In this document: positions 1 to 64,000 of the stretch, piece after piece
Layout of the letters: every line of letters starts with the position of its first letter
How positions within the stretch are numbered: position 1 is the stretch's first letter
From: Botryllus schlosseri
Taxonomy: Eukaryota
Direction of reading: 5' to 3'
NCBI GenBank assembly: GCA_051294905.1
Contig: CM119372.1
Coordinates: 35,094,001 to 35,158,000 of the forward strand
Length of the DNA: 64,000 nucleotides
Notes under the pieces: model-generated
Database searches by the model: none
Told to the model about the DNA's origin: nothing
The model's input: only the letters and a program-made list of their open reading frames with translations
Program-made: the position numbers and the translations under genes

Positions 1-249
1 GTCAAGAAGTGCAATAAAATCAATATGGTCGAAAAAATACCAATATATATTTAATGTGACGAATGACAGGCATTTTGTACTTTGTGATGGCATAAAAGGT
101 ACATATTTAAACTTTGACATAGTACATTATGTTCTGTCGTTATAATGAGTGATATTCGAATACTCGAGTCGAAGCGTAATACATGATTCAAAATCGAATC
201 ACTCAGGTAATCGATTTTGCCCAGCCCAAGTCGTGCCGTACGCGTGACA

Positions 250-980
250 ATACAATTCATGACAAGCAGGTCAAAATTCGTAATAGCTTGTATCAATCAA
301 ATGCTAATATCACGGAGATTTCGAAAATACGGATATTGACAATCGTAGAGCACTGGAATTCGTCAAAATTGCCAAGGAATGTGAAATTCGGATTTATTAC
401 ATACAATGTCAGCGCAGAGAAACAATAGTCAGGTGAAGCACAGTCAAATATGCCTCACTCACTATTCGCTTACAATCGAACAATCGTAGCTCACTGCAAA
501 GCCTATCGATTTCCGAAACCGACAGTACGGTACTGTATCAATTGTGTAGTAGCGACGGCCAATACTTTATGCTGAGCAAATACATTCCTTTACTGATGTA
601 GCTGTTATGTATTTTCCATCAATACCTACCTTAAGTTGTTGTATGTGATAGCTACTCACATAGCCTGCGTTGTCGTAGTTTGTTGCCTTTACAGTGTTTT
701 CAACCGCAATAGTCATTTACAATAGGTCGATATCCCATGCTAAGAAGCCATATCTGCCGACTTGTAGCACGGCCCACTTCTAGGCTTTCGTAAGATAACG
801 CTTACAGGGATCAGACAGCGATGAGCAGCTTAGTTATAGCCGGTGTGCCAAGATGGCTAATGCGATAAGAAACAGGTCGCCAACTCAATCGGCTAACTTT
901 GTAGATGTGATATATTTGCGAATCTTATTCTAAGAATATCTGCTTTCCCAAGCATGAATCCAACCCTGATTTTCCACAGT
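250..980. repeat. Dispersed repeat; diverged homolog at ~43490-44650 (there interrupted by the 44123-44564 MITE)
   Basis: Collinear shared blocks: gtatcaatcaaatgcta, cactattcgct-acaatcg-acaatcgtagc, caatagtcatttaca, ccatatctgccgacttgtagcacg, gataagaaacagg-cgccaa, cacgaatc-aaccctg. Confidence 0.8.
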
Positions 981-3900
981 CTGAAAGATATTTTTAACCA
1001 TTTAAGTTCAATCTTAGTAGCTGACAAATTAAGTTTAGCTGATACAGTGTCAGGCAAATGACATTACAGAACATAAACCAGAAATTAGAACATTACCGTT
1101 TTTTCTTTCATCCTTTTCGTTGAGAATTCCGTATTAAATAATTGTATATTTCGCGAACGGAAAAATTGAATTGTTGAATTGCAACAGTCAACCGTGTTCG
1201 GAGAAAATGGTCTCGCTTACGCGCTTTCTCGTGATGCTGTTGTTATTATTCACTTCTCTGTGTATCAACATCAGGTACTTTTCATGTTTGCGTTGTTGGA
1301 GGGGGGGTTAGTGCCTCACCAGCCATGAACCTCATCGCACGTCACTGCCTTGCACTATCGCGCGCCACTTCATTGCAATTTCAGATGTCATTCTTTATTT
1401 GTAGGAGATCGTGGATAAAAAAAAAACAATAATTGTATGTTTCAAACAAGGACATGTTTTCAATATTTTTACTTTGAATTGATTTTTACTTCAAATCCAG
1501 CCGTAACGCCATCGCACTTTCATCGTTTTCGTTGTACGTACCATGCGTTTAAAGGAGTCCACGTAACTTGCGGCTAATATGTGCCACCGAATATTTAGTC
1601 AATCCATTGTTTGATTGATTGTTTGGTTATTTAAAAATATCGATGTCGCATAACAAGGATCATTTGCGTATAGCGTTGGTGACGACGCAACTTTGACTTT
1701 GAAGACCCAAGCCAAAATGCGCATGATCATATGTTTAATGCTACCATGACCAAGTTTGCTGTTCTTTTTATTAATATTGTAGTTTAATGTTGATAGTGCG
1801 CTGAGTCATTTTACTGCACTTAATGAAGAATTTTTTTTTTATGGATCCGGATCTGTCGACTTATTGCATGGTATCCCTTATTGCAGTTTTAAGACACCGC
1901 ATATTTATTGGGATAGGATGGCAAAGAGAAGCTTTCAAGCATTGCAAGGTTTTGTGTGGAGTATTAGAATAATAATATGTCAATAAATCGTTTCGATTGC
2001 AGCAGTGATTGAGTACCTGGGTTATACTTAATTGTACGGTATCCGAGCTGATTTGCGTGGCTCAACTTCAATTAAAGCCTTGGTATATACACCAAAACGC
2101 GGAACAGGTGGCAAGAACAAGCAACCAAAAGCTGTGAATACTTGGGTAGTAATTCTGGAGTCGAACTCGGTCGGCTCGGAATAACGCCAACTCATTGGTT
2201 ATGCAGCCATGAAGCGGGCAATGGCAGTAATCGCTGCCGTTGACAATTTTTTGAGTTGCTAATAGCATTCATTCCGTTATCAAAATCGCTAGATAACTAT
2301 AATTATCACCTAAACGACACATGCTGTTATTTCGTGTTGTACTCTTTTTAGACTTGCTGTTTACCACGTCTAAATGGCATAACCGAATCGATGCATTACT
2401 ATAATTATGTCATTATCCACCACACGTCCGGTCGTTTATGATCCACCATAAACAGGCGATTTCGTTACCGTGTGATATCCGCTATTGAATAATATTGCAT
2501 CATCTAACAATAGAATGGGGTTTTATTCACCATCGACGTGGCATAATAGCGTATATCTGTACGGTCTGCGACGTATATTGCGTCGGTGTTTGAGAGCGTA
2601 TGCTATATAAGATTGAAATTACGAAAAAGTCGTGGTGAGGGGTCACTCAGAAATATATATGTAAACGGGAGGTATTGGCATACCGAATGCGATTGTTATG
2701 ATGCAACTGCACCAATGTGGAAAACTCATATTCTAATTGACGTGCAAAATTGCAAGGTTATCATATACAATAAAGTTATGGGAAATTCGGTACTTGCCTC
2801 CTGAAAATGCTGGAACCCGGACATGATACAGTCGAAATCACATGCCATGCAATAATCGCAACCTTCTTAGTGCATTATTGAACGCTTAGCCCTATTAATA
2901 TTCAGTATCAAATCAATACCGAACTTGCATTTCATCTGTACAGAAGTACAGCATTAGTATAACAATCACAATATCAATCATTGTCGAGTCGATTATGTTC
3001 TTCTTGAGGAGTATTAATTCGCTGTTCGGGTACGAGTGTCGTGTCAGTTTACTGCGCAGGAGCAAGGTGAGGAGCAGAAGAGAGTATCGATGAGATATAA
3101 ACGGAAATAGGATGGTAAATAGGGTTTTTGAGTCAACACTTAGTATCATGAAACAAGCTTTTCTGCGAGAATGTAGCTTTGAGAGCTAACATGAATACTA
3201 TATTTGTCTATTTCATTGAAATAGAGCCCTAATGAAGTATTCGTTCCGTTCATCGTAACGCCGTTACAATGATACTGCTCGTTGTACACGAGTCGAGCCT
3301 ATCACCTATATTCCAGGAACAATGTCGTCATGCTGCGCTAATCGCGACATATTGTCTACTTTCGGAACTCGAGTAATATGAGGACCGTTTGTGCTCCCAA
3401 TTTTACCTGATGCAGTTCCGACTAATCTGCATCTAGATTTGAGTGAGCTAAACGTTAGCAACACTTAAATTACCACTACCATAACAAATATCCTATTTTC
3501 GAGAAACACCAGAAAATACTATAGGGTTGTAAAACGCTGATTTTTGTAACATTCAAGACAGCCTTTCTCAGAATCAAGTAATATTGCGAATTGTGGAATT
3601 TGTATATATTTGAAAAACCTTTAGCCATATTCACAAATACTCCAGCATACGCAGAGACGTGTGATATCATAATAGCAGAAGTTTTTACATGTATTCTGAT
3701 GCGTTCGCAAACATAAATCTCATCTGGTTTAGTTTGGTCGTCGAATGTGCTCAGCCTTCAAGACAAAATGTGAGCAGGTCAAACCAAATCCATATCTACT
3801 TATCCATGGGAACACTCGGTCTCGAATGTCATCAATAATTTTCCGCCGGTCGCAGATATGCATCTTGTAATTTAGAATGTAAGTCCTCCGATTAACAGCC

Positions 3901-6787
3901 GAATACTGCTGTCTTTCCGACGTGATTTGCTACTTAAAACTAGTTACTTGACCCTTTTCACAATATGCATTTTGTATTCCCGCCAATTAGAAATTGCTAT
4001 TGTTACTTGATATTCAGAATAAATTAGCGGCAATACCTTCAATTCTGATTAGGGGGCATTGCTGACCACTTTCAACACCTATGTTCTAAACCTAATCCCA
4101 GCTAAAATTCAAGCTAACAAAGAGCCCAACCCCTGCTCTTACCTATTATAATTATTCTTATCAATTGTAAAAGTGAGACAATGCGGAGATAATCCCTTTA
4201 TCGTCAGCTATAAACGATGACTCGCGTGTTGTCCTGCGACGTCCAATGAAATGTAACTATTTGTATTGATCTATGACAGTGTTTCCCGTACAGATAAAAA
4301 CAGCCACTGATCTATAGCAATAGATTATGAAACTGCGGATAGATGCCACACACGTTATTCCATGATTGGTCATCTGAATACGACCAGCAATTTTTGGTCG
4401 CTTTCTAAATAGGTGGTGAGGCAATCTTGAAGCTGGCGACTGGAAAGATTTTTTTTTTAAATCAGTCTCACACAAAAGCTACTATCGCTCTGAATCCGGA
4501 AATATAAATTACAAGGTGATTAGGGCACGGCAGACCCCGAATTCACTGTTAAACTCGGAAATTAGAATTGTTTCGAACAATCGAAACGCTAAACAGACAT
4601 TTTGACTTCACTGAGAGTCTTGTCGAAACGCCGCTCCGATTATGCGTCACATGACAATTCATGGACCTTGCGGACGATTCGCAAGGTGTTTCATTGTCCC
4701 GATTCGCATAAAATGTATATTTCCGAAATTACATTTTACCGTTTAAGAGCAATTCCATTGAATTTTTGACTCGGTCACTAGCTATAGTATTACCCGGCTC
4801 GGAACTGTCCCTCAGTGGACCGCAGATGTCATTAATACAGAGTGCAGCTTTTCTTAAGCAATGAGCATGTTGATCAATTTCGAGTCGAATATGTGCTTCA
4901 TGGAGGCTTCTGATATACCATACGGCAGGGACGGGCTACATACGGCCCGCGACGGCATTTTGAGCGCCCGGAGGGAGTTTCCACCCTGAAAGTAAAATTC
5001 TATTCTGAACGAATTGACATTTATTTTTCGCGTCGCAGAAAGAATCCAAGATTGCCAACCTGAAAAAAAGGTCATAAAACTATTTGTCTTGTTAGGGTTG
5101 ATATACATTTGCGAGGAAATATTTTCGATCATGGACAATACCAAGACAAGACTGCGTTCCAATACAACTGAAGTTCACGTGCAGTGCTAACAAATAGTTT
5201 TTACATACGACATGGATCCAGAAAACTTGCTGGAAATTTTGATCGACCACAGATGTCTGATTGACTTCAACATCTATTGAAGTACATTAGGGTAATAATT
5301 TCATTAAATACTGTTTTTGGTATCTATGAAGTTTACATTGAATACGATATACTCCTTGTATATGTGAATAAATATGTGCGATTCATGTAACAATTATGCA
5401 AACCCGGCGCGCCAAGTAGGCTACTTTATTTCCCCATGTTAGGGCCGCCGACCGGAGACGCTGCCCGCCAATGCCGTACGAGGTTGAGAGTCGTTTTAGG
5501 TTGCGAGTAGCAGACGTGATATAGATGAAGGCTTGATTCGGATTTGTAAGTTGGATGGGGTTTGGAAGTGTTTTCAGGAAGCAATACCGCACGAATGTAA
5601 CTTTGAGCGCTTAGATAAACGAATATTACCAGTTTCATGGGGATGATATGATTGTAGGGTTCTGGTTTAAATCAGGTTTTTCGTCGAATTTTGATTTTAT
5701 TTTTACCATTTTGATTTTATTAATTATTTTGTTTTTTTCAAATTTTCGGACGAGATGCGTGAATGTGGTTTATTATCGGACAATCATGAGATAGCATCTC
5801 GTCACCAGCACCGGTATAGTTCAGCTATTTGACAGACAAACGGGAAAAGAGCAAAGAGCGTTAGTCAATCAATATGTTAGCGTTCTGCTGTGGATACTAG
5901 TTAGTTGTCTGTGACATGTTGCTGCTATTTCCGAGGCACTGGTGGGATACCACAAACGCAGCGCAATCCGCAGTCTTTATCGAATTCGAAAGATTCCCTC
6001 ATCTCTGATCTAGTTTGCTGGCAGAAACCACTTCATCGATCAAGATGAAGATGCAACTATTGTGGATGGTCCCGATTTGACTCAACATGTTTCCTCGCTA
6101 CTAGAACAGATCAGTAATGATTCGGGCGACTCATCATTAACGCATAGGTTGAACGTTTTCAGCTATCTGGATGATGATTTACAGCCCCACATTGTATCAG
6201 TTTAAGCGTAATCCTTCATTGACATGGTAGTCATTCATCCCATTTTCTTTTGTTCGTGTTGTTGTTATTATGAGTAAAAAAACAAAAAAATCAAAAAAAT
6301 CATGATTTGAATTATTTAATTGATTAAAATCGATTTTAATCAAGGGCAAAATGATTTAAACCAGAACCCTATATGATAGCAGCTGACTACAGCAATATCG
6401 AGTTTACGAGATTTCAGAAGAAAAAAAAACACGTCAGGGCAAATGTTATGAAATCGGTAGCGTGTAGGCAATGACTTGTAGTTGACTTGACAAATCCGTG
6501 CATTGCTTATTTCTATTGATAGATCTTGATTTTCGAGTATCAAAGTGAAAATCCTAAACATGTTCATTTCTTAAAAAGGGTTGAGTAATAATTTCGTTTT
6601 CGTTAGGAGCACATAGAATGTCTCCGAAATCTCCACAGGAACACTGTATAGTGCGAATTATTCACGGAGTCAGCACTTCACGAGTTGCAAAATTAGGTCA
6701 GAGCACAATTATGATTGCAGATTTTTCTATTCGGTGATGTCCTGTATTGGCTGTTCATCGCGAATTATATTTGGTTTTACGCCGCAG

Positions 6788-6952
6788 ATGAATTACACTA
6801 CAGAGCCATCTTCTTTTATTCCTACTGATGCTGTCACTGATGTTGCACCGTCTTGGAAAAGACACGCCCTGATAACCTACTTGCTGTTCGTTTCAGTTCC
6901 AGGAATCGTTCTGAATGGAACAATCGTGTTCGCTCACATGAGGAAATACGAC
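6788..6952 (+). CDS. Opsin exon 1 (N-terminus with N-glycosylation site NYT, TM1)
   Basis: MNYTTEPSS...LITYLLFVSVPGIVLNGTIVFAHMRKYD; donor gtgggt at 6953, phase 0 fits exon 2. Confidence 0.8.
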
Positions 6953-9900
6953 GTGGGTATCATAATGTATTGTCGATTACTCGAGTTATCGTCAGTGCTC
7001 GGATTCGCCCGGTTCGAATCTACAGTACTCGATCACTAAATATTACGAGATGAGCAAACCGGTTCTATGCGATCAAACCGAAACACGAAAATATTGAATT
7101 CAACCTCTGGCAATAGTTAGCCTACTTGACGGTATAGTTTGTTTTGACATGTTTTGAAAAGGGAGGTGTTTTCGTTACCTCTTGAAATATGCATTTTCAC
7201 CCTTTTAAGGCGTCCAATATCCAGCGATATCCTTTGCATGGGACGTCAATGGAGTATGGACTAGAATCGGACGGAAGTAGGCCTATTGCAATGCATCAAT
7301 AAAATAACAGCAGCATACCAATAACAATTTGAAAAAATTGGTAACTCGATCTCAAGGGCGTTAGGAAGTAATATTCTTTCTTAACATGGTCATTCAGTCT
7401 ATAAGAGTAGATATTTTGTCTTAAGTTGAGGTAAAAATATGAGAATTAGAGAGTTACTCATTCGCAAACATTTCGCCAAGGTACAACAAAATGCGAAAGA
7501 AAATCAGATCAACTGGCCCTTCAGATTCCGGTAGATCTCGTGATTAGGCCTACATTGTTGTTTGTACATGAAATGCAAATCACATTTGGAGATATACTCA
7601 CACAATAGAAAATGAACATTGGACCGTTACCGAACAATGTTCGAATATTCATATTTATAACAAGGTTAAGCATAAGCCTCACTCACGTGACGACGTTTTT
7701 TTACAATATATTTTCAGCCAACCAGTCGGAACAAAAAACCTATGACGTTGCTTATCATCAATCTCTGCATTGCCAACTTACTCAGTGCCATGGTGAGCGT
7801 CATCATGATTGTGCCCATCAACACGGGAACTTTCGAGACGACTGATCTCACCTGTCAAATTTTCGTCCTTATTCAAGGCGTCCTAGGTAAGTTGGCCGAA
7901 TGCTGACTTTGTTTTCTGAATACCCAATAATTCCCAGGTCGATAAGCATTCAATATATGGAAAGATAACGTATTAAGCCAAAATCAATTTGAAGGCATTC
8001 ACTGTTACCAACATGCTTAAATACCGCTTGTATTTCTCTCTTACCAGAAAGAGCTCTGATTTCTACGCAGAGAGCAACGAAGTACTATACGTTTTCGAGA
8101 TAAAACGTTCCTACGTAGAATTGTCCATGTATGTATATTATATATTATGGAATATGACACTCATCGGCAATGGCGTTGTGCACCAAACCTGGCCGCTATG
8201 AGTCTATATTTTGGATTGATCCATTATAGCAGCCTGTTCGTTAGCAATACGTATTCACTTGCTGTTAGACCATATATAGGGATACTATGTCTAAGGGCCC
8301 ATTGGTCCGTTGTACTATATTCTGCAAATAGTACCGCAGTTAGTTTTGACTTGTTTGCTTCTAAACGGGAAGGTCAGTAACAAAGCCCTACATCGCCCAG
8401 ACATTGCTTCATTGATCATTTGCTACCATTGTTTGATTTTTTTTCTATTTTCCTTTCTTAACTAAACATTTTTTTACAGCCAGACTGTTCAGAGTCAAGT
8501 GTACCTGTTTGATGCTGGTGTGATCAGACTAGATGACCTTCACGGTCTCATCGATCATTCCTATCTAATACCGGATACTGTGCATGCATATTTTCTGTAC
8601 CACCATCACTGCCGGTTGTTATGTATTTTGGTTCGATGAAAATAAAGACTCTCTCTCTCTCTCAGTAACAAAGTGTACTGCCTACTTGAGTCGGTTTTTT
8701 ATTATGCTTGCCCTACTTAGGCTACATGGTTATATTGTTATAGTACTTCAACTTCTACTCGAACTTTTTCTAGGAATACTTACGTATTTATTTTACATTT
8801 CGAGTGTTACGAAGTAGATATCAGTTTTGGATGAGTTAGCATCCCCGAAATAGCTAAAACTTGTCATTATAGAACCGTTTGAAATTGACACAGTATCGCC
8901 GTAACTGACTGAATATCTTCTCTAACACTTTACCTAATTGGAACAAATAAAGTAATCAGTAATCTGAGGTAGTCACGAGAATACATGTTTAATTTTAAAC
9001 CAACATATGACTACCTATCGAAGTAGCCTTCAAACAGTTGATTGTCTGCTGACATGTGACGTAATTTTGAAATGTCTTGAAAATGGACACTGCTAGTTAC
9101 AAATCAGTTGTTTTCGACAACGTTGGTTTTATTTTAGTTTTCAGTTGGATTTCTTCTCTTGCTCTCATCGTGATAGGAAATTCCAATTCAACGTATTTGG
9201 ACAGGGCATGTTAAGAATAGAATAAAAGTCTGCTATTCTGCGAAACTTTTCACAATGTAGACCTAAGATTCTGAACTGAGGCTTTAAAAACCGCATACAC
9301 CCCAAATGTAGCTTCCTTGCATCTCTCACTCATGCAATTATCTCGAAGCGAAGATAAGCCAGTCTATTCTGATGAAATTTAGGATGAGAGCAATTTTTGA
9401 TAGAATGAACAGGCTGAAAATTAAAATAAAAAATCGTTAGGCCGATGGAAACCTCACGCAGCTACGGCTTACTGCATCCTCTGCAATTTTTATTCGTTTT
9501 ACAAGCTTTCTAGGGCTCAAAGCGAACGGACAGTGGAACAATAAATTGATTTGGATGATTTTTCATGTTACTGTTGCTATTTTGTTGGAGCACGCTTTCA
9601 TGTTTATTGAGTATTCTAATGTGGCTCCATACGGACTCGGAAGTTTTTTTGTTCACACAACATAAAAGTTTGCGAACCACTAATGTCGAACTTTTTAAGG
9701 TTAATTCGTGAAAAATATTGAGATGCCGAAAACGAAAGTGTACACGATTTCTACATGGCATGCCCTGATTGTTTAATATTCGAAATTATTCGAATGACTG
9801 AATCATTTTGTCCACGCATATCGTATATTCCAGGTGGGACTTGCTTATTCTCGATGGTTGCATTGTCTGTCGCACACTACATAATTATATGCAGGAATAT

Positions 9901-12900
9901 GCAGATTGAATTTTCACAAATGAGTGCTTTTGCAGGTATGCATTCACCGCATGGTAAATTCGTGGTTCTTATTCGGAGAAAATTTAGGATCCATAAAAGT
10001 GTATGCCTAATATATTTTGTGTCGGCTTCCCAGCATCCCAGCTTCATGCAGGTTTTGCAATATCTGAATCGCTATTGCCTTCCTCAAACTCCTCCTTAGT
10101 GGGGACAATCTGAAATAGAGCAGAATTCATTTCATAAAACAACAATAAGTAGGATATGTTTCAACAAGTTTTCTAACATATTTTTTTCGCACTTCGTATC
10201 ACTCCAGTTCTTCGAGCAAATATTGCAATCCATATATGTCCAGACAAAGGATATTACACTATAGGGTTTGTTTATTTGTGCATGGTATTCATGGTGTTTG
10301 TCGACTACTATGGTCATTTACACCAGGCCGATGTTATGCATTATTTTCCGTAACTGCCAACTTATAGCACGGCCCACCTTTAGGCTTTTTGTAAGACACC
10401 GCTGACGCTGATGTGGTGGCGTGGAGGAGCCGAGGTAAACCTCGGTCGGACTCGAACCCACACCTATTGGTGTTGCAGCCGCGAATTATACCACTGCGCT
10501 ATCTCGCCACATTATACTAGAGTTACCATACGTCCTCTTTTAAGAGGATTTGTCCTCTTTTGTGACTTTTTTTCAAGTGTCTCGGAAGACCAAATGTCCT
10601 CTTTTTGAAATTTTGTCCTGTTTTTCGAGAATTTTTGTCAAATTGACGGCAAAATTCGACTGAGATGCCGTAAATTAGCACCGAAGTAACGCCCCGGCGG
10701 GTAGTTCGGGCGCTGAGCCGGGAAGTCTACCTGTTTTTAATCTACCACAGGGGTCACCAACACGTGACCCGCGAGCTGATTTGAGATTTAAGAAGAAAAC
10801 TAAGAAAACCAATTTGAAATGCTGAAATTGACTACAGTTTCAACATGTTGCTGTTGTTGTTTCAAAATAAGCTATTCTCTTGTGCCCAATGTCACTATTC
10901 GTCACTACCAAATACGGCTGTTGTGATGGCAACAACATTCCATCGAGGGAGAATCAGCTGATATGAAAGGGCATACTGTCTTGACTTGCAATGGCCCAAA
11001 CACTGCCATGATCGAGACGCTTAGAAAACGGCTTAGGGCAGTGGTCCTAAAACTGGGGAGCGCGCGCCCCTCGTTGGGGCGCGAAAGCATCAGAAAGGGA
11101 GGCGGAGATGCGCTCAACTGAAAAAAAAGTTCTCCGGTTTTAGGAACCACTGCCCTAAGCCGTTTTCCAAGCATCTCGGTCTTGGCAGTGTTTGGGCCAA
11201 TGCAAGTCAAAACAGTATATGCCCATTCATATCAGCTGATTCTTCCTCGATCGAATGTTATTGCTCTGTGTATAGTCCGGAATTCATCTTAGGGAATTCT
11301 CTTATCAACAGTTTTAGGAACCACTGCCCTAAGCCGTTTTCCAAGCATCTCAGTCTTGGCAGTGTTTGGGCCAATGCAAGTCAAAACAGTATATGCCCAT
11401 TCATATCAGCTGATTCTCCCTCGATCGAATGTTATTGCTCTGTGTATAGTCCGGAATTCATCTTAGAGAATTCTCTTATCAACAGTCATAACCTTCCATG
11501 CCATCAAACTAGACGTTGGGATTGCTAGCATTCTGGTTGCATTCTGTGATTGATGGGATGACGATTTTTGAGTATCATAATTGGGGGCGTGTCTAAAAAA
11601 GTTTGAGAGCCACTGGCTTCGAGTTTCCCCACAAGATCAAGCTTTGCGTGAAGATGGTGTTTCGGCTAGCCATGTATCTCGATAGTCCCAATATCGATTT
11701 CTTAGTCGCTGAAAATCGTTTCCAGGTATCGTTCACAGCTCACAGTTCAAAATAAAATAAAATTGATGAAACTGATCTTTTGTTGTATTTGTAATCCTTT
11801 ATTAAAATATTGTTTCTTGTAAGGTCAATATGCCCATCGTCTATGTTAGGTAGCTCACCGTCGTACTGACGTAGAGTTTTAGAACGTTGCTGCATATTTT
11901 TCATCGATATCGAATTCATGCGGCCCGCGGCCTCTGCGAAATTTGAAAAGTGGCCCGCAACCCGTTGAGTTGGCGACCCCTGGTCTACCACCTGATAATG
12001 TGAAGGAAAAACAGTAATCCGGGCACTGAGCGAGAAATTTTTTTTTTTTAGTCAACCGAACACGAAGTAAAAACAATTTACCAATTTTTCATGATTTTTC
12101 TCCGGTTTTGCAAGTCTCAAAATTCTGAAAAAGTATCCTATTTTCAAATTTCCAAAATATGGTAACCCTATATTATACGAGGAAAAAGATGAAAAATTTG
12201 CATAGTTATCAGGATTAAGTTCAATCTGTCTAGAAATTGTGATAGATCGGTATATGGCAATATAGTGCAGTGTTAAACCGTTTAAATCTGTTGAGCTGCT
12301 TTAGTGTAGGAGAGTGAGGCTTTCAGGTGTGGAATTATTGGGCAACGAAAATATTTCGGCGACCGATTACGCGCCGGTGCACACCACGGCCTGAGAGGAT
12401 TCGGTTAACATGTCACCACGCAGAGACCGGTGTCCAAAATCCGGCGCCTATAAAACCAAATAAGGCCGACGCATGTTGAACGAAACATTCACTTGCGGTC
12501 TCTTAAAACTACTTAGCGGTCACCCAAACCAAACTGGAGCTCTTTAATCACTTCCTACATGGATTCATGTTTAATTCTCCGAGCTGACTCCTACCGCCCA
12601 TCAACTTATTGATGATCACTCGTTATGGTTGGTACGTATACACGAGTTGTGAGGTGACCTCAGAATTGGTCCAACGGGCGAATTACCTCCTATTTATTGA
12701 AAAAAAGAGGACAAATCCTCCTAAAAGAGGACGTACGGTAACCCTCAATAAAGCCTCTCATGAGTTGTGTTGATCACAATTAAGAGGCAACACTGCCGTT
12801 TTATTACGGGGATGGGATGATAAAGTGTTACGTTTGCGTTACTCAATCATGTAGATAGCCTTTTGCTATGGCCTTCACAGGCAAAACTAGTGCCATGAAT

Positions 12901-15900
12901 AAGAGTAATCGTGACAAGATTATTTCCAGCTATCATTTCTACCTGGATTTGGGCTGGGGTGTGGAACACTGTGTTGGTGATCAGCGACGGATACGGCCCC
13001 GATAGATTGTATTCGTATTGCGGCATCGTATGGAATTCACCTGACAAATATTTCGTTCAATACTGCCTCTACTTGACCTGCTGCTTTGCAGCGCCGTTAA
13101 CTGTGTTGGTCTTCTGCTACAGTGCGATCCTACTACATGTTCGAAACGTAAGTTATATTTAGCAGATTTTATGCTTTTAGTCTCCATGTATGACTGTACA
13201 GAAATAATGATGTTCATGATCCGCTGCCTCACACGTGGAAGAAAACGGATAGAACTCTTTATCAAAACGAATATATATTATCTCCAAAAAAGCTGAGGAA
13301 TGAGTTTGTTTTTGGCATTTGATATTTGAAATTAGGAGGTACAATCGACGCACCGCGTTGCTCCTTTTCTTTGTGTTATCAATTAAAGCATACCCGTTGA
13401 ACCCATTCGTGAGGTAATTCTTCTGATTTGAGAATCCTGATGGTGACGGCATATCCTGAACTCTAAATAGCAACATCTGAATCAACTGCATTTCATTTAG
13501 AAAATTTGAATTGGATTAATAGCGGTTATCTTCTAGCATCTCGACTGTTGTGATTCAGTTTTTTTAGACGAATTTGCTGCTATTCAGTTTCAAACAATAG
13601 TGAAAGCAGTTACATGCGTTGATATTCATATTTTACCTTCGCGCGGGTCATGTTGCAGTGTCGTAGCCCAGACATTGAGACTTTCATTCCATTCATTTAA
13701 TATTTTCAGCAGGCGAAGAGACCTTCCGACTCGGAAACACCGTCAGCACTGTTACGGACGATGAAATCAGTTTTTGCGATCATGCTGGCATTTGTTATTT
13801 GCTGGTTTCCGTATGCTGTCATCGCGATATTAAAGATAATGACACGACGCGACAATGTGCGACTCATTGGTTACTTCTGACAAATAGCATACAAATAAAA
13901 ATCGAAATATTTAGAATTCATACCCGGACATGTTCGCTTTTCTGGCGGCCAAAACCTCGTACCTTTCATGCCCGATGATCTACGTCATGCAGAATCGCAA
14001 TGTAAGTCTGGCACCATTACACTAGCAACTTTGAGACGAACCCCGATTGCTACGGATTGGAATGAGGAGTTTATATACGTCGTGTAGCCAACGTATCCAA
14101 TTTATTTATTAGTTTATGTTCGTATGTAATCCGTCACTAAACAAAATATTTGAAATAAAATTTCAATAATAGACTACCTAAAGCGGTAATGGTTAAAATC
14201 GTTGTTTTGCGCCGTGGTTCTCAACTTGTTTCACTTCGCGGACCGTAAAAATTTCAAAAAATATCCAGCGGACAGTAGGACCATCAAAATTTGAAATGAA
14301 CACAAAATTTCAAGTATTAAACCGTTTTTTTGCTAGTATGGTACTAGAGAGTGACGTTTTAAGAGTTTTGTTCGTAATTAAATATGTTCACGATGGTATA
14401 AAAGTGATTTTACGGTAGTTAGTCTGCTAAGTCGAAGTAAAATTTATTGGCCAAGATAAACATGCTAGCGCCGAGAGTAAATAATAGTCTTTCGCGCCGA
14501 ATGCCGAAGGCACTGGGCCATCTCGGATAATATTCTTTTCTTCAATAATATCTATGAAAGAAGCGTTTCGGAGTCAGACCAAGCATCTTGTCGTGCTACC
14601 TTGCTCATTTTCCACTACAACATCACGTACTGTGAATCCAATACGCGTCAAGAATACACATTACAACAGTGACACGGGTTCATCCACAAAATGAATGTAT
14701 CGGAAACGAACGATCGAAGATCGTGCAAACTGCGTGGTTAAGCGAGTCAGCTCGTACTTGTCGCTGGCATGTAGTTAGCGATTTAAACTTCAAATTAAAT
14801 CCAGCGGGCAAATATTTTTGTAGGCGTGCAAACTGAGAAGATAAATTAGGTTTGCGGGCCGGGCAAAAAAAGGTTCAATCTATATTCCGCGGCGTACTCT
14901 ATTCTAAATATTGAAAAAAACAGTGAATTGCATTGTTAACACAATCTGCTAGCAAAGTGGATGTGGTAGATTTGGGATATGAGAAAGTCGGGGTTAAATA
15001 ACAAAATATTGTACTGATTCATTCAGTGACAATATTCTAAACAATGCGAAACACGAAGCAATCCTAACTCACTTAAATCATTTTTACCCATACCCATTTT
15101 TCTATGGTGGCGTCAATATTTATTTGGGATATCACGAAGCTGGTCTTGGTCTCAAGCTGTGTGTAGCGTGGCATTTAGCTTCGTTGTTTTGAGAGTTTCG
15201 CTGGTAAATGACCTGAACTCCACGCTCTCTTGGCCTCGGTCAGCCGACGGGTGTTAGTATTTCACTGCGTTTTCTCATATTGCCCATTCAAAATATATCT
15301 CCAAACATGGCGAACCGCTCACCACAAAGAAAATGTCGTGTTTCCCTCTCACACAAGTGAAAAAATATTTAGTGCTCGCAATTTTTAAATCTCTGCCTCG
15401 AGCCTCTTATTTTTTACCATGGCTGTTCGTCGTATTTGGGTGACCGGTGCTCACGGCCACTGATAGACTTGTTTGACGCATTATGGATTGCAAACGCATG
15501 ACATGACAATTTAAATCACAGATCGGGTAATTCGCAAAGTAACATTGGCAACATACCATTTTAAACTATCTGGAAACAGTTACTTTTAAGTTTAATTGTT
15601 ACGGTACACTTTGCTATATTTACAGTATTTTGAATCCAGATTATGCGACCTATGCGTAGCCTGTGTACTCAATGAAAAATTCGTTGAGCACCGTTTTTCA
15701 GACAACCTAACAATGCCATGGGGTAGCCAGTAATTTTTTTTCCAAATTATAATTTTATTTGTTAAATAAATCCAAAACTCTTTCTCTTATAGCAATGCCA
15801 CTATCCGTTGGAATCGCACTAAAATTGTAGTACAGCGTTTTTTTGTAACCTAACAATTTTACGAAGTAGCCTAGCCAGTACAATTTGAGAAACAAAAATC

Positions 15901-16627
15901 ATTTTGGAACACCCCTAGTGTACACAGATGAAGAAAAAGGCCTAAAAGTAAACGAATTCTGGTTCAGTTTATGCAGTCTTTGGCTTTATTTCACACTTAG
16001 GATACAAAAGTTGGTTTTCTGTTCAAAGTTCCAGGTAAATGTTCATGGAAAAGTCAGAGTCGAGTAGCATGCTGCATTTTGCTCGCTTGTCGCACTTTGC
16101 CAAGGTTTGGGTTAAATCGAACATGATTTGCAGGCCTAATGTTACCACGCGAAGTTTCGAATATCTTTAAATTTGATCTTTTATTTCACCAATTGACAAG
16201 CCTTCAACATTTTGCATCTTGAAATAAAAATATAAAATTCTAAAATACCTGACGGACCGGCACCGGTCCGCCGTCCTCCGGCGGTTGAAAACCACAGGTT
16301 TCTAGTACTTGAGTCGAGGTAAAAGTAATGTTGTCAATTTTGAGTTATTCACGAGTAAAAATGGATATTCATGAGCCATGCCAAATTCCGAACGAAAAGT
16401 ATTCGATGAAATGGGGCCTAAGGGGGGAAATAGTGGACGTTTACCACAGAAAGTGCTTGGGATTAAACCCGATGATAAAATTATCGTACACAATCCTAAG
16501 TATTCTCACTTCCTTTCAGATGAGGAAAGAAGTACTGGCAGTATTAAACCGATTCACAGTTTGCTTCAGACCAAAGCAGGACAAGAAGGCCGAAGCTATT
16601 ACGGTCATGGAAAACACCGCCATTTGA
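6788..16627 (+). CDS. Opsin (class A GPCR, ciliary-opsin-type gene structure, divergent), 7 coding exons, 331 aa: join(6788..6952,7718..7886,9834..9935,12930..13147,13710..13856,13915..14001,16520..16627)
   Basis: All six introns are GT-AG and phase-compatible (0,1,1,0,0,0); the joined CDS is 996 nt with no internal stop. Seven hydrophobic segments, TM1 GIVLNG, TM2 NLCIANL, C110/C187 pair (TCQIF; YSYCGIVW), TM6 CWFPY, and TM7 AAKTS with Lys at the rhodopsin-296 position. Confidence 0.9.
7718..7886 (+). CDS. Opsin exon 2 (TM2, start of TM3)
   Basis: ttttcag acceptor; PTSRNKKPMTLLIINLCIANLLSAMV...TCQIFVLIQGVLG; gtaagt donor. Confidence 0.9.
8542..8663 (+). mobile_element. Short retroposon-like 3' end with AATAAA + (CT)n tail; second copy at 19806-20567 is split by a MITE
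   Basis: acggtct-atcgatcattcctatctaatacc...gcatattttctgtaccaccatcactgccg...gatgaaaataa-gac(tc)n is present at both loci. Confidence 0.75.
9834..9935 (+). CDS. Opsin exon 3 (end of TM3, ICL2)
   Basis: ttccag acceptor; GTCLFSMVALSVAHYIIICRNMQIEFSQMSAFA; gtatgc donor. Confidence 0.88.
10308..10510 (-). mobile_element. tRNA-derived SINE (Pol III A/B-box head plus body)
   Basis: Minus strand reads TAGCGCAGTGG (A box) ... GGTTCGAGTCC (B box). Related heads at ~53945-54022 (-) and ~43120-43190 (+). The body motif (ggccgtgctacaagt-ggca; cctggtgtaaatgac) recurs at ~709-800, ~25700-25790, ~43920-44010 and ~49300-49345. Confidence 0.7.
10748..11982. mobile_element. Nested hAT-type MITE (CAGGGGTC...GACCCCTG)
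   Basis: TIRs caggggtcaccaac / gttggcgacccctg; 8-bp TSD atctacca/gtctacca. Confidence 0.8.
11039..11615. mobile_element. Third-level nested hAT-type MITE (CAGTGG...CCACTG) with internal rearrangement
   Basis: Ends cagtggtcctaaaact / agtttgagagccactg; TSD gcttaggg/gcttcgag (6/8). Confidence 0.6.
12930..13147 (+). CDS. Opsin exon 4 (TM4, ECL2, TM5)
   Basis: tttccag acceptor; IISTWIWAGVW...GYGPDRLYSYCGIVW...CFAAPLTVLVFCYSAILLHVRN; gtaagt donor. Confidence 0.9.
13710..13856 (+). CDS. Opsin exon 5 (ICL3, TM6)
   Basis: ttttcag(cag) NAGNAG acceptor; QAKRPS...AIMLAFVICWFPYAVIAILKIMTRRDN; gtgcga donor, followed by a 58-bp intron. Confidence 0.85.
13915..14001 (+). CDS. Opsin exon 6 (TM7 with retinal-binding Lys)
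   Basis: atttag acceptor; NSYPDMFAFLAAKTSYLSCPMIYVMQNRN; gtaagt donor. Confidence 0.9.
14212..16297. mobile_element. Old non-autonomous hAT-like element in last opsin intron
   Basis: Ends ccgtggttctcaac / gttgaaaaccacag with ggaccg subterminal motifs at both ends; TSD poorly conserved. Confidence 0.5.
16520..16627 (+). CDS. Opsin exon 7 (helix 8, C-terminal tail, stop)
   Basis: tcctttcag acceptor; MRKEVLAVLNRFTVCFRPKQDKKAEAITVMENTAI*. Confidence 0.8.
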   Translation: MRKEVLAVLNRFTVCFRPKQDKKAEAITVMENTAI

Positions 16628-18055
16628 CATAGCTACTGAGTTGACCTCCACATTTCATCACATTTGACAATGGCTTGATTAGTTCCTGTGGGATGTAAGC
16701 CTACTGTTATTGATGTGGAAACTCTTGTAATATATTTCATGATTATCTTATATTGTTGAATACTAGTAACACTATGATGTTGATCATTATCAATCTATTT
16801 TTTGAATCCTTTCTCACACATTGCTTCTGGTATCAAAAACCGGTCGACAGCTTGAAACGTAGATATATTGTGTATGGTATTGAATTTTTCACCACTCATA
16901 GTACTGCATGTACCTGATCTAAATTTATATAACCCCAATGAAAAATATTTGCCGTCTTACTGTGTTGGCAATTTTTGTGCCTACTCCGTATCCACCGATT
17001 GCTTTCTACAAAATAAGCGTCGGAGACCAGAGGTGTCCTAATTACGGATTACAACAATCACTACCGTTTTTATTTGCTCCCAGCAAATTATGTTTAATGC
17101 ATTTTAGCAACGGATGTGGGTAAGGGGACTCGAGGATGGTCTGCGTCCTAAGCGCGGTCAATTTCACCATAGATAATTGTGTTTTTATTCATTTATCTTT
17201 CTTTGAGCAACCGTATGGACTTACAGCTGTTGTGTGTTTATGCACCATGAAATCCGTCCGGACTAGAGCGAACCTGATGACTATCCGCTTTGATGTTGTC
17301 CCATTGACAGAGTTATTATTTTTGATTTTAATTCATATTTATGTCCAATAAATAAATGCACATGTCTGTATGAAATGAAATTAATCAATTGGCCTTGAGT
17401 CACAACAAATACCAAATTATATGACATCTTGCCGAAACGAAGAAAGTTTTTCTCTGTTTTATGACAGGACATTAAAGTGCAAATACATTGGTGGTTGCCA
17501 AGCGTTTTATGGATGCGGCCCAATTTCCAATTTGGAAATGTGGCGAAAAACCACTTCCTTAATTTGTTTGATTGGCTACTAAAAATGTCAGCACCGTCGC
17601 CCAAATCTACTTCGATATTTGTAAGGCTGAATACTAAAAACATCAAAGTTCGGGACCTCCGCTATCCGGGGGTTGAAAATATCTTCCGTATACCAGATAA
17701 GCTTTTGCGCGCTGAAAACAACGTCATGGATCCGTATGGTGTGTCGTTGCATATATATTGAGAACCTTTACGGCAATTGAACGAATTATATTTGATAACA
17801 TTACCAACATTGGCATAGCAGAGAAGGGCTGATCTACACAATTTTCCTTCATTGTGGAATTGTGAAAAGGTTATTTACCGCAAACTCATACCCGATTTGT
17901 GACGTCCAGTAATTGTCTACTTTTTCACCAACCCTAAACTGCGACTTCTCATTCGACATCTCCATCTGAACATGTTTTTGCAATGGGAACCATGTGACAT
18001 CAGTAAGCCGACAGTGCATGACACCAAAAGTACATGCCAAGCATACTAATTGATT

Positions 18056-19345
18056 TTGTTGTTGTTGTTTATTAAAAGCAAAATTTGACGCTTATCACCT
18101 GTTGGTCTTTTGCACCACGGTCGATAATGGCGTAGGAAATATAAACAGCCAATGATGGCGTACGTATTGGATAGACATAATATTTAAAATATAGCATTTC
18201 AGTGAAACCACAGAATATCAAGGCCAGAAAAATGGAAATTTCAGAGCAGTGGAAATGAAACATTCACGGCCATTCACAAATTACGGTTGCAGGATAACAC
18301 AAATTCAATTGTGAAAGGGATGATTTGATCTTCGGTGAGGAGAATTGCATGGCGGAAATAAACAATAAATTCAGCACATTTAGCAATGGGGAAAGTACGC
18401 TGTAAAGAGAGGTCAACGTGTGACTGGGGCAGAAACCAAGGTGGAATAGATGGAAGTGGTCCAATATCATGCCGTCAAACAACGACGAGTTTGTGAGCGT
18501 ATTAAACGTTCGAATGTTAGGTCTCGTTAGACTGTAGATCTCATGCCAGCTGCCTTGAATGATATGTTGGAATAATCCATTTCCAGGCTCTTGATTCAAA
18601 ATATGACATCGACATTTCATCGAGATAGAAGGTGTTGGAGATGAAAAGGCATCTCGTGACGACATTCGGCCTGGAGCACGCATATCAAGGTACTGGTCAT
18701 TGCATTGGTACAGATCCGAAGGGCTTTATTCTCGATGGATTTGAGCTTCTTGAGATGCGTGACAGGCACAAAGAAGTATGCAGGCAAACCATGGGCCATA
18801 TGCAAAGTGAACGGTAAACGCGCAAAAGGGTTCCCTTGTTGGCTCACCAACTCGTGCAACTCAATACTCGCAGTACTTTTAGCCTCTTACGACACTTGGA
18901 CGAGATATATTCAATGTCAGGTTTGTATGAGAGTCTTCTGTCACAAACAACGCCAAGGTACTTGAATGTTTCCACCAACGGGATTCCCGAACCGTCAGGA
19001 TGCTGTGAGATAGGGGGAATTTTGTGCTCACGGGTAAAGTACCTTGCTACATTTTTTTCCGTGGATAATATCAGGCCCCACTGATTACACCAATGCTGTA
19101 AGTAAGACGTAAAACTTTGTACCGTGTGGACACGATTGGATGTGGACAAATCGCTGTCCAAGATCAGAAGATCATCAGCGAATAGTGCGTGGGAGCAATC
19201 GGCCATTGGTGGAAGTTCAGACATGATTACCGCATGGAGAAGCGGACTTATGACACTGTCTTGGGGGAGACCATTTTCCAGATAGTGTGTGTTAGAAAGG
19301 ATATTCCCGTCCTGGAAAGAACGCGTTGACTAAAAGTTGTTGATC
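18056..19345 (-). mobile_element. 5'-truncated, decayed LINE fragment (RT C-terminal part), related to the 21713-40767 LINE
   Basis: Minus-strand ENGLPQDSVISPLL, LFADD, FKYLGV-CDRRL, ALRICTNAM-ST, WHEIYSLT (shared with the large LINE); ends in AATAAA+(CAA)n at 18056-18073; frameshifted. Confidence 0.85.
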
Positions 19346-19434
19346 CAAACTAGCATTTGACCTTTGACCCCAAAGCATACTAATTAACAATAAACCTATC
19401 CCCTGGATTATTGGAGTCGATTTCGCGTCACTAG

Positions 19435-19684
19435 ATAATAGTAGACTCCAACACTTTGAAATGAAACAAAGATCTGCCACGCGCAATGACAGTGAACATA
19501 AGGTCATTATAGTGCTGTGCACAGACTGTTATGACGATTCCCCAGCATATGCTTCATCAATTGGTCAGCATTTCAGCGAAAACCTCGCCCGTGCACAACA
19601 CTATAAAGACAATATAATATGTTTATTGTCATTGCGCGTGGCAGATCTTTGTTTCATTTAAAAGTGTTGGAGTCTACTATTATT
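19435..19684. mobile_element. Small MITE with ~65-bp TIRs
   Basis: ataatagtagactccaacactttgaaatgaaacaaagatctgccacgcgcaatgaca... and its reverse complement ending ...ggagtctactattatt. Confidence 0.8.
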
Positions 19685-19849
19685 CAGTTGAACAAACTAA
19701 TTTTATATAGACATAAAGATTTCCTATATAACCTACAAATTTCTCATTAGTTCGTGTTGTTTTGTGAGTGTAACTGTTTATTTACAAATTGCGCTGCTAC
19801 TATAGACGGTCTTATCGATCATTCCTATCTAATACCGAATACTGTGCAA

Positions 19850-20468
19850 TAGGGCTGTTCAAAAATAACCTTTTTTCCTTAATCTTGCGGCTTACATGAT
19901 TAAATCGTTAGGTTGCCTTAAAAAATGACGCACACCAAATTTGAATTCATTCCAGCCAATATTCGCGGATTTCGTAGAGTTTGAAAATTTTGAATTTGCC
20001 TAAAAATGCAAAAAAACATTTTTTTTACAATTTTTCTTCCAACCTTATGAAATTGTTGCACTGTCTTCAAAAACGATGCGAAACAAATTTGACTCAATTC
20101 CAAGCTGCAGAAGCCGACTTATTCAAGTTTTTTGATGATAATTCTCGGATGATCCACCAATCAAGGATAATTCCAGAATTATCAAAGAAAAACTGAAACA
20201 ACTCCCCTTCTACGACTTCGAATTGAGTCAAATTTGTTTTGCATCGTTTTTGAAGACAGCGCAACAATTTCATGGGGTTAGCAGAAAAATTTGAAAAAAA
20301 TATTTTTTTGCATTTTTAGGCAAATTCAAAATTTTCAAACTCTACGAAACCCGCGAATATGGGTTGGAATGAATTCAAATTTGGTGTGCGTCATTTTTTA
20401 AGGCAACCTAACGGTTTAATCAAGTAACCCGCAAGATTCAGGGAAAAGGTTATTTTTGAACAGCCCTA
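19850..20468. mobile_element. Foldback hAT-type MITE (TAGGGCTGTTCAAAAA family), 619 bp
   Basis: Almost wholly self-complementary; perfect 8-bp TSD ctgtgcaa (19842-19849 / 20469-20476); empty-site homolog at 8542-8663. Confidence 0.93.
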
Positions 20469-20882
20469 CTGTGCAAGCATATTTTCTGTACCACCATCAC
20501 TGCCGTGTGTTATGTATTTTGTTTAGATGAAAATAAGGACTCTCTCTCTCTCTCTCTCTCTCTCTCTAGTACCCTTTGTCCGTATAATTCATAGTTTGTT
20601 TTTGTTGCCATTGTTACAATATATATTTCATGGTCTGTGATTTTGCTTGTTTCGTAATACTTTGCTTTTTTAGTTTTGCTTTTAAATCTGTTTAAATCCC
20701 TTCAGTCGAGAGATTCCCAAGCGCGGCCCCCAGATAGCCTTCTTGCGGCCCCCAAAGTATATTACGAAATCGATTTATGACAAAAAAATAAAATTTATAT
20801 TGATAAAATACTCTTGCTTGGCTTGGCCTCTGTAGATTTTCATTATAGAATTGCAGGAAAGTTGTGAGTATAGGCTGCTCAT

Positions 20883-21488
20883 TAGGGTTGTTCAAAAAAA
20901 CTTTTTTTTCCAAATCTCACTCGCCTAGTGACTAAATCGTCAGGTTGTCCAAGAAAACGATGCACACCAAATTTTACTCAATTCCAACCAGTCAAGGCCG
21001 TGCAATCTTGAATTGAAATTTTTAATTTATTAAAAAAAAATTGAAAAAAAAAATTCTCAAATTTTTCTGTCAACCCCATGAAATTGTTAAGCTGTCTTCA
21101 AAGACGATGCAAAACAAATTTGAGTCAATTCCGACTTGCAAAAGCGGAGTTAATCGCGTTTTTCGTTGATAATTGTCGGATTATCCTTGATCCGGGGATT
21201 ATCAATGAAAAACTCAAATAGTTCCGCTTCTACTAGTCGGAATTGACCCAAATTTGTTTTGCATCGTCTTTGAAGACAGCTCAACAATTTCACGGGGTTG
21301 ACAGAAAAATTTGAGAATTTTTTTTTTCAATTTTTTTTAATAAATTAAAAATTTTAATTCAAGATTGCACGGCCTCGACTGGTTGGAATTGAGTAAAATT
21401 TGGTGTGCATCGTTTTCTTGGACAACCTGACGATTTAGTCAGTAGGCGAGTGAGATTTGAAAAAAAAAGTTCTTTTTGAACAACCCTA
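20883..21488. mobile_element. Foldback hAT-type MITE, same family, 606 bp
   Basis: tagggttgttcaaaaa...tttttgaacaacccta, near-perfect ~300-bp arms; TSD ctgctcat/ctgctcac. Partial relatives at ~49572-49720 and 53426-53885. Confidence 0.92.
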
Positions 21489-21835
21489 CTGCTCACGTAA
21501 CGTCACTGCTGTTTCAATCCAATGTGCCCTATCTTTCCAGTTGAACGAGCAGTAGCTATAGATATAAATAGGTATTGATAACTTTCAAAACCGGAGGAAA
21601 ATCCGGAAAAATGGTAAATTTTTCCCACTTCGTGGTCGCTTGACTAAAAAAGAAAAAGATCCTCAACTCCCGGAAAATACAGTTCTTCTTTTACATTAAC
21701 AGGTGGTTGACTTTTTTTTCGCTCAGAGACGTCGTAGCGTGCGGACGCATCGCCGTTTCAGTTCCTTTAAGCTTATCAGATTGGCTAATCAAGACAAGTG
21801 TCCGACTAGCAATTTACGCTTTGGCGTAGCCAGCT

Positions 21836-23077
21836 ATGGATATGGAGACAAGTTCCTCCGCAAAGAGGAAGTCTTCAACCAACTTCAATTCTTCTGAGGA
21901 AGAATGCGGGGATGGGGAGTGGTGCTATGTAAGAGGCAAAATACCTGCCAAGATATTTGCACTGATGGATAATGCAGTTGGGAAGGAACGGGAATCTAAT
22001 AGCCAAAAAGCAACGAGTCAACAACTTGACGTGCTGCTATCGGGGTCTGATGGAACACGCATGGGACACCAACATCCTACAAAGGTATGTGAGGCACTTA
22101 AGATAAACATTGGCAATTTTGAAAAAATACGCAGACTGCCTTCTGGATATCTAGTTGTAACTTGTAAAGCCAAAGAACAGGCTGATAAACTTCTCACCAT
22201 AGATCAAATAGGAAAGGACTACAACCTGATCGAAGTCAAAACCTCATTATTTGGTGTCAAACCTTACGGAGCAAGAGCAGTACTATCCGGTGTTCCGCTG
22301 GATATCACAGAAAAAGAGATCTTGAAAGAGTTCTTTGAAATTGGCGTCAATTTCGTTAAACGGCTAAAGCGCAAAGTAGATGGAAAATATGAGAGCAGCC
22401 TCTCGATTTTGTTATGTTTCACATCTGAGACATTCCCTGACTACGTGCATTTTTCATACCTACGGTTCCGTACCAAACCTTATAACCCGCCACCGGTCAG
22501 GTGTTTTGGATGCAATAGATATGGCCACACAAAAGAGAACTGTCGTGGGAAACAATGCTGTTCAAAATGTGGGGGTCGTGATCACGAGGTTGATAAGTGT
22601 ACCAAAGATTTATGTTGCATTAATTCTAAACAACCGCACAGTGCTGCTTATGGCGGGTGCCCGGTGTACAAAGAACAGGCGAAATTACAAATCATAAAAG
22701 AACGTTCCAAGGTCACTCACTCCGAAGCTAAATCAATACTCAATTCCGAAACATCCAAAACACAAGCTACGCGTCTTTACAGTGAAGCGGCGCAGGATAG
22801 CGCAACGAGTGTCATCAATCAGCAACGATTAACAATCAACAACCCAAGTCATCGAGTCACCATCAGGAAGACTCCGCTACAAACAGCCTATCATCACATA
22901 AACAAACACATTGAAAGCAACGACCCAAACAATCATCCTGATTTGGAACCAAATAATCAATTTTCCTCAGCGTATATTGATCCGATCCATCTTATCGCAC
23001 TACTGGCTGAAATGGTGAAGCTTACATTGGCGGCCTGCAAATCAGACACGGAGTGCGATGTAGCCTACACAATATAG
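21836..23077 (+). CDS. LINE ORF1p, gag-like nucleic-acid-binding protein with CCHC zinc knuckles
   Basis: 413-aa ORF with RCFGCNRYGHTKENC, CSKCGGRDHEVDKC and a degenerate third knuckle CINSKQPH...GGC. The stop probably comes from a 2-bp TA duplication near 23074; without it the frame ends at 23202, overlapping the ORF2 ATG. Confidence 0.9.
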   Translation: MDMETSSSAKRKSSTNFNSSEEECGDGEWCYVRGKIPAKIFALMDNAVGKERESNSQKATSQQLDVLLSGSDGTRMGHQHPTKVCEALKINIGNFEKIRRLPSGYLVVTCKAKEQADKLLTIDQIGKDYNLIEVKTSLFGVKPYGARAVLSGVPLDITEKEILKEFFEIGVNFVKRLKRKVDGKYESSLSILLCFTSETFPDYVHFSYLRFRTKPYNPPPVRCFGCNRYGHTKENCRGKQCCSKCGGRDHEVDKCTKDLCCINSKQPHSAAYGGCPVYKEQAKLQIIKERSKVTHSEAKSILNSETSKTQATRLYSEAAQDSATSVINQQRLTINNPSHRVTIRKTPLQTAYHHINKHIESNDPNNHPDLEPNNQFSSAYIDPIHLIALLAEMVKLTLAACKSDTECDVAYTI

Positions 23078-23194
23078 TATCCAAAGTTTCTTTGAAATAT
23101 CTCGGTCGACAGGCAGATTTTGTCACGATGAGAAACATTTTCGAACCCTTCCATGATATCAATGACACCAATCCGATGACAAATCCCACAAACG

Positions 23195-23674
23195 ATGGAT
23201 AATATAGGACTAAACTTTTTACTGTGGAATTGTAGAGGATTATATAGGAAGCATCACGAACTAAAACACCTTCTCACGACTCTGGAACGGGCTCCAGATG
23301 CGATAATTCTCCAGGAAACACACCTTATCGAAAAATAGGCCTACTCTCCGAAATTTCCAGGATATCACTGTCACAGAAAGGACAAATCCCCTCATTCCGG
23401 TGGATTGGCGATCTTTGTTAAATCTTCACATAACTCCAGCATCGAAGCAGATGCTACAACCGACATCGAAGTACTTTGTGTGAAGCTTCATGGCCTATCA
23501 TTGTACAATGTGTACATCCCACCCGACTGCCGCTTACGCGACAGTGATGCGAGCATTTTCGAGACGTTACCGCCAAAATCCATTGTCTCTGGCGACTTCA
23601 ATGCACATCATTGGTCGTGGAGTTACAAAACGAACCAACGAGGGACTAAACTTTTTAATGTCATCGATCACGCA
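23195..23674 (+). pseudogene. LINE ORF2, 5' part (APE endonuclease)
   Basis: LLWNCRG, LQET, GGLAIFV, NVYIPP, GDFNAHH motifs; in-frame TAG at 23336; broken at ...VIDHA by the palindromic insertion. Confidence 0.92.
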
Positions 23675-24851
23675 AGTAGTAGTAGAGAAATGGTGGATAT
23701 AGGCGCATATCGTCTTTTAACTTAAAGAAACCAACTTCTCTAATATAATAAAGAAACAAAGGATAACCGACTTACGCATTTTGCAGAATTGCAGTGGGTA
23801 GTTCCCCCCGTGACGGATTGCTGCAGAGATTTGATCAATAATTTCTGTGGCTGAAGGTGTGATGTCGCTACGGCTAGTGATTTTCGGTTCAAATGAGGGT
23901 GATATATGTGTATTTTTGGTATCATTTTCAAGGCTGCTTGCAAAATTACGTCACTCACTATCGGGCGATGAGTGGATTCCTAAATTAGAAGTGGTCCTGC
24001 CTGGCGATTTAAAACTCGGCTGACCTATCACGTCGATCAATGATTTCCGGTTCAATTGAATACGGGTGCCATCTGCGTATAATGAAAAGTCGTTCGTGTT
24101 GAATAAAGTTTTATTATTAAACGAGTTTTCTCAAGGTTATTGTAATCTTTGCTGTAATTTTCCGTGTATGGCGATCGAATCTTTCTGGATCTCTACGGTG
24201 TGTAACCCGACGACACGGAAAAGTTCGCCTGGCGTGACTCGGCGTGTAATGGCGGGTTTGATTGACTGATGATGACAACTTATGCTATGTTTCAAGCGTA
24301 TGGTCAAGGTCACACGAATCGATGTAAAGTCCCGCTTGGTTGAATTGTCGTTCTTCGATGGGGGTGGGGGACAGTTGGTTGTTTTTAAAGGCTACATTCA
24401 AAACTACTACCGTAACCCGCTGTCAGTCAGGCGCAGAGACGCGCGGACGTATAGATTTGGTATTATGAAACCATCCTGCTCCTGTTTATATTTTAAAACT
24501 CAACTGGCGTATGATTTCTCTTGGATCTCTCGATCGATGATATCCGGTTCAATCGAGTGTGACTGCAAGCTATCTGTGTGGTGCATGTGTTATCAAATCA
24601 AACTCGTTTGTGTCATTGAGTCCATGGTATATCACATTGATATGATTTTAAGCATACAGTTTTGAATAATCATATGGCGTTCGATTGCTGCTACTTGCTA
24701 GCCGCCATGTTCAAGCGGTTGTTGACGTCGTCCAAAGCTACTTGCTGCATCTCAGGACAGTAGATGGCGTATGTGCCAGCAGCGAGCCTCGTATACGGTA
24801 CAAACGAACGTCAATTAGCATGGAAAAGCAACGCATTGGAGGATCTTTACC

Positions 24852-25458
24852 GGATTATTTTTGGATTTACGTTTATCCGGACCCGGATTTGTGGATTTTA
24901 CATGCTACTCGCCAAATAATTTCGCTGGCAAATGATGTCCATTGTCCATGAATCAGCCGTGGTCGATCAAGCGTGATGCGATGATGTCAGTCGGAGTTCA
25001 AAATACTCGTTTGTATCAATTACATCAAAGTAGTCATTTTTCTTCTGACTCGTGACTCTTGCAACGATCTGGTTCCTGTATCGAGAACTACGATACTCGA
25101 TTCCATTGTACGCCGACGAATCGGGGCTCGTATACTATACATATACGCGTGAATTCGGATTGGAGTACAGCGTATTGGATGATTTTTACTGGATTACATT
25201 TGGATTTACGCTTATCCGGACCCAGATGTTTTAAATTTTACATGCTACTGGTGGATTAATTGCGCTAGCAAGTGATGGCCATAAATCAGCCGTGATCGAT
25301 CTAGCGTGATACGATGATGTCAGTCGGGGTTTAAAATACTTGTTTGGATTAATTATATCAACGTAGTCATTTTCTTCTGACTCGTGACTCTTCCGTCGAT
25401 GTGGTTCCTGTATTGAGAACTATACGATACTCGATTCCATTGTACGCTGACGTATCGG
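24852..25458. repeat. Diverged tandem duplication (~270-bp block, ~340-bp period) inside the arm; mirrored at 35630-36236
   Basis: tggatttacg-ttatccggaccc...cgatactcgattccattgtacgc-gacg-atcgg at 24852-25124 and 25191-25458. Confidence 0.85.
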
Positions 25459-26541
25459 AAAAGTTCGCCTCGTTTCGTAGGATACTGGTGGAATGGCTTA
25501 ATTTCGCTGAATATGAGTTTGGGAATATTTGGCGTTATATTCGAGTGATAAAAAAAAAACTTATCTCTAGGCAAATAGACGTACTTGCTGATTGATTATA
25601 GCCTGCGACCCAAATTCCCATTGTCTCTGTCCACAATCGCTTGTGAAGTGGTGCAATGAATCGGTGATCCGGCTCCTATTTTTCATATAATCCGTGTAAG
25701 CGACGCCTTCTAGAAGCTCAGAAGTGGGCAGTTTTACAAGTCGGTAGCTAAGGGACACAAATGACGAAAATCATCCTGGTGTAAATGACCGTATTAGTAG
25801 TCTACAAGCCCCATGAATATCACAAACAACGAATCAAACTCTACCCGCCATGCTATCAACTGCAGTGGGACGTATTTTCAATATATTGAGATATGTAAAT
25901 TTCATTCCTAATATTTTCAATCTTGCAAGCGAACCATCTTTTAAGGCGGCAATAATACAAGATTTGTCGTTATCGGCTAACGCTCTCAAGGGCGATTTGG
26001 TGTATGGAAATGTGAATATTGATTACGACGGTGCGATCTTGGACGGTTCGCCGCGGTAAACAATCCTTCATATCAGGAAACAATCATGCGCAGTCTGAAA
26101 ATATAGTCGAACATTCGTACCATGCTACAACACCAAGCACAAAGCGTTATTGGAAACAATTGCGATGAAGCAGCGATCGACATGCATTGTACAAAGACAT
26201 AACAATAGTCACGCACACATACACACTAGAATACTAGTCAGATTATCGGACCACGACCTAACATATCGATCTGGCTTTCCGCCCCATGCCACCTCATTTT
26301 GTCGCTTTCCTTTCATATTCTTTGCTTTAGTTTTCATTCGGTGTGCATTCCTCTTTTCTACTTTACCTATGCCAAGGTGGGTGTCTGATTTCAATGACTA
26401 CTCCAAGCTCCAACTCGTTTCGACACCTTATGTCTTTCATTGTATCGCAGTTTTGTATAGTGTTTTGAAACGATGAAAATATTAATAAACTGACAATGAT
26501 ACACTAAATTCTCCCAAGAACAGCTACAATACAGTAACGGT

Positions 26542-27690
26542 CAGAGGTGGTCAGTAACGAAGTACTTCTACTTTTGGAAGTACTCAAGTAGTTCTGCTCT
26601 ACTTCTGGTACTTACTCAAGTAGATATGATTTTCTCTACTTCTATTTTGACTTCGTAATATTTTGTGATCTACTTACTTACTTTTCGCTATTTTCAGTTT
26701 ATCAAGTAGAAGTAGTTTTATCCCCCAATACGAAAGCTAGCCTGAGGAGTTTCGGGGCTGTTTTCACGGAGCAACAAGATTTAATATTTATAAAAGTCAA
26801 GTAAAGCCCAGAAATTTTGTTGCGCTTCGCGCATAGTAGTGATGAAGTGACAAATATGTTTTGATGAAAGTATCAGTGAATATAATTTAGACACCGGATT
26901 GTTTGGTTCCTATCACACCGCATTGTCGCCCATATCAAATATTTCATCACAGTAAATATGGCCCACCATAACGTTTAAAACTACCGATTCGCAATCTAGC
27001 AATTACCTATGTTAATCTGGAAAATCCAGCTTTTTTGAACGTTACACCTGATTTAGCAGATCACCTTTGAAGTTTTATGGACAAAAGACATGCAATATAT
27101 TTTCCGATTTTAAGAAGTGGTATTTGTATTTCAATGCAAGTATCATACTTTAAGTTCGAATTACTTTTAGTTCTTTTGTCTGCAGAAGATACATGTTGAA
27201 GCATATAAGCAAGTGTAGTAATGCCTCTATTTTCCGAAAATAAAGCTACACTAAATATAACTTTAACGATCCACAATATTTGTTATTACCGTATACTAAT
27301 CACGTAAAAGTGATGAAACCGTATCCGATACAACTTCCACGTGTTGCTGTTCGCCTAAACTTGGGGCCTTATAATATAAGGCAGGGCGCCATGCCATGAT
27401 ATTCTCTAAAAACGGGGTCTTCTAGTAAACAAAGTGTTAGTGTCGCCTTTTCATATCAATACTATAAATTGCATGCCCATGATGCGAAACAATGCTTATT
27501 CTGTCGGGAATTGATACCACCCATGATGCATTAATACGAATCAAGCTCTCTGCCCCTGCCGCATAGCTCGATTCGCAGATTTTGACAGTCCATGCGAACA
27601 GATTAAGACTGTTTTCAAAACTACTTACTTACTTGAGTAGATGTAAAATCAGTCAATTCTACTTCCACTTCAAGTAGTTTTAGGGGATCA
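26542..27690. mobile_element. Host-type non-autonomous DNA element inside the arm (mirrored at 33398-34546)
   Basis: Starts cagaggtggtcagtaacgaagtac; clustered tactt/aagtag subterminal repeats at 26560-26715 and 27620-27680; right terminus not found. Confidence 0.55.
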
Positions 27691-28706
27691 TTTTCGTTGA
27701 GCATTAAAATACGGTCTCTTGCAGAGCGTGACGGTCAAAAAAAAATGTGTGTCTCAAATATTCAGCGGAAGCCGCCGTGCATTATTATACGAGACTCTTA
27801 TATATGGCTTGGAATACAGCACCGATGCCTTGCAATTCAGAGGCTGGTGTATCGAGAGCGTCCATGGCAGTTGATCGAATAACCATATGAGAAGATGGTC
27901 AAATCTGATTGTTTACCTCTCTATTATAAATATTCTATTTCGGAGTGTTTCCTTGTATATTCCCGAAAGCGACGACATAGAGCCGATTATTACTGATCTC
28001 CCGATGTGAGAATGAAACTCGTGAAAAGAAGCTTGTGATCTATAATGGATTACAGAATATTCCGATGTCAACGCTGACGTTCGTGAAAATGGTGCGATTC
28101 GTTATAGTTCTGATCTTGTGTGACTACCCCAAACAGTAGATTCTCGACTATAAAACGTTTGTGTAGCTATAATTCGTATCCAAGTTGTTGAACTAAGACA
28201 TATGACGGTAGAATCGAATGCCATACATAAAAACTTATTCAAATACCCATACTAAGAGTGAGCATTACAACGTTGAGTCACTTGAAAAGTTGTCGTGGTA
28301 GCAGAATATTGTTTATGAATCGATATGGCCAGTAACAGTTGCATTGTTCGCACATTTAATGCTATTTATCGATATCGGATCTCCTTATGAAATATCAGTG
28401 TGATAACCAAGTGCGTGCCAACTGCTCTTTGTCGATGGAAATAAACACCTGTCTCCCATATTGCTGTCTGAAAACAATCTGTTTTCATGCAATACGCATA
28501 TTTGCAAGGCAAGTCCTGCTAATTATGTTGTCCGTTCGTTTTTGTATTGACATTAAGTGTCTTGTATCGCTCCTTTGGCGATGGTAATTTGCTGGAAAAA
28601 GTCAGCACCTAAGATTAAAAATTACCCAGAGAACGAGCTCTGTCTTCGTGACCTTTCAATATTCACCTATGGTTTTGAATTCAGAGCAAATGACATTATT
28701 GTTGCC

Positions 28707-30192
28707 AATATGTGAATTGCTATCGAAGATTCGTAGTAATGGTTTTGTGTGTTTTTAGGATGATATATTTCTCAAATAGTTTCCCAAAATGAGAGACTGT
28801 TATGGAAAAACACCTCGATCCGGATCCGCCAGTACAAGGATGTGTAAATATCGCGTCGGGCTCTCACCGCTCCGAATTATATAGACTCGCAACGTTCGCC
28901 AGGTTTTCGAGATTATCATACCCAAAACGTGCAGATTTAGCATCTGACGGATATTACTGGCTAGGGTTCGAAGACAAAATTAAATGTTTCGGATGCAGTA
29001 TTTCACTCGAAAAATGGGTTGAAAAGGATTCGAATGTAAGTTGTCATGAAGCGAGTTGTGTTCGACACGTATTCAATATTCCCGTTGAAAGATCGAACTT
29101 CAGGAGTCTATTACGGGAGTTTAAGCTCCAAATCGAGACACCGCAAGTCAATAACAGCGACATAAAACTTGCGAATATCATTGACCGAGAACACGCGTGT
29201 TTGATTAAGAACCTCGACTTGAAAAGGGAATCGAAGCGACGCGAAACCTTCAAGAAATGGCCCAGCTATCCAATACCCCACGCAGTAGGCGAGTTGGCGA
29301 AACAAGGGTTTTCCTATCTCGGTAACTTAGACAGAACGCAGTGCTTTAGCTGCTTCGGTGTTCTTCGCAACTGGAAACCCATAGACGACGTATCGGAAAT
29401 ACACCTTACACATTTTCCAAAATGTACTTTCGCGCGTGGTAGCTTTTCAGGAAATATCGCACTAGCTGAGCACGACCGCGGGAATTTGGACGACTTGCTT
29501 CACGAGAAAATACGACGGCTCACTATCAATGTGAAAGAACCAGATGAGCCCTCCGAGGATGAAAAACACTATCTTGCTGAACTATTCCCTTGCCTAAACC
29601 CCGCGAATCCTGTATAGTCGTCCTTGTCACGAAGAATAGCAACCTTCGACGAAGGTTGGGATCCCGCTAAAATCAATGCTAGCGTTGAGCAACTAGCAAA
29701 TGCGGGGTTTTATTACATCGATTCGGACAAGACAAAATCTTTTTACTGCAATGGTGGACTTCGGTGGGACCGGACAGACGAGGTTTGGACGGAACATGCT
29801 AAATGGTTTCCGCAATGCGAGTACGTACTTCGTATGAAAGGTGTCGAATTCGGGCGACGCATCGAAAACACATATCCAAATCTCAATCTTCCGATTATTA
29901 TAAACCCCATCACGAAGTTGGAGTTGACTAAACGCCAAAATGTTCTGCGGAATCGTCAATCAAACGATGGATCACCGTTGAATTGCATCGAAAATGGGAG
30001 AGGCCGTGACGTGTAAACGATGTGAAATAAACATAAATGAATATGACTATAGCATGTGGACATCTTTGCATTGTTTCTAGACTTGTGGGACTGACGTAGA
30101 ACGCAGTGGTGGCAGTCATGAAGTACTTCTATTTTTTCTCAGAATTGTGGTAGGTTTTAATATGTGAATTGCTATCGAAGATTCGTAGTAAT
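28707..30192 (+). repeat. 34-bp perfect direct repeats bracketing the IAP gene (28707-28740 and 30159-30192)
   Basis: aatatgtgaattgctatcgaagattcgtagtaat at both positions; mirrored in the right arm. Confidence 0.95.
28802..30110 (+). pseudogene. Intronless inhibitor-of-apoptosis (IAP/BIRC) gene: BIR1-BIR2 ORF (271 aa), in-frame stop, BIR3, frameshifted RING remnant
   Basis: BIR motifs RLATF..LASDGYY..KCFGC..H...C; RRETF..LAKQGF..QCFSC..H..HFPKC; RIATF..LANAGFYY..SFYC..EHAKWFPQC. ORFs 28802-29617 and 29624-30016 share a frame and are separated by one TAG. TCKRC (30009-30023) and ACGHLC (30052-30069) lie in shifted frames. Confidence 0.92.
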
Positions 30193-30687
30193 AGTTCTGT
30201 AGAATTTTGGTTCAACCTAGAAAAAGTTCTTATGCAGACGTATTATATACCGTTGGAAAGATAATTTTATCAGCTTTTCAATGATGGGTTTTGTCATTTT
30301 TTTACCTTGGGGAAAAAAGTTATGACCAAAAACGTGCCAGGGGATGAAGCACGATTTTGCCTAACATTATAATACAATTATAAGCTAAAATACGATGGAA
30401 ACGATACCTTAATAACAGAATACAACATTATAAATTGGAACATTACTATCAGCAAAGCAAACTAACAATCGGACAGCAAAAAAAAATGAAACATAACTTT
30501 ATTAAGAAGTATTTATCATACGTTTAAGGGGTAAAAGTTGACCGATACGGAGATAATAGGCGAGATTTCATCGAAACAAAGGGTTTTTCTTCTATAAGCA
30601 AGGTCATGGTTAAACCAAGTATAAAGATGTAAAAACGATATCTACAGGTTTTACCTAATTACACTACATACTCAAGTGCCTTGTGTT

Positions 30688-30766
30688 GGACTACTTCTAT
30701 TTCTATCAGTTTTACTACCAGTTAGAATGTCCCGTCTAATCCAACTGATAGAAATAGAAGTAGTCC
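30688..30766. repeat. Hairpin in the spacer: 24-bp perfect stem, 31-nt loop
   Basis: ggactacttctatttctatcagtt (30688-30711) / aactgatagaaatagaagtagtcc (30743-30766). Confidence 0.95.
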
Positions 30767-30774
30767 CCAAGTAG

Positions 30775-33700
30775 TCCCCAAGGTAAAAAAATGACAAAAC
30801 CCATCATTGAAAAGCTGATAAAATTATCTTTCCAACGGTATATAATACGTCTGCATAAGAACTTTTTCTAGGTTGAACCAAAATTCTACAGAACTATTAC
30901 TACGAATCTTCGATAGCAATTCACATATTAAAACCTACCACAATTCTGAGAAAAAATAGAAGTACTTCATGACTGCCACCACTGCGTTCTACGTCAGTCC
31001 CACAAGTCTAGAAACAATGCAAAGATGTCCACATGCTATAGTCATATTCATTTATGTTTATTTCACATCGTTTACACGTCACGGCCTCTCCCATTTTCGA
31101 TGCAATTCAACGGTGATCCATCGTTTGATTGACGATTCCGCAGAACATTTTGGCGTTTAGTCAACTCCAACTTCGTGATGGGGTTTATAATAATCGGAAG
31201 ATTGAGATTTGGATATGTGTTTTCGATGCGTCGCCCGAATTCGACACCTTTCATACGAAGTACGTACTCGCATTGCGGAAACCATTTAGCATGTTCCGTC
31301 CAAACCTCGTCTGTCCGGTCCCACCGAAGTCCACCATTGCAGTAAAAAGATTTTGTCTTGTCCGAATCGATGTAATAAAACCCCGCATTTGCTAGTTGCT
31401 CAACGCTAGCATTGATTTTAGCGGGATCCCAACCTTCGTCGAAGGTTGCTATTCTTCGTGACAAGGACGACTATACAGGATTCGCGGGGTTTAGGCAAGG
31501 GAATAGTTCAGCAAGATAGTGTTTTTCATCCTCGGAGGGCTCATCTGGTTCTTTCACATTGATAGTGAGCCGTCGTATTTTCTCGTGAAGCAAGTCGTCC
31601 AAATTCCCGCGGTCGTGCTCAGCTAGTGCGATATTTCCTGAAAAGCTACCACGCGCGAAAGTACATTTTGGAAAATGTGTAAGGTGTATTTCCGATACGT
31701 CGTCTATGGGTTTCCAGTTGCGAAGAACACCGAAGCAGCTAAAGCACTGCGTTCTGTCTAAGTTACCGAGATAGGAAAACCCTTGTTTCGCCAACTCGCC
31801 TACTGCGTGGGGTATTGGATAGCTGGGCCATTTCTTGAAGGTTTCGCGTCGCTTCGATTCCCTTTTCAAGTCGAGGTTCTTAATCAAACACGCGTGTTCT
31901 CGGTCAATGATATTCGCAAGTTTTATGTCGCTGTTATTGACTTGCGGTGTCTCGATTTGGAGCTTAAACTCCCGTAATAGACTCCTGAAGTTCGATCTTT
32001 CAACGGGAATATTGAATACGTGTCGAACACAACTCGCTTCATGACAACTTACATTCGAATCCTTTTCAACCCATTTTTCGAGTGAAATACTGCATCCGAA
32101 ACATTTAATTTTGTCTTCGAACCCTAGCCAGTAATATCCGTCAGATGCTAAATCTGCACGTTTTGGGTATGATAATCTCGAAAACCTGGCGAACGTTGCG
32201 AGTCTATATAATTCGGAGCGGTGAGAGCCCGACGCGATATTTACACATCCTTGTACTGGCGGATCCGGATCGAGGTGTTTTTCCATAACAGTCTCTCATT
32301 TTGGGAAACTATTTGAGAAATATATCATCCTAAAAACACACAAAACCATTACTACGAATCTTCGATAGCAATTCACATATTGGCAACAATAATGTCATTT
32401 GCTCTGAATTCAAAACCATAGGTGAATATTGAAAGGTCACGAAGACAGAGCTCGTTCTCTGGGTAATTTTTAATCTTAGGTGCTGACTTTTTCCAGCAAA
32501 TTACCATCGCCAAAGGAGCGATACAAGACACTTAATGTCAATACAAAAACGAACGGACAACATAATTAGCAGGACTTGCCTTGCAAATATGCGTATTGCA
32601 TGAAAACAGATTGTTTTCAGACAGCAATATGGGAGACAGGTGTTTATTTCCATCGACAAAGAGCAGTTGGCACGCACTTGGTTATCACACTGATATTTCA
32701 TAAGGAGATCCGATATCGATAAATAGCATTAAATGTGCGAACAATGCAACTGTTACTGGCCATATCGATTCATAAACAATATTCTGCTACCACGACAACT
32801 TTTCAAGTGACTCAACGTTGTAATGCTCACTCTTAGTATGGGTATTTGAATAAGTTTTTATGTATGGCATTCGATTCTACCGTCATATGTCTTAGTTCAA
32901 CAACTTGGATACGAATTATAGCTACACAAACGTTTTATAGTCGAGAATCTACTGTTTGGGGTAGTCACACAAGATCAGAACTATAACGAATCGCACCATT
33001 TTCACGAACGTCAGCGTTGACATCGGAATATTCTGTAATCCATTATAGATCACAAGCTTCTTTTCACGAGTTTCATTCTCACATCGGGAGATCAGTAATA
33101 ATCGGCTCTATGTCGTCGCTTTCGGGAATATACAAGGAAACACTCCGAAATAGAATATTTATAATAGAGAGGTAAACAATCAGATTTGACCATCTTCTCA
33201 TATGGTTATTCGATCAACTGCCATGGACGCTCTCGATACACCAGCCTCTGAATTGCAAGGCATCGGTGCTGTATTCCAAGCCATATATAAGATTCTCGTA
33301 TAATAATGCACGGCGGTTTCCGCTGAATATTTGAGACACACATTTTTTTTTGACCGTCACGCTCTGCAAGAGACCGTATTTTAATGCTCAACGAAAATGA
33401 TCCCCTAAAACTACTTGAAGTGGAAGTAGAATTGACTGATTTTACATCTACTCAAGTAAGTAAGTAGTTTTGAAAACAGTCTTAATCTGTTCGCATGGAC
33501 TGTCAAAATCTGCGAATCGAGCTATGCGGCAGGGGCAGAGAGCTTGATTCGTATTAATGCATCATGGGTGGTATCAATTCCCGACAGAATAAGCATTGTT
33601 TCGCATCATGGGCATGCAATTTATAGTATTGATATGAAAAGGCGACACTAACACTTTGTTTACTAGAAGACCCCGTTTTTAGAGAATATCATGGCATGGC

Positions 33701-36700
33701 GCCCTGCCTTATATTATAAGGCCCCAAGTTTAGGCGAACAGCAACACGTGGAAGTTGTATCGGATACGGTTTCATCACTTTTACGTGATTAGTATACGGT
33801 AATAACAAATATTGTGGATCGTTAAAGTTATATTTAGTGTAGCTTTATTTTCGGAAAATAGAGGCATTACTACACTTGCTTATATGCTTCAACATGTATC
33901 TTCTGCAGACAAAAGAACTAAAAGTAATTCGAACTTAAAGTATGATACTTGCATTGAAATACAAATACCACTTCTTAAAATCGGAAAATATATTGCATGT
34001 CTTTTGTCCATAAAACTTCAAAGGTGATCTGCTAAATCAGGTGTAACGTTCAAAAAAGCTGGATTTTCCAGATTAACATAGGTAATTGCTAGATTGCGAA
34101 TCGGTAGTTTTAAACGTTATGGTGGGCCATATTTACTGTGATGAAATATTTGATATGGGCGACAATGCGGTGTGATAGGAACCAAACAATCCGGTGTCTA
34201 AATTATATTCACTGATACTTTCATCAAAACATATTTGTCACTTCATCACTACTATGCGCGAAGCGCAACAAAATTTCTGGGCTTTACTTGACTTTTATAA
34301 ATATTAAATCTTGTTGCTCCGTGAAAACAGCCCCGAAACTCCTCAGGCTAGCTTTCGTATTGGGGGATAAAACTACTTCTACTTGATAAACTGAAAATAG
34401 CGAAAAGTAAGTAAGTAGATCACAAAATATTACGAAGTCAAAATAGAAGTAGAGAAAATCATATCTACTTGAGTAAGTACCAGAAGTAGAGCAGAACTAC
34501 TTGAGTACTTCCAAAAGTAGAAGTACTTCGTTACTGACCACCTCTGACCGTTACTGTATTGTAGCTGTTCTTGGGAGAATTTAGTGTATCATTGTCAGTT
34601 TATTAATATTTTCATCGTTTCAAAACACTATACAAAACTGCGATACAATGAAAGACATAAGGTGTCGAAACGAGTTGGAGCTTGGAGTAGTCATTGAAAT
34701 CAGACACCCACCTTGGCATAGGTAAAGTAGAAAAGAGGAATGCACACCGAATGAAAACTAAAGCAAAGAATATGAAAGGAAAGCGACAAAATGAGGTGGC
34801 ATGGGGCGGAAAGCCAGATCGATATGTTAGGTCGTGGTCCGATACTCTGACTAGTATTCTAGTGTGTATGTGTGCGTGACTATTGTTATGTCTTTGTACA
34901 ATGCATGTCGATCGCTGCTTCATCGCAATTGTTTCCAATAACGCTTTGTGCTTGGTGTTGTAGCATGGTACGAATGTTCGACTATATTTTCAGACTGCGC
35001 ATGATTGTTTCCTGATATGAAGGATTGTTTACCGCGGCGAACCGTCCAAGATCGCACCGTCGTAATCAATATTCACATTTCCATACACCAAATCGCCCTT
35101 GAGAGCGTTAGCCGATAACGACAAATCTTGTATTATTGCCGCCTTAAAAGATGGTTCGCTTGCAAGATTGAAAATATTAGGAATGAAATTTACATATCTC
35201 AATATATTGAAAATACGTCCTACTGCAGTTGATAGCATGGCGGGTAGAGTTTGATTCGTTGTTTGTGATATTCATGGGGCTTGTAGACTACTAATACGGT
35301 CATTTACACCAGGATGATTTTCGTCATTTGTGTCCCTTAGCTACCGACTTGTAGCACTTCCCACTTCTGAGCTTCTAGAAGGCGTCGCTTTTACGGATTA
35401 TATGAAAAATAGGAGCCGGATCACCGATTCATTGCACCACTTCACAAGCGATTGTGGACAGAGACAATGGGAATTTGGGTCGCAGGCTATAATCAATCAG
35501 CAAGTACGTCTATTTGCCTAGAGATAAGTTTTTTTTTTATCACTCGAATATAACGCCAAATATTCCCAAACTCATATTCAGCGAAATTAAGCCATTCCAC
35601 CAGTATCCTACGAAACGAGGCGAACTTTTCCGATACGTCAGCGTACAATGGAATCGAGTATCGTATAGTTCTCAATACAGGAACCACATCGACGGAAGAG
35701 TCACGAGTCAGAAGAAAATGACTACGTTGATATAATTAATCCAAACAAGTATTTTAAACCCCGACTGACATCATCGTATCACGCTAGATCGATCACGGCT
35801 GATTTATGGCCATCACTTGCTAGCGCAATTAATCCACCAGTAGCATGTAAAATTTAAAACATCTGGGTCCGGATAAGCGTAAATCCAAATGTAATCCAGT
35901 AAAAATCATCCAATACGCTGTACTCCAATCCGAATTCACGCGTATATGTATAGTATACGAGCCCCGATTCGTCGGCGTACAATGGAATCGAGTATCGTAG
36001 TTCTCGATACAGGAACCAGATCGTTGCAAGAGTCACGAGTAAGAAGAAAAATGACTACTTTGATGTAATTGATACAAACGAGTATTTTGAACTCCGACTG
36101 ACATCATCGCATCACGCTTGATCGACCACGGCTGATTCATGGACAATGGACATCATTTGCCAGCGAAATTATTTGGCGAGTAGCATGTAAAATCCACAAA
36201 TCCGGGTCCGGATAAACGTAAATCCAAAAATAATCCGGTAAAGATCCTCCAATGCGTTGCTTTTCCATGCAAATTGACGTTCGTTTGTACCGTATACGAG
36301 GCTCGCTGCTGGCACATACGCCATCTACTGTCCTGAGCTGCGGCAAGTAGCTTTGGACGACGTCAACAACCGCTTGAACATGGCGGCTAGCAAGTAGCAG
36401 CAATCGAACGCCATATGATTATTCAAAACTGTATGCTTACAATCATATCAATGTGATATACCATGGACTCAATGACACAAACGAGTTTGATTTGATAACA
36501 CATGCACCACACAGATAGCTTGCAGTCACACTCGATTGAACCGGAAATCATCGATCGAGAGATCCAAGAGAAATCATACGCCAGTTGAGTTTTAAAATAT
36601 AAACAGGAGCAGGATGGTTTCATAATACCAAATCTATACGTCCGCGCGTCTCTGCGCCTGACTGACAGCGGGTTACGGTAGTAGTTTTGAATGTAGCCTT

Positions 36701-37410
36701 TAAAAACAACCAACTGTCCCCCACCCCCATCCAAGAACGACAATTCAACCAAGCGGGACTTTACATCGATTCGTGTGACCTTGACCATACGCTTGAAACA
36801 TAGCATAAGTTGTCATCATCAGTCAATCAAACCCGCCATTACACGCCGAGTCACGCCAGGCGAACTTTTCCGTGTCGTCGGGTTACACACCGTGGAGATC
36901 CAGAAAGATTCGATCGTCATACACGGAAAATTACAGCAAAGATTACAATAACCTTGAGAAAACTCGTTTAATATTAAAACTTTATTCAACACGAACGACT
37001 TTTCATTATACGCAGATGGCACCCGTATTCAATTGAACCGGAAATCATTGATCGACGTGATAGGTCAGCCGAGTTTTAAATCGCCAGGCAGGACCACTTC
37101 TAATTTAGGAATCCACTCATCGCCCGATAGTGAGTGACGTAATTTTGCAAGCAGCCTTGAAAATGATACCAAAAATACACATATATCACCCTCATTTGAA
37201 CCGAAAATCACTAGCCGTAGCGACATCACACCTTCAGCCACAGAAATTATTGATCAAATCTCTGCAGCAATCCGTCACGGGGGGAACTACCCACTGCAAT
37301 TCTGCAAAATGCGTAAGTCGGTTATCCTTTGTTTCTTTATTATATTAGAGAAGTTGGTTTCTTTAAGTTAAAAGACGATATGCGCCTATATCCACCATTT
37401 CTCTACTACT
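30775..37410 (-). repeat. Right inverted arm (6,636 bp)
   Basis: Reverse complement of the left arm; scattered substitutions, no net indel. Confidence 0.97.
30978..32286 (-). pseudogene. Mirror copy of the IAP gene in the right arm
   Basis: ORFs 31471-32286 and 31072-31464 translate identically to the left copy, including the same internal stop. Confidence 0.92.
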
Positions 37411-40400
37411 CACGCAAACTTAGTCATGTTGAACTCTTCAACTACAACACATATCAATCTCGCGAACAATGCTGTCAATCGTTGGTCGTTGCTAGATTTA
37501 ACACTCGCTACTCAAGATATAGCCGCGAGATGCCAAACTGAAATATCTTTGTCGCTGCTAGGAAGTGATCATTTCGTAGTATTCATGAAGTATATGACAA
37601 ACTCGGCGATATCTTCTTTTTATCGACCACCATCGTGGTCTCTCGAGAAAGCAAATTGGAAGAAGTTTTCTCGAATTGAAGATGAAATGATCGATTTGTC
37701 CGATCAACGAGAAGTGGAGTCTGCAAATACTATTCTAACAAAATGCATAAAGACAGCAGCGAATCGATCAATACCAAAGACAAAGAATATGGACAAGAAA
37801 TCTGTCCCTTGGTGGAGTCCCAAATGTGAGAGAATGATTCGGAGGAAGAGAGCAGCATATTTACGAATGAAGCGCACATTTGATATAATAGACGCTATAA
37901 ACTTCAAAAAAGTCAGGTCCGCATGCAGAAGAACTATACTCGAAGCAAAACGTCTTTGCTGGGAGTCTTTCTGTTCTTCGCTGAATAATAAATCACGTTT
38001 AAATCGCGTATGGCGGGTTATTTGTAGCATTCCTGGTACAACAGCGCATCAGCAAATTCCTGATATCCGAGTAAATGGAATAGATCACACCGAAGACACG
38101 TCAAAAGCTGAAATAATAGGCGAGCACTTCGCTACCATAAGCAGATCCGATAACTACGCTTCAAATTTCCTCCTTTCCAATTGTAAACCTGACCAGCATA
38201 TTACATCGTGTCTACCTTTCAATGTGAATCTGGAAGAACCAATCAATTTGCCGTTTCAGATGTCGGAACTTGGGGAGGCACTACAGAGTCGGAAGATCTC
38301 TTGTCCTGGGCATGATTCCATAAATTATCAAATGCTGCAAAATCTTTCGGCGTCAGCCCAGACCGAACTTCTTAAGCTATATAACATTTCACGAAGAGAT
38401 GGAAAATTACCTAAATCCTGGAAAAATGCTGTCGTCGTTCCTATCCTAAAACCACAAAAGGATCCTTCTGAAGCGGGATCGTATCGACCCATCTCATTGT
38501 CCAGCCATCTTTGTAAGGTTATGGAAGTGATGATAGTAAATAGACTTCAGTGGTTTCTTGAGACGAACAATCTTCTTCATCACTCCCAGTCTGTTTTCGG
38601 CACGATCGCAGTACCCTAGACCATATACTTCGCCTACATGACACCATATATAAGGCACTGAACAATCAGAGATCAGTAGTTGCAGTTTTTCTCGACATCG
38701 AAAATGCCTACGATATGGTATGGCGAAATGGTTTGCTCTATAAATTGTCTGCCCTCGGCGTACATGGGAGGATGCTGAAATGGATATCAGATTTTCTTCG
38801 TGACAGATCGTTCTCGGTTCGCATTGGTTCTTCGCTATCCACCCCATTTCAACTTGAAAATGGTCTTCGGCAAGGAAGCGTTATAAGCCCCATCCTCTTT
38901 GCAGTGATGATAAATTATTTGGCGCCCTTATTACAGGTGGGAAATGTTCTTTTTGCTGACGACTGTGCAGTATGGGACAGTGAGTTGTCAATAACTAACG
39001 CAGTAGCGGAAGTTCAAAAATCATTAGACGTGATACACAAATGGTGCTCCGAGTGAGTTTTCAAGATCTCTACTGACAAGTCAATTGCAGTAATATTCAC
39101 CAGAAAAATTAGAGTTGGTCATCATACGCTAGATTTCGGTGGAGCTCCGTTAAGATTTGAAGAAAAAGCGAAGTATTTAGGAGTCACATTTGATAGAAGA
39201 CTAACATACAAATATCACATTGAAAATATTGCCTCGAAATGCACGAAGCGGTTGAATATGATACGACTCCTAACCGGTACTTCTTGGGGGGCAAGTCGAT
39301 CTTCTTTGTTACAATTGTATCGAGCGATGATTAGGAGTACAATCGATTACGCGATGCCAGCATACTTTTTTGCCGCGAAGAAACATTTGAATAGACTGAA
39401 TATAATACATAATCAAGCCCTGAGGCTCTGTTGCGGTGCAATGCGAAGCACTCCGATTTGCGCTTTAGACGCCGAATGTAACGAGATGCCGCTTCACACC
39501 CGGCATTTACACCTCTGCCTTAATTATCGCTATTTTCTTCTGGCCCATTCCGCAAACAACAATCCAGCAAACGAATTATTAGATGATACCTGGCATGAAA
39601 TATACAGTTTGACAAATCCAAAATTTCGAACCTTCAGCCTTTTATCAAAAATCGACTTGCCCCAACATTTCACAATAGATACGTATCGACACACAACTGT
39701 GCAACCATGGAAAATTCCTGTTCCCTGCGTAGATTTTCATCTACTGCATTTCAAGCGGTCTAATACCTCGTTTGAACAGTTACGTTCGGATTCCATTTCA
39801 TATATAACAGAAAAATACATTGGATACGACCATATTTCTACGGATGGTTAAAAAAACGACTTTGGAACAGGATGTGCAGCGTATATCCCAAACCACGTGT
39901 CGATAACCAAACGATGTTCCTTCTATTCGTCAAGCTTCACAGCTGAACTACCTGCTATCTCCGAGGCACTGAAGTATAGATTTTAGAAAACGGTTCGTAT
40001 GTCAAGAAATGTCGGACAGTTGCAGTGCATTGCAGCATCTACAAAAAGCGCGTTTCCGAACGATGAGTAAGTTATCAAATGAAATTTCAACTAATCTACT
40101 TGAGCTTGAATTCCAAAAAACACATATTATCTTCGTTTGGATACCAGCACACGTCGATATTAAAGGCAACGAGACAGCAGACCAAGTGGCAAAGTCCGTA
40201 GCAACGTCATCTGAAGGGCGGAATCCTACAAATACGGTTTTGACAAGGCATGAAGCTAAGCAAGTCATACTGAAATATTGCAAGCAAATTTGGAACCAAC
40301 ATTACCTCGAAGAAGATCAAGGCTCTCATTTCAAACTTTTCGTGAATCCCTTCATCATAGTACACCACCTCTTGAAAATCGCATTAGTGACCGAATATTA

Positions 40401-40667
40401 TTTCGATTGCGCTCAGGCCATTGTGGACTGAACGCACACTTGTTTAAGATTGGAATCGTGCCTTCACCACATTGTAGCTCCTGCAATGAACCTGAGACGG
40501 TTGAGCACTTTATAATGAACTGCCCCTCGCATGAATTTCATAGAACGTTCCTGCGTCGTGCTTGTGTTTGTATAAATATTCCATTTCGCCTCTTCAACTT
40601 ATTAACGACTCCAAACATTTTGAAATATGTGGTAGAATATGGGCTGAGTTGTAATAGATATATTTGA
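37411..40667 (+). pseudogene. LINE ORF2, 3' part (end of APE, reverse transcriptase, RNase H, C-terminal CCHC)
   Basis: Resumes HANLVMLN...LDLTL...GSDH; YRPISL, QGSVISPILF, FADD, KYLGV; RNase H STDG / AEL / SDS / WIPAHVDIKGNETAD; RLRSGH...CSSC...ETVEHFIMNC; several frameshifts and stops. Confidence 0.93.
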
Positions 40668-40782
40668 ATTGCTGCTATACATTAGAATTGAGTACTGTAG
40701 TGGTGGCGCACAAGACCTAACGGTGATAGGCGCCACTCTTTTTCTTCTTCCAATAAATAAATGAAGAAACAGGTTGTTGACT

Positions 40783-40986
40783 GTCAAAATAGGTCAACTT
40801 TCCGGACGAGCTCCCAAAATAGCCGCCGTAGCGTTCCTACAGTGCTGACTTAATGTATATCAGTCGAATTAGGCCCATATGTAACCAAAATCTCAAATAG
40901 AAGACATCTGGGCGTCCTCCGAGGACACTTTATAAAAATCAAAAAAGATGACAAATCATATTAAAAGAGGACGTATGGCAACCCTG
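40783..40986 (-). mobile_element. Right half of a TAGGGTTACCATA-family MITE split by the LINE (left half ~21580-21712)
   Basis: gggcgtcctccgaggacacttt...aaaagaggacgtatggcaaccct matches the reverse complement of the 44123 and 47038 copies; 21580-21700 matches their other half. Confidence 0.75.
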
Positions 40987-43900
40987 TGATAACTAGATGT
41001 GCAACACGTGACTCACGGTTGAATACGCCCAGATGCATACTGCTTAGCCGGCTAAAAGCAGCATAATAGGTAATCCTATAGTCAGGGCCGTAACTGCAGC
41101 ACCCCAAACCGCCCCATTGAGGGGGCCGAGCTCGAAGGGGGCCCTAAATTATTTCGTGAATTAGCATAAATTATAGAGTATTTTTTGAAATTTATGCAAC
41201 TTTTTCAAACATTCTTCGCTCTGGCAGCCATTTCAATTCGCCCCATATTTTGATTATTGGGTACTCTTCGCCAAGTAAAAATACGCAAGATTTATAGAAA
41301 TGGGCATATCAGCGTTGGCCATGACCGCACCACAACGCACCAAGACATATAAAGTTTTAGGTCATGTAACATGCGACTTCAGGAAGTGTGTTAGATCGAT
41401 CGGCAGCGAGAATCCTTGGCCGTAAAGGACTGCTTTAATGCTGATCAGAAACTTCGAATTACAAAAACTTCGTTATATTTACAAAATACAGATATGTTTA
41501 ATTGCCCATAGAGGCGCCTAAATAACTGGCGCCGAATGTTCTTGTCTTGGCAATCTAAACCTCACAAGACAAATACCATCCCGCAGGAAAGAAAATTATA
41601 TGGCAGTGAAGAAATACCAATCTGAAATCGTGTGATCTTTCAGTTTAGTGTAGGTTTGGGCAGGGCAATTCTACATTTTTTGATGTAGCAGACAGGAGGT
41701 CACAAAATAACATCATGTAAAGAAATCATACCTAGGGGTCGGCCAGCCCGAAGATGTTTAATTTTACGGGGTCTGCAGTTTCAAAGACACCTCTCACTCA
41801 GCTCTACCGATAAATCTGATTACGTGGGCAAAGAGGACAACCATGCAATTCCCGATCTTATTCACCAATCTTATCATGAATTATCAAAATATTTGCGCGT
41901 CGCGCTGTCTCACTAAACAGTACAACTTTAATTTCGTGGCGAAAGCGAACAACGTGATGCGAGGTAGTTTATCACCCTATGGGATCCCGGGGTCCTGGCA
42001 AAGTGCTGTTTCGTTCCTGCCGACGAGTATACCCCGGAGATGTTTAATTACTATTGAGGCGGCCCATACCGGTAAATCAGACAACGTGAACAGAGACAAG
42101 ATGAAAATTGATAGCATTACATGCAATTCCCGATTATATTGACCGATTCAGTCATGAAACTAAAGAAATTTCTCGCGCCTCGCGCGTTTAAGCGAGAAAA
42201 GCTGATTCCCTCAATGGACACCCAATGCAGCAGATAAATAGCGGTAAACAGTGTATACTGTACAGTTTTGAAATTTCGCCAGGGCAATAAAACTACTCCG
42301 AAATAGACTGTTTGGGTCCGTTTCTTAGCCGTAGTATTCGTGAGGCCCCGACCGTACTCTGAAATTCTAAATTTGACCCTCACACTGAAAAAGTTTGGGA
42401 ACCACTGCTTTAGTCCGTTTAGTGTGCCGTTAAGTCTTTAAACGAGGCACCCGAAAAGTCATCCAGCTCAATAAATATTCTTTTACAATGGATGTTGTAT
42501 TGAAAGATATGTTTATGCTGTCACGAGAATAATTATCAGCATGCTGGCCGTTACGAAGCTGTACCAACAAGTTGTTGCAATATTGATATATTGAGCCGAA
42601 AATTTAAAGAAATGTCAAAGAGCCATATCTTATACCCAAGAGAGCCATGTATGGCTCGCGAGTCATAGGTTCCCGACCACTGGACTAAAGAATCCCAACA
42701 GTCTCCGAGAAACCGATGTCGGACAAATCTTATCATGAATTTTAGTCAAATTGTGTAAGACAAAGGTCGGTGCATTTTCATGATCGAGCCATATTTTAAT
42801 ATTGAATTCATTATGGATCTCGCTTATCGGCGATAATAATCATTGCAGTGACGTCGGATATGTACAAACTTTCCACAGGAAACTGCAAGAATTGCAAGAA
42901 ATTCAGCAAATATTACGTATATAGGCCTACATGTTTAAAGATATCACTGGTGTCACCGCGACCTGAAATTATACCCTTGACGACCTATGTTTGGGTCACG
43001 AACCTACGATCACATTGCGAAATTGTAACATAAAAGCGTCACTATTTACTTAGCACAATGGTTCTCAACCTTTTTGACCTTACGGCACCCGCTGAAAGGG
43101 TAAATAGCTGGCGAAACTAGAGTGGCAAGTAAGGTAGTTGCGCCGATGCAACACCGATTGGTCCCGCATTCGAGTCCAGCCGAGCTCGACTGCAGAAATC
43201 CTTCTTAAATGTTGGAGATTTATCTGGACTACTCATCGCCATCCGATATGCGTAAGCGGCAAATGAGGCAAGTAAGGCAGTGCCTCACCTGTCGTCAGGG
43301 TGAGTAAGAGAAAATTGTGAAAACCCTCTATTATTATTGATATTTTCCATCGATGTTCATAAATAGTTAAATTTGAACTTTTTTTTCACCAAACATCATC
43401 AGTTTTCATAATTATTATTCAAATATACAGCGCGAAAGGAGAGGTGAGGCACAGGTGAGGCACGGGCGCGTCGTTGTCACCTGCAACATTGCAATTCATC
43501 ATAAACAGCTCGTAATTCATAATAATTGGTATCAATCAAATGCTATCGTTGCATTGATTCTGAGAATTCTAATATTACCGGTGTCAGAGCACCAGAACCC
43601 CCTCAAAATCGTCAGGGAATGTGACACTTGGCATTATTACAGATAATGCCATCGCAGAGAAACAATAGCAAGGTGAGGCACAAACGTATCTGCCCACTGC
43701 ACTATTCGCTAACAATCGGACAATCGTAGCACAGTGAAACGCGCTATCGATTTCGGAAACCAACAGTCGTGTAGGTAGTCTTGTAGTAGTGAAGGCCAAT
43801 ACGTAATGCGAAGCAGATACATTCCATCGATAGCTACGTTAAATCGTGGTATGAGATAGCTCTTTACATATAGCCTGAGTTGTAGTTGTTTGTGGTCTTT

Positions 43901-44122
43901 ACGGTGTTGTCGGCTGCAATAGTCATTTACACCAGGCCGATATTATATGTTTGATTCCATATCTGCCGACTTGTAGCACGTAACACTCCCAGGTTTTTGT
44001 AAGACACCGCTTACATGGAACAGATGACAAGGAGTGGCCTGTAGATAGTCTGTGTCTGAAGATCGCTAATGTGATAAGAAACAGGACGCCAATTCAATCA
44101 GCTAGCCTTGTAGGTTTTATAC

Positions 44123-44564
44123 TAGGCTTACCATACGTCCTCTTTTAAGAGGATTTGTCCACTTTTTTGACTTTTTTGAAAGTGTCCTCGGAGGACGCCC
44201 TTTTGTCCTCTTTTTTGAGATTTTGTCCTCTTTTTTGAAAATTTCGGTAAGATTTAGAGCAAATTACAAGTGATATGCCGCAAATTAGCACAGAAGTGAA
44301 GCTCCGGCGGATATTTCGGAGTGAAAAACGGTGCTTTTAGCTCTGAGCGAAAAGATGACATTTTTTTTAGTCATCCACCTTGCAATGTGGAGAAAATAAC
44401 GGTATTTTGAGCTCTGAGCGGAAGTGATGACCTTTTTTTTTTTAGTCAACCGATCACAAAGTGGGGAAAATTCACCGGTTTTTGAGAATTCTACTCCGGT
44501 TTTGAATCTTGCAAAATTCTGAAAATGTGTCCTCTTTTTACATTTCCAAAATATGGTATACCTA
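44123..44564 (+). mobile_element. hAT-type MITE (TAGGGTTACCATA family)
   Basis: taggcttaccata / tatggtataccta; perfect 8-bp TSD ttttatac. Confidence 0.88.
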
Positions 44565-45470
44565 TTTTATACAGTTTATTTACCAATCTTAATCCATAGA
44601 AATCGGCATCCCCAATCAAAATCACGAATCTAACCCTGGTTTTCCACAATAAAAAAAAACTTTGGAGCTTAAGTGGGCCTTGCTGGAAGTGGGCATTCGG
44701 TAATCATAATAACCAATATCGGTCTGTTGTAAAATGACTGTCGATGTCCAAATACTATAAATACTGAAAAACAACCACATCCTCGAATTTTTACGTATGG
44801 CAAGAAGATGACTAAAAAGAAATAGTACAAAGATAACCAACCTACGTCAAATCACCGTTCAGCGACGGAAATGAATTACATCAGCAATTCAGCATACTTG
44901 TGTCTTATCGTTATCTTGAAGTAGCCTACATAGAAATATAAAACAGCGGGTCACTTTTTATGCTGCCTATTTATTGCCTTATGCAACAGCCGGTTGTTAG
45001 TGCTACTATCATTCACCATTTAGGCTAATAGATTTAGAGCAGAGAATGTACCGGGGCCGGAATGGATATCCGGTCGGATCTGATTTCTGCTCGGAGCCGG
45101 ATTACCATTTTTACTGGTATTGTCGGTGTAGGATTGAAGCCGAATTCGACCATTTTTGATACGGTCAAAATCACAAACGGGACTATTTATAGGCATGACT
45201 TGAAGTGATGCCACTAACTGAGTAGGCCTACATATATTGAAAAAATTTGCTTCGTTTATCTTCATTTCACTTTTGTTATACAATGGCGGACTGCCACGAT
45301 TTAACTTGACGACCATACGCATAGAAAAAGGAATCCGAGCTATATTTATACGATCCACCTGTATAGAAGTCGTTCCCAACCGGTGGGAATTCCCCACTGG
45401 TGGGCAAATCAATGATTTCTGTCGTGGAATAGACGCATTTGTTAAACATTGTATACAGGACACTATACAT

Positions 45471-46180
45471 CAGGGGTGGCCAAACTTTTTGTGCAAAGGG
45501 CCACATGAAATTGACGAACCAGCGCGCTGGCTACTAGCCACGCCAGGCGCGAAAATTTTTCAATGTTTATAGGTTAATAATATTGTTACTTGAGTATATT
45601 GCGGGTCTGCTGTTTAGCGCTGTGCTAAGGTCGCAAGGATTTGACTATTGGGTGCTTGGGCCAACTCGCGTCAATCAATTTGTGTCTATAGGTTTCATCG
45701 TCGACGATCTTTCTGGGAGCGCAAACGTAACGTCCATGTTGGACGACATTTTCTCTCGTAATTGAGAATATAGTTACACTCGAACTGGTACATTATGCGT
45801 TCTTTCATTTTCAGGGGAGGTGTAACAATATATTAAAAGCAAAGAATCGATTAACATCATATTGCGGGAAGCGGGAAGAAAGTTTTACTTTAGATGAATC
45901 AACCGCAGAATATCCTGCTTTATTGTGATGTACGAGTATCTACCAAAATGTGACTGGCTTATGGATCTGCCAAGTGCCAATGCGTCAGAACTGATATTTT
46001 AGTCGTCACATCCCAAGTGTTGCGGCCAGGCTAACCAAATATTTGGTTAGTCTTGCAAGTTCCCAATCTAGCCAAATCCATTTTTGATAATATTGCTAAT
46101 TCCGAAAATTACCTCACGGGCCACTCAAAACCTTCTCACGGGTCAAATGTGGCCCGCGGGCCCCTGGTTGGCCGGCCCTG
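45471..46180. mobile_element. hAT-type MITE (CAGGG...CCCTG)
   Basis: caggggtggccaa / ttggccggccctg; perfect 8-bp TSD ctatacat. Confidence 0.88.
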
Positions 46181-47037
46181 CTATACATATTCACGGATAC
46201 ACATGCGCAATTACCGTTACATGTTAACTGCTCTGGAATATATGTATCGAAAATTAAATTGCGTATTGTTCACAAAATCACATTTTTTAAACTCTGAATG
46301 ACCAATGATGGCAAGCAAATATCTGCCCCTTAATGACAAAAGTGTTCGGGAGTGGGGAATGAAGGCTCGGAATAAATCTGAAGTGGGGAATGAAGAAAAA
46401 AGGTAGGGAACCACTGATCTATAGACTAATTAGGGCTTGCTTGAACTGCTGAGACTCAATAATCTTTATTCATATAGATATTTTGAATAATAAAGAACAA
46501 TTGTAACTATTTCATACACCTTGGCAGTTATTTACAGAACATTTGGCATCCAGAGTCTTCCAATAGTTGGCAGCACTGATGCTCACCACTGACAACGGTA
46601 TATAGTAATGATTTGGGCTGGCTAGTCTTACAAATACAGTTCTTTGACAACCAATTAGGACTTTACTCGTATATCAAAGTAAATGTTGACTAACTTACAG
46701 CTCCGTTACCGAGAAAGAAACAAAATATTATTCGTTCCAATAGACATATTGCCATCATGGATGCGAACAGCTGTCGTCGCAGGATTCAATAAATATGCCG
46801 TCTCAAGTAGCCTAAGCCATCTAATCATTTCTTGAGTTTTCATCTACGGAATCTACATTTTTAACTTTGATTTCAGCGCAGCATGAAGCACATTCAAAGT
46901 TCCTCATTATCAAATGTGATAGCCTATGCAAGCGAAAGTGCCAGTATAACATGAACACATAGTTATCACCAGAGTTTGTATTTCAAAGCAACAAACACAA
47001 AACACTCAGAGGTCCTTGTTAACTGACATGCATAGAT

Positions 47038-47414
47038 TAGGATAACCAAACGTCCTCTTTTAAGAGGATTTGTCCTTGAAAGTGTCCTCGGAGGACGCCC
47101 AAATGCCGTCTTTTTTTGAGATATTGTTCTCTTTCTTGAGACTTTTGTTCAAATGTAGGGTATAATGCGAGTGATATACAGTGAATCAGAACTGAAGAAA
47201 CGCTCCGGCGGCTATATCGGGAGCGTTTTTTCAGTCAACCAACCGATAATGTGAAATTAAAACTGTATTTCGGGAGTTGAGCCGGAAAGTTGACCTCTTT
47301 TAGTCAACCTACCACGAAGTGGGACCATTTATTCATGATTTTCTTTCGGTATTGCAAGACGAAAAATTTTGAAAAAGTGTCCTTTTTTCACATTTCCAAA
47401 ATGTGGTAACCCTA
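47038..47414 (+). mobile_element. hAT-type MITE (TAGGGTTACCATA family) inserted in an FN3-like exon remnant
   Basis: taggataacca / tggtaacccta; perfect 8-bp TSD gcatagat. Confidence 0.88.
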
Positions 47415-50400
47415 GCATAGATGGTTATACTGTAAAGCTCATCAAACCTCATTTTCACTACAAATGTTTGTTCAGTCATATTTAGTTGTAGGTTTGCGTT
47501 GGTGATCACGACTATTGCTTCATCAATCTCGTACACGAATAAACTTGAACCGTTCGTTCAAGTTCGGTAGGCTACGCACTTTTCAATAAAGTAATGTCCC
47601 CTGATGATATATGAATATATGGATACACTGTGCATAAATTACAATATTTATGAGCCCTAAGCGAGTTACGGGACTCTCTCCGCTTGGAAAAGGTCTTACT
47701 TAAGGCATTCTTCAAGTGGCAGTACAGGATGTAGTTACATTTAATTGGGATGCAATCAATAAGACATGACGTAATAATTTCATTTTGCCAAGACAATATT
47801 TCCAAGGTTCGTCCATTTACATATACAACTGTCAACATCAAGGAAAATATTAACAACAGAACCGTATAGTTGGCGTAGCAGCATCATTCGAAATTACAAG
47901 TATTCAATTAAGTAAATAGCGTACTAATAGTGATATGAAGAGCTTCTTGCAGGTACAGAACTTCGGTATACAATTACATAGTATATATTCATATTGAAAT
48001 GGACCCGAATATTTTGGGCTGACACTCCTCAGGGGCATAGTCAGCAGATAGTAGAGAATTGGAGAGCACATTGTATATCAACAATCGTACCACAAATATG
48101 AATACTTTGTCGCGCCGATAGCAAAAGATATACAATGCAATACAACTTAAATAGTTTCACGAGCTTTAGTTATATTCATACAAGTTGACGGTAGATAGGT
48201 TGTGGAAGCTACCAAGGTCTTACGTTTAAATACCAAATATTGATGTTATTAGGAAAGGTTTTTGCAATTTTTGTAACTTTTTTACATTTTCAGGCAACAT
48301 CCAATATACTTATAATTTTTGTAGTATGATGTTTTGGGCTGTATAATGGAATTTTATATTGTAAATTATTCAACTTTTCTCTATTTTTCAAGCAACTTTG
48401 TACTGCAACTTTTATCAAGTATTACGCAGAATCTGAATTAGGAATTTAAAAATCCTGCTATACAACTATTTTAGTATTGCTTCACTCTCTTCGATTTGCA
48501 TAAGAAAAAACTTTTTGATTAACTAGTTGCATCTTAACGTTATCTATGACGCAAGTTCAACAACTCCAGCCAAGCATGACAGTGCCAGAACTAAATTAGA
48601 AGTGGAAGTATTACTTGACTTCTGGAGAAACCCGTATATGACCGGAATTAGGTTGTGGGGCCAAGTTTTATTGATAGCTTAGTTAGTTCGAGTGTTTGTT
48701 TATAAACGTTATTTTGGTGGGGTTAATGGCTGTTGAGATACTGACTACATCCCCCCCCACACACACACACAATACGTAAGGTACCTGATGTGAATAACAA
48801 AAGCAGCCAGCAAAAGAAAGCAGGTGGGCGAAAGCATTTTTTTGTACACTGTTTAGCTGTTGCGCTTTTAAATTTTACAATGGATATTTCAATTTTTTCG
48901 TTTAGTGAAATATTCAATTAATTGGATTGATTTGATACAGATTGCATAATGAAGAGGATATAAAAAAAAACAATATTTTAATTAGGGTTCCTAATCCGGT
49001 TTTTTATTTTCTATTTTCCTTTTTTCGTCTAATCTAATTCTAAAGAAATTCCAAATTGACACTAAGCAAAACTAAATATGCCAATCACTAACATGAAACT
49101 TAGATGGTTGAAGACATCATTCAGACTGTGAAATACCACGCTTATATCCATTATAGGGAATGAATATTCCTTAGGAATAAGATTCGCAAATATCTAAAAC
49201 CCATACGGTTAGCGGAATGAGTTGGAGATCTGATGCTTATTACATTAGCCATCTTTGAACGCTGGCTATCCCATCTCCTTCTCGCTATGGATCCTCGAAT
49301 GCGGTGTCTTACGAAGCCAAGAAGTTGGCCGTGCTACAAGTTGGCATATATGAAATGATACAATGTTAAACATCGGCCATTGCAGTCGAAAAACATCATA
49401 AATCCGCAAGCAACAACAACTAGGCATGCCATGTAAGTATAGGTTTACCATATTTTTGTGTCTCGATTTCCGGACTCTCTTTGTCGCCTACTGATGGGTT
49501 TTACAATGAGGTATGATCCCATTGTAAGTCAATATGACGTCACACTATCTAGGCTTTGCCCATCAAATGTATAGAGCTGTTCAAAAACTTTTTTTTTCAA
49601 ATTTCATTGGCTTAGCTGAAAAATCGTCTGGTTACCTAAAAAATACGTTGCAGACCAAATTTGACTCAATTCCAACCAGTAGATGCCGATGCCCGCCAAT
49701 TCAAAATTCCGGTCATTTTGGGAATAAAAGTAATAAAATATCGTCATCCCGACATAATGAAAAATCGTGTTCCATGCATGCCTGAAGGTGTTAGGGTGAT
49801 TTTCCATGCGTTTCAATCTTGACGACGGCCTATGATAGAGTATGGATGAAGATATCTTCAGTTAACGAATAAAAGATATGACACGGATTAGCTGAAAATT
49901 AGTCGACTTCATTGAAATAGTCAGTCACGTTCAAATGATGGGATATGATTTGAAAATAAAGAACTTTCACACTAGAACTACCGACCACGAAAACGAAATA
50001 AACTGACAAGCATGCAAAACACCTGTAAGTATATTTCTCAAGTTAGGTTCAATATCTATATTGTTTGTCGATCTAATGTAGGTTTCACGAAGTCTTAACG
50101 AAGCTTGTGACTGTATTCTTCACAAATACAATCTGATATTATGTTATCGTATCATTTGCTTTTCAGCGCTCCTCCATTACTCTCTCAGGCGAATTGATAC
50201 TAATGGGCACTGTTTTGGACTTTCAGTAGAGACACAATATCGTTCATTTACTCATGAGTATATGAACTCGGCTCATGTACCGATAGGATGCTCGAGAATG
50301 ATCACCGAAGTTGATAATATTCGTGACATATCTTCTTCCTATCAAAGGTTATCGTCCTCTCTTCAAGTCATTCTCCATATTCGGTTAACACCATTTAATT

Positions 50401-50619
50401 GTCTTCATTTATCACGGTAGAACACCAATACCTTTTTATTATCATGTGTCGTTATATCTTCTGAGTAAAAATGTATATTGGGATATGCTTGCAATGAACT
50501 TTGTGAGGAAAATCGTAGCCTAATGACAAGTGGACGAAGGAGCCCTTGTATTAAAATAGAAAATGAAGGCGCGAAAGGCTTCAGTTAATCGGAGGCGAGC
50601 GCTTTACCAGTAACGTCAC

Positions 50620-52623
50620 CAGACATGGGGTAATCGCGATTAGTAATCGTAATCGATTACGACGATTACAGCATTTTCAAGTAATCGTAATCGCAGTCGA
50701 TTACATTCGAGAAAATTCCGAAGTAATCGTAATCGACTACTTCCCATATTTAATCGATTTCTTTGCAAAAGAACGATTACTTTTCATTTGTACAGGACTA
50801 TGAGATAAACGGAACATTCGTGAACAAGGAAGAGGTATTATACCGGTTAGTGACAGCACAAACGTCAGATTTTCAAATGCCACTGCTCATTATGACGTCA
50901 GAAGGGGACTATTAGCTTTGCTCGTCATTGCGTAAGAAGTATCCAGCTATCCACACATAGTGAATAGATATTCGATGCCCATTAGTGTGATTGTAAGAAC
51001 ACTCACCGTACTGCATATCAGGTTATCAATACATTCCAGACGCCACTACCTCGCAGCAGGATAATTAACCATCACTCTGCCTAGTTTCAAATAGTAACTT
51101 TTGTATTGATGTTTGGTTATGCTTAGTTAAACGCGGTTTGACCGTTGCTGCTTGGCGAGCAGTAGGCCTGTGTAGTGCGAACGTACACCGGACAAAGGTT
51201 TGAAATTTGAAAACTCATCAAATAAAATATTACGGTTTCCACGACGAAGCATTAAAACCAACAACTGCTGATATATATCATAACCGAGCTGGTTCTCGTA
51301 ATGCCGCTTGCATTACATTATCTGTATTAAGTTGTAGGCAGAATTTTATGTTTACTTTCTCTTATTCTCATATGATTCTACTTGAAACAGGCGCTAATCG
51401 TTATTTCACAATTCTTTACTCAACATTCGGGCCTGCCGCCATAGACATCGGCTTATATGCAATGTTAGCGTGGCATGTAGCTAAAATCAGGACAAACACA
51501 TCAAAACGTCCCCCACTCCAAACGTTGCTCTTGGGCCCCCATAGGGTAGTAAATTTTCAAGTTGAAGATTTAATTTCGTCAATGATATTGATAATTGCAT
51601 TATGTTACTATTCATTTTTAATCCGCTCTCAGCCCCCGATGGTCAGATTTACCTGAAGAGCTGGAGGCACGTAATTCATAATTATAAAATCTCTTATCTT
51701 GTAATAATTAGTTACTTTAGGGTATGTTGTTAATTCGTGACCTCCGGTCTGTTGTATAATCAAAAGATATTGTTGTGGCCCAAACGTAGCAGACTAAAAG
51801 AAATAGGCTACTTGCGTGAGACGCACACACTAATTGCCATGTCTTTAATGCTCTGTGGGTGCCCGGGTGGCATTTGCATTGTGGGCTTAGATTGGAAGGA
51901 TCGGACTATTAGTCACGCCCACCCAGCGCGGCTATTGACAATGGACACATACCCCGAGTTTCGGCCCATGTCTTTCATTAGTAGCACACTTCGTGGATTC
52001 GCATGTTACCGAAACTGCATATGTGTTTTGGTGTGACGTGGCGCGGTATTGACTGGCACCTAAATGCCTATTACTACAAATTATGCATGCATTTTTTCTT
52101 GGCGTATGTATTTCAAAATCAAGCTATCTAGTAGAGACATTCAAATCGCGATGCTCGTAGATAATTTTCAAGTTCATGAAATCTCTCGCAAATAGTCTAT
52201 AATTTGTGTTGGTTTACAAAACACTTTTGAGTCCCCTTCGAACTCGCTCCTCACCCTATTAGGAAATTTGGGGTGCAACAGTTGTGGACCTGGCAAGAAT
52301 GCAAATCGTTGGGTGCGACAAATCGTCCTCTATAAAATAGGCAATGGGTACTTTATGACATAACAAGCAATTATCGCGTCTTTTTTTAAAGAAAGTTATT
52401 ATCTCATTAGGCCTTTTCAGCGCAATCCATATATTGTCTTCCAATATAACTTCTAAGATGCAAAATAAATGTAATCGTGAGTAATCGTGATTACTTTTCC
52501 AATGTAATCGTAATCGTAATCGACTACTTCCTGATTTTGCTGTAATCGTAATCGTAATCGCGTCATTCAGAAATAATCGTAATCGCAATCGATTACATTC
52601 ACGAAGTAATCACCCCATGTCTG
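50620..52623. mobile_element. 2.0-kb non-autonomous hAT-type element with (GTAATC)n subterminal arrays
   Basis: TIRs cagacatgggg / ccccatgtctg; perfect 8-bp TSD aacgtcac. Confidence 0.92.
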
Positions 52624-53425
52624 AACGTCACTACGAACATATGGGGACAATTATTCAGTCACCGTGCGAATAGGTTTTGGCATGTCTTTGAAATTGCTAT
52701 TTGCCCTTCCATTTGAGTAGACATTTAGACTGTTGCTTCAACGTCATCCTGAGTATTAAGGCTGACTAATTTGATAACCTCTGCTCTCACGCAATATGTT
52801 GTAGCGGGTGATGGAACGCCGCAAGTATCAAATACTGATGAGCGCATTGAATTCCACCGGTAAACTTCGTTTGTGCTCACTTGGTTTTCGTGGTGACTCT
52901 ACCCGGAGTGTTGAGTAAGAGAGGTAATGCAACCTGTCAACTGATATGAAATTACGTTTGACTAATGCTAATCTTGGTAAAAAAAAATATATGAACTGTT
53001 AGCCAAAGACGTAACTCACTTGTAACGAAGGCTTGCCAGAAACCATTTAACACTGAGGTAATATAAGATGCGGATGACATTCATTTGCACTTACTTAGTA
53101 CGCCGTGAGTTTATTCCCACTCAATTAGGCAGCGATGTCACGCAATTCTAATCCGGCAATATGTCGTATATATATATATATATATATCAGTACAAGTCCG
53201 TAAATAATATCAGTTGCTTAGCACTACTTTGAAATGTGAATGCTGAGGAAGCGTTTTGAATCATTGTTATTTTGTTTAATGAGAAAATATCCAAGATTTT
53301 ATACATAATCATATCTTTGGGCCGTGAGATAGAGAAGCGGGCGAAAAACTCTTTGGTAAATGGCATGATTTAAGAAATCAGACACCTACCGAGGCATAAG
53401 GGATGTAAAGAAGAGGCATGTACAC

Positions 53426-53885
53426 TAGGGCTGTTCAAAAATAAACTTGTTTTCAGATTTCCCTGGCTACTTGATAAAATTGCTAGGTTGCTGAAAACAA
53501 CGCTACACACCAACTCTGGCTGGCTCAATTCCAACCAGTAGAGCGATTTTCTTGCAGTAGAAAGTTTTGAATTTATCATTTAAAAACAAGAAATATTTTT
53601 TCTGTCAACCCCATAAAATTGTTGGGCTGTCAGTAGAGATGATGCACGCGAAATTTGGAACAATTCCAATCACTAGAAGCGAAGGTATTGCAGTAGAAAA
53701 ATTTCCAATTCCATGATTTTAAAATGAGTACTTGAATACTATTTCACTCAAATCCCAGTTTTGATACTGCAATAAATTCACTTCTACTGGTTGGAGTTGA
53801 GCCAAAATTGGTTTGCAGCGTTGTTTTCACCAACCTAACAATTTTATCAAGTAGCCAGTGAAATCTGAAGAAAAATGTTTTTTTT
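53426..53885. mobile_element. Older, partial foldback MITE of the TAGGGCTGTTCAAAAA family
   Basis: Starts tagggctgttcaaaaataa; inverted match cagattt-cctggctacttgataaaattg / caattttatcaagtagccagtgaaatctg; right terminus lost. Confidence 0.75.
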
Positions 53886-54668
53886 TTTATACTTGGAAAT
53901 GGATTATTAGATTACTAAATACTTGATACTTAGGAATGGATTGTGGAGTCAACCTCGGTCGGACAGAACCCGTAACTCATTGGTGTTGCAGCGGTGCATC
54001 GTACCATGACGCTAATCACCACTCATGGTATCCGAAGTGCGATAGGGTACCCCGAGGTTGAAAAGGTTGAGAACCACTGATCCACATTCAAACAATTGAT
54101 TAGACGTAAAATAAATGAAACAGAAACTGGGTCTAAAAACAATTTACTTGGCACTACGTACAACGCACAGTGAGTTGATGAAACACTCTCCAAACAACAT
54201 CGCCCCATACAACTCAGACAAAATGAGAATTTGGGAAGTTGAAAAGAAACAGTCACAACAAGTGCTTATAATGAACAGTGGCTAAAAACTTTTACACTCT
54301 AGCATGCTCTTGTTGAAATGTTTGTTCAGTCATCTGTCGTCGTGAGTTCGCGTTCGTGTTCTCAACAATTGCTTTCGCAATCACGTACACGCATAAACGT
54401 GAACCTTCCTAGGTTTGGCACACACTTTCCCGTAAAATATTCCATTATTATGATATTTTGGATATTCTTTGAACAAATTAGAATATTTATTAATCATATG
54501 CGACTTACTTGACGAACTCAAATTTGAAAATGCCTTTAATTTTGGAATTCTTAAAGTGGCAGTACAGGATGTAGTTACGTTTCATTTGGATGCAATTAAT
54601 GCGCCACAACGTAATGATTGCATCGTCAAGGTAACTAATAATACTAGAGACGTATAGTTATAATACCA

Positions 54669-55007
54669 TAGGGTTATCATACGTCCTCCGTCAGGAGGAT
54701 TTTTCCTCATATTTCTTATTTTTGAAAATGTCTTCCGATGACGCCTTAATGTCCTTATTTTTGGCAATTCGTCCTCCTTTATGGCTTTTACAGCTATGAT
54801 AAGGGACAGATTCGAGTGAAAATGGGCATAAATGACGCTAAATAGCAACGGCGGACGTGCAAGCGTGAAATTCGTGGTTCGATCGAAGGTGACGACCTTT
54901 TTTTTTAGTCAAAACCACTAAATTTGAGTAAAAGGTGTGTAAAACGCTAGTCAGACGAAGGTGGTAAAAGTGTCCTCCTTTTCCCGTTCCTAAATATGGT
55001 GACCCTA
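54669..55007 (+). mobile_element. Diverged TAGGGTTACCATA-family MITE
   Basis: tagggttatcatacgtcct / atatggtgacccta; TSD degraded. Confidence 0.7.
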
Positions 55008-55288
55008 AATAACAGCTTTATTCATGTTCCTAATCAGAACAACAGGTTAAATCGACACCATTACATGCATAGAAACGTTATTTGTCAAAAACATACTACT
55101 ACGACTTTGAATTTATCTGCAACAACTGCATTTATATGATTCTGTTCATATATTTATTCAAAGTATGTGGCACTATCATCTTAGGGTAGGCATGAGAGCC
55201 GAAGGCACCACAGCGACAAGAATATTAGATACTCGCTATTGTTCCTGGATGCATATTATATATATATAATGAATATGTGTGTATGTGA

Positions 55289-56233
55289 CAGTGTTTGGCA
55301 TCAAGTCACTACCTTCGAGTCACGAGTCATTTCGAGTCATTGAACAATATGACTCGAGTCAAGTCAAGTCAATCGATTTTCAAAGGTGACTCGAGTCAAG
55401 TCAAGTCACTCAATTTTTGGAGGTGACTCGAGTCAAGTCGAGTCAAGTCAAGTCACGAGTCAAGTCACAATTCAAGTCAAGTTGCCTTTTCGAAGCATGA
55501 AGCGTGATTACATCATTGCATTTCGCTAACTGTCTGAATTACAGATTGAGTGGTAATTGATTCTGCACCGATGAACGAATGTAGAGTTAAATATACACGC
55601 AATAAGGCGATTTATCGATGACATATAGCCTACGTAGAACTGTTAAACTACGTAAGTAATTGCATAGCCTCAGTTTATAGTTGCCAGCCTTAATAGAGAA
55701 TACAGAAACGAATAGATAAGATGCAATACATTACCCATTTATACATATTGCTATGATACACTTCGAGTCTGCGCCAATGGTTGAGGAGTATATAACCTAT
55801 ATTCGATTTCAATTTCAATTAAACAAGAGGTTTGGGTAAGGTAAGAACGGAGGGCTGGAATATAAATTTTCTATTGACTCACCTTACTACTAGTTTTCGA
55901 CAACGTAAGCTGTAAGCTTCGATCAATTCGTTTGTGGTCAATTTATTTGTGAGAGAACTATGGAGGCTCAGTAAAACGCACGATCATTGAATGATTGGTC
56001 GCACTCACGGGTTACAACAGTGTTTCGCGAACAATCCGAACATATGCAAGATAGTGATTTTTATCGACACTGGTTAGTTGATGACTTGAAATTGACTCGT
56101 GAATTTTGCTCCGAGTCACGAGTCAATCCATATTTCTGATACGTCGAGTCAAGTCAAGTCAAGTCATTTTAGCAAAGTGACTCGAGTCAAGTGAAGTCAT
56201 ACGAAAAAGGTGACTCGAGTCATCCCAACACTG
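55289..56233. mobile_element. Non-autonomous hAT-type element with GACTCGAGTC/(AAGTC)n subterminal arrays
   Basis: cagtgtttgg / cccaacactg; TSD gtatgtga/gtatgtgg. Confidence 0.85.
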
Positions 56234-57734
56234 GTATGTGGTGGGTCGCGAAAGTGTGAATGAAGCAAGTCCTTACATGGCGTCTGGTCTGGTGTGAGAT
56301 TAATGGAAATTAATATAGCCGCTAGATTCATGCTAATTATATTTTTGGAAAATACCGTGTTCCCGAATAGTAATGTCTATAATTCTTTACGAGGAGTCAT
56401 GTAACAAAGGCGTCTGAACAAAGTCAACATATGCAGATTTATTTATCACTTCTAAGTCATTTTGTGCATCTTGACTGAGTTTTCTTGACGTTTATTGAAA
56501 TCGCTTCCATACTACTGGGCTATTTTCTCGGAATATTCAGCTATTGCCTAACAACTTGTAGCTGCATGCATGCAATCCAATGCACAGCTATCCAGAAAGG
56601 AGTTGTGTTTGGCTTACCACATTCAGAATAACTCATTTGGAATTTTTAATATGACAAGATGAAATCCTCTTGACAAAAGTTCGTATATACTTTACGGAGG
56701 TGTCACATTTATTCTTAGCCAGGTTCGTTTGATAGTGGAAAGTTTTTTTTCCGCATTGAAAACGCGATATCTTCATGATTATATGAGCAAAATTTCTTCA
56801 CAGTTATGCTGTAACAAATATAGTAACAGTTCAGCAAATGGTCAGATTAAACGCTGGTACATCCCGTCAAATTTGCAGCATTGACCGGTCATAACCGGTG
56901 GAAGGTGATGCTGATATCAATATATTATGTTTCAAATATATTTGCCTGCAGTCTTCAAAATCTTGGTAAAGCATTGCAGATGAGTAATTATAGGTAATCG
57001 CCACATTTAAACACAAAAAACGCGATCAGTTCGTACGACAACCACTCAACAAAACCATGATCAATGTTCAGTATTAATGGAACATCTAACTCTTACTATG
57101 ATGAGATCTCAGATTAGGATTGTAAGAATGGTTGCATTTAAAACAAAAATTCATTTAGAACATACATGTTTAAAACAAGGCCCTTGTTTAAAACATTTTT
57201 TCGTTGTTTTTTAAGCCATTTCACGACTATTCAACTGTTTTAAACAACGATTGGTATTAAATGAAATTCTAGTTGTAATTGTGTAAACAAAATTCGCCGT
57301 GGGCATTTGCATCTGAATGCCATTGTATTCGTACCGAAGTTATAAGATTTTAACATGCGGTGCTACTGTACCTCATTAATTTCTGCGCTATCGCGTTCAC
57401 GCGTCACCGCTCCCTAACGATTTGAGAAACTTCCGACACGCATTTAATCACTGTTGAATATTATCGACGCGATTAAGCTGTCACCCCAGTGAAAGAATTT
57501 CCGATGCTTCTCAGCTGTTGATGTGAAGGAAATGTATATAGTGGGCAGCTGATATTATTCAGAGCAAAAGCAAGAGATTACGAAGCGATGACAAGTTAAG
57601 ATGAGATTATCGTAAGATTACATTTTTATCTGTCAAGACACACACCATGTACAATGAAATGTGTCGCACCAGTAAACAGAAGACTCTTGTTTCGCTGGCT
57701 TTTACTAACTTAAATCTCGGCGTCAAATACAACA

Positions 57735-57867
57735 GTAACAGTAACAGTAACAGTAGCGATTTAAGTAACGGAGGAATTGGAAACTAATGATTAGAAAAGC
57801 AATGATTACATGATGCACGATGGCTTGAATACAAAAGACTATACGAATCACCACAATCTCCCCCACC
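57735..57867 (-). mobile_element. Polypurine tract and start of the 3' LTR
   Basis: Minus strand GGTGGGGGAGAT (57867-57856) is followed directly by TGTGGTG (LTR start at 57855), ~40 bp after the integrase stop; the distal LTR boundary is not resolved. Confidence 0.7.
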
Positions 57868-57909
57868 AAATAAAATTGAATACAAAATTGGCACATTAGC
57901 ACATCAAAA

Positions 57910-58755
57910 TCACTTTACGCGGTCGCCGTACCATTCCGGACACTTTCTAACCCTATTAGATCGGCGCGGAATTGGCGTATGCGACGAATTGCCCTTCAAT
58001 AACGAAGTCTCATTCTCGGGCTCTTTATCATCCAACGCCTCGGCACGATCATTCGGTGTCGGAATGATTTCAGTCCTGGAACCGGCTCTCGCTTCCGGTT
58101 TCTCCACATCGATGGTGGTAGGGTTCGGAGCCAAGTCTCTCACAGACACGGTGGACTCTCTTCCATCTTCGTAGCGTATTAACGCGTACTTAGGATTCAC
58201 ATCAAGCAGCTCGACCGGGTCGCAAAGCGGTTCAGACTTCGAAGATCGATGGAAACGTCGTAACAGTACAGAGTCGGCGAAAAGTAACCAATCAGGAATC
58301 GAGGGTCCAATCATCGAGCGTCTAGGAAAACCAAAAAATCGTTCATGTGGTGTTACGTTTGTAGCTGTACAAAGCAGCGATCGCACGCTATGTAGCGCAT
58401 CATTCAACACCATTTCCCACGCAGATTCCGGCAGCCGCTCCGTAGCAAGAATCAATTTGATGGTTCTCCAAATCGTTTGGTTGACGCGATCACACTGAGA
58501 ATTACCCGTAGGATGATACGGAGTAGACCTGCTAGTAGCGACAGCACGTTTGGTTACAAACGTAATCAAATCTCTGGAGATAAAAGAGTTTCCTCTATCG
58601 CTATGGATATATTCGGGAACTCCTACGAGCGAAAACAGCGTCTTCAAATTGCGCATCACGGTTGGAGTAGACATATCACGACACGGAAAAACAAAAGGAA
58701 ATCGACTGTATTCATTCACAACAATCAATAAAAACCTGTTTCTCCCAGACACGGG
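57910..58755 (-). pseudogene. LTR-retrotransposon (Gypsy-like) integrase, core and C-terminus, 5'-truncated
   Basis: LLIVVNEYSRF, GVPEYIHSDRG, STPYHPTGNSQCDRVNQTI, TPHERFFG, RRSNR..K.P; integrase is at the 3' end of pol; the frame is cut at 58755/58756. Confidence 0.92.
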
Positions 58756-58792
58756 AGTAGTATAGTCGCTCGCTCGCATGACGCAATGGGGC

Positions 58793-59070
58793 TCTTATGG
58801 GCGGGGTGGTGACGCGCCTGAAAATCGGGGGTGGTGATGCGCCTTTTTAGACCCCCCTTGCGGCGGTGATGCGCCATGTGTTCTTATGGGTGCGGTCGTG
58901 ATTCGCCTTTTCGGCTATAGGCTGCGGCGGTGACGCGCCAGAAAACCCGGGGTGGTGACTCGCCTTTTTTGCTATAGGTGGTGGCGGTGAGTCGTATTTC
59001 ATGTATTCTTACGGGTTCTGTGGTGATTCACCGTGTGTTCTTATGGGCGGGGTCGTGATTCGCACTTTCG
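58793..59070. repeat. GC-rich degenerate array: 9 copies of GGTGA(c/t)(g/t)CGCC-like motif, 121-bp higher-order period
   Basis: Copies start at 58808, 58833, 58865, 58897, 58929, 58954, 58986, 59022, 59054. Confidence 0.9.
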
Positions 59071-59560
59071 GCCATCTCTCGCGTGGTGTTGAATATGTAC
59101 GAGTCACCAACAATAACCACACAAACGGAAACGTGGCTTGTTGTGAGGATTAAGCAGTGCGACCTATATTTCGAATGACCTGCGCGCTGAATTGTTGCCC
59201 GTGCAGCTGTTTTGTGCTACTATCGTATCGATTATTACACTAATCCAGTCAGTGCGAAATAGTTTGCTAAATCTAGGAATCACTTCCAAGGTAATATTTT
59301 GGTAATTAGTTTACCGCAGAGCCGGCGTAGTCGGCGATTCGAATATCAACAATAACCGCGTTCACAAACTAACACTTCAAAAATGTGTGAAATAGTTTGC
59401 AAAACCCCGCGATCTCTGACAAGATAATGACTCGGGTGACATGATAACGTTACAGGTATAGGCTGAGGTGGTGATTCGCCATGTGTTCTTATGGGTGCGC
59501 TCGCACGTCGTACTTTCAAGTATAGGTATCTCTCGCATGTCGTATTGGAAACTCGTGTTG

Positions 59561-60094
59561 GCTCGCTCACGCGGTGAAATTTTAGTAATCAGTTTGTCGC
59601 AGAACTTGATTTCACTCATAAGATTTAATAAGTAACGAATAACAGACCGCCAGTGTCGGTAACTTGAATAGCGACAAATCGTCACTTATTTCCGCTCTAA
59701 GCCTAATCCTTTGTGAAGTGAACGCTTATTCAAAAGGTTGTGATATAATTTTAAAATCCAACGACCACTCACCGGATAATGCTGCAGACATGGCACTCTC
59801 TCATGCTCGCTCACGCGGTGAAATTTTAGTAATCAGTTTGTCGCAGAACTTGATTTCACTCGTAAGATTTAATAAGTAACGAATAACAGACCGCCAGTGT
59901 CGGTAACTTGAATAGCGACAAATTGTCACTTATTTCCGCTCTAACCCTAATCCTTTGTGAAGTGAACGCTTATTCAAAAGGTTGTGATATAATTTTAAAA
60001 TCCAACGACCACTCACCGGATAATGCTGCAGACATAGCACTCTCTCATACCCGCTCACAAGGTAATATTTCGGTAATTAGTTTGTCACAGAACC
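59561..60094. repeat. 244-bp tandem duplication plus a partial third unit
   Basis: Units start at 59561, 59805 and 60049; near-identical ORFs 59664 and 59908 in the track. Confidence 0.93.
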
Positions 60095-63000
60095 GTCGCA
60101 GACGGTGATTCAAAACCAACAATTTGTCACTTGCCCGCGATCGCTATATGTTTTGACACTTCAGAAGAGTGGTTGACTTTAGTTGCGTGATACAAATCAT
60201 GAGAATATTCAATCAATGCGTCAATTTGTCAACTCGAAATGAAACTCACTACACAGTTCAAGTTGATTCGTATCTGAATGTGTTAATTCGGTACAATTCT
60301 AATTATTTTGAGAAATCTTTTCGTGATCTGTTGATTCGACTGCAACCTGAATATTACTGACACCGACTTTCAGCCACATCGAATTATTCGCACACTCCGC
60401 GCCGTCGTTTTCATAGCTATAGAATCAATACCAACTATAACTCTACAAGAATCAAGAATCGCAAGTATGTGCATTATACAGTTATTGTCTTTATCAACAT
60501 GAAATCAAACTCTTAACAAAAACACGCAACTAATCATTCGCCATCTCTAACATTATCAAAAAAATTCCAGTATTGTTGATTGAAAATCCTCGAGTCTTTA
60601 TTTTTAAGAATGTTATAGTACGACGTCGGAATCCACTCGCGAGATGTACTAAAGGTAAATCCAGATAATCCAAAATGAAATATTTGGACTTTGACATAGT
60701 CTGAATTGAAATAGATTGACAAACATGACTAACAACTTTCAACCCAGTCATATTTAGAGATTATACGCACATTGATTCGAAACAAGTAATGAAACATTAC
60801 AACTCTATTCGCGACCTGTCTTTACGTTTGTCAAAGAGAGTTTCAGAAATATCATCACTATGACATCTCAACATTTTAACATCTTGCCATCAACAAAAGA
60901 GTAAAATACAAAAACCTTGTCAAGTCAATCCGTTTGTAACTCACCGAACCAAAGCAAAAAGTGTCCATACGAAAAGTAGACAAGACTACGCAAGTAATCA
61001 CTACAACCCACAAACATATCAAGTTCGGTTTTAGGCATATACCACCAACTCGTCTTTTTTGTTTAACTGTAAAAGTCGTTACTATGCCACAAGACAAAGA
61101 AATTACTATGAGGTATATTTTGTAAGACAAAAGTAATTACTTCTCGGTGTCGGCGACTTGAGGTTAACATAATATATTTGAGTATACGACATTTGAAAGT
61201 ATGACCATCGTAGTTTCTTACAATCGAACGCAGGTGTTATATCGAAAATTATCATGATGTAAACATAAGGATTGACACATTGATTAGACAAAATTTCAAA
61301 CGCAAACTAATAATAGTTGATCATTATTTTATTATTAAATTATTTGCGTTAATTAGACCACGCGTTGTGGTAAATGTTATGACAGCAACAAACTTTTCAG
61401 TACCAATGTTATTAACATATTAAGCTGCAAAACTATGTGTGTCTGAAATGTTCTCGATAGGAAAATTACTCCACCTTGGTAAAAATCACTCTGCGTATCG
61501 CGGATATCAGAAAATATTTCCAGTAACCAAGACTAAAGTTGAAACAACAATATCGGTATTATTACATTCAACACCCGATGCAAAATGCTTTATTGGTCTA
61601 ATTCACAACGGGTAATTGAAACGACTAAGTGTAGAGTATATCACAATGACACGGCGTTACTATTGAATCCAACAATTGATACGATTTATTGTCGAGATTT
61701 GTGACAGCGCATTGAAACATACACAACTTACAGAGTGTGAAAATATCACTTTGGGTATCGAGTACCGTTTGAAGCGCGCGATCAATACATAATTCCGTTC
61801 GCACTCTCTAAGATGTTGTGAAGTCTACAGATTTACACTTCAAGACTTTGATCAACACAGAAGCAATTTGGAATATCTTTACTGGACGCATCCTATTCTA
61901 CTAGACTTGAGTGATACACAAAACTCATAGCATTAACAAAATCGCAATAGGCGCTACACTGAAATCTAAAAAAATGTGTTTGTATTGCTCAAAGTAGTGA
62001 TCATAAATTATCATTTGAATAAGTAATTGTAATCATAAAACCAAACTTGCGAAAGTCATTACCATAACAAAAGAATATTGTAGGTTGCTTGCTAAATGTA
62101 TGCCGGAAATATTTGTAGAACGCTCACGACCAAAGAAATCGGAAATCTCCCTATTGTCATTCGTCAAAGTATATGTTGGCACAATACTCATCCCGTAAAA
62201 GATCCTACTTGTATCTGATTGAATCGCCGGTAATTAACTCGCTAAATCAAACCATAAGGAAATTTCACTCACTCATCGGATATGAAACAGCGTCGCTTAA
62301 TCGGCGTAGATCGTTTTTCTAAATGCAAATCATACCTGACCAACAGAAAACAATTTTCACTCACCTTGTAATGAAACCAAGTGGTGGACCTTCGTTCAAT
62401 ATTTTGTTTGTGTCAAATACTTTGCAATAAACACACTGGAGTGGTCGAGCTTTACATCAGCAGACTGCAATCTGTAAATCAAGCTTACATCCGACTTGTA
62501 ACTGTATCGTTTACCTAACCAAGTTGTATGCACAGTTTGATATTTTTTGTTATTTGGTAATTGCTGAATATACTACTTCGAAATACTCCCTTGAACGTAA
62601 TTTCCATCATCGTAATAATCGAAGTACATTTGTGTCGAATTCGTAACAGCCGACTATGACATGATAAATTTTTGACAAGTTATGCTTGGAAGATTGGTTG
62701 TATATCACGAAAAATAATTACCGCTCATATTGATACTGTTATCCATTGTTCGGTATTTTCAAACGAGTAAAATTTATTACTTGAGTTACTCCGCTTAATG
62801 CAAATGTAAACACAACCGTCTTTCAACATCACAAAGACATCGATACAAAGTATACAATCAAACGCAGCAAGTTTTACTTTTGTAGGTTGTGTATGATTAT
62901 CCTGCATAACTCATTTCTTACCAAAGCCATATGAAATATATTCATGTTACACGAAAATATTCCCATGCTACAAACCTATACAATGATTGGTGGTGCTTTC

Positions 63001-64000
63001 AAAATGTTTCGATACCTCAAGAACTTTATTGTCTCAATGGATGTTCATACATCTTAATAATCAAATAGTTCAACACAGAACTAATACGAACAGAAACATC
63101 AGAGTTGTTTACACAAAAGTTTGTATGTGTACAGTATGTGAATACCATGTGTAAGTCCAGCCCAATTGTGGTATCCATCCGGGTTTAGTTAACACAATTT
63201 ACAACACCGAGGTCGCGTCATCTTTCGTAAGACAACAAACCAAGGCTTCAGGATATGTCCATGTCATAGCAATAAATCAGCTACTCCAACAACAGAGTGC
63301 ATATGTTTCTAGTTACGGTGCTTACATCTTACACACAAATCGACCTACTTTGCTAACGAAAAGTGCTGAGTCATCAACCGATTGCCCTAGCAACAAAACA
63401 GCTAAACGTACTATCATACAAAATGGCCGTTATAGTCACCAACGGTACATGGTACAAGTAACAAGTCTCGAGAATTCAGTTATTCAAAAAACGCGAAAGT
63501 GTTTCTATGCCAAGTCGTTATGTTTGACGAAAGCGTATATTGTAGTATTATGATCGATTTGCATTCGTTGGTCACAAAATGTCACTACTCTAAATAATTA
63601 TTTTTCACTCAAACACAAACGCGTACTTGTCACCAATCGTTTTCATCAAGCACGAGTTCAAGAAACCTGCTACGACATGAATTCCGATTTAGTTTTACAA
63701 ATATTTTATAATTGTTTTTATTAACACTATATCAATGTCATCAAGTTGAGTGTTTACGATATTAGTGTGTAGGTGTCTGTGTCATACTTGGAGGATCCGT
63801 ATTACAATTGACTCGAATTGACTAAATGTAAGAAGGGTTGAAATGTTTCGAATCGATTCATAAGTGGTCTTCGTTGTGGTTTTCGTCGGACATACAGCAC
63901 GAACTAACTGTAGACTCCTCTCTGTTGTGCAGCTACTCGGTAATCGAAATGCATTAACATGTAAACAACGATCTTGTTTTCGTCACACCAAAAATATGTT

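Follow-up and report, generated by a model that had tools for sequence, protein, structure and literature searches.

A derived ciliary opsin gene of Botryllus schlosseri that retains the retinal-binding lysine and lacks the canonical G-protein motifs

Three introns are conserved in position and phase across the ciliary opsins (c-opsins) (PMC5648526), and R135 (bovine rhodopsin numbering is used throughout) is central to G-protein recognition and forms salt bridges with E134 and E247 (PMC6147235). Opsins with derived motifs are widely taken as photoisomerases according to PMC9368030, which itself contests that a non-signalling isomerase role is established for RGR and retinochrome and holds that NPxxY changes need not block signalling. 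Together with Ci-opsin3, these two proteins are placed in a separate subclade by both phylogeny and intron positions (PMC7910522). Outside the opsins, C5aR2 is a natural class A receptor that has Leu at the Arg position and no G-protein coupling; its DLC motif is presented as one cause among several, and CXCR7 is described as uncoupled despite an intact DRY (bioRxiv 2025.11.01.685996), so these motifs predict coupling imperfectly. For the counterion region, the closest precedent is the S186F mutant of spider Rh1, in which dark-state protonation is gone while bistability and Gq activation are kept (PMC6513861).

Gene model, residues and constraint

The window, a 64,000-nt stretch of contig CM119372.1 (positions 35,094,001 to 35,158,000), carries an opsin gene on its forward strand at 6788-16627, in seven exons that encode 331 aa followed by TGA. 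The 996-nt coding sequence contains no internal stop and all six introns are bounded by GT..AG, in agreement with an earlier note made from the letters of the window, which had called both the frame and the splice sites intact. The exons are as follows.

6788..6952, forward strand: exon 1, N-terminus with the start codon and an N-glycosylation sequon (residue 2), TM1 including N55
7718..7886, forward strand: exon 2, TM2 (N83), C110, F113; stops within codon 121 at c-opsin intron site 1, in phase 1
9834..9935, forward strand: exon 3, TM3 end plus ICL2, A134-H135-Y136 (9872-9880) replacing E-R-Y; both flanking joints in X6
12930..13147, forward strand: exon 4, TM4, ECL2 (D181, R182, Y186, C187, G188), TM5 (P215, Y223); stops behind codon 232 at c-opsin intron site 2, in phase 0
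13710..13856, forward strand: exon 5, ICL3 and TM6, L247 for E247, C264-W265-F-P267-Y268 retained
13915..14001, forward strand: exon 6, TM7 with K296, CPMIY and NRN; stops behind codon 312 at c-opsin intron site 3, in phase 0
16520..16627, forward strand: exon 7, helix 8 (M313, R314), short C-tail (3 Thr, 0 Ser), stop codon; joint 14001-16520 in X6

The splice model, for which the earlier note had asked confirmation, is borne out by contigs from public sequencing runs, none of which is recorded as RNA: all six joints occur in contigs of run X6, including the exon 1-2 joint (6952-7718), and at least two of the six in X1. Across the stretch of exons 4-6, both internal joints were found in X6, X2 and X4 and not in X3, while the contigs of X2, X3 and X4 cover exons only; spliced or exon-only contigs come from four studies. 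Depth in X6 is about 110-340 over exons versus about 3-24 over intron 4. Two bulk RNA runs, X9 (about 6% read) and X13 (about 13%), gave almost zero exon reads and are uninformative for tissue or level. The AG directly before exon 1 (6788) may be an additional splice acceptor. A tblastn search with this protein or a fish parapinopsin (P0005) revealed no second opsin in the window, and a search of introns 2-3 for a hidden alternative E/DRY exon returned just two chance matches, both beside stops.

Numbering was anchored on bovine rhodopsin 1f88_A via P0005. A profile built from 120 fish parapinopsin-type matches scores the protein at 98 bits, versus a best of 3.5 among 200 shuffles, and places A-H-Y opposite E-R-M, and its K opposite the profile's K, in posterior classes 9 or *, which rules out a numbering slip. 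Every residue call of the earlier note proved correct in bovine numbering (K296, C110/C187, A134-H135-Y136, CPMIY, NRN, F113, D181 and N83), and two replacements beyond its list were found: E247L, by which the ionic-lock partner of R135 is lost too, and S186Y beside D181. The key codons are placed as follows.

7862-7864, forward strand: F113, exon 2
9872-9880, forward strand: A134-H135-Y136, exon 3
13001-13003, forward strand: D181, exon 4
13019-13021, forward strand: C187, exon 4
13951-13953, forward strand: K296, exon 6
13969-13983, forward strand: C302-P-M-I-Y306, exon 6
13993-14001, forward strand: N310-R-N312, exon 6

The top Pfam match is 7tm_1 in three of the seven exons (under the curated cut-off) and hydropathy agrees; judged by its sequence, the gene is an animal opsin, a predicted class A seven-transmembrane receptor with Lys at position 296. 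The canonical c-opsin set (E/DRY Arg, E247, NPxxY and NKQ) is absent and A-H-Y, L247, CPMIY and NRN stand in its place. Among the 120 parapinopsin-type matches listed, D83 and E181 are present in all, E134 and R135 in 118 (the other two being gaps) and N302 in 113. D83N alone is unremarkable, as is Y136, since parapinopsins have M136. Retained activation residues are Y223, W265, P267, P303, Y306, N310 and R314, along with a basic residue at 252, while pocket and structural positions K296, C110/C187, Y178, D181, G188, W265 and Y268 are likewise kept. The pocket differs at F113, R182 and Y186, P291 is absent by ungapped count, and ICL3 holds a Ser/Thr cluster. Retinal binding is not assured, because the protein agrees with the parapinopsins at just 44 of their 131 near-invariant columns.

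Exon 6 with its K296, CPMIY and NRN recurs in an independent X4 contig with 0 differences, and D181/Y186 are unchanged in X3, X4 and X6 among the difference rows listed (40 of 42). The A-H-Y reading is taken from the genome assembly alone, in which the Ala codon (GCA) and the His codon (CAC) are each one base off Glu and Arg codons, respectively. Among the listed coding variants of exons 4-6, six of ten are synonymous versus 22-25% expected (P 0.011-0.020); adding two N-terminal variants gives 6/12 and a borderline P of 0.03-0.055. All four indels listed in this stretch are intronic, and amino-acid changes occur at five sites, including Y184H in ECL2. A pseudogene is unlikely in view of the open frame, the splicing, the synonymous excess and the lack of exonic indels among those listed.

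Ciliary ancestry

Three of the six introns lie exactly at the c-opsin sites (codon 121 in phase 1, after 232 and after 312), a match with a chance probability of 1.2e-7 when exact and found in 540 of 2,000,000 trials with 6-nt slack. The reference positions come from records that read through introns: P0104 and P0116 give the site at G121, P0104, P0116 and P0122 the one after 232, and P0095, P0097 and P0120 the one after Q312. The phase at codon 121 was deduced from the Gly flanking both sides of the insert. The three further introns follow residues 55, 145 and 267 of the opsin protein.

Sequence searches point in the same direction, with modest scores. In the PDB, the best eight of 22 matches to exon 4 were cone opsins, then rhodopsins (best E 8e-4); none of the 22, all weakly scoring, was a squid or spider opsin, and RGR and retinochrome did not appear in the PDB search results as points of comparison. 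Exon 5 alone best matched generic class A receptors, and exon 2 had zero PDB matches. The sole profile match among 863 candidates was a parapinopsin (weak score), and the full-length references were parapinopsin-type fish proteins only (120 listed of 552 matches). Against 1.84 billion representatives, exon 4 found nothing close, yielding four matches at 27-38% identity, of which P0004 was dropped as an unrelated repeat protein. Atlas searches assigned no opsin subfamily. Close orthologs were also missing among six longer candidate proteins searched with exon 4 (0/6), and pattern matches in metagenome contigs were confirmed in 0/339 and 0/279 cases, all weak blanks given exon-sized queries.

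Because of its intron sites and nearest sequences, we assign the gene to the c-opsins, as a derived member and probably not one of RGR/retinochrome/Ci-opsin3 type. Any photoisomerase role would therefore be convergent. The earlier note had proposed a retinal-binding opsin that signals non-canonically or not at all, such as a photoisomerase or retinal store. Part of that is supported, as the gene is intact, keeps the retinal Lys and has degenerate G-protein motifs that make signalling loss plausible; its comparison group of RGR, retinochrome and Ci-opsin3 is not supported, given the c-opsin introns and nearest sequences.

Photochemistry, signalling and competing readings

The opsin has an open frame, is spliced, and combines the c-opsin intron sites with K296 and the C110/C187 pair. 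From this starting point, the protein would fold as a seven-transmembrane receptor and form a Schiff base at K296. F113 and the bulky Y186 adjoining D181 would leave the dark Schiff base unprotonated (UV-absorbing) and the pigment bistable, with D181 acting as counterion in the photoproduct only. A UV pigment is likelier than a dark-state Asp181 counterion because of Y186, since the spider S186F mutation removes dark-state protonation; the counterion role suggested by the earlier note, which had missed this residue, is thus weakened for the dark state (PMC6513861). The loss of E134, R135 and E247, with the changes at N302, K311-Q312 and F313, would cripple G-protein engagement. The joint loss of those first three residues is strong evidence for a predicted loss of signalling. 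Altered NPxxY alone is weak evidence, because a NAxxY rhodopsin keeps 141% activity (PMC9368030), and the note's use of it as a photoisomerase mark loses force on the same ground. In the least supported step, the animal may use the opsin to store retinal and cycle its isomers, convergently with RGR and retinochrome. No positive mark of an isomerase emerged, and G188 is the same as in bovine rhodopsin. A candidate photoisomerase, Opsin3, already exists in Ciona, which lessens the need for a second.

We tentatively favour, at a confidence somewhat short of probable, a retinal-binding bistable pigment that has little or no G-protein output and serves beside ordinary opsins to buffer or re-isomerise retinal. 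It is possible, if rather doubtful, that the protein is instead a low-gain signalling photoreceptor, probably UV/violet and Gi/o-type, whose cytoplasmic face is rewired, with His135 partly taking the role of Arg. Bitter-taste receptors signal without DRY, and the seven retained activation residues listed above speak against uncoupling and, with basic 252, for such an output. The ability of NPxxY variants to signal (PMC9368030) and of S186F spider Rh1 to activate Gq (PMC6513861) agrees with it, but R135 is structural in G-protein contact (PMC6147235; bioRxiv 2025.11.01.685996), it has been lost jointly with E134 and E247 even though E134 and R135 are near-universal in the listed parapinopsin-type matches, and NKQF has become NRNM. 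Somewhat unlikely is the broader proposition that a tunicate ciliary-opsin family has abandoned G-protein signalling, its members now being either retinal isomerases that absorb UV or photoreceptors that couple to arrestin only.

An improbable reading is a C5aR2-like arrestin-coupled or decoy receptor, in which light or retinal would lead to arrestin binding and internalisation, or to modulation of canonical opsins, with no G-protein output. We know of no natural arrestin-only opsin, and the C-tail offers only its three Thr, although ICL3 has the Ser/Thr cluster, tight arrestin binding accompanies hyperphosphorylation in R135W rhodopsin (PMC6147235), the vasopressin receptor R137H, with the same Arg-to-His change, is called constitutively internalised in a reference title in PMC6147235, and arrestin is present in Ciona (PMC8450388). 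A light-independent or chemosensory receptor that keeps K296 for structure or another ligand is quite improbable; the remodelled pocket and the low parapinopsin identity would suit it, but the retained pocket and structural residues, K296 among them, argue against it, as possibly light-independent opsin clades have lost K296 (PMC9368030). Very improbable is a decaying duplicate, or A-H-Y as an assembly error or rare allele. The single-base distances of the Ala and His codons and the nearly empty bulk RNA runs favour it, but the frame has stayed open at about 27% identity to the nearest named relative, contigs from four studies are spliced or exon-only, the synonymous excess is accompanied by zero listed exonic indels, and the exon 6 motifs are confirmed independently.

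If the broader proposition of a tunicate family that has abandoned G-protein signalling is true, RGR-like function would have arisen a second time, independently, from within the vertebrate-type visual opsins, or else this would be the first opsin in nature to work independently of G proteins. The chromopsins are the one branch known to include opsins that handle retinal without signalling, and the claim is disputed there too (PMC9368030). A maintained and apparently expressed c-opsin without R135, probably in the vertebrate sister group, is a natural experiment on the need for this Arg and bears on how a photoreceptor becomes a chromophore-handling protein, while the pairing of Y186 with D181 probes the 181/186 counterion network in a natural protein. 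The gene also bears on 11-cis retinal regeneration in tunicates, described as functionally unproven in PMC2781864.

Comparison with described opsins and receptors

Titles and abstract openings in the literature yielded no description of a c-opsin gene of this type, and supplement alignments could contain such sequences. The nearest named protein is the fish parapinopsin P0005 (XP_046241271.1), identical at 85 of 317 aligned residues (about 27%). With the vertebrate-type ciliary opsins and parapinopsin, this opsin has in common K296, C110/C187, an acidic 181, CWxP, P303/Y306, the three intron sites and an intron-free ECL2; it differs from parapinopsin by E113F, E134-R135 to A-H, S186Y, E247L, N302C, NKQF to NRNM, D83N and its three extra introns. 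Ciona Opsin1 and Opsin2 are likened to it by literature only.

RGR, retinochrome and Ci-opsin3 resemble it in having K296 with a derived NPxxY and a proposed non-signalling, retinal-handling role. RGR, however, keeps the E/DRY Arg. The c-opsin intron set argues against membership in this group, which is described as having an intron pattern of its own, and whereas its members bind all-trans retinal, such binding is at most putative here. Their motif is NAxxY, VPxxY or YPxxY (PMC9368030), as opposed to CPxxY in this opsin. C5aR2, an unrelated peptide receptor and a functional analogy only, also combines natural loss of the TM3 Arg with an altered NPxxY, but has Leu and Phe7.53 where this opsin has His and Tyr7.53 (bioRxiv 2025.11.01.685996). 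The S186F mutant of spider Rh1 shares a non-acid 113, an acid 181 and an aromatic 186 (PMC6513861), but it is an r-opsin, changed by engineering and with its signalling motifs intact, and bears Phe rather than Tyr and Glu rather than Asp.

Gene structure and surroundings

Reading 6000-17500 and translating candidate exons gave a seven-exon opsin gene whose 996-nt frame encodes 331 amino acids, with a stop only at its end. All six introns have GT..AG ends, which bears out the intact reading frame and splice sites described in an earlier note made from the sequence alone. The splice model is likewise confirmed, as all six exon joints occur in contigs of public sequencing run X6 (not registered as RNA) and at least two of the six in those of run X1. 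Over exons 4-6, both internal joints occur in runs X6, X2 and X4 and neither in X3, the X2, X3 and X4 contigs there consisting of exons only. The runs showing or covering opsin exons come from four studies, with no run registered as RNA. Because X6 depth is ~110-340 over the exons versus ~3-24 over intron 4, we infer that the spliced contigs are transcripts; in two raw bulk RNA runs, hardly any reads fell on these exons.

A pyrimidine-rich stretch ending in AG (6770-6788) lies directly 5' of the start codon and one X1 contig starts exactly at 6788, which together weakly hint at an upstream exon or trans-spliced leader; another in-frame ATG lies 17 codons upstream. Exon 5 has a tandem acceptor (13703-13712, two AG 3 bases apart), of which 13710 is used in all four runs showing the joint. 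Introns 2 and 3 carry high-copy repeats at 8390-8680, 10280-12320 and about 12700-12760 (summed contig depth in the thousands), including a ~170-nt local duplication near 11140-11480. One intron is 58 nt, the window has ~39% G+C, and allelic difference is high (11 of 165 exon 1 bases in one X1 contig). No second opsin was found within the 64-kb window, where every other long frame belongs to a retroelement or IAP sequence. Each arm of a 6636-nt inverted repeat holds a BIR/IAP-like gene broken by an in-frame stop, and either the repeat arose very recently by fold-back duplication or the assembly created it.

Features of the window
6788-16627, +, opsin gene
18264-19329, 21830-23725, 37372-40667 and 57910-58794, broken retroelement frames
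18844-19329, -, reverse transcriptase frame
21830-23077, gag-like frame (our own reading), no Pfam match
23678-30313 and 30775-37410, 6636-nt inverted repeat, 100% complementary, 461-nt spacer
28793-29617 and 29618-30016, +, the two parts of a BIR/IAP-like gene (Pfam BIR)
37372-39056, +, reverse transcriptase frame
57910-58794, -, integrase core
59561-60048, 244-nt repeat, two head-to-tail copies, 98% identical

Ciliary opsin identity

Intron patterns are described as opsin-group-specific, with three introns sharing position and phase in all c-opsin groups (PMC5648526). We located these sites from fish parapinopsin records that read through introns, which break at Gly121 (P0104, P0116), after residue 232 (P0104, P0116, P0122) and after Gln312 (P0095, P0097, P0120). 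In the opsin gene, intron 2 interrupts codon 121 in phase 1, intron 4 follows residue 232 and intron 6 follows residue 312; six random introns would cover all three sites with P 1.2e-7. Sequence similarity weakly supports the same placement: cone opsins and rhodopsin ranked first among 22 PDB sequences compared with exon 4, and the one full-length profile match is a parapinopsin. The best exon 4 match among representatives was an unnamed record, P0001, which appears TMT-like. Both phylogeny and intron positions are reported to place RGR and retinochrome, the comparison group of the earlier note, in a subclade of their own (PMC7910522), and the c-opsin set of intron sites argues against grouping the gene with them. 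From the introns, the sequence matches and this separation, the gene is almost certainly a strongly diverged ciliary opsin, vertebrate-type or nearer encephalopsin/TMT.

Vertebrate-type opsins are described as recorded from vertebrates and tunicates only (PMC11893379), and a review gives Ciona three opsin genes (PMC8450388). The gene probably comes from an ascidian. Exon-sized queries, which are insensitive, found no close ortholog. Three Logan records (P0002, P0003, P0006) are exon-sized opsin fragments with 34-35% identity to exon 4 that share its end at the post-232 intron site and keep E181, the similarity of P0003 beginning near the extra intron 3; they are possibly other tunicate c-opsins.

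Retinal pocket and constraint

Bovine numbering was anchored by a fish parapinopsin (P0005) aligned with bovine 1f88_A from the PDB, by a multiple alignment with 120 listed parapinopsin-type matches and by a profile alignment of the opsin protein (98 bits versus ≤3.5 for 200 shuffles). On this numbering, every residue call made earlier was correct, from the retained K296 to AHY, CPMIY and NRN in place of E-R-Y, NPxxY and NKQ. Further changes are E247L, S186Y, G182R and F313M, and the Pro at 291 is absent by ungapped count; N55, Y178, G188, P215, Y223, W265, P267, Y268, S298, P303, Y306, N310 and R314 are kept. Exon 6 is identical in one X4 contig, and no change at D181 or Y186 is among the variants listed for three runs. 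AHY is read from the assembly only, its Ala and His codons each being one base from Glu and Arg codons.

F113 is unable to serve as counterion, which leaves D181, at the reported ancestral counterion site (PMC2781864); in spider Rh1, E181D is reported to retain this function (PMC6513861). The same source describes Rh1 S186F as abolishing dark-state protonation, giving a UV pigment that stays bistable. Extrapolated from that r-opsin, Y186 predicts an unprotonated dark state and a bistable UV pigment, and the role of D181 would then lie chiefly in the photoproduct. Y186 weakens the proposal of an Asp181 counterion as far as the dark state is concerned.

Decay of the gene, or error, is very improbable. 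The frame is still open at 85/317 identity to P0005, the nearest named relative, and in exons 4-6 six of ten listed coding variants are synonymous versus 22-25% expected (P 0.011-0.020; 40 listed of 42 rows; X2 has a further synonymous change in the opening codon of exon 6, which showed up as a joint and is outside this count). Adding two N-terminal variants gives 6/12 (P 0.03-0.055), and all four listed indels of the stretch are intronic. Near-invariant parapinopsin columns are kept at 44/131, versus 38/182 other columns, which counts against strong constraint.

G-protein coupling and predicted function

The gene is a real ciliary opsin that, unusually, has lost its G-protein switch, and its function is predicted. 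Retinal buffering or re-isomerisation is our tentative preference. Its isomerase step would follow from a pocket kept with the switch lost, and from analogy with RGR and Ciona Opsin3 (bioRxiv 2025.07.01.661410, PMC2781864); no sequence feature of the protein positively marks isomerase activity. Low-gain signalling is the main alternative and somewhat less likely. The changed NPxxY adds little as evidence of lost signalling because NAxxY rhodopsin is reported fully active (PMC9368030), and R135, described as touching the G protein with E134 and E247 as partners (PMC6147235), is lost along with both partners. Arrestin or decoy action is unlikely, and light-independent use more unlikely still.

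In the literature covered, largely main texts from outside subscription journals, we found no description of tunicate c-opsins without the E/DRY arginine, and the gene is to that extent a new form of ciliary opsin. CXCR7 is reported to be uncoupled although its motif is intact (bioRxiv 2025.11.01.685996). The same source describes C5aR2 as naturally without the TM3 arginine and G-protein-uncoupled, several features contributing, and the opsin protein resembles it in this natural loss.

What the first reader, a model, noticed from the sequence alone, without database searches (positions are those of the whole stretch)
23669..37416. 13.7-kb fold-back element with Polinton/Maverick-type ends, no replication genes and an anti-apoptosis cargo
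SEEN: two 6,636-bp inverted arms around a 461-bp spacer; termini 5'-AGTAGT...ACTACT-3'; exact 6-bp duplication CACGCA; removal rejoins LINE ORF2 in frame (VIDHA|NLVMLN). I see no ORF resembling pPolB, integrase, packaging ATPase, adenain protease or capsid. The only recognisable gene is an IAP, once per arm. ESTABLISHED: 5-6-bp TSDs, AG...CT ends with short terminal microsatellites and long TIRs are hallmarks of Polintons/Mavericks, whose TIRs are normally far shorter than 6.6 kb. INFERENCE: this is a snap-back, defective-interfering-like derivative in which one end of a Maverick was copied to make both ends. It would have been integrated in trans by a helper's integrase, at roughly normal Maverick size, i.e. 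a non-autonomous gene-shuttling satellite. The flanks also allow a 7-bp reading (CACGCAA), but only the 6-bp reading gives symmetric AG/CT ends.
Basis: partly seen in the sequence, partly recalled or inferred. Interest (0 to 1): 0.92.

Follow-up and report, generated by a model that had tools for sequence, protein, structure and literature searches.

The report
Palindromic Maverick satellite with IAP genes
A 13.7-kb jumping element built as an almost perfect hairpin-like palindrome has the end signature of Maverick/Polinton virus-like elements but none of their genes, carries a cell-death-blocking gene in each arm, and belongs to a large family that appears to hitch-hike on the many intact Mavericks of the same animal genome.

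Summary
Element 23675-37410 (13,736 bp) has two 6,636-nt inverted arms (19 mismatches), AGTAGT..ACTACT ends and a CACGCA duplication, and it splits a LINE ORF2 in frame. The only recognisable gene is a 3-BIR IAP in each arm.

It is one decayed copy of a family. All 8 copies examined are palindromes, and 6 of 8 have exact 6-bp duplications. The ancestral form had ~7.0-kb arms around a 31-nt loop. The "461-bp spacer" results from a 374-bp deletion in the right arm.

The same genome holds autonomous Polintons with the same terminal 10-mer and 6-bp duplications, and with many uninterrupted integrase ORFs. Two sister fold-back families are demonstrably copies of one Polinton end. One of them carries a Bcl-2 gene that a resident Polinton also carries, beside a BIR gene. 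For the IAP family itself no parent Polinton was found.

The IAP evolved under purifying selection (dN/dS 0.07-0.50), but it is broken in this copy. The arms evolve in concert.

Verdict: a non-autonomous, Polinton-mobilised palindromic element with anti-apoptosis cargo, a new variant of a known kind. The scan had already noted this palindromic class twice in this genome, as gene-less.

The parts
23669..23674 (.). left copy of the 6-bp target-site duplication CACGCA
   Evidence: 6 of 8 family copies have exact 6-bp duplications.
23675..23685 (+). left terminus, (AGT)3 followed by AG. It has one AGT unit more than the right terminus.
   Evidence: The motif matches the published Maverick end-motif and the resident Polinton ends.
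23678..30711 (+). left arm as it was before the deletion in its partner (7,034 nt). 23678-30313 still has a partner.
24788..25458 (+). two ~335-bp tandem direct repeats (~81% alike) inside the arm, mirrored in the right arm
   Evidence: arm positions 1114-1450 and 1453-1784
26348..27871 (.). stretch of the arm made of very high-copy dispersed repeats
   Evidence: table 2: summed word depth in the thousands in three runs, against tens elsewhere
28802..30016 (+). IAP gene of the left arm: 404 codons, three BIR domains, no RING. It has an in-frame stop at codon 272 (29615-29617) and a substitution at the first zinc-ligand cysteine of BIR3 (codon 313).
30152..30653 (+). 486-bp dispersed-repeat insertion (30160-30645) flanked by an 8-bp direct repeat (30152-30159 and 30646-30653)
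   Evidence: joint 30151>30646; 332 first-look candidates, solo copies elsewhere, mirror pairs in three other fold-backs
30688..30711 (+). inner stem, left side (24 nt)
   Evidence: A contig of run X13 shows an opposite-strand joint 30687>30766.
30712..30742 (.). 31-nt non-palindromic central loop, conserved in the family
30743..30766 (-). inner stem, right side (24 nt)
30767..30782 (.). deletion junction of the right arm. The mirror of 30314-30687 (374 nt) is missing. The junction lies in an 11-nt tandem duplication.
   Evidence: 154-nt remnant of the repeat at 30775-30928
30775..37410 (-). right arm (6,636 nt), ending in (ACT)2
31072..32286 (-). IAP gene of the right arm, with the same stop codon (31471-31473 by mirror arithmetic)
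   Evidence: C2:35125075-35126286:-, 1 TAG
37411..37416 (.). right copy of the target-site duplication CACGCA
23339..23668 (+). host LINE ORF2, endonuclease part, interrupted by the insertion
37417..39053 (+). host LINE ORF2 continuing in frame, reverse-transcriptase part

Best explanation
The feature is one decayed copy of a family of non-autonomous palindromic (fold-back) derivatives of Maverick/Polinton virus-like elements.

Shown:
- It is a true insertion with a 6-bp target duplication and (AGT)n ends.
- Every family copy examined is a palindrome of 12.7-14.8 kb.
- Resident autonomous Polintons have the same terminal 10-mer and the same duplication length, and many have uninterrupted integrase ORFs.
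- Two sister fold-back families are copies of one Polinton end.
- The arms of each copy evolve in concert.
- The IAP gene has been under purifying selection.

Inferred:
- The element keeps only the cis signals at its ends.
- It is integrated in trans by a Polinton rve-type integrase, and probably copied by the helper's protein-primed polymerase starting at the (AGT)n termini.
- The palindrome arose when one element end was copied back on itself. This gives a molecule two identical, integrase-competent ends.
- Symmetry is then renewed in two ways. One is repeated fold-back of the self-complementary strand during replication. The other is arm-to-arm gene conversion in the chromosome, which is more frequent near the axis.
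- The RING-less 3-BIR IAP (Bcl-2 in the sister family) blocks apoptosis of the cell in which helper and passenger replicate. That would explain why selection kept it in the lineage.

This copy has since lost function. It has a stop codon and a zinc-ligand substitution in both IAP genes, and a 374-bp deletion next to the axis.
For: Insertion and ends.

Family:
- One search lists 56 matches to the terminal 501 bp (84 candidates, 40 scored). They form 14 inverted pairs 11-29 kb apart, plus singles.
- All 8 match the window arm in both orientations.
- Four of the eight have a 31-32-nt loop and arms of 6,325-7,382 nt with 2-13 mismatches.
- Duplications: 6 of 8 exact 6 bp, 1 of 8 matches at 5 of 6, 1 of 8 none because the copy is rearranged.

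Link to Polintons:
- Published end-motif (AGT)2//(ACT)2 with perfect 6-bp duplications.
- Resident Polinton C3:9620390-9637770 is 17,381 bp with a ~655-bp TIR and duplication GTGGTT. Its first 10 nt are identical to those of family copy C4_13.1M and match the window's at 9 of 10.
- It encodes rve plus chromo integrase (2.4e-16) and an ATPase, and a pPolB (25 of 30 Atlas hits are PF03175 clusters).
- 101 of 113 listed integrase matches have no stop, in three lineages.

Sister families:
- C6:24570924-24584289 is a 13,366-bp fold-back with duplication TACTTC. The outer 1,431 bp of both arms are 94.7% identical to the right end of that Polinton, beyond its TIR.
- A 15,629-bp fold-back nested in family copy C4_13.1M has duplication CGCGAA and a 33-nt loop. 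It is colinear with the right end of a lineage-3 Polinton, from the terminus to the Bcl-2 gene: 72-84% nt, 80% aa, terminus z=34.
- That Polinton end also encodes a BIR protein.

Cargo:
- dN/dS is 0.07-0.50 in 21 of 21 pairs.
- The two uninterrupted copies differ by 8 synonymous and 2 non-synonymous changes.
- 78 of 105 listed IAP matches and 138 of 150 Bcl-2 matches have no stop.

Concerted arms:
- 10 of 10 arms have their own partner as nearest neighbour: 0-0.12% against at least 1.05%.
- Private lesions are shared by both arms in W, C5_14.9M and C9.
- A 486-bp dispersed repeat is present as a mirror pair in three fold-backs and as a remnant pair here.
- The fold-back centre is seen in a contig of a run of another species label.
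Against: - No Polinton whose end sequence matches this IAP family beyond the first 10 nt was found. Blastn and tblastn against lineage 1, and blastn against parts of lineages 2 and 3, gave nothing. Alignment scores of nt 11-150 of three family termini against the lineage-1 and lineage-3 Polinton ends and the two sister fold-back ends are at chance, z -2.0 to 1.8.
- Only one end of lineage 3 and an internal part of lineage 2 were seen.
- The integrase list is truncated (113 of 993 candidates scored).
- Trans-mobilisation, protein-primed copying and any free or packaged form are inferred. No data on extrachromosomal DNA were available.
- The pPolB call for the helper rests on a weak Pfam match (E 0.057) plus the Atlas. 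PDB and PHROGs gave nothing.
- 'Private' changes are private only relative to the 8 sampled copies.
- Concerted evolution of the arms could be wholly chromosomal gene conversion. It would then say nothing about replication.
- Arm differences have a transition:transversion ratio near 1 (55:57). This is unusual and could include assembly error.
- No read spanning this particular locus was seen.
- RNA evidence is thin: a few sense reads over the IAP in one single-cell run, all carrying variants of other copies.
Confidence: 0.75

Rival explanations
1. It is a fold-back transposon of another DNA-transposon superfamily (Drosophila FB-like or Galileo/P-like, or a 6-bp-duplicating group such as IS3EU or Dada), unrelated to Polintons. 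The AGTAGT ends would be a coincidence.
For: Long inverted arms with internal tandem repeats resemble FB/Galileo-type elements (PMC3573991, abstract seen in the listing). No Polinton sequence was found beyond 10 nt in this family. An earlier follow-up in this scan left this option open for a sister element.
Against: - The duplication is 6 bp in 6 of 8 copies. FB (9 bp) and Galileo (7 bp) differ; those two lengths are recalled, not from a call.
- The terminal 10-mer is identical to that of a resident Polinton.
- Two fold-back families of the same architecture, size and loop length carry real Polinton end sequence.
- One of them is nested in a copy of this family.
- No transposase ORF is present in any arm.
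Confidence: 0.06
2. The palindrome is an assembly or sequencing fold-back artefact, or a local inverted duplication made in place after insertion of a 7-kb element.
For: No spanning long read was available for this locus. Near-identical arms are what chimeric reads give. The transition:transversion ratio among arm differences is odd.
Against: - Eight loci on six contigs have the same architecture, each with its own duplication flanking the WHOLE palindrome.
- The 31-nt loop is conserved between copies.
- The arms carry about 10 and 9 private derived changes respectively.
- An asymmetric deletion and a nested insertion occur in single arms.
- A contig from a run of another species label shows the opposite-strand joint at the axis.
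Confidence: 0.02
3. The elements matter chiefly to the host. They would be hairpin-RNA (siRNA/piRNA) sources that silence Polintons, or a way of amplifying IAP/Bcl-2 genes for the host, with mobility incidental.
For: - Convergent identical genes across a 31-nt loop would give double-stranded RNA if transcription reads through.
- The Polinton-ended sister family carries 1.4 kb of Polinton sequence in both arms.
- The nearest relatives of the IAP are cellular ascidian IAPs.
Against: - The IAP arms have no similarity to Polinton interiors, so they could not target them.
- Dozens of dispersed copies with private duplications, and purifying selection between copies rather than at one locus, fit selection on a replicating lineage.
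- Many copies, this one included, are decaying.
- No small-RNA data were available.
Confidence: 0.07

Closest known systems
Maverick/Polinton elements (polintoviruses, adintoviruses)
   Same: (AGT)2..(ACT)2 end motif and perfect 6-bp target duplication (PMC8097293). Terminal inverted repeats. Length within the reported 12.7-24.6 kb. Same terminal 10-mer as resident Polintons of this genome.
   Different: None of the defining genes is present: pPolB, RVE integrase, Ulp1-type protease, packaging ATPase, major and minor capsid proteins (abstract of PMC11161782). The inverted repeats cover the whole element (7.0 kb per arm), against 46-1,447 bp in vertebrates and about 2 kb in butterflies (preprint 10.1101/2025.02.07.637071, passages).
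Polinton-ended and Bcl-2-bearing fold-back families of the same genome
   Same: Same architecture (arms 6.5-7.8 kb; 33-nt loop in the Bcl-2 family, ~339 nt between the arms in the Polinton-ended one), size (13.4 and 15.6 kb), end motif and 6-bp duplication. One also carries an apoptosis inhibitor in each arm.
   Different: Their arms contain recognisable Polinton end sequence. The IAP family's arms do not. The earlier notes described the class as gene-less.
Snap-back (inverted-repeat) defective genomes of adenovirus, palindromic dimers of undersized helper-dependent adenovirus vectors, and self-complementary AAV genomes (recalled, no call)
   Same: Palindromes built from one genome end, dependent on a helper, with total length near that of the helper genome. 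Adenovirus also has a terminal trinucleotide repeat, used for jumping-back initiation.
   Different: Those are transient laboratory or infection products. Here the form is heritable, integrated, diversified into subfamilies and carries a selected gene. No free form has been seen.
Foldback transposons (Drosophila FB, Galileo of the P superfamily)
   Same: Very long inverted arms with internal tandem repeats, and mostly non-autonomous copies (PMC3573991, abstract only).
   Different: Duplication length, end motif, mostly unique-sequence arms that meet at a 31-nt loop, and a selected cargo gene.
Viral apoptosis inhibitors (baculovirus-type IAPs, viral Bcl-2 homologues); an IAP ORF annotated in an insect adintovirus (preprint 10.64898/2026.07.28.741253, figure legend)
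   Same: BIR or Bcl-2 proteins carried by a DNA virus-like element. A resident Polinton here carries both a Bcl-2 and a BIR gene at one end.
   Different: Here the gene sits on a gene-less passenger, in two copies. It has three BIR domains and no RING. Its nearest relatives are cellular ascidian IAPs at 46% identity or less.

Membership tests
Maverick/Polinton (autonomous element) | [quoted passage not shown] | tested here: not met
   None among 32 ORFs of 60 aa or more in the arm plus spacer. tblastn with the resident Polinton's ORFs gives nothing below E 0.006.
Maverick/Polinton (autonomous element) | encodes a retrovirus-like (rve) integrase | tested here: not met
Maverick/Polinton (autonomous element) | encodes capsid proteins, Ulp1/adenain-type protease and packaging ATPase | tested here: not met
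   The capsid and protease of the resident Polinton were themselves not recognised by Pfam, so this test leans on tblastn.
Maverick/Polinton (cis features) | 6-bp target-site duplication | tested here: met
   CACGCA here. 6 of 8 family copies are exact. Literature.
Maverick/Polinton (cis features) | end motif 5'-(AGT)2 .. (ACT)2-3' or (AG)3..(CT)3 | tested here: met
   Motif as published in PMC8097293. Same in resident Polintons.
Non-autonomous derivative of a resident Polinton | extended terminal sequence shared with an autonomous partner in the same genome | tested here: not met
   Only the first 10 nt are shared. Nt 11-150 score at chance against lineages 1 and 3. No blastn hit to lineage 1, or to the parts seen of lineages 2 and 3. 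The feature is met for two sister families. The census of Polinton lineages is incomplete.
Non-autonomous derivative of a resident Polinton | potential helpers with uninterrupted integrase present | tested here: met
   101 of 113 listed integrase matches have no stop; 993 first-look candidates.
Non-autonomous derivative of a resident Polinton | mobilised in trans by the helper | not testable with these tools
   Needs bench work or population data.
Foldback elements (FB / Galileo type) | duplication of 9 bp (FB) or 7 bp (Galileo) and arms made largely of tandem repeats (recalled) | tested here: not met
   6-bp duplications. Only one pair of ~335-bp tandem repeats per arm. TRF finds no arrays in the arms.
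IAP (BIR-domain) proteins | BIR domains with the zinc-binding Cys/His pattern | tested here: met
   Three BIR matches, 2.7e-50 for the uninterrupted family ORF. In the window copy the frame is stopped after BIR2, and BIR3 has lost its first cysteine.
IAP (BIR-domain) proteins | C-terminal RING E3 domain (present in the nearest cellular relatives) | tested here: not met
   No RING in the 404-aa ORF. The nearest relatives carry PF13920.

The most novel reading that the evidence does not exclude
These palindromes are true satellite viruses of Mavericks: self-complementary half-genomes. A ~7-kb unit bearing one Polinton end and an apoptosis inhibitor would be doubled into a ~14-kb hairpin-palindrome. 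That doubling gives it two integrase-competent, protein-primable ends and brings it up to a length the helper capsid will package. Three families with unrelated arm sequence all sit at 12.7-15.6 kb, which is 73-90% of the 17.4-kb helper, and this would be the footprint of that capsid limit. The renewed arm symmetry would be the footprint of replication through a snap-back single strand. The selected IAP or Bcl-2 gene would keep the co-infected cell alive, so the satellite may even benefit its helper. If so, this genome records capsid-limited, helper-dependent transmission of Mavericks in an animal.
Probability: 0.3. Interest if true: 0.92.

Novelty: new variant of a known kind. Interest (0 to 1): 0.8.

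Why it matters
Polintons/Mavericks are widely held to be viruses, yet replication, packaging and helper-dependence have hardly been observed in animals.

This genome holds hundreds of gene-poor palindromic passengers with Maverick ends. They have a narrow length range, arms kept identical, and apoptosis inhibitors kept by selection. Beside them sit many Mavericks with uninterrupted integrase genes, some of which carry Bcl-2 and BIR genes themselves.

That gives concrete predictions to test:
- free 14-kb palindromic or 7-kb hairpin DNA with a terminal protein;
- nuclease-protected copies;
- insertion polymorphism.

It also shows a route by which cell-death regulators are multiplied and moved around a genome. 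Finally, it cautions annotators: dozens of 'IAP' and 'Bcl-2' genes in such a genome may belong to mobile elements.

Tried and rejected
- **PF03175 genome search.** It gave nothing at E<=0.001 and nine weak candidates at E<=10. The best was an intronless Pol-delta-like ORF, not a Polinton. The fifth-listed candidate led to the real Polinton.
- **Self-BLAST.** Blasting an element against its own reverse strand silently drops the main anti-diagonal. I switched to half-against-half.
- **Rfam.** No match in the arm at E<=0.1 or in the whole window at gathering score.
- **Sequencing runs.** No RNA holder listed.
- **pPolB half of the resident Polinton.** PDB sequences and PHROGs gave nothing.
- **Parent Polinton of the IAP family.** Not found.
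- **Fetch of the six more distant paired elements.** Their structure is known only from coordinates.
- **Literature.**
  - Kapitonov and Jurka 2006 is not held.
  - In six searches of the held library no listed title or abstract describes a palindromic or fold-back Polinton derivative or an IAP-bearing one.
  - One preprint figure legend lists an IAP ORF in an adintovirus.
  - Two searches were swamped by unrelated papers.
  - Repbase and supplementary files were not seen.
- **Earlier-findings look-ups.** By IAP sequence and by Bcl-2/apoptosis words they gave nothing.
- **7-bp reading of the duplication.** Rejected on family evidence.
- **ACTACT/AGTAGT pair near the loop.** The idea that this pair, 16 nt from the loop, marks two abutting elements was set aside. 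The sequence next to it does not resemble the outer ends, and the Bcl-2 family lacks it.

Full report
**Observation.** One search finds one large inverted repeat in the region. Its arms are 23678-30313 and 30775-37410, 6,636 nt each, with 461 nt between. One search shows no other large inverted repeat in the window: the only other pair is 205 nt at 73%. The tool prints 100%, but a direct comparison gives 19 substitutions and no indel, i.e. 99.71%.
- The element runs from 23675 to 37410 (13,736 bp).
- It starts with (AGT)3AG and ends with CT(ACT)2.
- CACGCA lies at 23669-23674 and 37411-37416.
- Upstream is a LINE endonuclease ORF.
- Downstream, in the same frame once the element and one CACGCA are removed, is the rest of ORF2 with its reverse-transcriptase domain.
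- Of 32 ORFs of 60 aa or more in the left arm and spacer, only two hit Pfam, both as BIR.

**Anatomy of the centre.** The '461-bp spacer' is not a primary feature.
- At 30712-30742 lies a 31-nt non-palindromic loop, flanked by 24-nt stems (30688-30711 and 30743-30766).
- Beyond the right stem, 8 nt of filler join directly to the mirror of 30313. The right arm has therefore lost the mirror of 30314-30687, 374 nt, at a junction inside an 11-nt tandem duplication.
- In the closest relative, both arms run to a 32-nt loop and both match the window's left arm through the 'spacer'.
- The ancestral arms were thus about 7,034 nt.

**A family, not a single event.**
- The terminal 501 bp has 56 listed matches in the 495.5-Mb assembly (84 candidates, 40 scored). 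They fall into 14 inverted pairs 11-29 kb apart, plus singles.
- I examined 8 of the 14 pairs.
- All 8 match the window arm in both orientations.
- Four have a 31-32-nt loop: 12,681 bp (arms 6,325), 14,112 (7,040), 14,355 (7,167) and 14,795 (7,382), with 2-13 arm substitutions.
- Two have enlarged centres: the window, and a 13,658-bp copy with 624 nt between its arms.
- One is split by a nested element and one is rearranged.
- Duplications are exact and 6 bp long in 6 of 8, match at 5 of 6 positions in one, and are absent in the rearranged copy. This settles the 6-bp reading.
- The loop sequence is conserved between copies.

**Link to Mavericks/Polintons.** Barreat and Katzourakis (PMC8097293, passages read) give these figures for vertebrate Mavericks:
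- end-motifs (AG)3//(CT)3 and (AGT)2//(ACT)2, with perfect 6-bp duplications;
- intact elements of 12,723-24,620 bp;
- TIRs of 46-1,447 bp.

A note of this scan said that Polintons exist in this genome, so I looked for one. C3:9620390-9637770 is a 17,381-bp element with the following features.
- Its TIRs are about 655 bp, its duplication is GTGGTT, and its ends start with the 10-mer AGTAGTATAG. That 10-mer is identical to the one in family copy C4_13.1M and matches the window's at 9 of 10 positions.
- It encodes an rve plus chromodomain integrase and a P-loop ATPase. The Pox_A32 match is below cut-off here, but above cut-off in lineages 2 and 3.
- It encodes a 1,212-aa polymerase. The Pfam match to PF03175 is weak, but 25 of 30 Atlas neighbours are PF03175 clusters at score 0.95.

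The integrase has 113 listed matches (993 candidates). Of these, 101 have no stop. They fall into lineages at 82-100%, about 67% and about 53% identity.

**Sister fold-backs are copies of one Polinton end.**
- The 400-bp end of that Polinton has 68 listed matches (2,059 candidates), many in inverted pairs 13-14 kb apart.
- One of them, C6:24570924-24584289, is a 13,366-bp fold-back (arms 6,534 nt, three substitutions, duplication TACTTC). The outer 1,431 bp of both arms are 94.7% identical to the right end of the Polinton. That is well beyond its TIR and includes a 217-aa ORF at 96% aa.
- Inside one arm of family copy C4_13.1M sits another fold-back of 15,629 bp (arms 7,799 nt, 33-nt loop, duplication CGCGAA). 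It has a Bcl-2-family ORF in each arm.
- Its arm is colinear, from terminus to Bcl-2 gene, with the right end of a lineage-3 Polinton. Identities are 72-84% nt and 80% aa for Bcl-2, and the terminal alignment has z=34.
- That Polinton end also encodes a single-BIR protein.

So 'one end copied to make both ends' is shown for two families of the same architecture.

**What is not shown.** The arms of the IAP family share nothing with these Polintons beyond the first 10 nt.
- There is no blastn or tblastn hit to lineage 1.
- There is no blastn hit to the parts seen of lineages 2 and 3.
- Alignment scores for nt 11-150 of three family termini, against the lineage-1 and lineage-3 Polinton ends and the two sister fold-back ends, are at chance: z -2.0 to 1.8.

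The parent is unsampled or lost. The Polinton census is far from complete.

**The cargo.** The gene has 404 codons, three BIR domains and no RING. It points towards the axis.
- In the window both copies carry a stop at codon 272. Other copies, and the contigs of three other runs, read a sense codon there. Both window copies also lack the first zinc-ligand cysteine of BIR3.
- I compared 13 arm sequences from 7 copies. The rearranged copy and one split arm were left out.
- The frame is uninterrupted in both arms of 2 copies.
- The other five copies carry their own private lesions. In the three with both arms comparable, these lesions are present in both arms.
- Pairwise dN/dS between copies is 0.07-0.50 in 21 of 21 pairs.
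- The two uninterrupted copies differ by 8 synonymous and 2 non-synonymous changes. By my own binomial arithmetic that is about 1 in 10,000 under neutrality.
- In the genome, 105 matches are listed (447 candidates), 78 without stops. By my reading of the table they include at least 16 convergent pairs at 90-100% and at least 24 divergent pairs at 68-73%.
- The nearest database proteins are cellular ascidian IAPs with RING, at 46% identity or less.
- RNA evidence is thin. In one single-cell run (3% of it read) a few sense reads cover the 5' and 3' parts of the gene, with variants of other copies.

**Concerted arms.**
- In the inner 2.5 kb I aligned 12 arms from 7 copies; 8 partial BLAST pieces were skipped. 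Ten of 10 arms with a partner have that partner as nearest neighbour: 0-0.12% against at least 1.05% to the next copy.
- Changes private to a copy and present in both arms number 13-40. Differences between arms number 0-3.
- A 486-bp dispersed repeat with an 8-bp flanking repeat inserted into an arm. It has 332 candidates in the genome, with solo copies elsewhere. It is now present as a mirror pair in three fold-backs at different loci. In the window it is one whole copy plus a 154-nt remnant. So an insertion made in the chromosome was copied to the other arm, and the lineage then moved again.
- Since the arms were last identical, the window's two arms have gained about 10 and 9 private changes respectively.
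- Differences are rarer towards the axis: 58/22/5 by thirds in the four older copies, with none in the window's inner 2,518 nt.

This gradient, together with the deletions next to the axis in two copies, fits breakage at the palindrome centre repaired from the other arm. That is an inference.

**Size.**
- The IAP family copies that are not nested measure 12.7-14.8 kb. The nested host is 13.4 kb without its guest.
- More distant pairs measure 13.9-15.3 kb.
- The two sister families measure 13.4 and 15.6 kb.
- That is 73-90% of the 17.4-kb Polinton.

Ordinary non-autonomous transposons have no such floor. The convergence of three unrelated arm sequences on one length is the main hint of a packaging limit.

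**Mechanism.** The shown and inferred steps are separated in the best explanation. The extra AGT unit at one end is what slippage in jumping-back initiation of protein-primed replication would give, as known for adenovirus (recalled). This is a small clue only.

**Rivals.**
- Another transposon superfamily is unlikely, given the duplication length, the shared 10-mer and the sister families.
- An artefact is excluded by eight independent loci, private arm changes, single-arm lesions, and a contig from a run of another species label that shows the opposite-strand joint at the axis.
- A host-side silencing role is not excluded for the Polinton-ended family, but it does not fit arms without Polinton sequence.

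**Novelty.** The following are in print:
- long gene-bearing TIRs of about 2 kb, and cargo genes, in Polintons;
- an IAP ORF in an adintovirus map.

Six searches of the held library found no listed title or abstract on palindromic Polinton derivatives or on such elements carrying apoptosis inhibitors. Kapitonov and Jurka 2006, Repbase and supplements were not seen. This scan had already noted the palindromic class twice in this genome, as gene-less. The selected anti-apoptosis cargo, the proof of one-end origin for two families, and the Bcl-2/BIR module in a resident Polinton are additions.

**Limits.**
- No spanning read for this locus.
- No population data.
- No data on free DNA.
- Truncated genome-wide lists.
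- A sample of 8 copies.

Noticed in passing
L043-L045 (G000:C4:13109574-13139190); nested element at about C4:13115579-13131207: A 15,629-bp fold-back (arms 7,799 nt, 99.5%, 33-nt loop, duplication CGCGAA) sits inside one arm of an IAP fold-back. It carries a Bcl-2-family ORF in each arm, one of them stopped. One search lists 150 such Bcl-2 matches (420 candidates), mostly in inverted pairs.
   Followed up: partly
L053 (G000:C8:25662001-25671000): The right end of a lineage-3 Polinton carries a Bcl-2 gene (181-aa ORF) and a single-BIR gene (211 aa), between the A32-type ATPase and the (ACT)2 terminus. This is an anti-apoptosis module in an apparently autonomous element.
   Followed up: partly
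own genome, e.g. G000:C11:11042239-11048948: A second IAP family (68-73% aa to this one, ORFs of 382-394 aa, mostly without stops) occurs in at least 24 pairs. The genes point away from each other, 3.6-14.5 kb apart (mostly 4.5-7 kb). It is probably another fold-back family with the gene in the opposite orientation.
   Followed up: no
L046/L047 (G000:C5:11747082-11750306, minus strand): An intronless 1,075-aa ORF with the full DNA polymerase delta catalytic architecture (DNA_pol_B 1e-157, exonuclease domain, C4 zinc finger). Two distant intronless paralogues lie on C11 and C16 (32% and 28%). It could be a retrogene or a gene of viral origin.
   Followed up: no
window 30690-30695 and 30759-30764: An ACTACT / AGTAGT pair, the same hexamers as the element's ends, lies 16 nt on either side of the 31-nt loop. 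The sequence next to it does not resemble the outer ends and the Bcl-2 family lacks it, so chance is likely (roughly 1 in 100 by my own arithmetic).
   Followed up: partly
all fold-backs compared: Arm-to-arm substitutions become rarer towards the axis. In the four copies with 9 or more differences the outer/middle/inner thirds hold 58/22/5. The window has 16/3/0, with none in the inner 2,518 nt. Transitions and transversions are about equal (55:57).
   Followed up: partly
proteins P0012 and P0100: Proteins of Endozoicomonas, bacterial symbionts of ascidians, carry BIR plus RING domains. They match this IAP at 32-35% identity over about 90% of its length, which points to gene transfer from animal to bacterium.
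   Followed up: no
L054 (G000:C13:17132001-17141000): In this lineage-2 Polinton copy the polymerase frame is split into two ORFs of 602 and 703 aa.
   Followed up: no
window 58001-59000: A local G+C peak of 0.50 against about 0.38 around it. Not examined.
   Followed up: no

Follow-up and report, generated by a model that had tools for sequence, protein, structure and literature searches.

A palindromic, IAP-bearing element with Maverick ends in the genome of Botryllus schlosseri

Snap-back defective genomes and satellite viruses depend on a helper, are self-complementary and retain only their replication ends. A planarian retrotransposon reportedly carries anti-apoptotic cargo, although no matching paper was found among those searched. 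Maverick (Polinton) elements are described as having (AGT)2...(ACT)2 ends, a 6-bp target duplication and intronless genes, and Barreat and Katzourakis took purifying selection in them as a mark of particle formation and reinfection (2021, PMC8097293). Starrett et al. reported IAP and Bcl2 homologues in adintoviruses (2021, PMC8502044), so that IAPs on Mavericks have already been published, and nematode Mavericks are reported to carry cargo genes (10.1101/2022.07.12.499685). Dispersed, partly intronless IAP duplicates in animals have been ascribed to retrotransposition or DNA transposons, with no carrier named in the text available (PMC13159474). Among the titles and abstract openings covered, none described a fully palindromic IAP-bearing Polinton satellite.

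The element analysed here lies in a window of 64,000 nucleotides from B. schlosseri (contig CM119372.1, positions 35,094,001 to 35,158,000). Unlike snap-back genomes and satellite viruses, it is integrated in the germline with a selected cargo gene. It resembles the autonomous Mavericks outlined in PMC8097293 in its (AGT)2//(ACT)2 termini with terminal inverted repeats and in its 6-bp duplication. Unlike them, it lacks polymerase, integrase, ATPase, protease and capsid genes, its inverted repeat makes up almost the whole element, and its constrained gene is host-derived cargo. The adintovirus summary (PMC8502044) likewise has an IAP as an accessory gene of animal Mavericks, and a Maverick family of this genome, family A, fits that pattern; unlike in the adintoviruses summarised there, the IAP of the palindrome occurs twice, on a probably helper-dependent element, and none was found in the stretches of the end-matched putative helper. 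Nematode Mavericks, by their published outline, also carry non-core genes, but the cargo is different (10.1101/2022.07.12.499685). Unlike in the cases sketched in PMC13159474, the carriers are seen here and the IAP copies are element cargo.

A whole-length palindrome with Maverick ends

The 13.7-kb palindrome is inserted in a LINE, which it splits cleanly between the two copies of the target-site duplication. The features of the locus are as follows.

21830..23674, plus strand: 5′ part of the interrupted LINE, with ORF1 and endonuclease (Exo_endo_phos; ORF1 without a Pfam match)
23669..23674: left copy of the target-site duplication, 6-bp CACGCA (identical hexamer at 37411–37416)
23675..37410: whole palindromic non-autonomous Maverick-type element, 13.7 kb, AGT...ACT ends (ends sharing 113–117 of 130 nt with those of family-B Mavericks)
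23678..30313, plus strand: left arm, 6636 nt (arm-to-arm comparison)
28802..29617, plus strand: BIR1-BIR2 ORF, 271 aa, intron-free, ending in a TAG private to this insertion (ORF, Pfam BIR, sister comparison)
29618..30016, plus strand: BIR3 and tail, in the frame of BIR1-BIR2; the family frame ends at codon 404 (Pfam BIR, sister comparison)
about 30012..30110, plus strand: RING remnant, out of frame, degenerate across the family (motif pieces, sister comparison)
30160..30653: secondary insertion, about 490 nt, with an 8-bp direct repeat, restricted to one subfamily
30314..30774: apparent spacer, 461 nt, secondary (comparison with sister copies)
30688..30766: family centre, a short stem bearing a loop some 37 nt long (DNA fold, −22.3 kcal/mol)
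30775..37410, minus strand: right arm, 6636 nt (arm-to-arm comparison)
31072..32286, minus strand: mirror IAP copy, identical to the left copy including its lesions (arm comparison)
37411..37416: right copy of the target-site duplication (6-bp hexamer match to the left copy)
37411..40670, plus strand: 3′ part of the interrupted LINE, with the remaining endonuclease, RT and RNase H (Pfam)

The two arms differ by 19 mismatches, all within the outer 4.1 kb and none in the IAP, and their inner 2.5 kb are identical. The 461-nt spacer is secondary: sister copies retain, in both arms, about 0.4 kb beside the centre that is missing from the right arm here; the short-stem centre itself is also present in sisters (the centres of L013, L015 and L025). 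The secondary insertion, itself a dispersed repeat, follows a 34-nt copy of positions 28707–28740. This 34-nt direct repeat, which flanks the IAP, was rejected as a cassette signature because its downstream copy is part of the secondary insertion; that copy stands at the expected place in 4 of 13 plus-strand loci.

The element contains neither PolB nor an rve integrase, each arm holding only two other ORFs of at least 100 aa, both without a Pfam match, and no ATPase, protease, major capsid or minor capsid gene was found in it. The initial annotation had set the intron-free IAP against an intron-rich host gene in the window. None was identified there among 83 flanking ORFs of at least 72 aa compared with Pfam, a comparison that short exons would escape; the only matches were one weak DUF and the LINE RT piece. 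Elsewhere the genome does contain IAP genes with introns, so that not all host IAPs are intronless.

The description of the gene itself was confirmed by ORF, Pfam and arm comparison: an intron-free BIR-BIR-BIR(-RING) gene in two convergent copies, with an open 271-aa frame, a shared TAG, a BIR3 change and a broken RING. Both parts, BIR1-BIR2 and BIR3, score above the Pfam BIR cut-off, and the RING remnant consists of CxxC and CxHxC pieces in different frames. The spacing of the copies, estimated earlier at about 0.9 kb, measures 1055 nt between frame ends and about 0.85 kb between RING remnants. None of 17 sister arms shows the TAG stop or the BIR3 ligand change, both of which are thus private to this dead and decayed copy. 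An intact RING motif is likewise found in none of the 17, so RING loss is family-wide; an in-frame C-terminal RING is absent both from the window IAP and from all of these arms.

A dispersed family with a constrained gene

At least 24 loci carry the IAP element, 20 of them as convergent pairs, with 40 of 446 candidates scored; a one-off local insertion is thereby ruled out. All six sister palindromes compared have AGT ends together with target-site duplications of 6 bp (five perfect, one with one mismatch), and other intronless IAPs thus do sit inside AGT...ACT-ended elements, as had been asked. Arm identity is 99.6–99.95% within one element, as against about 85–98% between elements. A terminal 15-mer occurs 42 times (control 3) and yields 17 pairs, 14 of which bound IAP palindromes and three Mavericks with an rve integrase; twelve single-ended or partial terminal matches contain no Maverick core genes. 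The palindromes measure 12.1–15.3 kb in 12 of the 14 cases, and the putative helper is slightly longer at 16.4–17.7 kb. The IAP palindrome moves as a unit, and its dispersed copies, each with its own duplication and with ends common to an autonomous family, are a non-autonomous Maverick derivative.

The proposed comparison of dN/dS among family copies revealed purifying selection on shared variants. Variants shared between copies number 32 synonymous and 12 nonsynonymous, as against 46 and 92 for private variants (Fisher p = 7.5e-6), corresponding to dN/dS of 0.10 and 0.54, respectively, by simple counting without a codon model. Between the inward- and outward-pointing palindrome lineages, dN/dS is 0.17 at a dS of about 1. 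In the seven most distant of 13 measured sisters, the non-coding flank distance is 0.051–0.070 versus a dN of 0.014–0.023; in the five closest, dN (0.011–0.015) is only slightly under the flank distance (0.014–0.025). Judged by these counts, the internal branches of the IAP family have evolved under purifying selection, which suggests that the passenger may earn its place by letting cells survive. For a trans-acting gene in a non-autonomous element, such selection is not what simple intragenomic copying would predict, and it would point either to a stage (infection or episome) at which the protein comes from the incoming element alone or to a hidden donor.

The frame is open in 7 of 18 arms and broken in 11, each differently and at unrelated codons. 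Lesions are usually mirrored in both arms: this holds for six of seven broken elements, and 88 private substitutions are present in both arms as against 18 in one.

Two Maverick families and the origin of the IAP

Mavericks were located by their terminal pattern and a capsid-like protein. A Pfam DNA_pol_B_2 profile search of the genome gave no match, but none in any control either; the family-B polymerase is without a Pfam match, and the candidate was called from its size and one motif. The capsid and protease genes are presumed to be such from motif and gene order. The palindrome ends share 113–117 of 130 nt with autonomous family B and only 69 of 130 with family A, which was rejected as the helper on this account. 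DNA likeness to family B extends over no more than the first 0.6 kb plus a piece of 130 nt, and 10 family-B stretches yielded no BIR or IAP. A related IAP, also RING-less, is carried by family-A Mavericks and is 47–50% identical to that of the palindrome. The ends match family B while the gene is kin to the family-A IAP, and the shared ends point to mobilisation in trans by a putative family-B helper.

In the BIR phylogeny that had been called for, palindrome and family-A IAPs group with support of 100/98, 97/96 and 97/97 in three trees, and of 89/95 in a fourth that held three faulty host rows; for the rebuilt tree, two faulty host rows and one near-duplicate row were dropped and one row was corrected. 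Attraction of family A to the palindrome branch is possible, because the family-A branch is long (0.6–1.1). The trees place the palindrome IAP as sister to the IAP of this different Maverick family and root it in the host IAP cluster, indicating descent from the intron-containing, styelid-type cluster of the host. Of the genome's 150 best BIR2 matches, nine are exon-like and 141 sit in long frames without introns. With one host gene in the tree, support for a single capture of all mobile IAPs stood at 99/98, but this support was lost once five more host paralogs were included; one versus two captures gives an AU p of 0.32 in the enlarged tree. The earlier reading that a Maverick-like agent captured a host IAP is supported and can be sharpened: the carrier is a palindrome with Maverick ends that is multicopy and non-autonomous, and the nearest relative of its IAP is Maverick-borne. 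A giant element, also IAP-bearing, is not described in the available part of PMC13524379.

Explanations for the palindromes

The locus is probably a helper-dependent Maverick/Polinton satellite with a captured IAP, in a copy that has decayed. It is proposed that the family-B polymerase and integrase act on the common ends, and that the similarity of the arms is maintained by a fold-back (hairpin) replication step or by conversion between them. While the element is active, a RING-less three-BIR protein would be produced and would hold off apoptosis in cells replicating helper and satellite, so that lineages with a working IAP would leave more copies. Integrated copies would later fall silent and decay, as at this locus. 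It is a more tentative, somewhat doubtful proposition that an animal Maverick virus has the palindromes as its true satellites: packaged in the helper capsid, they would travel from cell to cell or from one individual to another and contribute an anti-apoptotic gene missing from the helper; palindrome sizes slightly under that of the helper hint at such packaging.

Selection may instead have acted in an unseen autonomous donor, because only 40 of the 446 candidates were scored. The palindromes would then be neutral hitch-hikers, repeated fold-back wrecks of a Maverick now rare or lost, in which the IAP only decays. The related RING-less IAP of family A, the near-neutral private variants and the 11 broken arms agree with this account. 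It is nevertheless unlikely, given that the family-A IAP is so distant, that the next-nearest DNA matches (75–76%) are other palindromes and that the 10 family-B stretches yielded no BIR; furthermore, palindromes with constrained variants also have kilobases of non-coding arm and centre in common. That open copies are kept for a benefit to host cells (e.g. germline or stem cells), rather than to element replication, would accord with the seven open arms and the many intron-free IAP copies. Such a benefit is quite improbable, as constraint lies on shared and not on single-copy branches and expression is at trace level, with 19–107 RNA reads per run over 3 kb in four runs, which may miss the active cells or moment. 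Most of the reads in the three bulk runs continue into sequence unlike the stretch.

Of these reads, none fell over BIR1 in any of the four runs. A RING-less two-BIR product, which that annotation thought could still be made, is not supported, and an adaptive role for the truncated 271-aa protein is extremely unlikely: its frame is open and the BIR2 ligands are retained, but the stop stands among many lesions that are likewise private, sisters lack it and break at unrelated codons, and at the BIR3 change 11 of 11 reads match the sisters rather than this copy, although the sampled individuals may lack the insertion. Silencing of host IAP paralogs by hairpin RNA, also suggested earlier, is likewise not supported and highly improbable. 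The convergent, perfectly complementary copies do form a long inverted repeat of more than 2.5 kb, and a few reads run in both directions, with no joints across the centre and none in the last bin. However, 0 of 1441 21-mers occur in the five host IAP stretches compared (longest exact match 13–15 nt; eight further host paralog stretches lie outside this set) or in family-A and giant-element IAPs, one sister palindrome lineage has outward-pointing IAPs, and the constraint is at the protein level. A sister palindrome has 846 of the 1441 in common, and hairpin RNA could silence the palindrome family itself. A fold-back misassembly might account for the identical inner arms, but is barely conceivable when the LINE is cleanly interrupted between the two duplication copies, 19 sites distinguish the arms and 20 loci have the identical layout.

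Through this family, it becomes testable whether animal Mavericks exist as live viruses accompanied by satellites. The palindromes also provide a concrete carrier for dispersed intronless IAP expansions that have been loosely ascribed to transposition, and IAP counts in such genomes may mostly reflect element cargo. Were the satellite reading true, helper and satellite would form a mutualistic pair in an animal germline, and most IAP copies would be virus-like cargo traded among several mobile agents, not a host immune expansion.

In a search of solved structures, an open family IAP matches cIAP1 BIR3 at E of about 1e-24. Compared with the BIR proteins cIAP1 and NAIP, the family IAP is without a RING, its BIR1 has a short ligand spacing as in styelid IAPs, and in every palindrome lineage viewed its BIR3 has one residue fewer.

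The IAP palindrome and its relatives

The window's element consists of inverted repeats of 6636 nt (23678–30313 and 30775–37410) with 19 mismatches between arms. AGT repeats form both termini, CACGCA lies on either flank, and the element interrupts a LINE within its endonuclease; the LINE's RT and RNase H follow on the far side. In each arm, a 271-aa BIR1–BIR2 ORF is closed by TAG, BIR3 continues in frame and RING pieces lie out of frame, as the initial annotation correctly described for this paired, intron-free three-BIR IAP; the intron-rich host gene that it placed in the window could not be identified.

The 461-nt spacer between the arms is a secondary feature, since the window's right arm lacks ~0.4 kb that its sisters (other genomic copies) keep. 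At the family centre, a short stem closes a loop of ~37 nt. An insertion at 30160–30653 opens with a 34-nt copy of IAP-upstream sequence, followed by a dispersed 460-nt repeat, and possibly originated by template switch. Each arm also carries a 340-nt tandem duplication of ~81% identity (24788–25458, mirrored at 35630–36300). Elsewhere in the window are two related 620-nt foldback (MITE-like) elements (19843–20475 and 20876–21495), an LTR-type integrase ORF (57910–58794, −) and a separate RT fragment (18844–19329, −).

Among the 40 candidates scored out of 446, at least 24 loci match the IAP region at 92–100%, 20 of them as convergent pairs. AGTAGT ends accompany a 6-bp duplication in all six sisters with ends examined; one duplication has a mismatch. 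Similarly, AGT ends and 6-bp duplications were found in all four viewed copies of a second lineage, in which the IAP is oriented outward and the DNA is 75% alike to the window lineage.

Arm identity is 99.6–99.95% within sister elements, compared with ~85–98% between them. Across 12 elements with both arms, lesions are mirrored in six of seven broken elements, and private substitutions occur 88 times in both arms versus 18 times in one. In the window, arm differences are confined to the outermost 4.1 kb (KS p 0.001 for 15 merged events, a pattern spotted post hoc), pointing to in-situ conversion close to the centre of this element. Homogenisation during fold-back replication accounts for the family-wide pattern equally well.

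Coding constraint and transcripts

Comparison of one arm from each of 18 elements revealed an uninterrupted frame of 404–405 codons in seven; the other 11 are broken, each at a different place. Neither the window's stop nor its BIR3 change occurs in any of 17 sisters, none of which has an intact RING motif. The predicted family product therefore has three BIRs and no RING, and the two-BIR product proposed earlier reflects a lesion private to this copy. The window locus is a dead copy.

By Nei–Gojobori counting, variants common to several copies (32 synonymous, 12 nonsynonymous) gave a dN/dS ratio of 0.10 and private variants (46 and 92) a ratio of 0.54 (Fisher p 7.5e-6), while the inward and outward lineages differ with a ratio of 0.17 at dS ~1. 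For the seven most distant of 13 sisters, dN was 0.014–0.023 against a non-coding flank distance of 0.051–0.070; for the closest sisters, this gap was small. The dN/dS comparison that the initial annotation had proposed, together with the flank yardstick, thus places the ORF under constraint in spreading lineages and relaxed in single copies. In the available text of PMC8097293, a similar pattern, described for Mavericks and for env genes of retroviruses, is taken as reinfection, not trans complementation.

Raw reads of four RNA runs, drawn from three studies, were scanned at 7–22 million per run (3–13% of each). In these, 107, 60, 25 and 19 reads fell on 27700–30774, and none in the four runs covered 28833–29141 or contained joints. 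The largest pile lies on a dispersed repeat near the palindrome centre, and all 11 reads spanning the BIR3 change match the sisters at that site. The whole-family level, estimated from the depth table, is ~1 read per kb per million or below. Double-stranded RNA from the arms had been proposed to silence host IAP paralogs; no 21-mer of the IAP region is common with five host IAP stretches, which argues against it, nor with the family-A Maverick IAP or three giant-element IAPs. As 846 of 1441 are common with one sister, any hairpin RNA would target the palindrome family itself.

Maverick ends and a proposed mechanism

The terminal 15-mer has 42 genomic sites, against three for a control, comprising 17 pairs and eight single sites, three of the latter in unrelated sequence. 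Fourteen pairs enclose IAP palindromes (12 of them 12.1–15.3 kb), and three enclose Mavericks of family B, at 16.4 kb, 17.7 kb and 39 kb (with insertions). The window's ends match family B at 113–117 of 130 nt and family A, a second Maverick family, at 69 of 130. Family B encodes an rve integrase (E 1.7e-10), a P-loop protein, a 1323-aa frame with one polymerase motif and no Pfam hit, and a protein 36–37% alike to the capsid-like protein of family A. From motifs and gene order, we take family-B proteins to include a capsid and a protease. Ten family-B stretches, in which three copies are covered end to end, yielded no BIR.

Family A has different ends, and its intronless RING-less three-BIR IAP adjoins a caspase-like ORF. 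The latter (Peptidase_C14, E 1e-10) lies immediately upstream (L076:4731–6727, L077:3609–5777), with a single-BIR gene toward the opposite end. The Maverick capsid-like protein has at least 100 genome matches among 274 candidates, in several families and mostly without stops.

Most likely, a family-B end was joined to unrelated DNA and then folded back on itself. The helper's polymerase would copy the element from the shared ends, probably through a hairpin intermediate, and its integrase would insert the copy in trans; packaging may also occur. The IAP would have passed from the host cluster to a Maverick lineage and then to the palindrome, and its expression during element activity could keep the cell alive. 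The ends, duplications, copy number, ancestry of the gene, constraint and decay are directly observed, whereas trans mobilisation, the hairpin, expression, function and packaging are inferred.

Maverick-borne IAPs are known already: PMC8502044, in its available text, describes IAP homologues in animal Mavericks, and its supplementary figures may hold similar cases. The available text of PMC13159474 invokes transposition for dispersed intronless IAP duplicates. Searches of openly accessible papers turned up no account of fully palindromic, cargo-bearing Polinton satellites.

Origin of the IAP and the giant element

An open sister IAP is closest to IAPs of Styela clava (40–44% identity) and next to those of other ascidians, so the 496-Mb genome probably belongs to a styelid-like ascidian. 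Three trees place palindrome IAPs and the family-A IAP as sisters (support 100/98, 97/96 and 97/97), at just 47–50% identity, and both nest within styelid IAPs, in support of the initial annotation's proposal that a Maverick-like agent captured a host IAP. Loss of introns implies, we infer, a reverse-transcription step. Among the best 150 of 605 matches to a host BIR2 exon, nine are exon-like, eight of them on one contig within 0.35 Mb, and 141 lie in long frames. Host IAP genes that contain introns are clustered in tandem on C12 at 7.17–7.52 Mb (L082, L102, L119–L126) and on C5 at 16.13–16.19 Mb (L079–L081); the mobile IAP was likely drawn from the C12 cluster.

A tree with a single host gene unites all mobile IAPs, among them the IAP of a 40-kb giant element that bears an RT, in one clade (99/98), and AU tests reject palindrome plus host (p 0.006) and palindrome plus giant element without family A (p 0.02). 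When five more host paralogs are added as partial exons (229 columns), the giant-element IAP shifts beside a host paralog (80/71). Capture in one event is then neither supported nor rejected (AU p 0.32). Two Endozoicomonas-annotated BIR-RING proteins (P0012, P0107) are ascidian-like and group with ascidian IAPs, which may reflect transfer or contamination.

Two copies of the giant element were delimited:
C11 ~19.498–19.538 Mb (L052:1083 through L053, L033 and L034 to L054:1374), copy 1
L058:2936 to L060:976, copy 2

This multicopy element has GG...CC ends; one of the two copies may have an 8-bp duplication, and no long terminal repeat was seen. Its ORFs encode two IS1595/ISXO2-like transposases, two large membrane-protein-like products, an LRR protein, an intronless 3-BIR-RING IAP, a ubiquitin-conjugating enzyme, a zinc-knuckle gag-like product and an RT–RNase H ending in a KptA-like tail; none of those scanned is an rve integrase. 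Some 25 similar IAP frames were found in the genome, and dN/dS for the giant-element IAP is 0.15–0.25.

What the first reader, a model, noticed from the sequence alone, without database searches (positions are those of the whole stretch)
58750..60110. A second AGTAGT-ended element cuts a Gypsy integrase gene
SEEN: the integrase frame reads ...TT|PVSGRNRFLL, where TT is simply the reverse complement of AGTAGT. Typical integrase residues upstream (a DxxG-type motif) are missing, so the breakpoint is cacggg|AGTAGT at 58755/58756. About 1.3 kb of nested repeats follows, not obviously similar to the first element's end. INFERENCE: this is the left TIR of a second, different Maverick-like element, with predicted TSD CACGGG.
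Basis: partly seen in the sequence, partly recalled or inferred. Interest (0 to 1): 0.7.

Follow-up and report, generated by a model that had tools for sequence, protein, structure and literature searches.

The report
Maverick-type element end splitting a retrotransposon
A very abundant, apparently gene-less mobile element that starts with the end letters of virus-like Maverick transposons has cut a retrotransposon's integrase gene; only one end of it is visible here, so it looks like an ordinary nested insertion that probably belongs to this animal's unusual mirror-image Maverick hitch-hikers.

Summary
A minus-strand Gypsy integrase breaks at 58755|58756: 114 of 120 relatives carry a DFKG motif that is missing here, and two contigs of other Gypsy copies stop matching at 58755 and run on unlike the window. 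AGTAGT starts on the next base (chance about 3e-4).

The insert is not 1.3 kb. All 21 bins from 58759 to the window end lie at 180-4,200 times unique-flank depth in 4 of 4 runs, with no step at 60110. No gene was found in 5.2 kb. It shares only 7 terminal bases with the first element.

Best reading (0.7): left end of a high-copy, helper-dependent Maverick-ended element, probably (0.5) one arm of a giant palindromic one like 23675-37410. The far end and the target duplication lie outside the window, and no genome was held, so they are untested. Against this reading: the first three bases are under-covered in the read tables, and sequence look-ups tied it to no earlier-noted family. Interest is modest.

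The parts
57662..57855 (-). 3' LTR of the Gypsy copy (TG...CA), with a polypurine tract at about 57856-57868
   Evidence: Sequence; several contigs stop matching at 57662-57664 (table 8)
57910..58755 (-). C-terminal 281 codons of a Gypsy-type pol (integrase core lacking its first motif, plus tail), cut at 58755
   Evidence: Pfam rve E 6e-11 from profile position 13; 738 relatives at E<=0.001, best 120 listed, top 58% identity; 65 relatives longer than 1150 aa have a median of 927 residues upstream of the break
58750..58755 (+). Candidate left copy of a 6-bp target-site duplication (CACGGG); second copy not seen
   Evidence: Sequence only; ACTACT followed by CACGGG does not occur in the window
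58756..58761 (+). (AGT)2 end motif, first bases of the inserted element
   Evidence: Coincides with the break fixed by relatives and by contigs; chance about 3e-4
58793..59100 (+). Subterminal array of about ten 25-36-bp units built on a GTGGTGA-like core; no special fold
   Evidence: single-strand DNA folding z = -0.91, 19 of 100 shuffles fold as well
59287..60132 (+). Second repeat tier, including 2.2 tandem copies of a 244-bp unit (59561-60093, 95%)
58756..64000 (+). Visible part of the high-copy element; open at the window end; no recognisable gene
   Evidence: Depth 180-4,200 times unique flank in all 21 bins, 4 of 4 runs; Pfam, PHROGs, Rfam and protein searches uninformative
23675..37410 (.). 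Context: the first AGTAGT-ended element, 6,636-bp inverted arms (99.7%), 461-bp spacer, CACGCA on both sides, BIR domains in the arm, inserted in a LINE

Best explanation
58756 is the true left end of a high-copy, gene-poor element with Maverick/Polinton-type ends. It integrated into the pol gene of a Gypsy retrotransposon between the G and P codons of the integrase DFKG-P motif and so disabled that copy. Shown: the exact break, the end motif, the subterminal repeats, the very high copy number over at least 5.2 kb, and no recognisable gene. Inferred: a mirror end beyond the window, a 6-bp duplication, and mobilisation in trans by the protein-primed polymerase and retrovirus-like integrase of an autonomous Maverick that recognise the terminal and subterminal repeats. 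Most likely (about 0.5 overall) the visible part is one arm of a 13-18-kb palindromic element built like 23675-37410 but of another sequence family.
For: Break fixed by 114 of 120 relatives and by 2 contigs from 2 runs. AGTAGT exactly there, P about 3e-4. (AGT)2//(ACT)2 with 6-bp duplications is the commonest vertebrate Maverick end (PMC8097293 passages). Depth jumps 49- to 197-fold at the break; median 669-1,761 times unique flank (order of magnitude only, as the tool warns that summed contig depth is no copy number). One 200-nt contig with 2 differences has depth 214 against about 2.3 for unique DNA. The same window holds a complete AGTAGT-ended palindromic element with a 6-bp duplication. 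Depth is flat across 60110, which fits one long unit.
Against: Far end and duplication not seen. The first three bases hold only 2-11 depth in run X5 against 556 at 58825, and at most 20,652 against 53,626 in X3. No loose-end row at 58756 was among the 24 shown (3,239 not shown). A family-wide end at this base is therefore not shown; clipping of branching ends in assembly graphs could explain it (my recall, untested). No inverted self-match in 58756-64000 better than E 0.98, so no palindrome centre is seen. Sequence look-ups in earlier notes found 0 look-alikes in 3 of 3 tries. No helper with matching ends was shown.
Confidence: 0.7

Rival explanations
1. End of an autonomous or decayed full Maverick with an ordinary terminal repeat, followed by an accessory region, with the core genes beyond the window.
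For: End motif. Two + strand frames of 60111-64000 are stop-poor (58 and 60 stops against 80-86 of 1,296 codons; a 240-codon window as open as the best one in 11 of 300 controls), a weak hint of decayed coding. Most vertebrate Mavericks are degraded (PMC8097293 passage).
Against: No core gene in 5.2 kb. Vertebrate terminal repeats are 46-1,447 bp, and no two-fold depth step follows the repeat block: 1728 vs 1747, 1281 vs 1066, 1846 vs 1761, 698 vs 651. The longest open frame (132 codons) is matched by 29 of 300 controls.
Confidence: 0.13
2. The junction is a deletion or rearrangement joint, or the far side was lost, so no clean mirror end and duplication exist.
For: Low depth on the first three bases. 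The upstream Gypsy part is not in the window. Many internal joints among family contigs (table 5).
Against: AGTAGT at a random joint has P about 3e-4. High depth starts within about 70 bases of the break (58825, table 3). Terminal motif plus subterminal repeats is the usual layout of an element end (own knowledge).
Confidence: 0.11
3. Not Maverick-related: the short-repeat 3' tail of a minus-strand LINE or SINE, a Helitron, or another inverted-repeat transposon.
For: Only six terminal bases carry the Maverick signature; some LINEs end in short-repeat tails (recalled).
Against: No reverse transcriptase, Rep/helicase or transposase in six frames. Depth does not fall away from the end as 5'-truncated LINEs would give; the end bin is not the deepest bin in any of 4 runs. 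Ginger ends are TGTNR with 4-bp duplications (PMC2836005 passages). No Rfam match.
Confidence: 0.06

Closest known systems
Maverick/Polinton elements (vertebrate set, PMC8097293; passages seen)
   Same: 5'-(AGT)2 end motif; predicted 6-bp target duplication; most copies degraded
   Different: Intact ones are 12.7-24.6 kb with 46-1,447-bp terminal repeats and 7-8 core genes. Here at least 5.2 kb from the end shows no gene, at far higher depth. Mirror end and duplication not seen.
First element of this window (23675-37410), a palindromic AGTAGT-ended element with BIR cargo
   Same: AGTAGT start, insertion into a retroelement coding region, gene-poor outer arm, flanking hexamer starting CACG
   Different: No sequence similarity beyond 7 bases. 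No 25-36-bp subterminal array in its arm. No BIR in the visible part here.
Non-autonomous inverted-repeat and foldback elements in general (PMC6431247 passages; Tetris, PMC4079207, search listing only)
   Same: Cis-acting ends, internal tandem repeats, mobilised in trans
   Different: Those depend on cut-and-paste transposases (own knowledge); the end motif here points to a Maverick helper.
Compact single-ORF Ty3/Gypsy retrotransposons (host of the insertion)
   Same: Protease, RT, RNase H and integrase domains with integrase at the C-terminal end, about 1,200 aa in relatives; short LTR with polypurine tract
   Different: This copy is cut in its integrase; the depth ratio of 6-12 suggests a small family.

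Membership tests
Maverick/Polinton | 5'-(AGT)2 or (AG)3 end motif | tested here: met
   AGTAGT at the independently fixed break; motif from PMC8097293
Maverick/Polinton | Matching inverted terminal repeat at the other end | not testable with these tools
   Not in the window; no genome held
Maverick/Polinton | 6-bp target-site duplication | not testable with these tools
   Only the left hexamer is visible; met for the neighbouring first element
Maverick/Polinton | Core genes (protein-primed polymerase B, integrase, ATPase, protease, capsids) | tested here: inconclusive
   None in the visible 5.2 kb: Pfam 0 of 6 frames, PHROGs 1 of 12 frames at E 0.014, unknown function, phmmer of one frame gave 2 hits that are other copies of the repeat. 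The rest of the element is outside the window.
Maverick/Polinton | All family copies end at the same base with different flanks | tested here: inconclusive
   Terminal three bases under-covered; no loose end at 58756 among the rows shown
Palindromic gene-poor Maverick-ended elements (like 23675-37410) | Arms of 6 kb or more around a short spacer | not testable with these tools
   The window ends 5.2 kb in; no centre seen; flat depth is compatible
Palindromic gene-poor Maverick-ended elements (like 23675-37410) | High copy number without core genes | tested here: met
   For the visible 5.2 kb only
Non-LTR retroelement 3' end | Reverse transcriptase next to the tail; depth falling away from the 3' end | tested here: not met
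Ginger DNA transposons | TGTNR ends, 4-bp duplication | tested here: not met
   The end reads AGTAG; definition from PMC2836005 passages
Ty3/Gypsy LTR retrotransposon (interrupted host element) | Integrase at the C-terminal end of pol, polypurine tract, TG...CA LTR | tested here: met

The most novel reading that the evidence does not exclude
This is the left arm of a giant, wholly palindromic, gene-less satellite of a Maverick/polintovirus, from a family unrelated in sequence to the BIR-carrying one 21 kb upstream. Several independent Maverick lineages in one animal genome would then each have thrown off snap-back satellites that far outnumber their helpers, with the subterminal repeat array as the lineage-specific site read by the helper's polymerase or integrase.
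Probability: 0.5. Interest if true: 0.55.

Novelty: new member of a known kind. Interest (0 to 1): 0.3.

Why it matters
On its own, one mobile element inside another is routine. The value is as a second data point. It shows that two unrelated, gene-poor families with the same Maverick end motif sit within 21 kb, and it gives a sharp prediction (mirror end, CACGGG, resumed Gypsy pol) because the target site is a conserved coding sequence. If the far side proves palindromic, it adds an independent lineage to a form of Maverick satellite that I did not find described in seven literature searches, and that bears on how these never-isolated animal viruses copy their ends. The complete copies noted elsewhere in this genome are better specimens than this cut-off one.

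Tried and rejected
Own genome: none held.

An 18-base terminal pattern gave 0 matches in viral contigs and 3 in metagenome contigs. All 3 were dropped as chance: 68-70% GC, 19-base match only. A 22-base interior pattern gave 0 in viral contigs.

The longest interior frame (132 aa): no usable Atlas hit; 5 pattern matches in viral contigs, none confirmed; 67 candidates, none at E<=1. A phmmer search of one + strand frame gave 2 hits, P0122 and P0123. Both are unnamed gene calls on contigs of 553-929 bases, in clusters of 1 and 2, with no Pfam match above cut-off; P0123 matches two frames of the window. I read them as further copies of the repeat, not as a protein family. Only 1 of the 2 stop-poor frames was searched this way. 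Rfam: 0. Hairpin at the end: not supported.

Earlier notes near the place: 0; by sequence: 0 in 3 of 3 look-ups, with no positive control run.

My recollection that a tunicate genome paper reports large inverted repeat families was wrong: 0 occurrences of 'inverted' or 'palindrom' in PMC3699833; PMC12448946 mentions only large-scale palindromic gene blocks and has 0 occurrences of Maverick or Polinton.

Only 4 of the 24 runs listed were laid.

Full report
Observation. The hexamer AGTAGT lies at 58756-58761 behind CACGGG. The minus-strand frame 57910-58794 reads ...SDYTT|PVSGRNRFLL, the two T codons being the reverse complement of the hexamer. Pfam rve matches only from profile position 13. A protein search returned 738 relatives and listed the best 120. 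DFKG occurs in 114 of these 120, and 26 of 120 have the short-loop form that aligns directly with PVSG, so the break falls between the G and P codons. The 65 relatives longer than 1,150 aa that carry the motif have a median of 927 residues upstream of it, and none of that is elsewhere in the window. Downstream of the frame are a polypurine tract and a 194-bp TG...CA LTR at 57662-57855.

Independent check of the break. No genome was held, so I laid 4 of 24 listed runs on 56500-64000 at 85% likeness. All were assembled contigs; they differ from the window at flank positions, so they are probably other individuals or haplotypes. Two contigs, one in X3 and one in X5, match the integrase to exactly 58755 and then continue unlike the window, for 9 and 285 letters. 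I read the orientation of those rows from other rows of the same table. With the break fixed this way, the chance of AGTAGT on the next base is about 3e-4.

Extent of the insert. Depth rises 49- to 197-fold at the break and stays high in all 21 bins to the window end: median 669-1,761 times the unique flank, range 183-4,176, against 6-12 times for the Gypsy. Summed contig depth is no copy number, so I take this as hundreds to low thousands of copies or arms, order of magnitude only. One clean datum: a 200-nt contig with 2 differences has depth 214 where unique DNA has about 2.3. The repeat block 58793-60132 is real, but the depth does not change behind it.

A result against. The bin just left of the insert includes its first three bases, and it leaves room for only 2-11 depth on them in X5 (556 at 58825) and at most 20,652 in X3 (53,626 at 58825). 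No loose-end row at 58756 was among the 24 shown, with 3,239 not shown. The reads thus show high-copy sequence starting within about 70 bases of the break, not that the whole family ends on this base. Removal of branching ends in assembly graphs, or a subfamily-specific tip, could each explain it; neither was tested.

Interior. With stops read as X, 0 of 6 frames matched Pfam, and 1 of 12 half-length frames matched a PHROG of unknown function at E 0.014. The longest open frame, 132 codons, is reached by 29 of 300 controls and found nothing in three searches. A phmmer search of one frame against 1.84 billion proteins gave 2 hits, both unnamed calls on contigs under 1 kb that look like further copies of the repeat. 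Two + strand frames are stop-poor (58 and 60 against 80-86 stops; 11 of 300 controls as open), a weak hint of decayed coding. Rfam gave nothing, and the end does not fold better than shuffles.

Relation to the first element. The window holds a complete element at 23675-37410: 6,636-bp inverted arms at 99.7%, a 461-bp spacer, AGTAGT ends, CACGCA on both sides, BIR domains in the arm, inserted in a LINE. The second end shares 7 terminal bases with it and nothing else, so it is another family.

Mechanism. Shown: break, end motif, subterminal repeats, high copy number, no recognisable gene. Inferred from established Maverick biology (polymerase B and retrovirus-like integrase, PMC6431247 passages; end motif and 6-bp duplication, PMC8097293 passages): the element was copied and integrated in trans by an autonomous Maverick that recognises its ends, and it landed in the Gypsy pol gene, separating the first integrase motif from the rest. 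I give this 0.7. Rivals are a full or decayed Maverick (0.13), a rearrangement joint (0.11) and a non-Maverick end (0.06).

Earlier notes. Unchecked notes on this genome describe many 13-18-kb gene-poor palindromic elements with Maverick ends, said to number in the hundreds. They moved my reading from a decayed Maverick towards one arm of such an element. They are leads only. Three look-ups by sequence found no look-alike (no positive control), so this end is not tied to any of those families. The in-window first element is my only tested example of the form. The host is probably a marine invertebrate, perhaps a tunicate.

Literature. I saw passages only of PMC8097293, bioRxiv 10.1101/2025.02.07.637071 (about 2-kb gene-bearing terminal repeats in butterfly polintons), PMC8502044 (IAP homologues in adintoviruses), PMC12448946, PMC3699833, PMC2836005 and PMC6431247; other papers as search listings only. 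Seven searches showed no description of gene-less palindromic Maverick-ended elements. The library lacks most subscription journals and repeat databases, and I opened no supplements; repeat libraries in those supplements could hold this family.

Verdict. Observation confirmed, interpretation partly supported. It works like the end of a non-autonomous Maverick; membership is not established because the mirror end and the duplication could not be tested. As a cut-off nested insertion it scores 0.3. The palindromic-satellite reading has probability 0.5 and would deserve 0.55.

Noticed in passing
window 23669-23674, 37411-37416 and 58750-58755: The first element's duplication (CACGCA) and the second's candidate (CACGGG) both begin CACG; two cases only, possibly a target preference.
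   Followed up: no
window 23675-37410: Complete 13.7-kb palindromic AGTAGT-ended element with BIR domains in its arms; the left end has three AGT units, the right end two; it splits the endonuclease region of an RNase H-bearing LINE at about 21830-40431.
   Followed up: partly
window 19435-19683, 19847-20471, 20880-21491, 10929-11264: Short self-inverted repeats of 250-630 bp (74-92% arm identity), MITE-like; related pieces at 49572-49688 and 53416-53886.
   Followed up: no
window 57002-57252: One bin of very high depth inside otherwise unique flank, with 172 loose ends at 57201 in X1: a short high-copy repeat.
   Followed up: no
window 57657-57661: Flank of the Gypsy 3' LTR; its last 4-5 bases should recur beyond the missing 5' LTR if the Gypsy insertion is otherwise whole.
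   Followed up: no
window 57910-58755: The Gypsy copy differs from all 115 anchored relatives at one otherwise invariant column shortly after the break.
   Followed up: no
window 60111-64000: Two + strand frames are poorer in stop codons than the other four (58 and 60 against 80-86), a weak hint of decayed coding.
   Followed up: partly
L001-L003: Three high-GC metagenome contigs share a conserved non-coding stretch just before a start codon; it matches the element's first 19 bases by chance.
   Followed up: no
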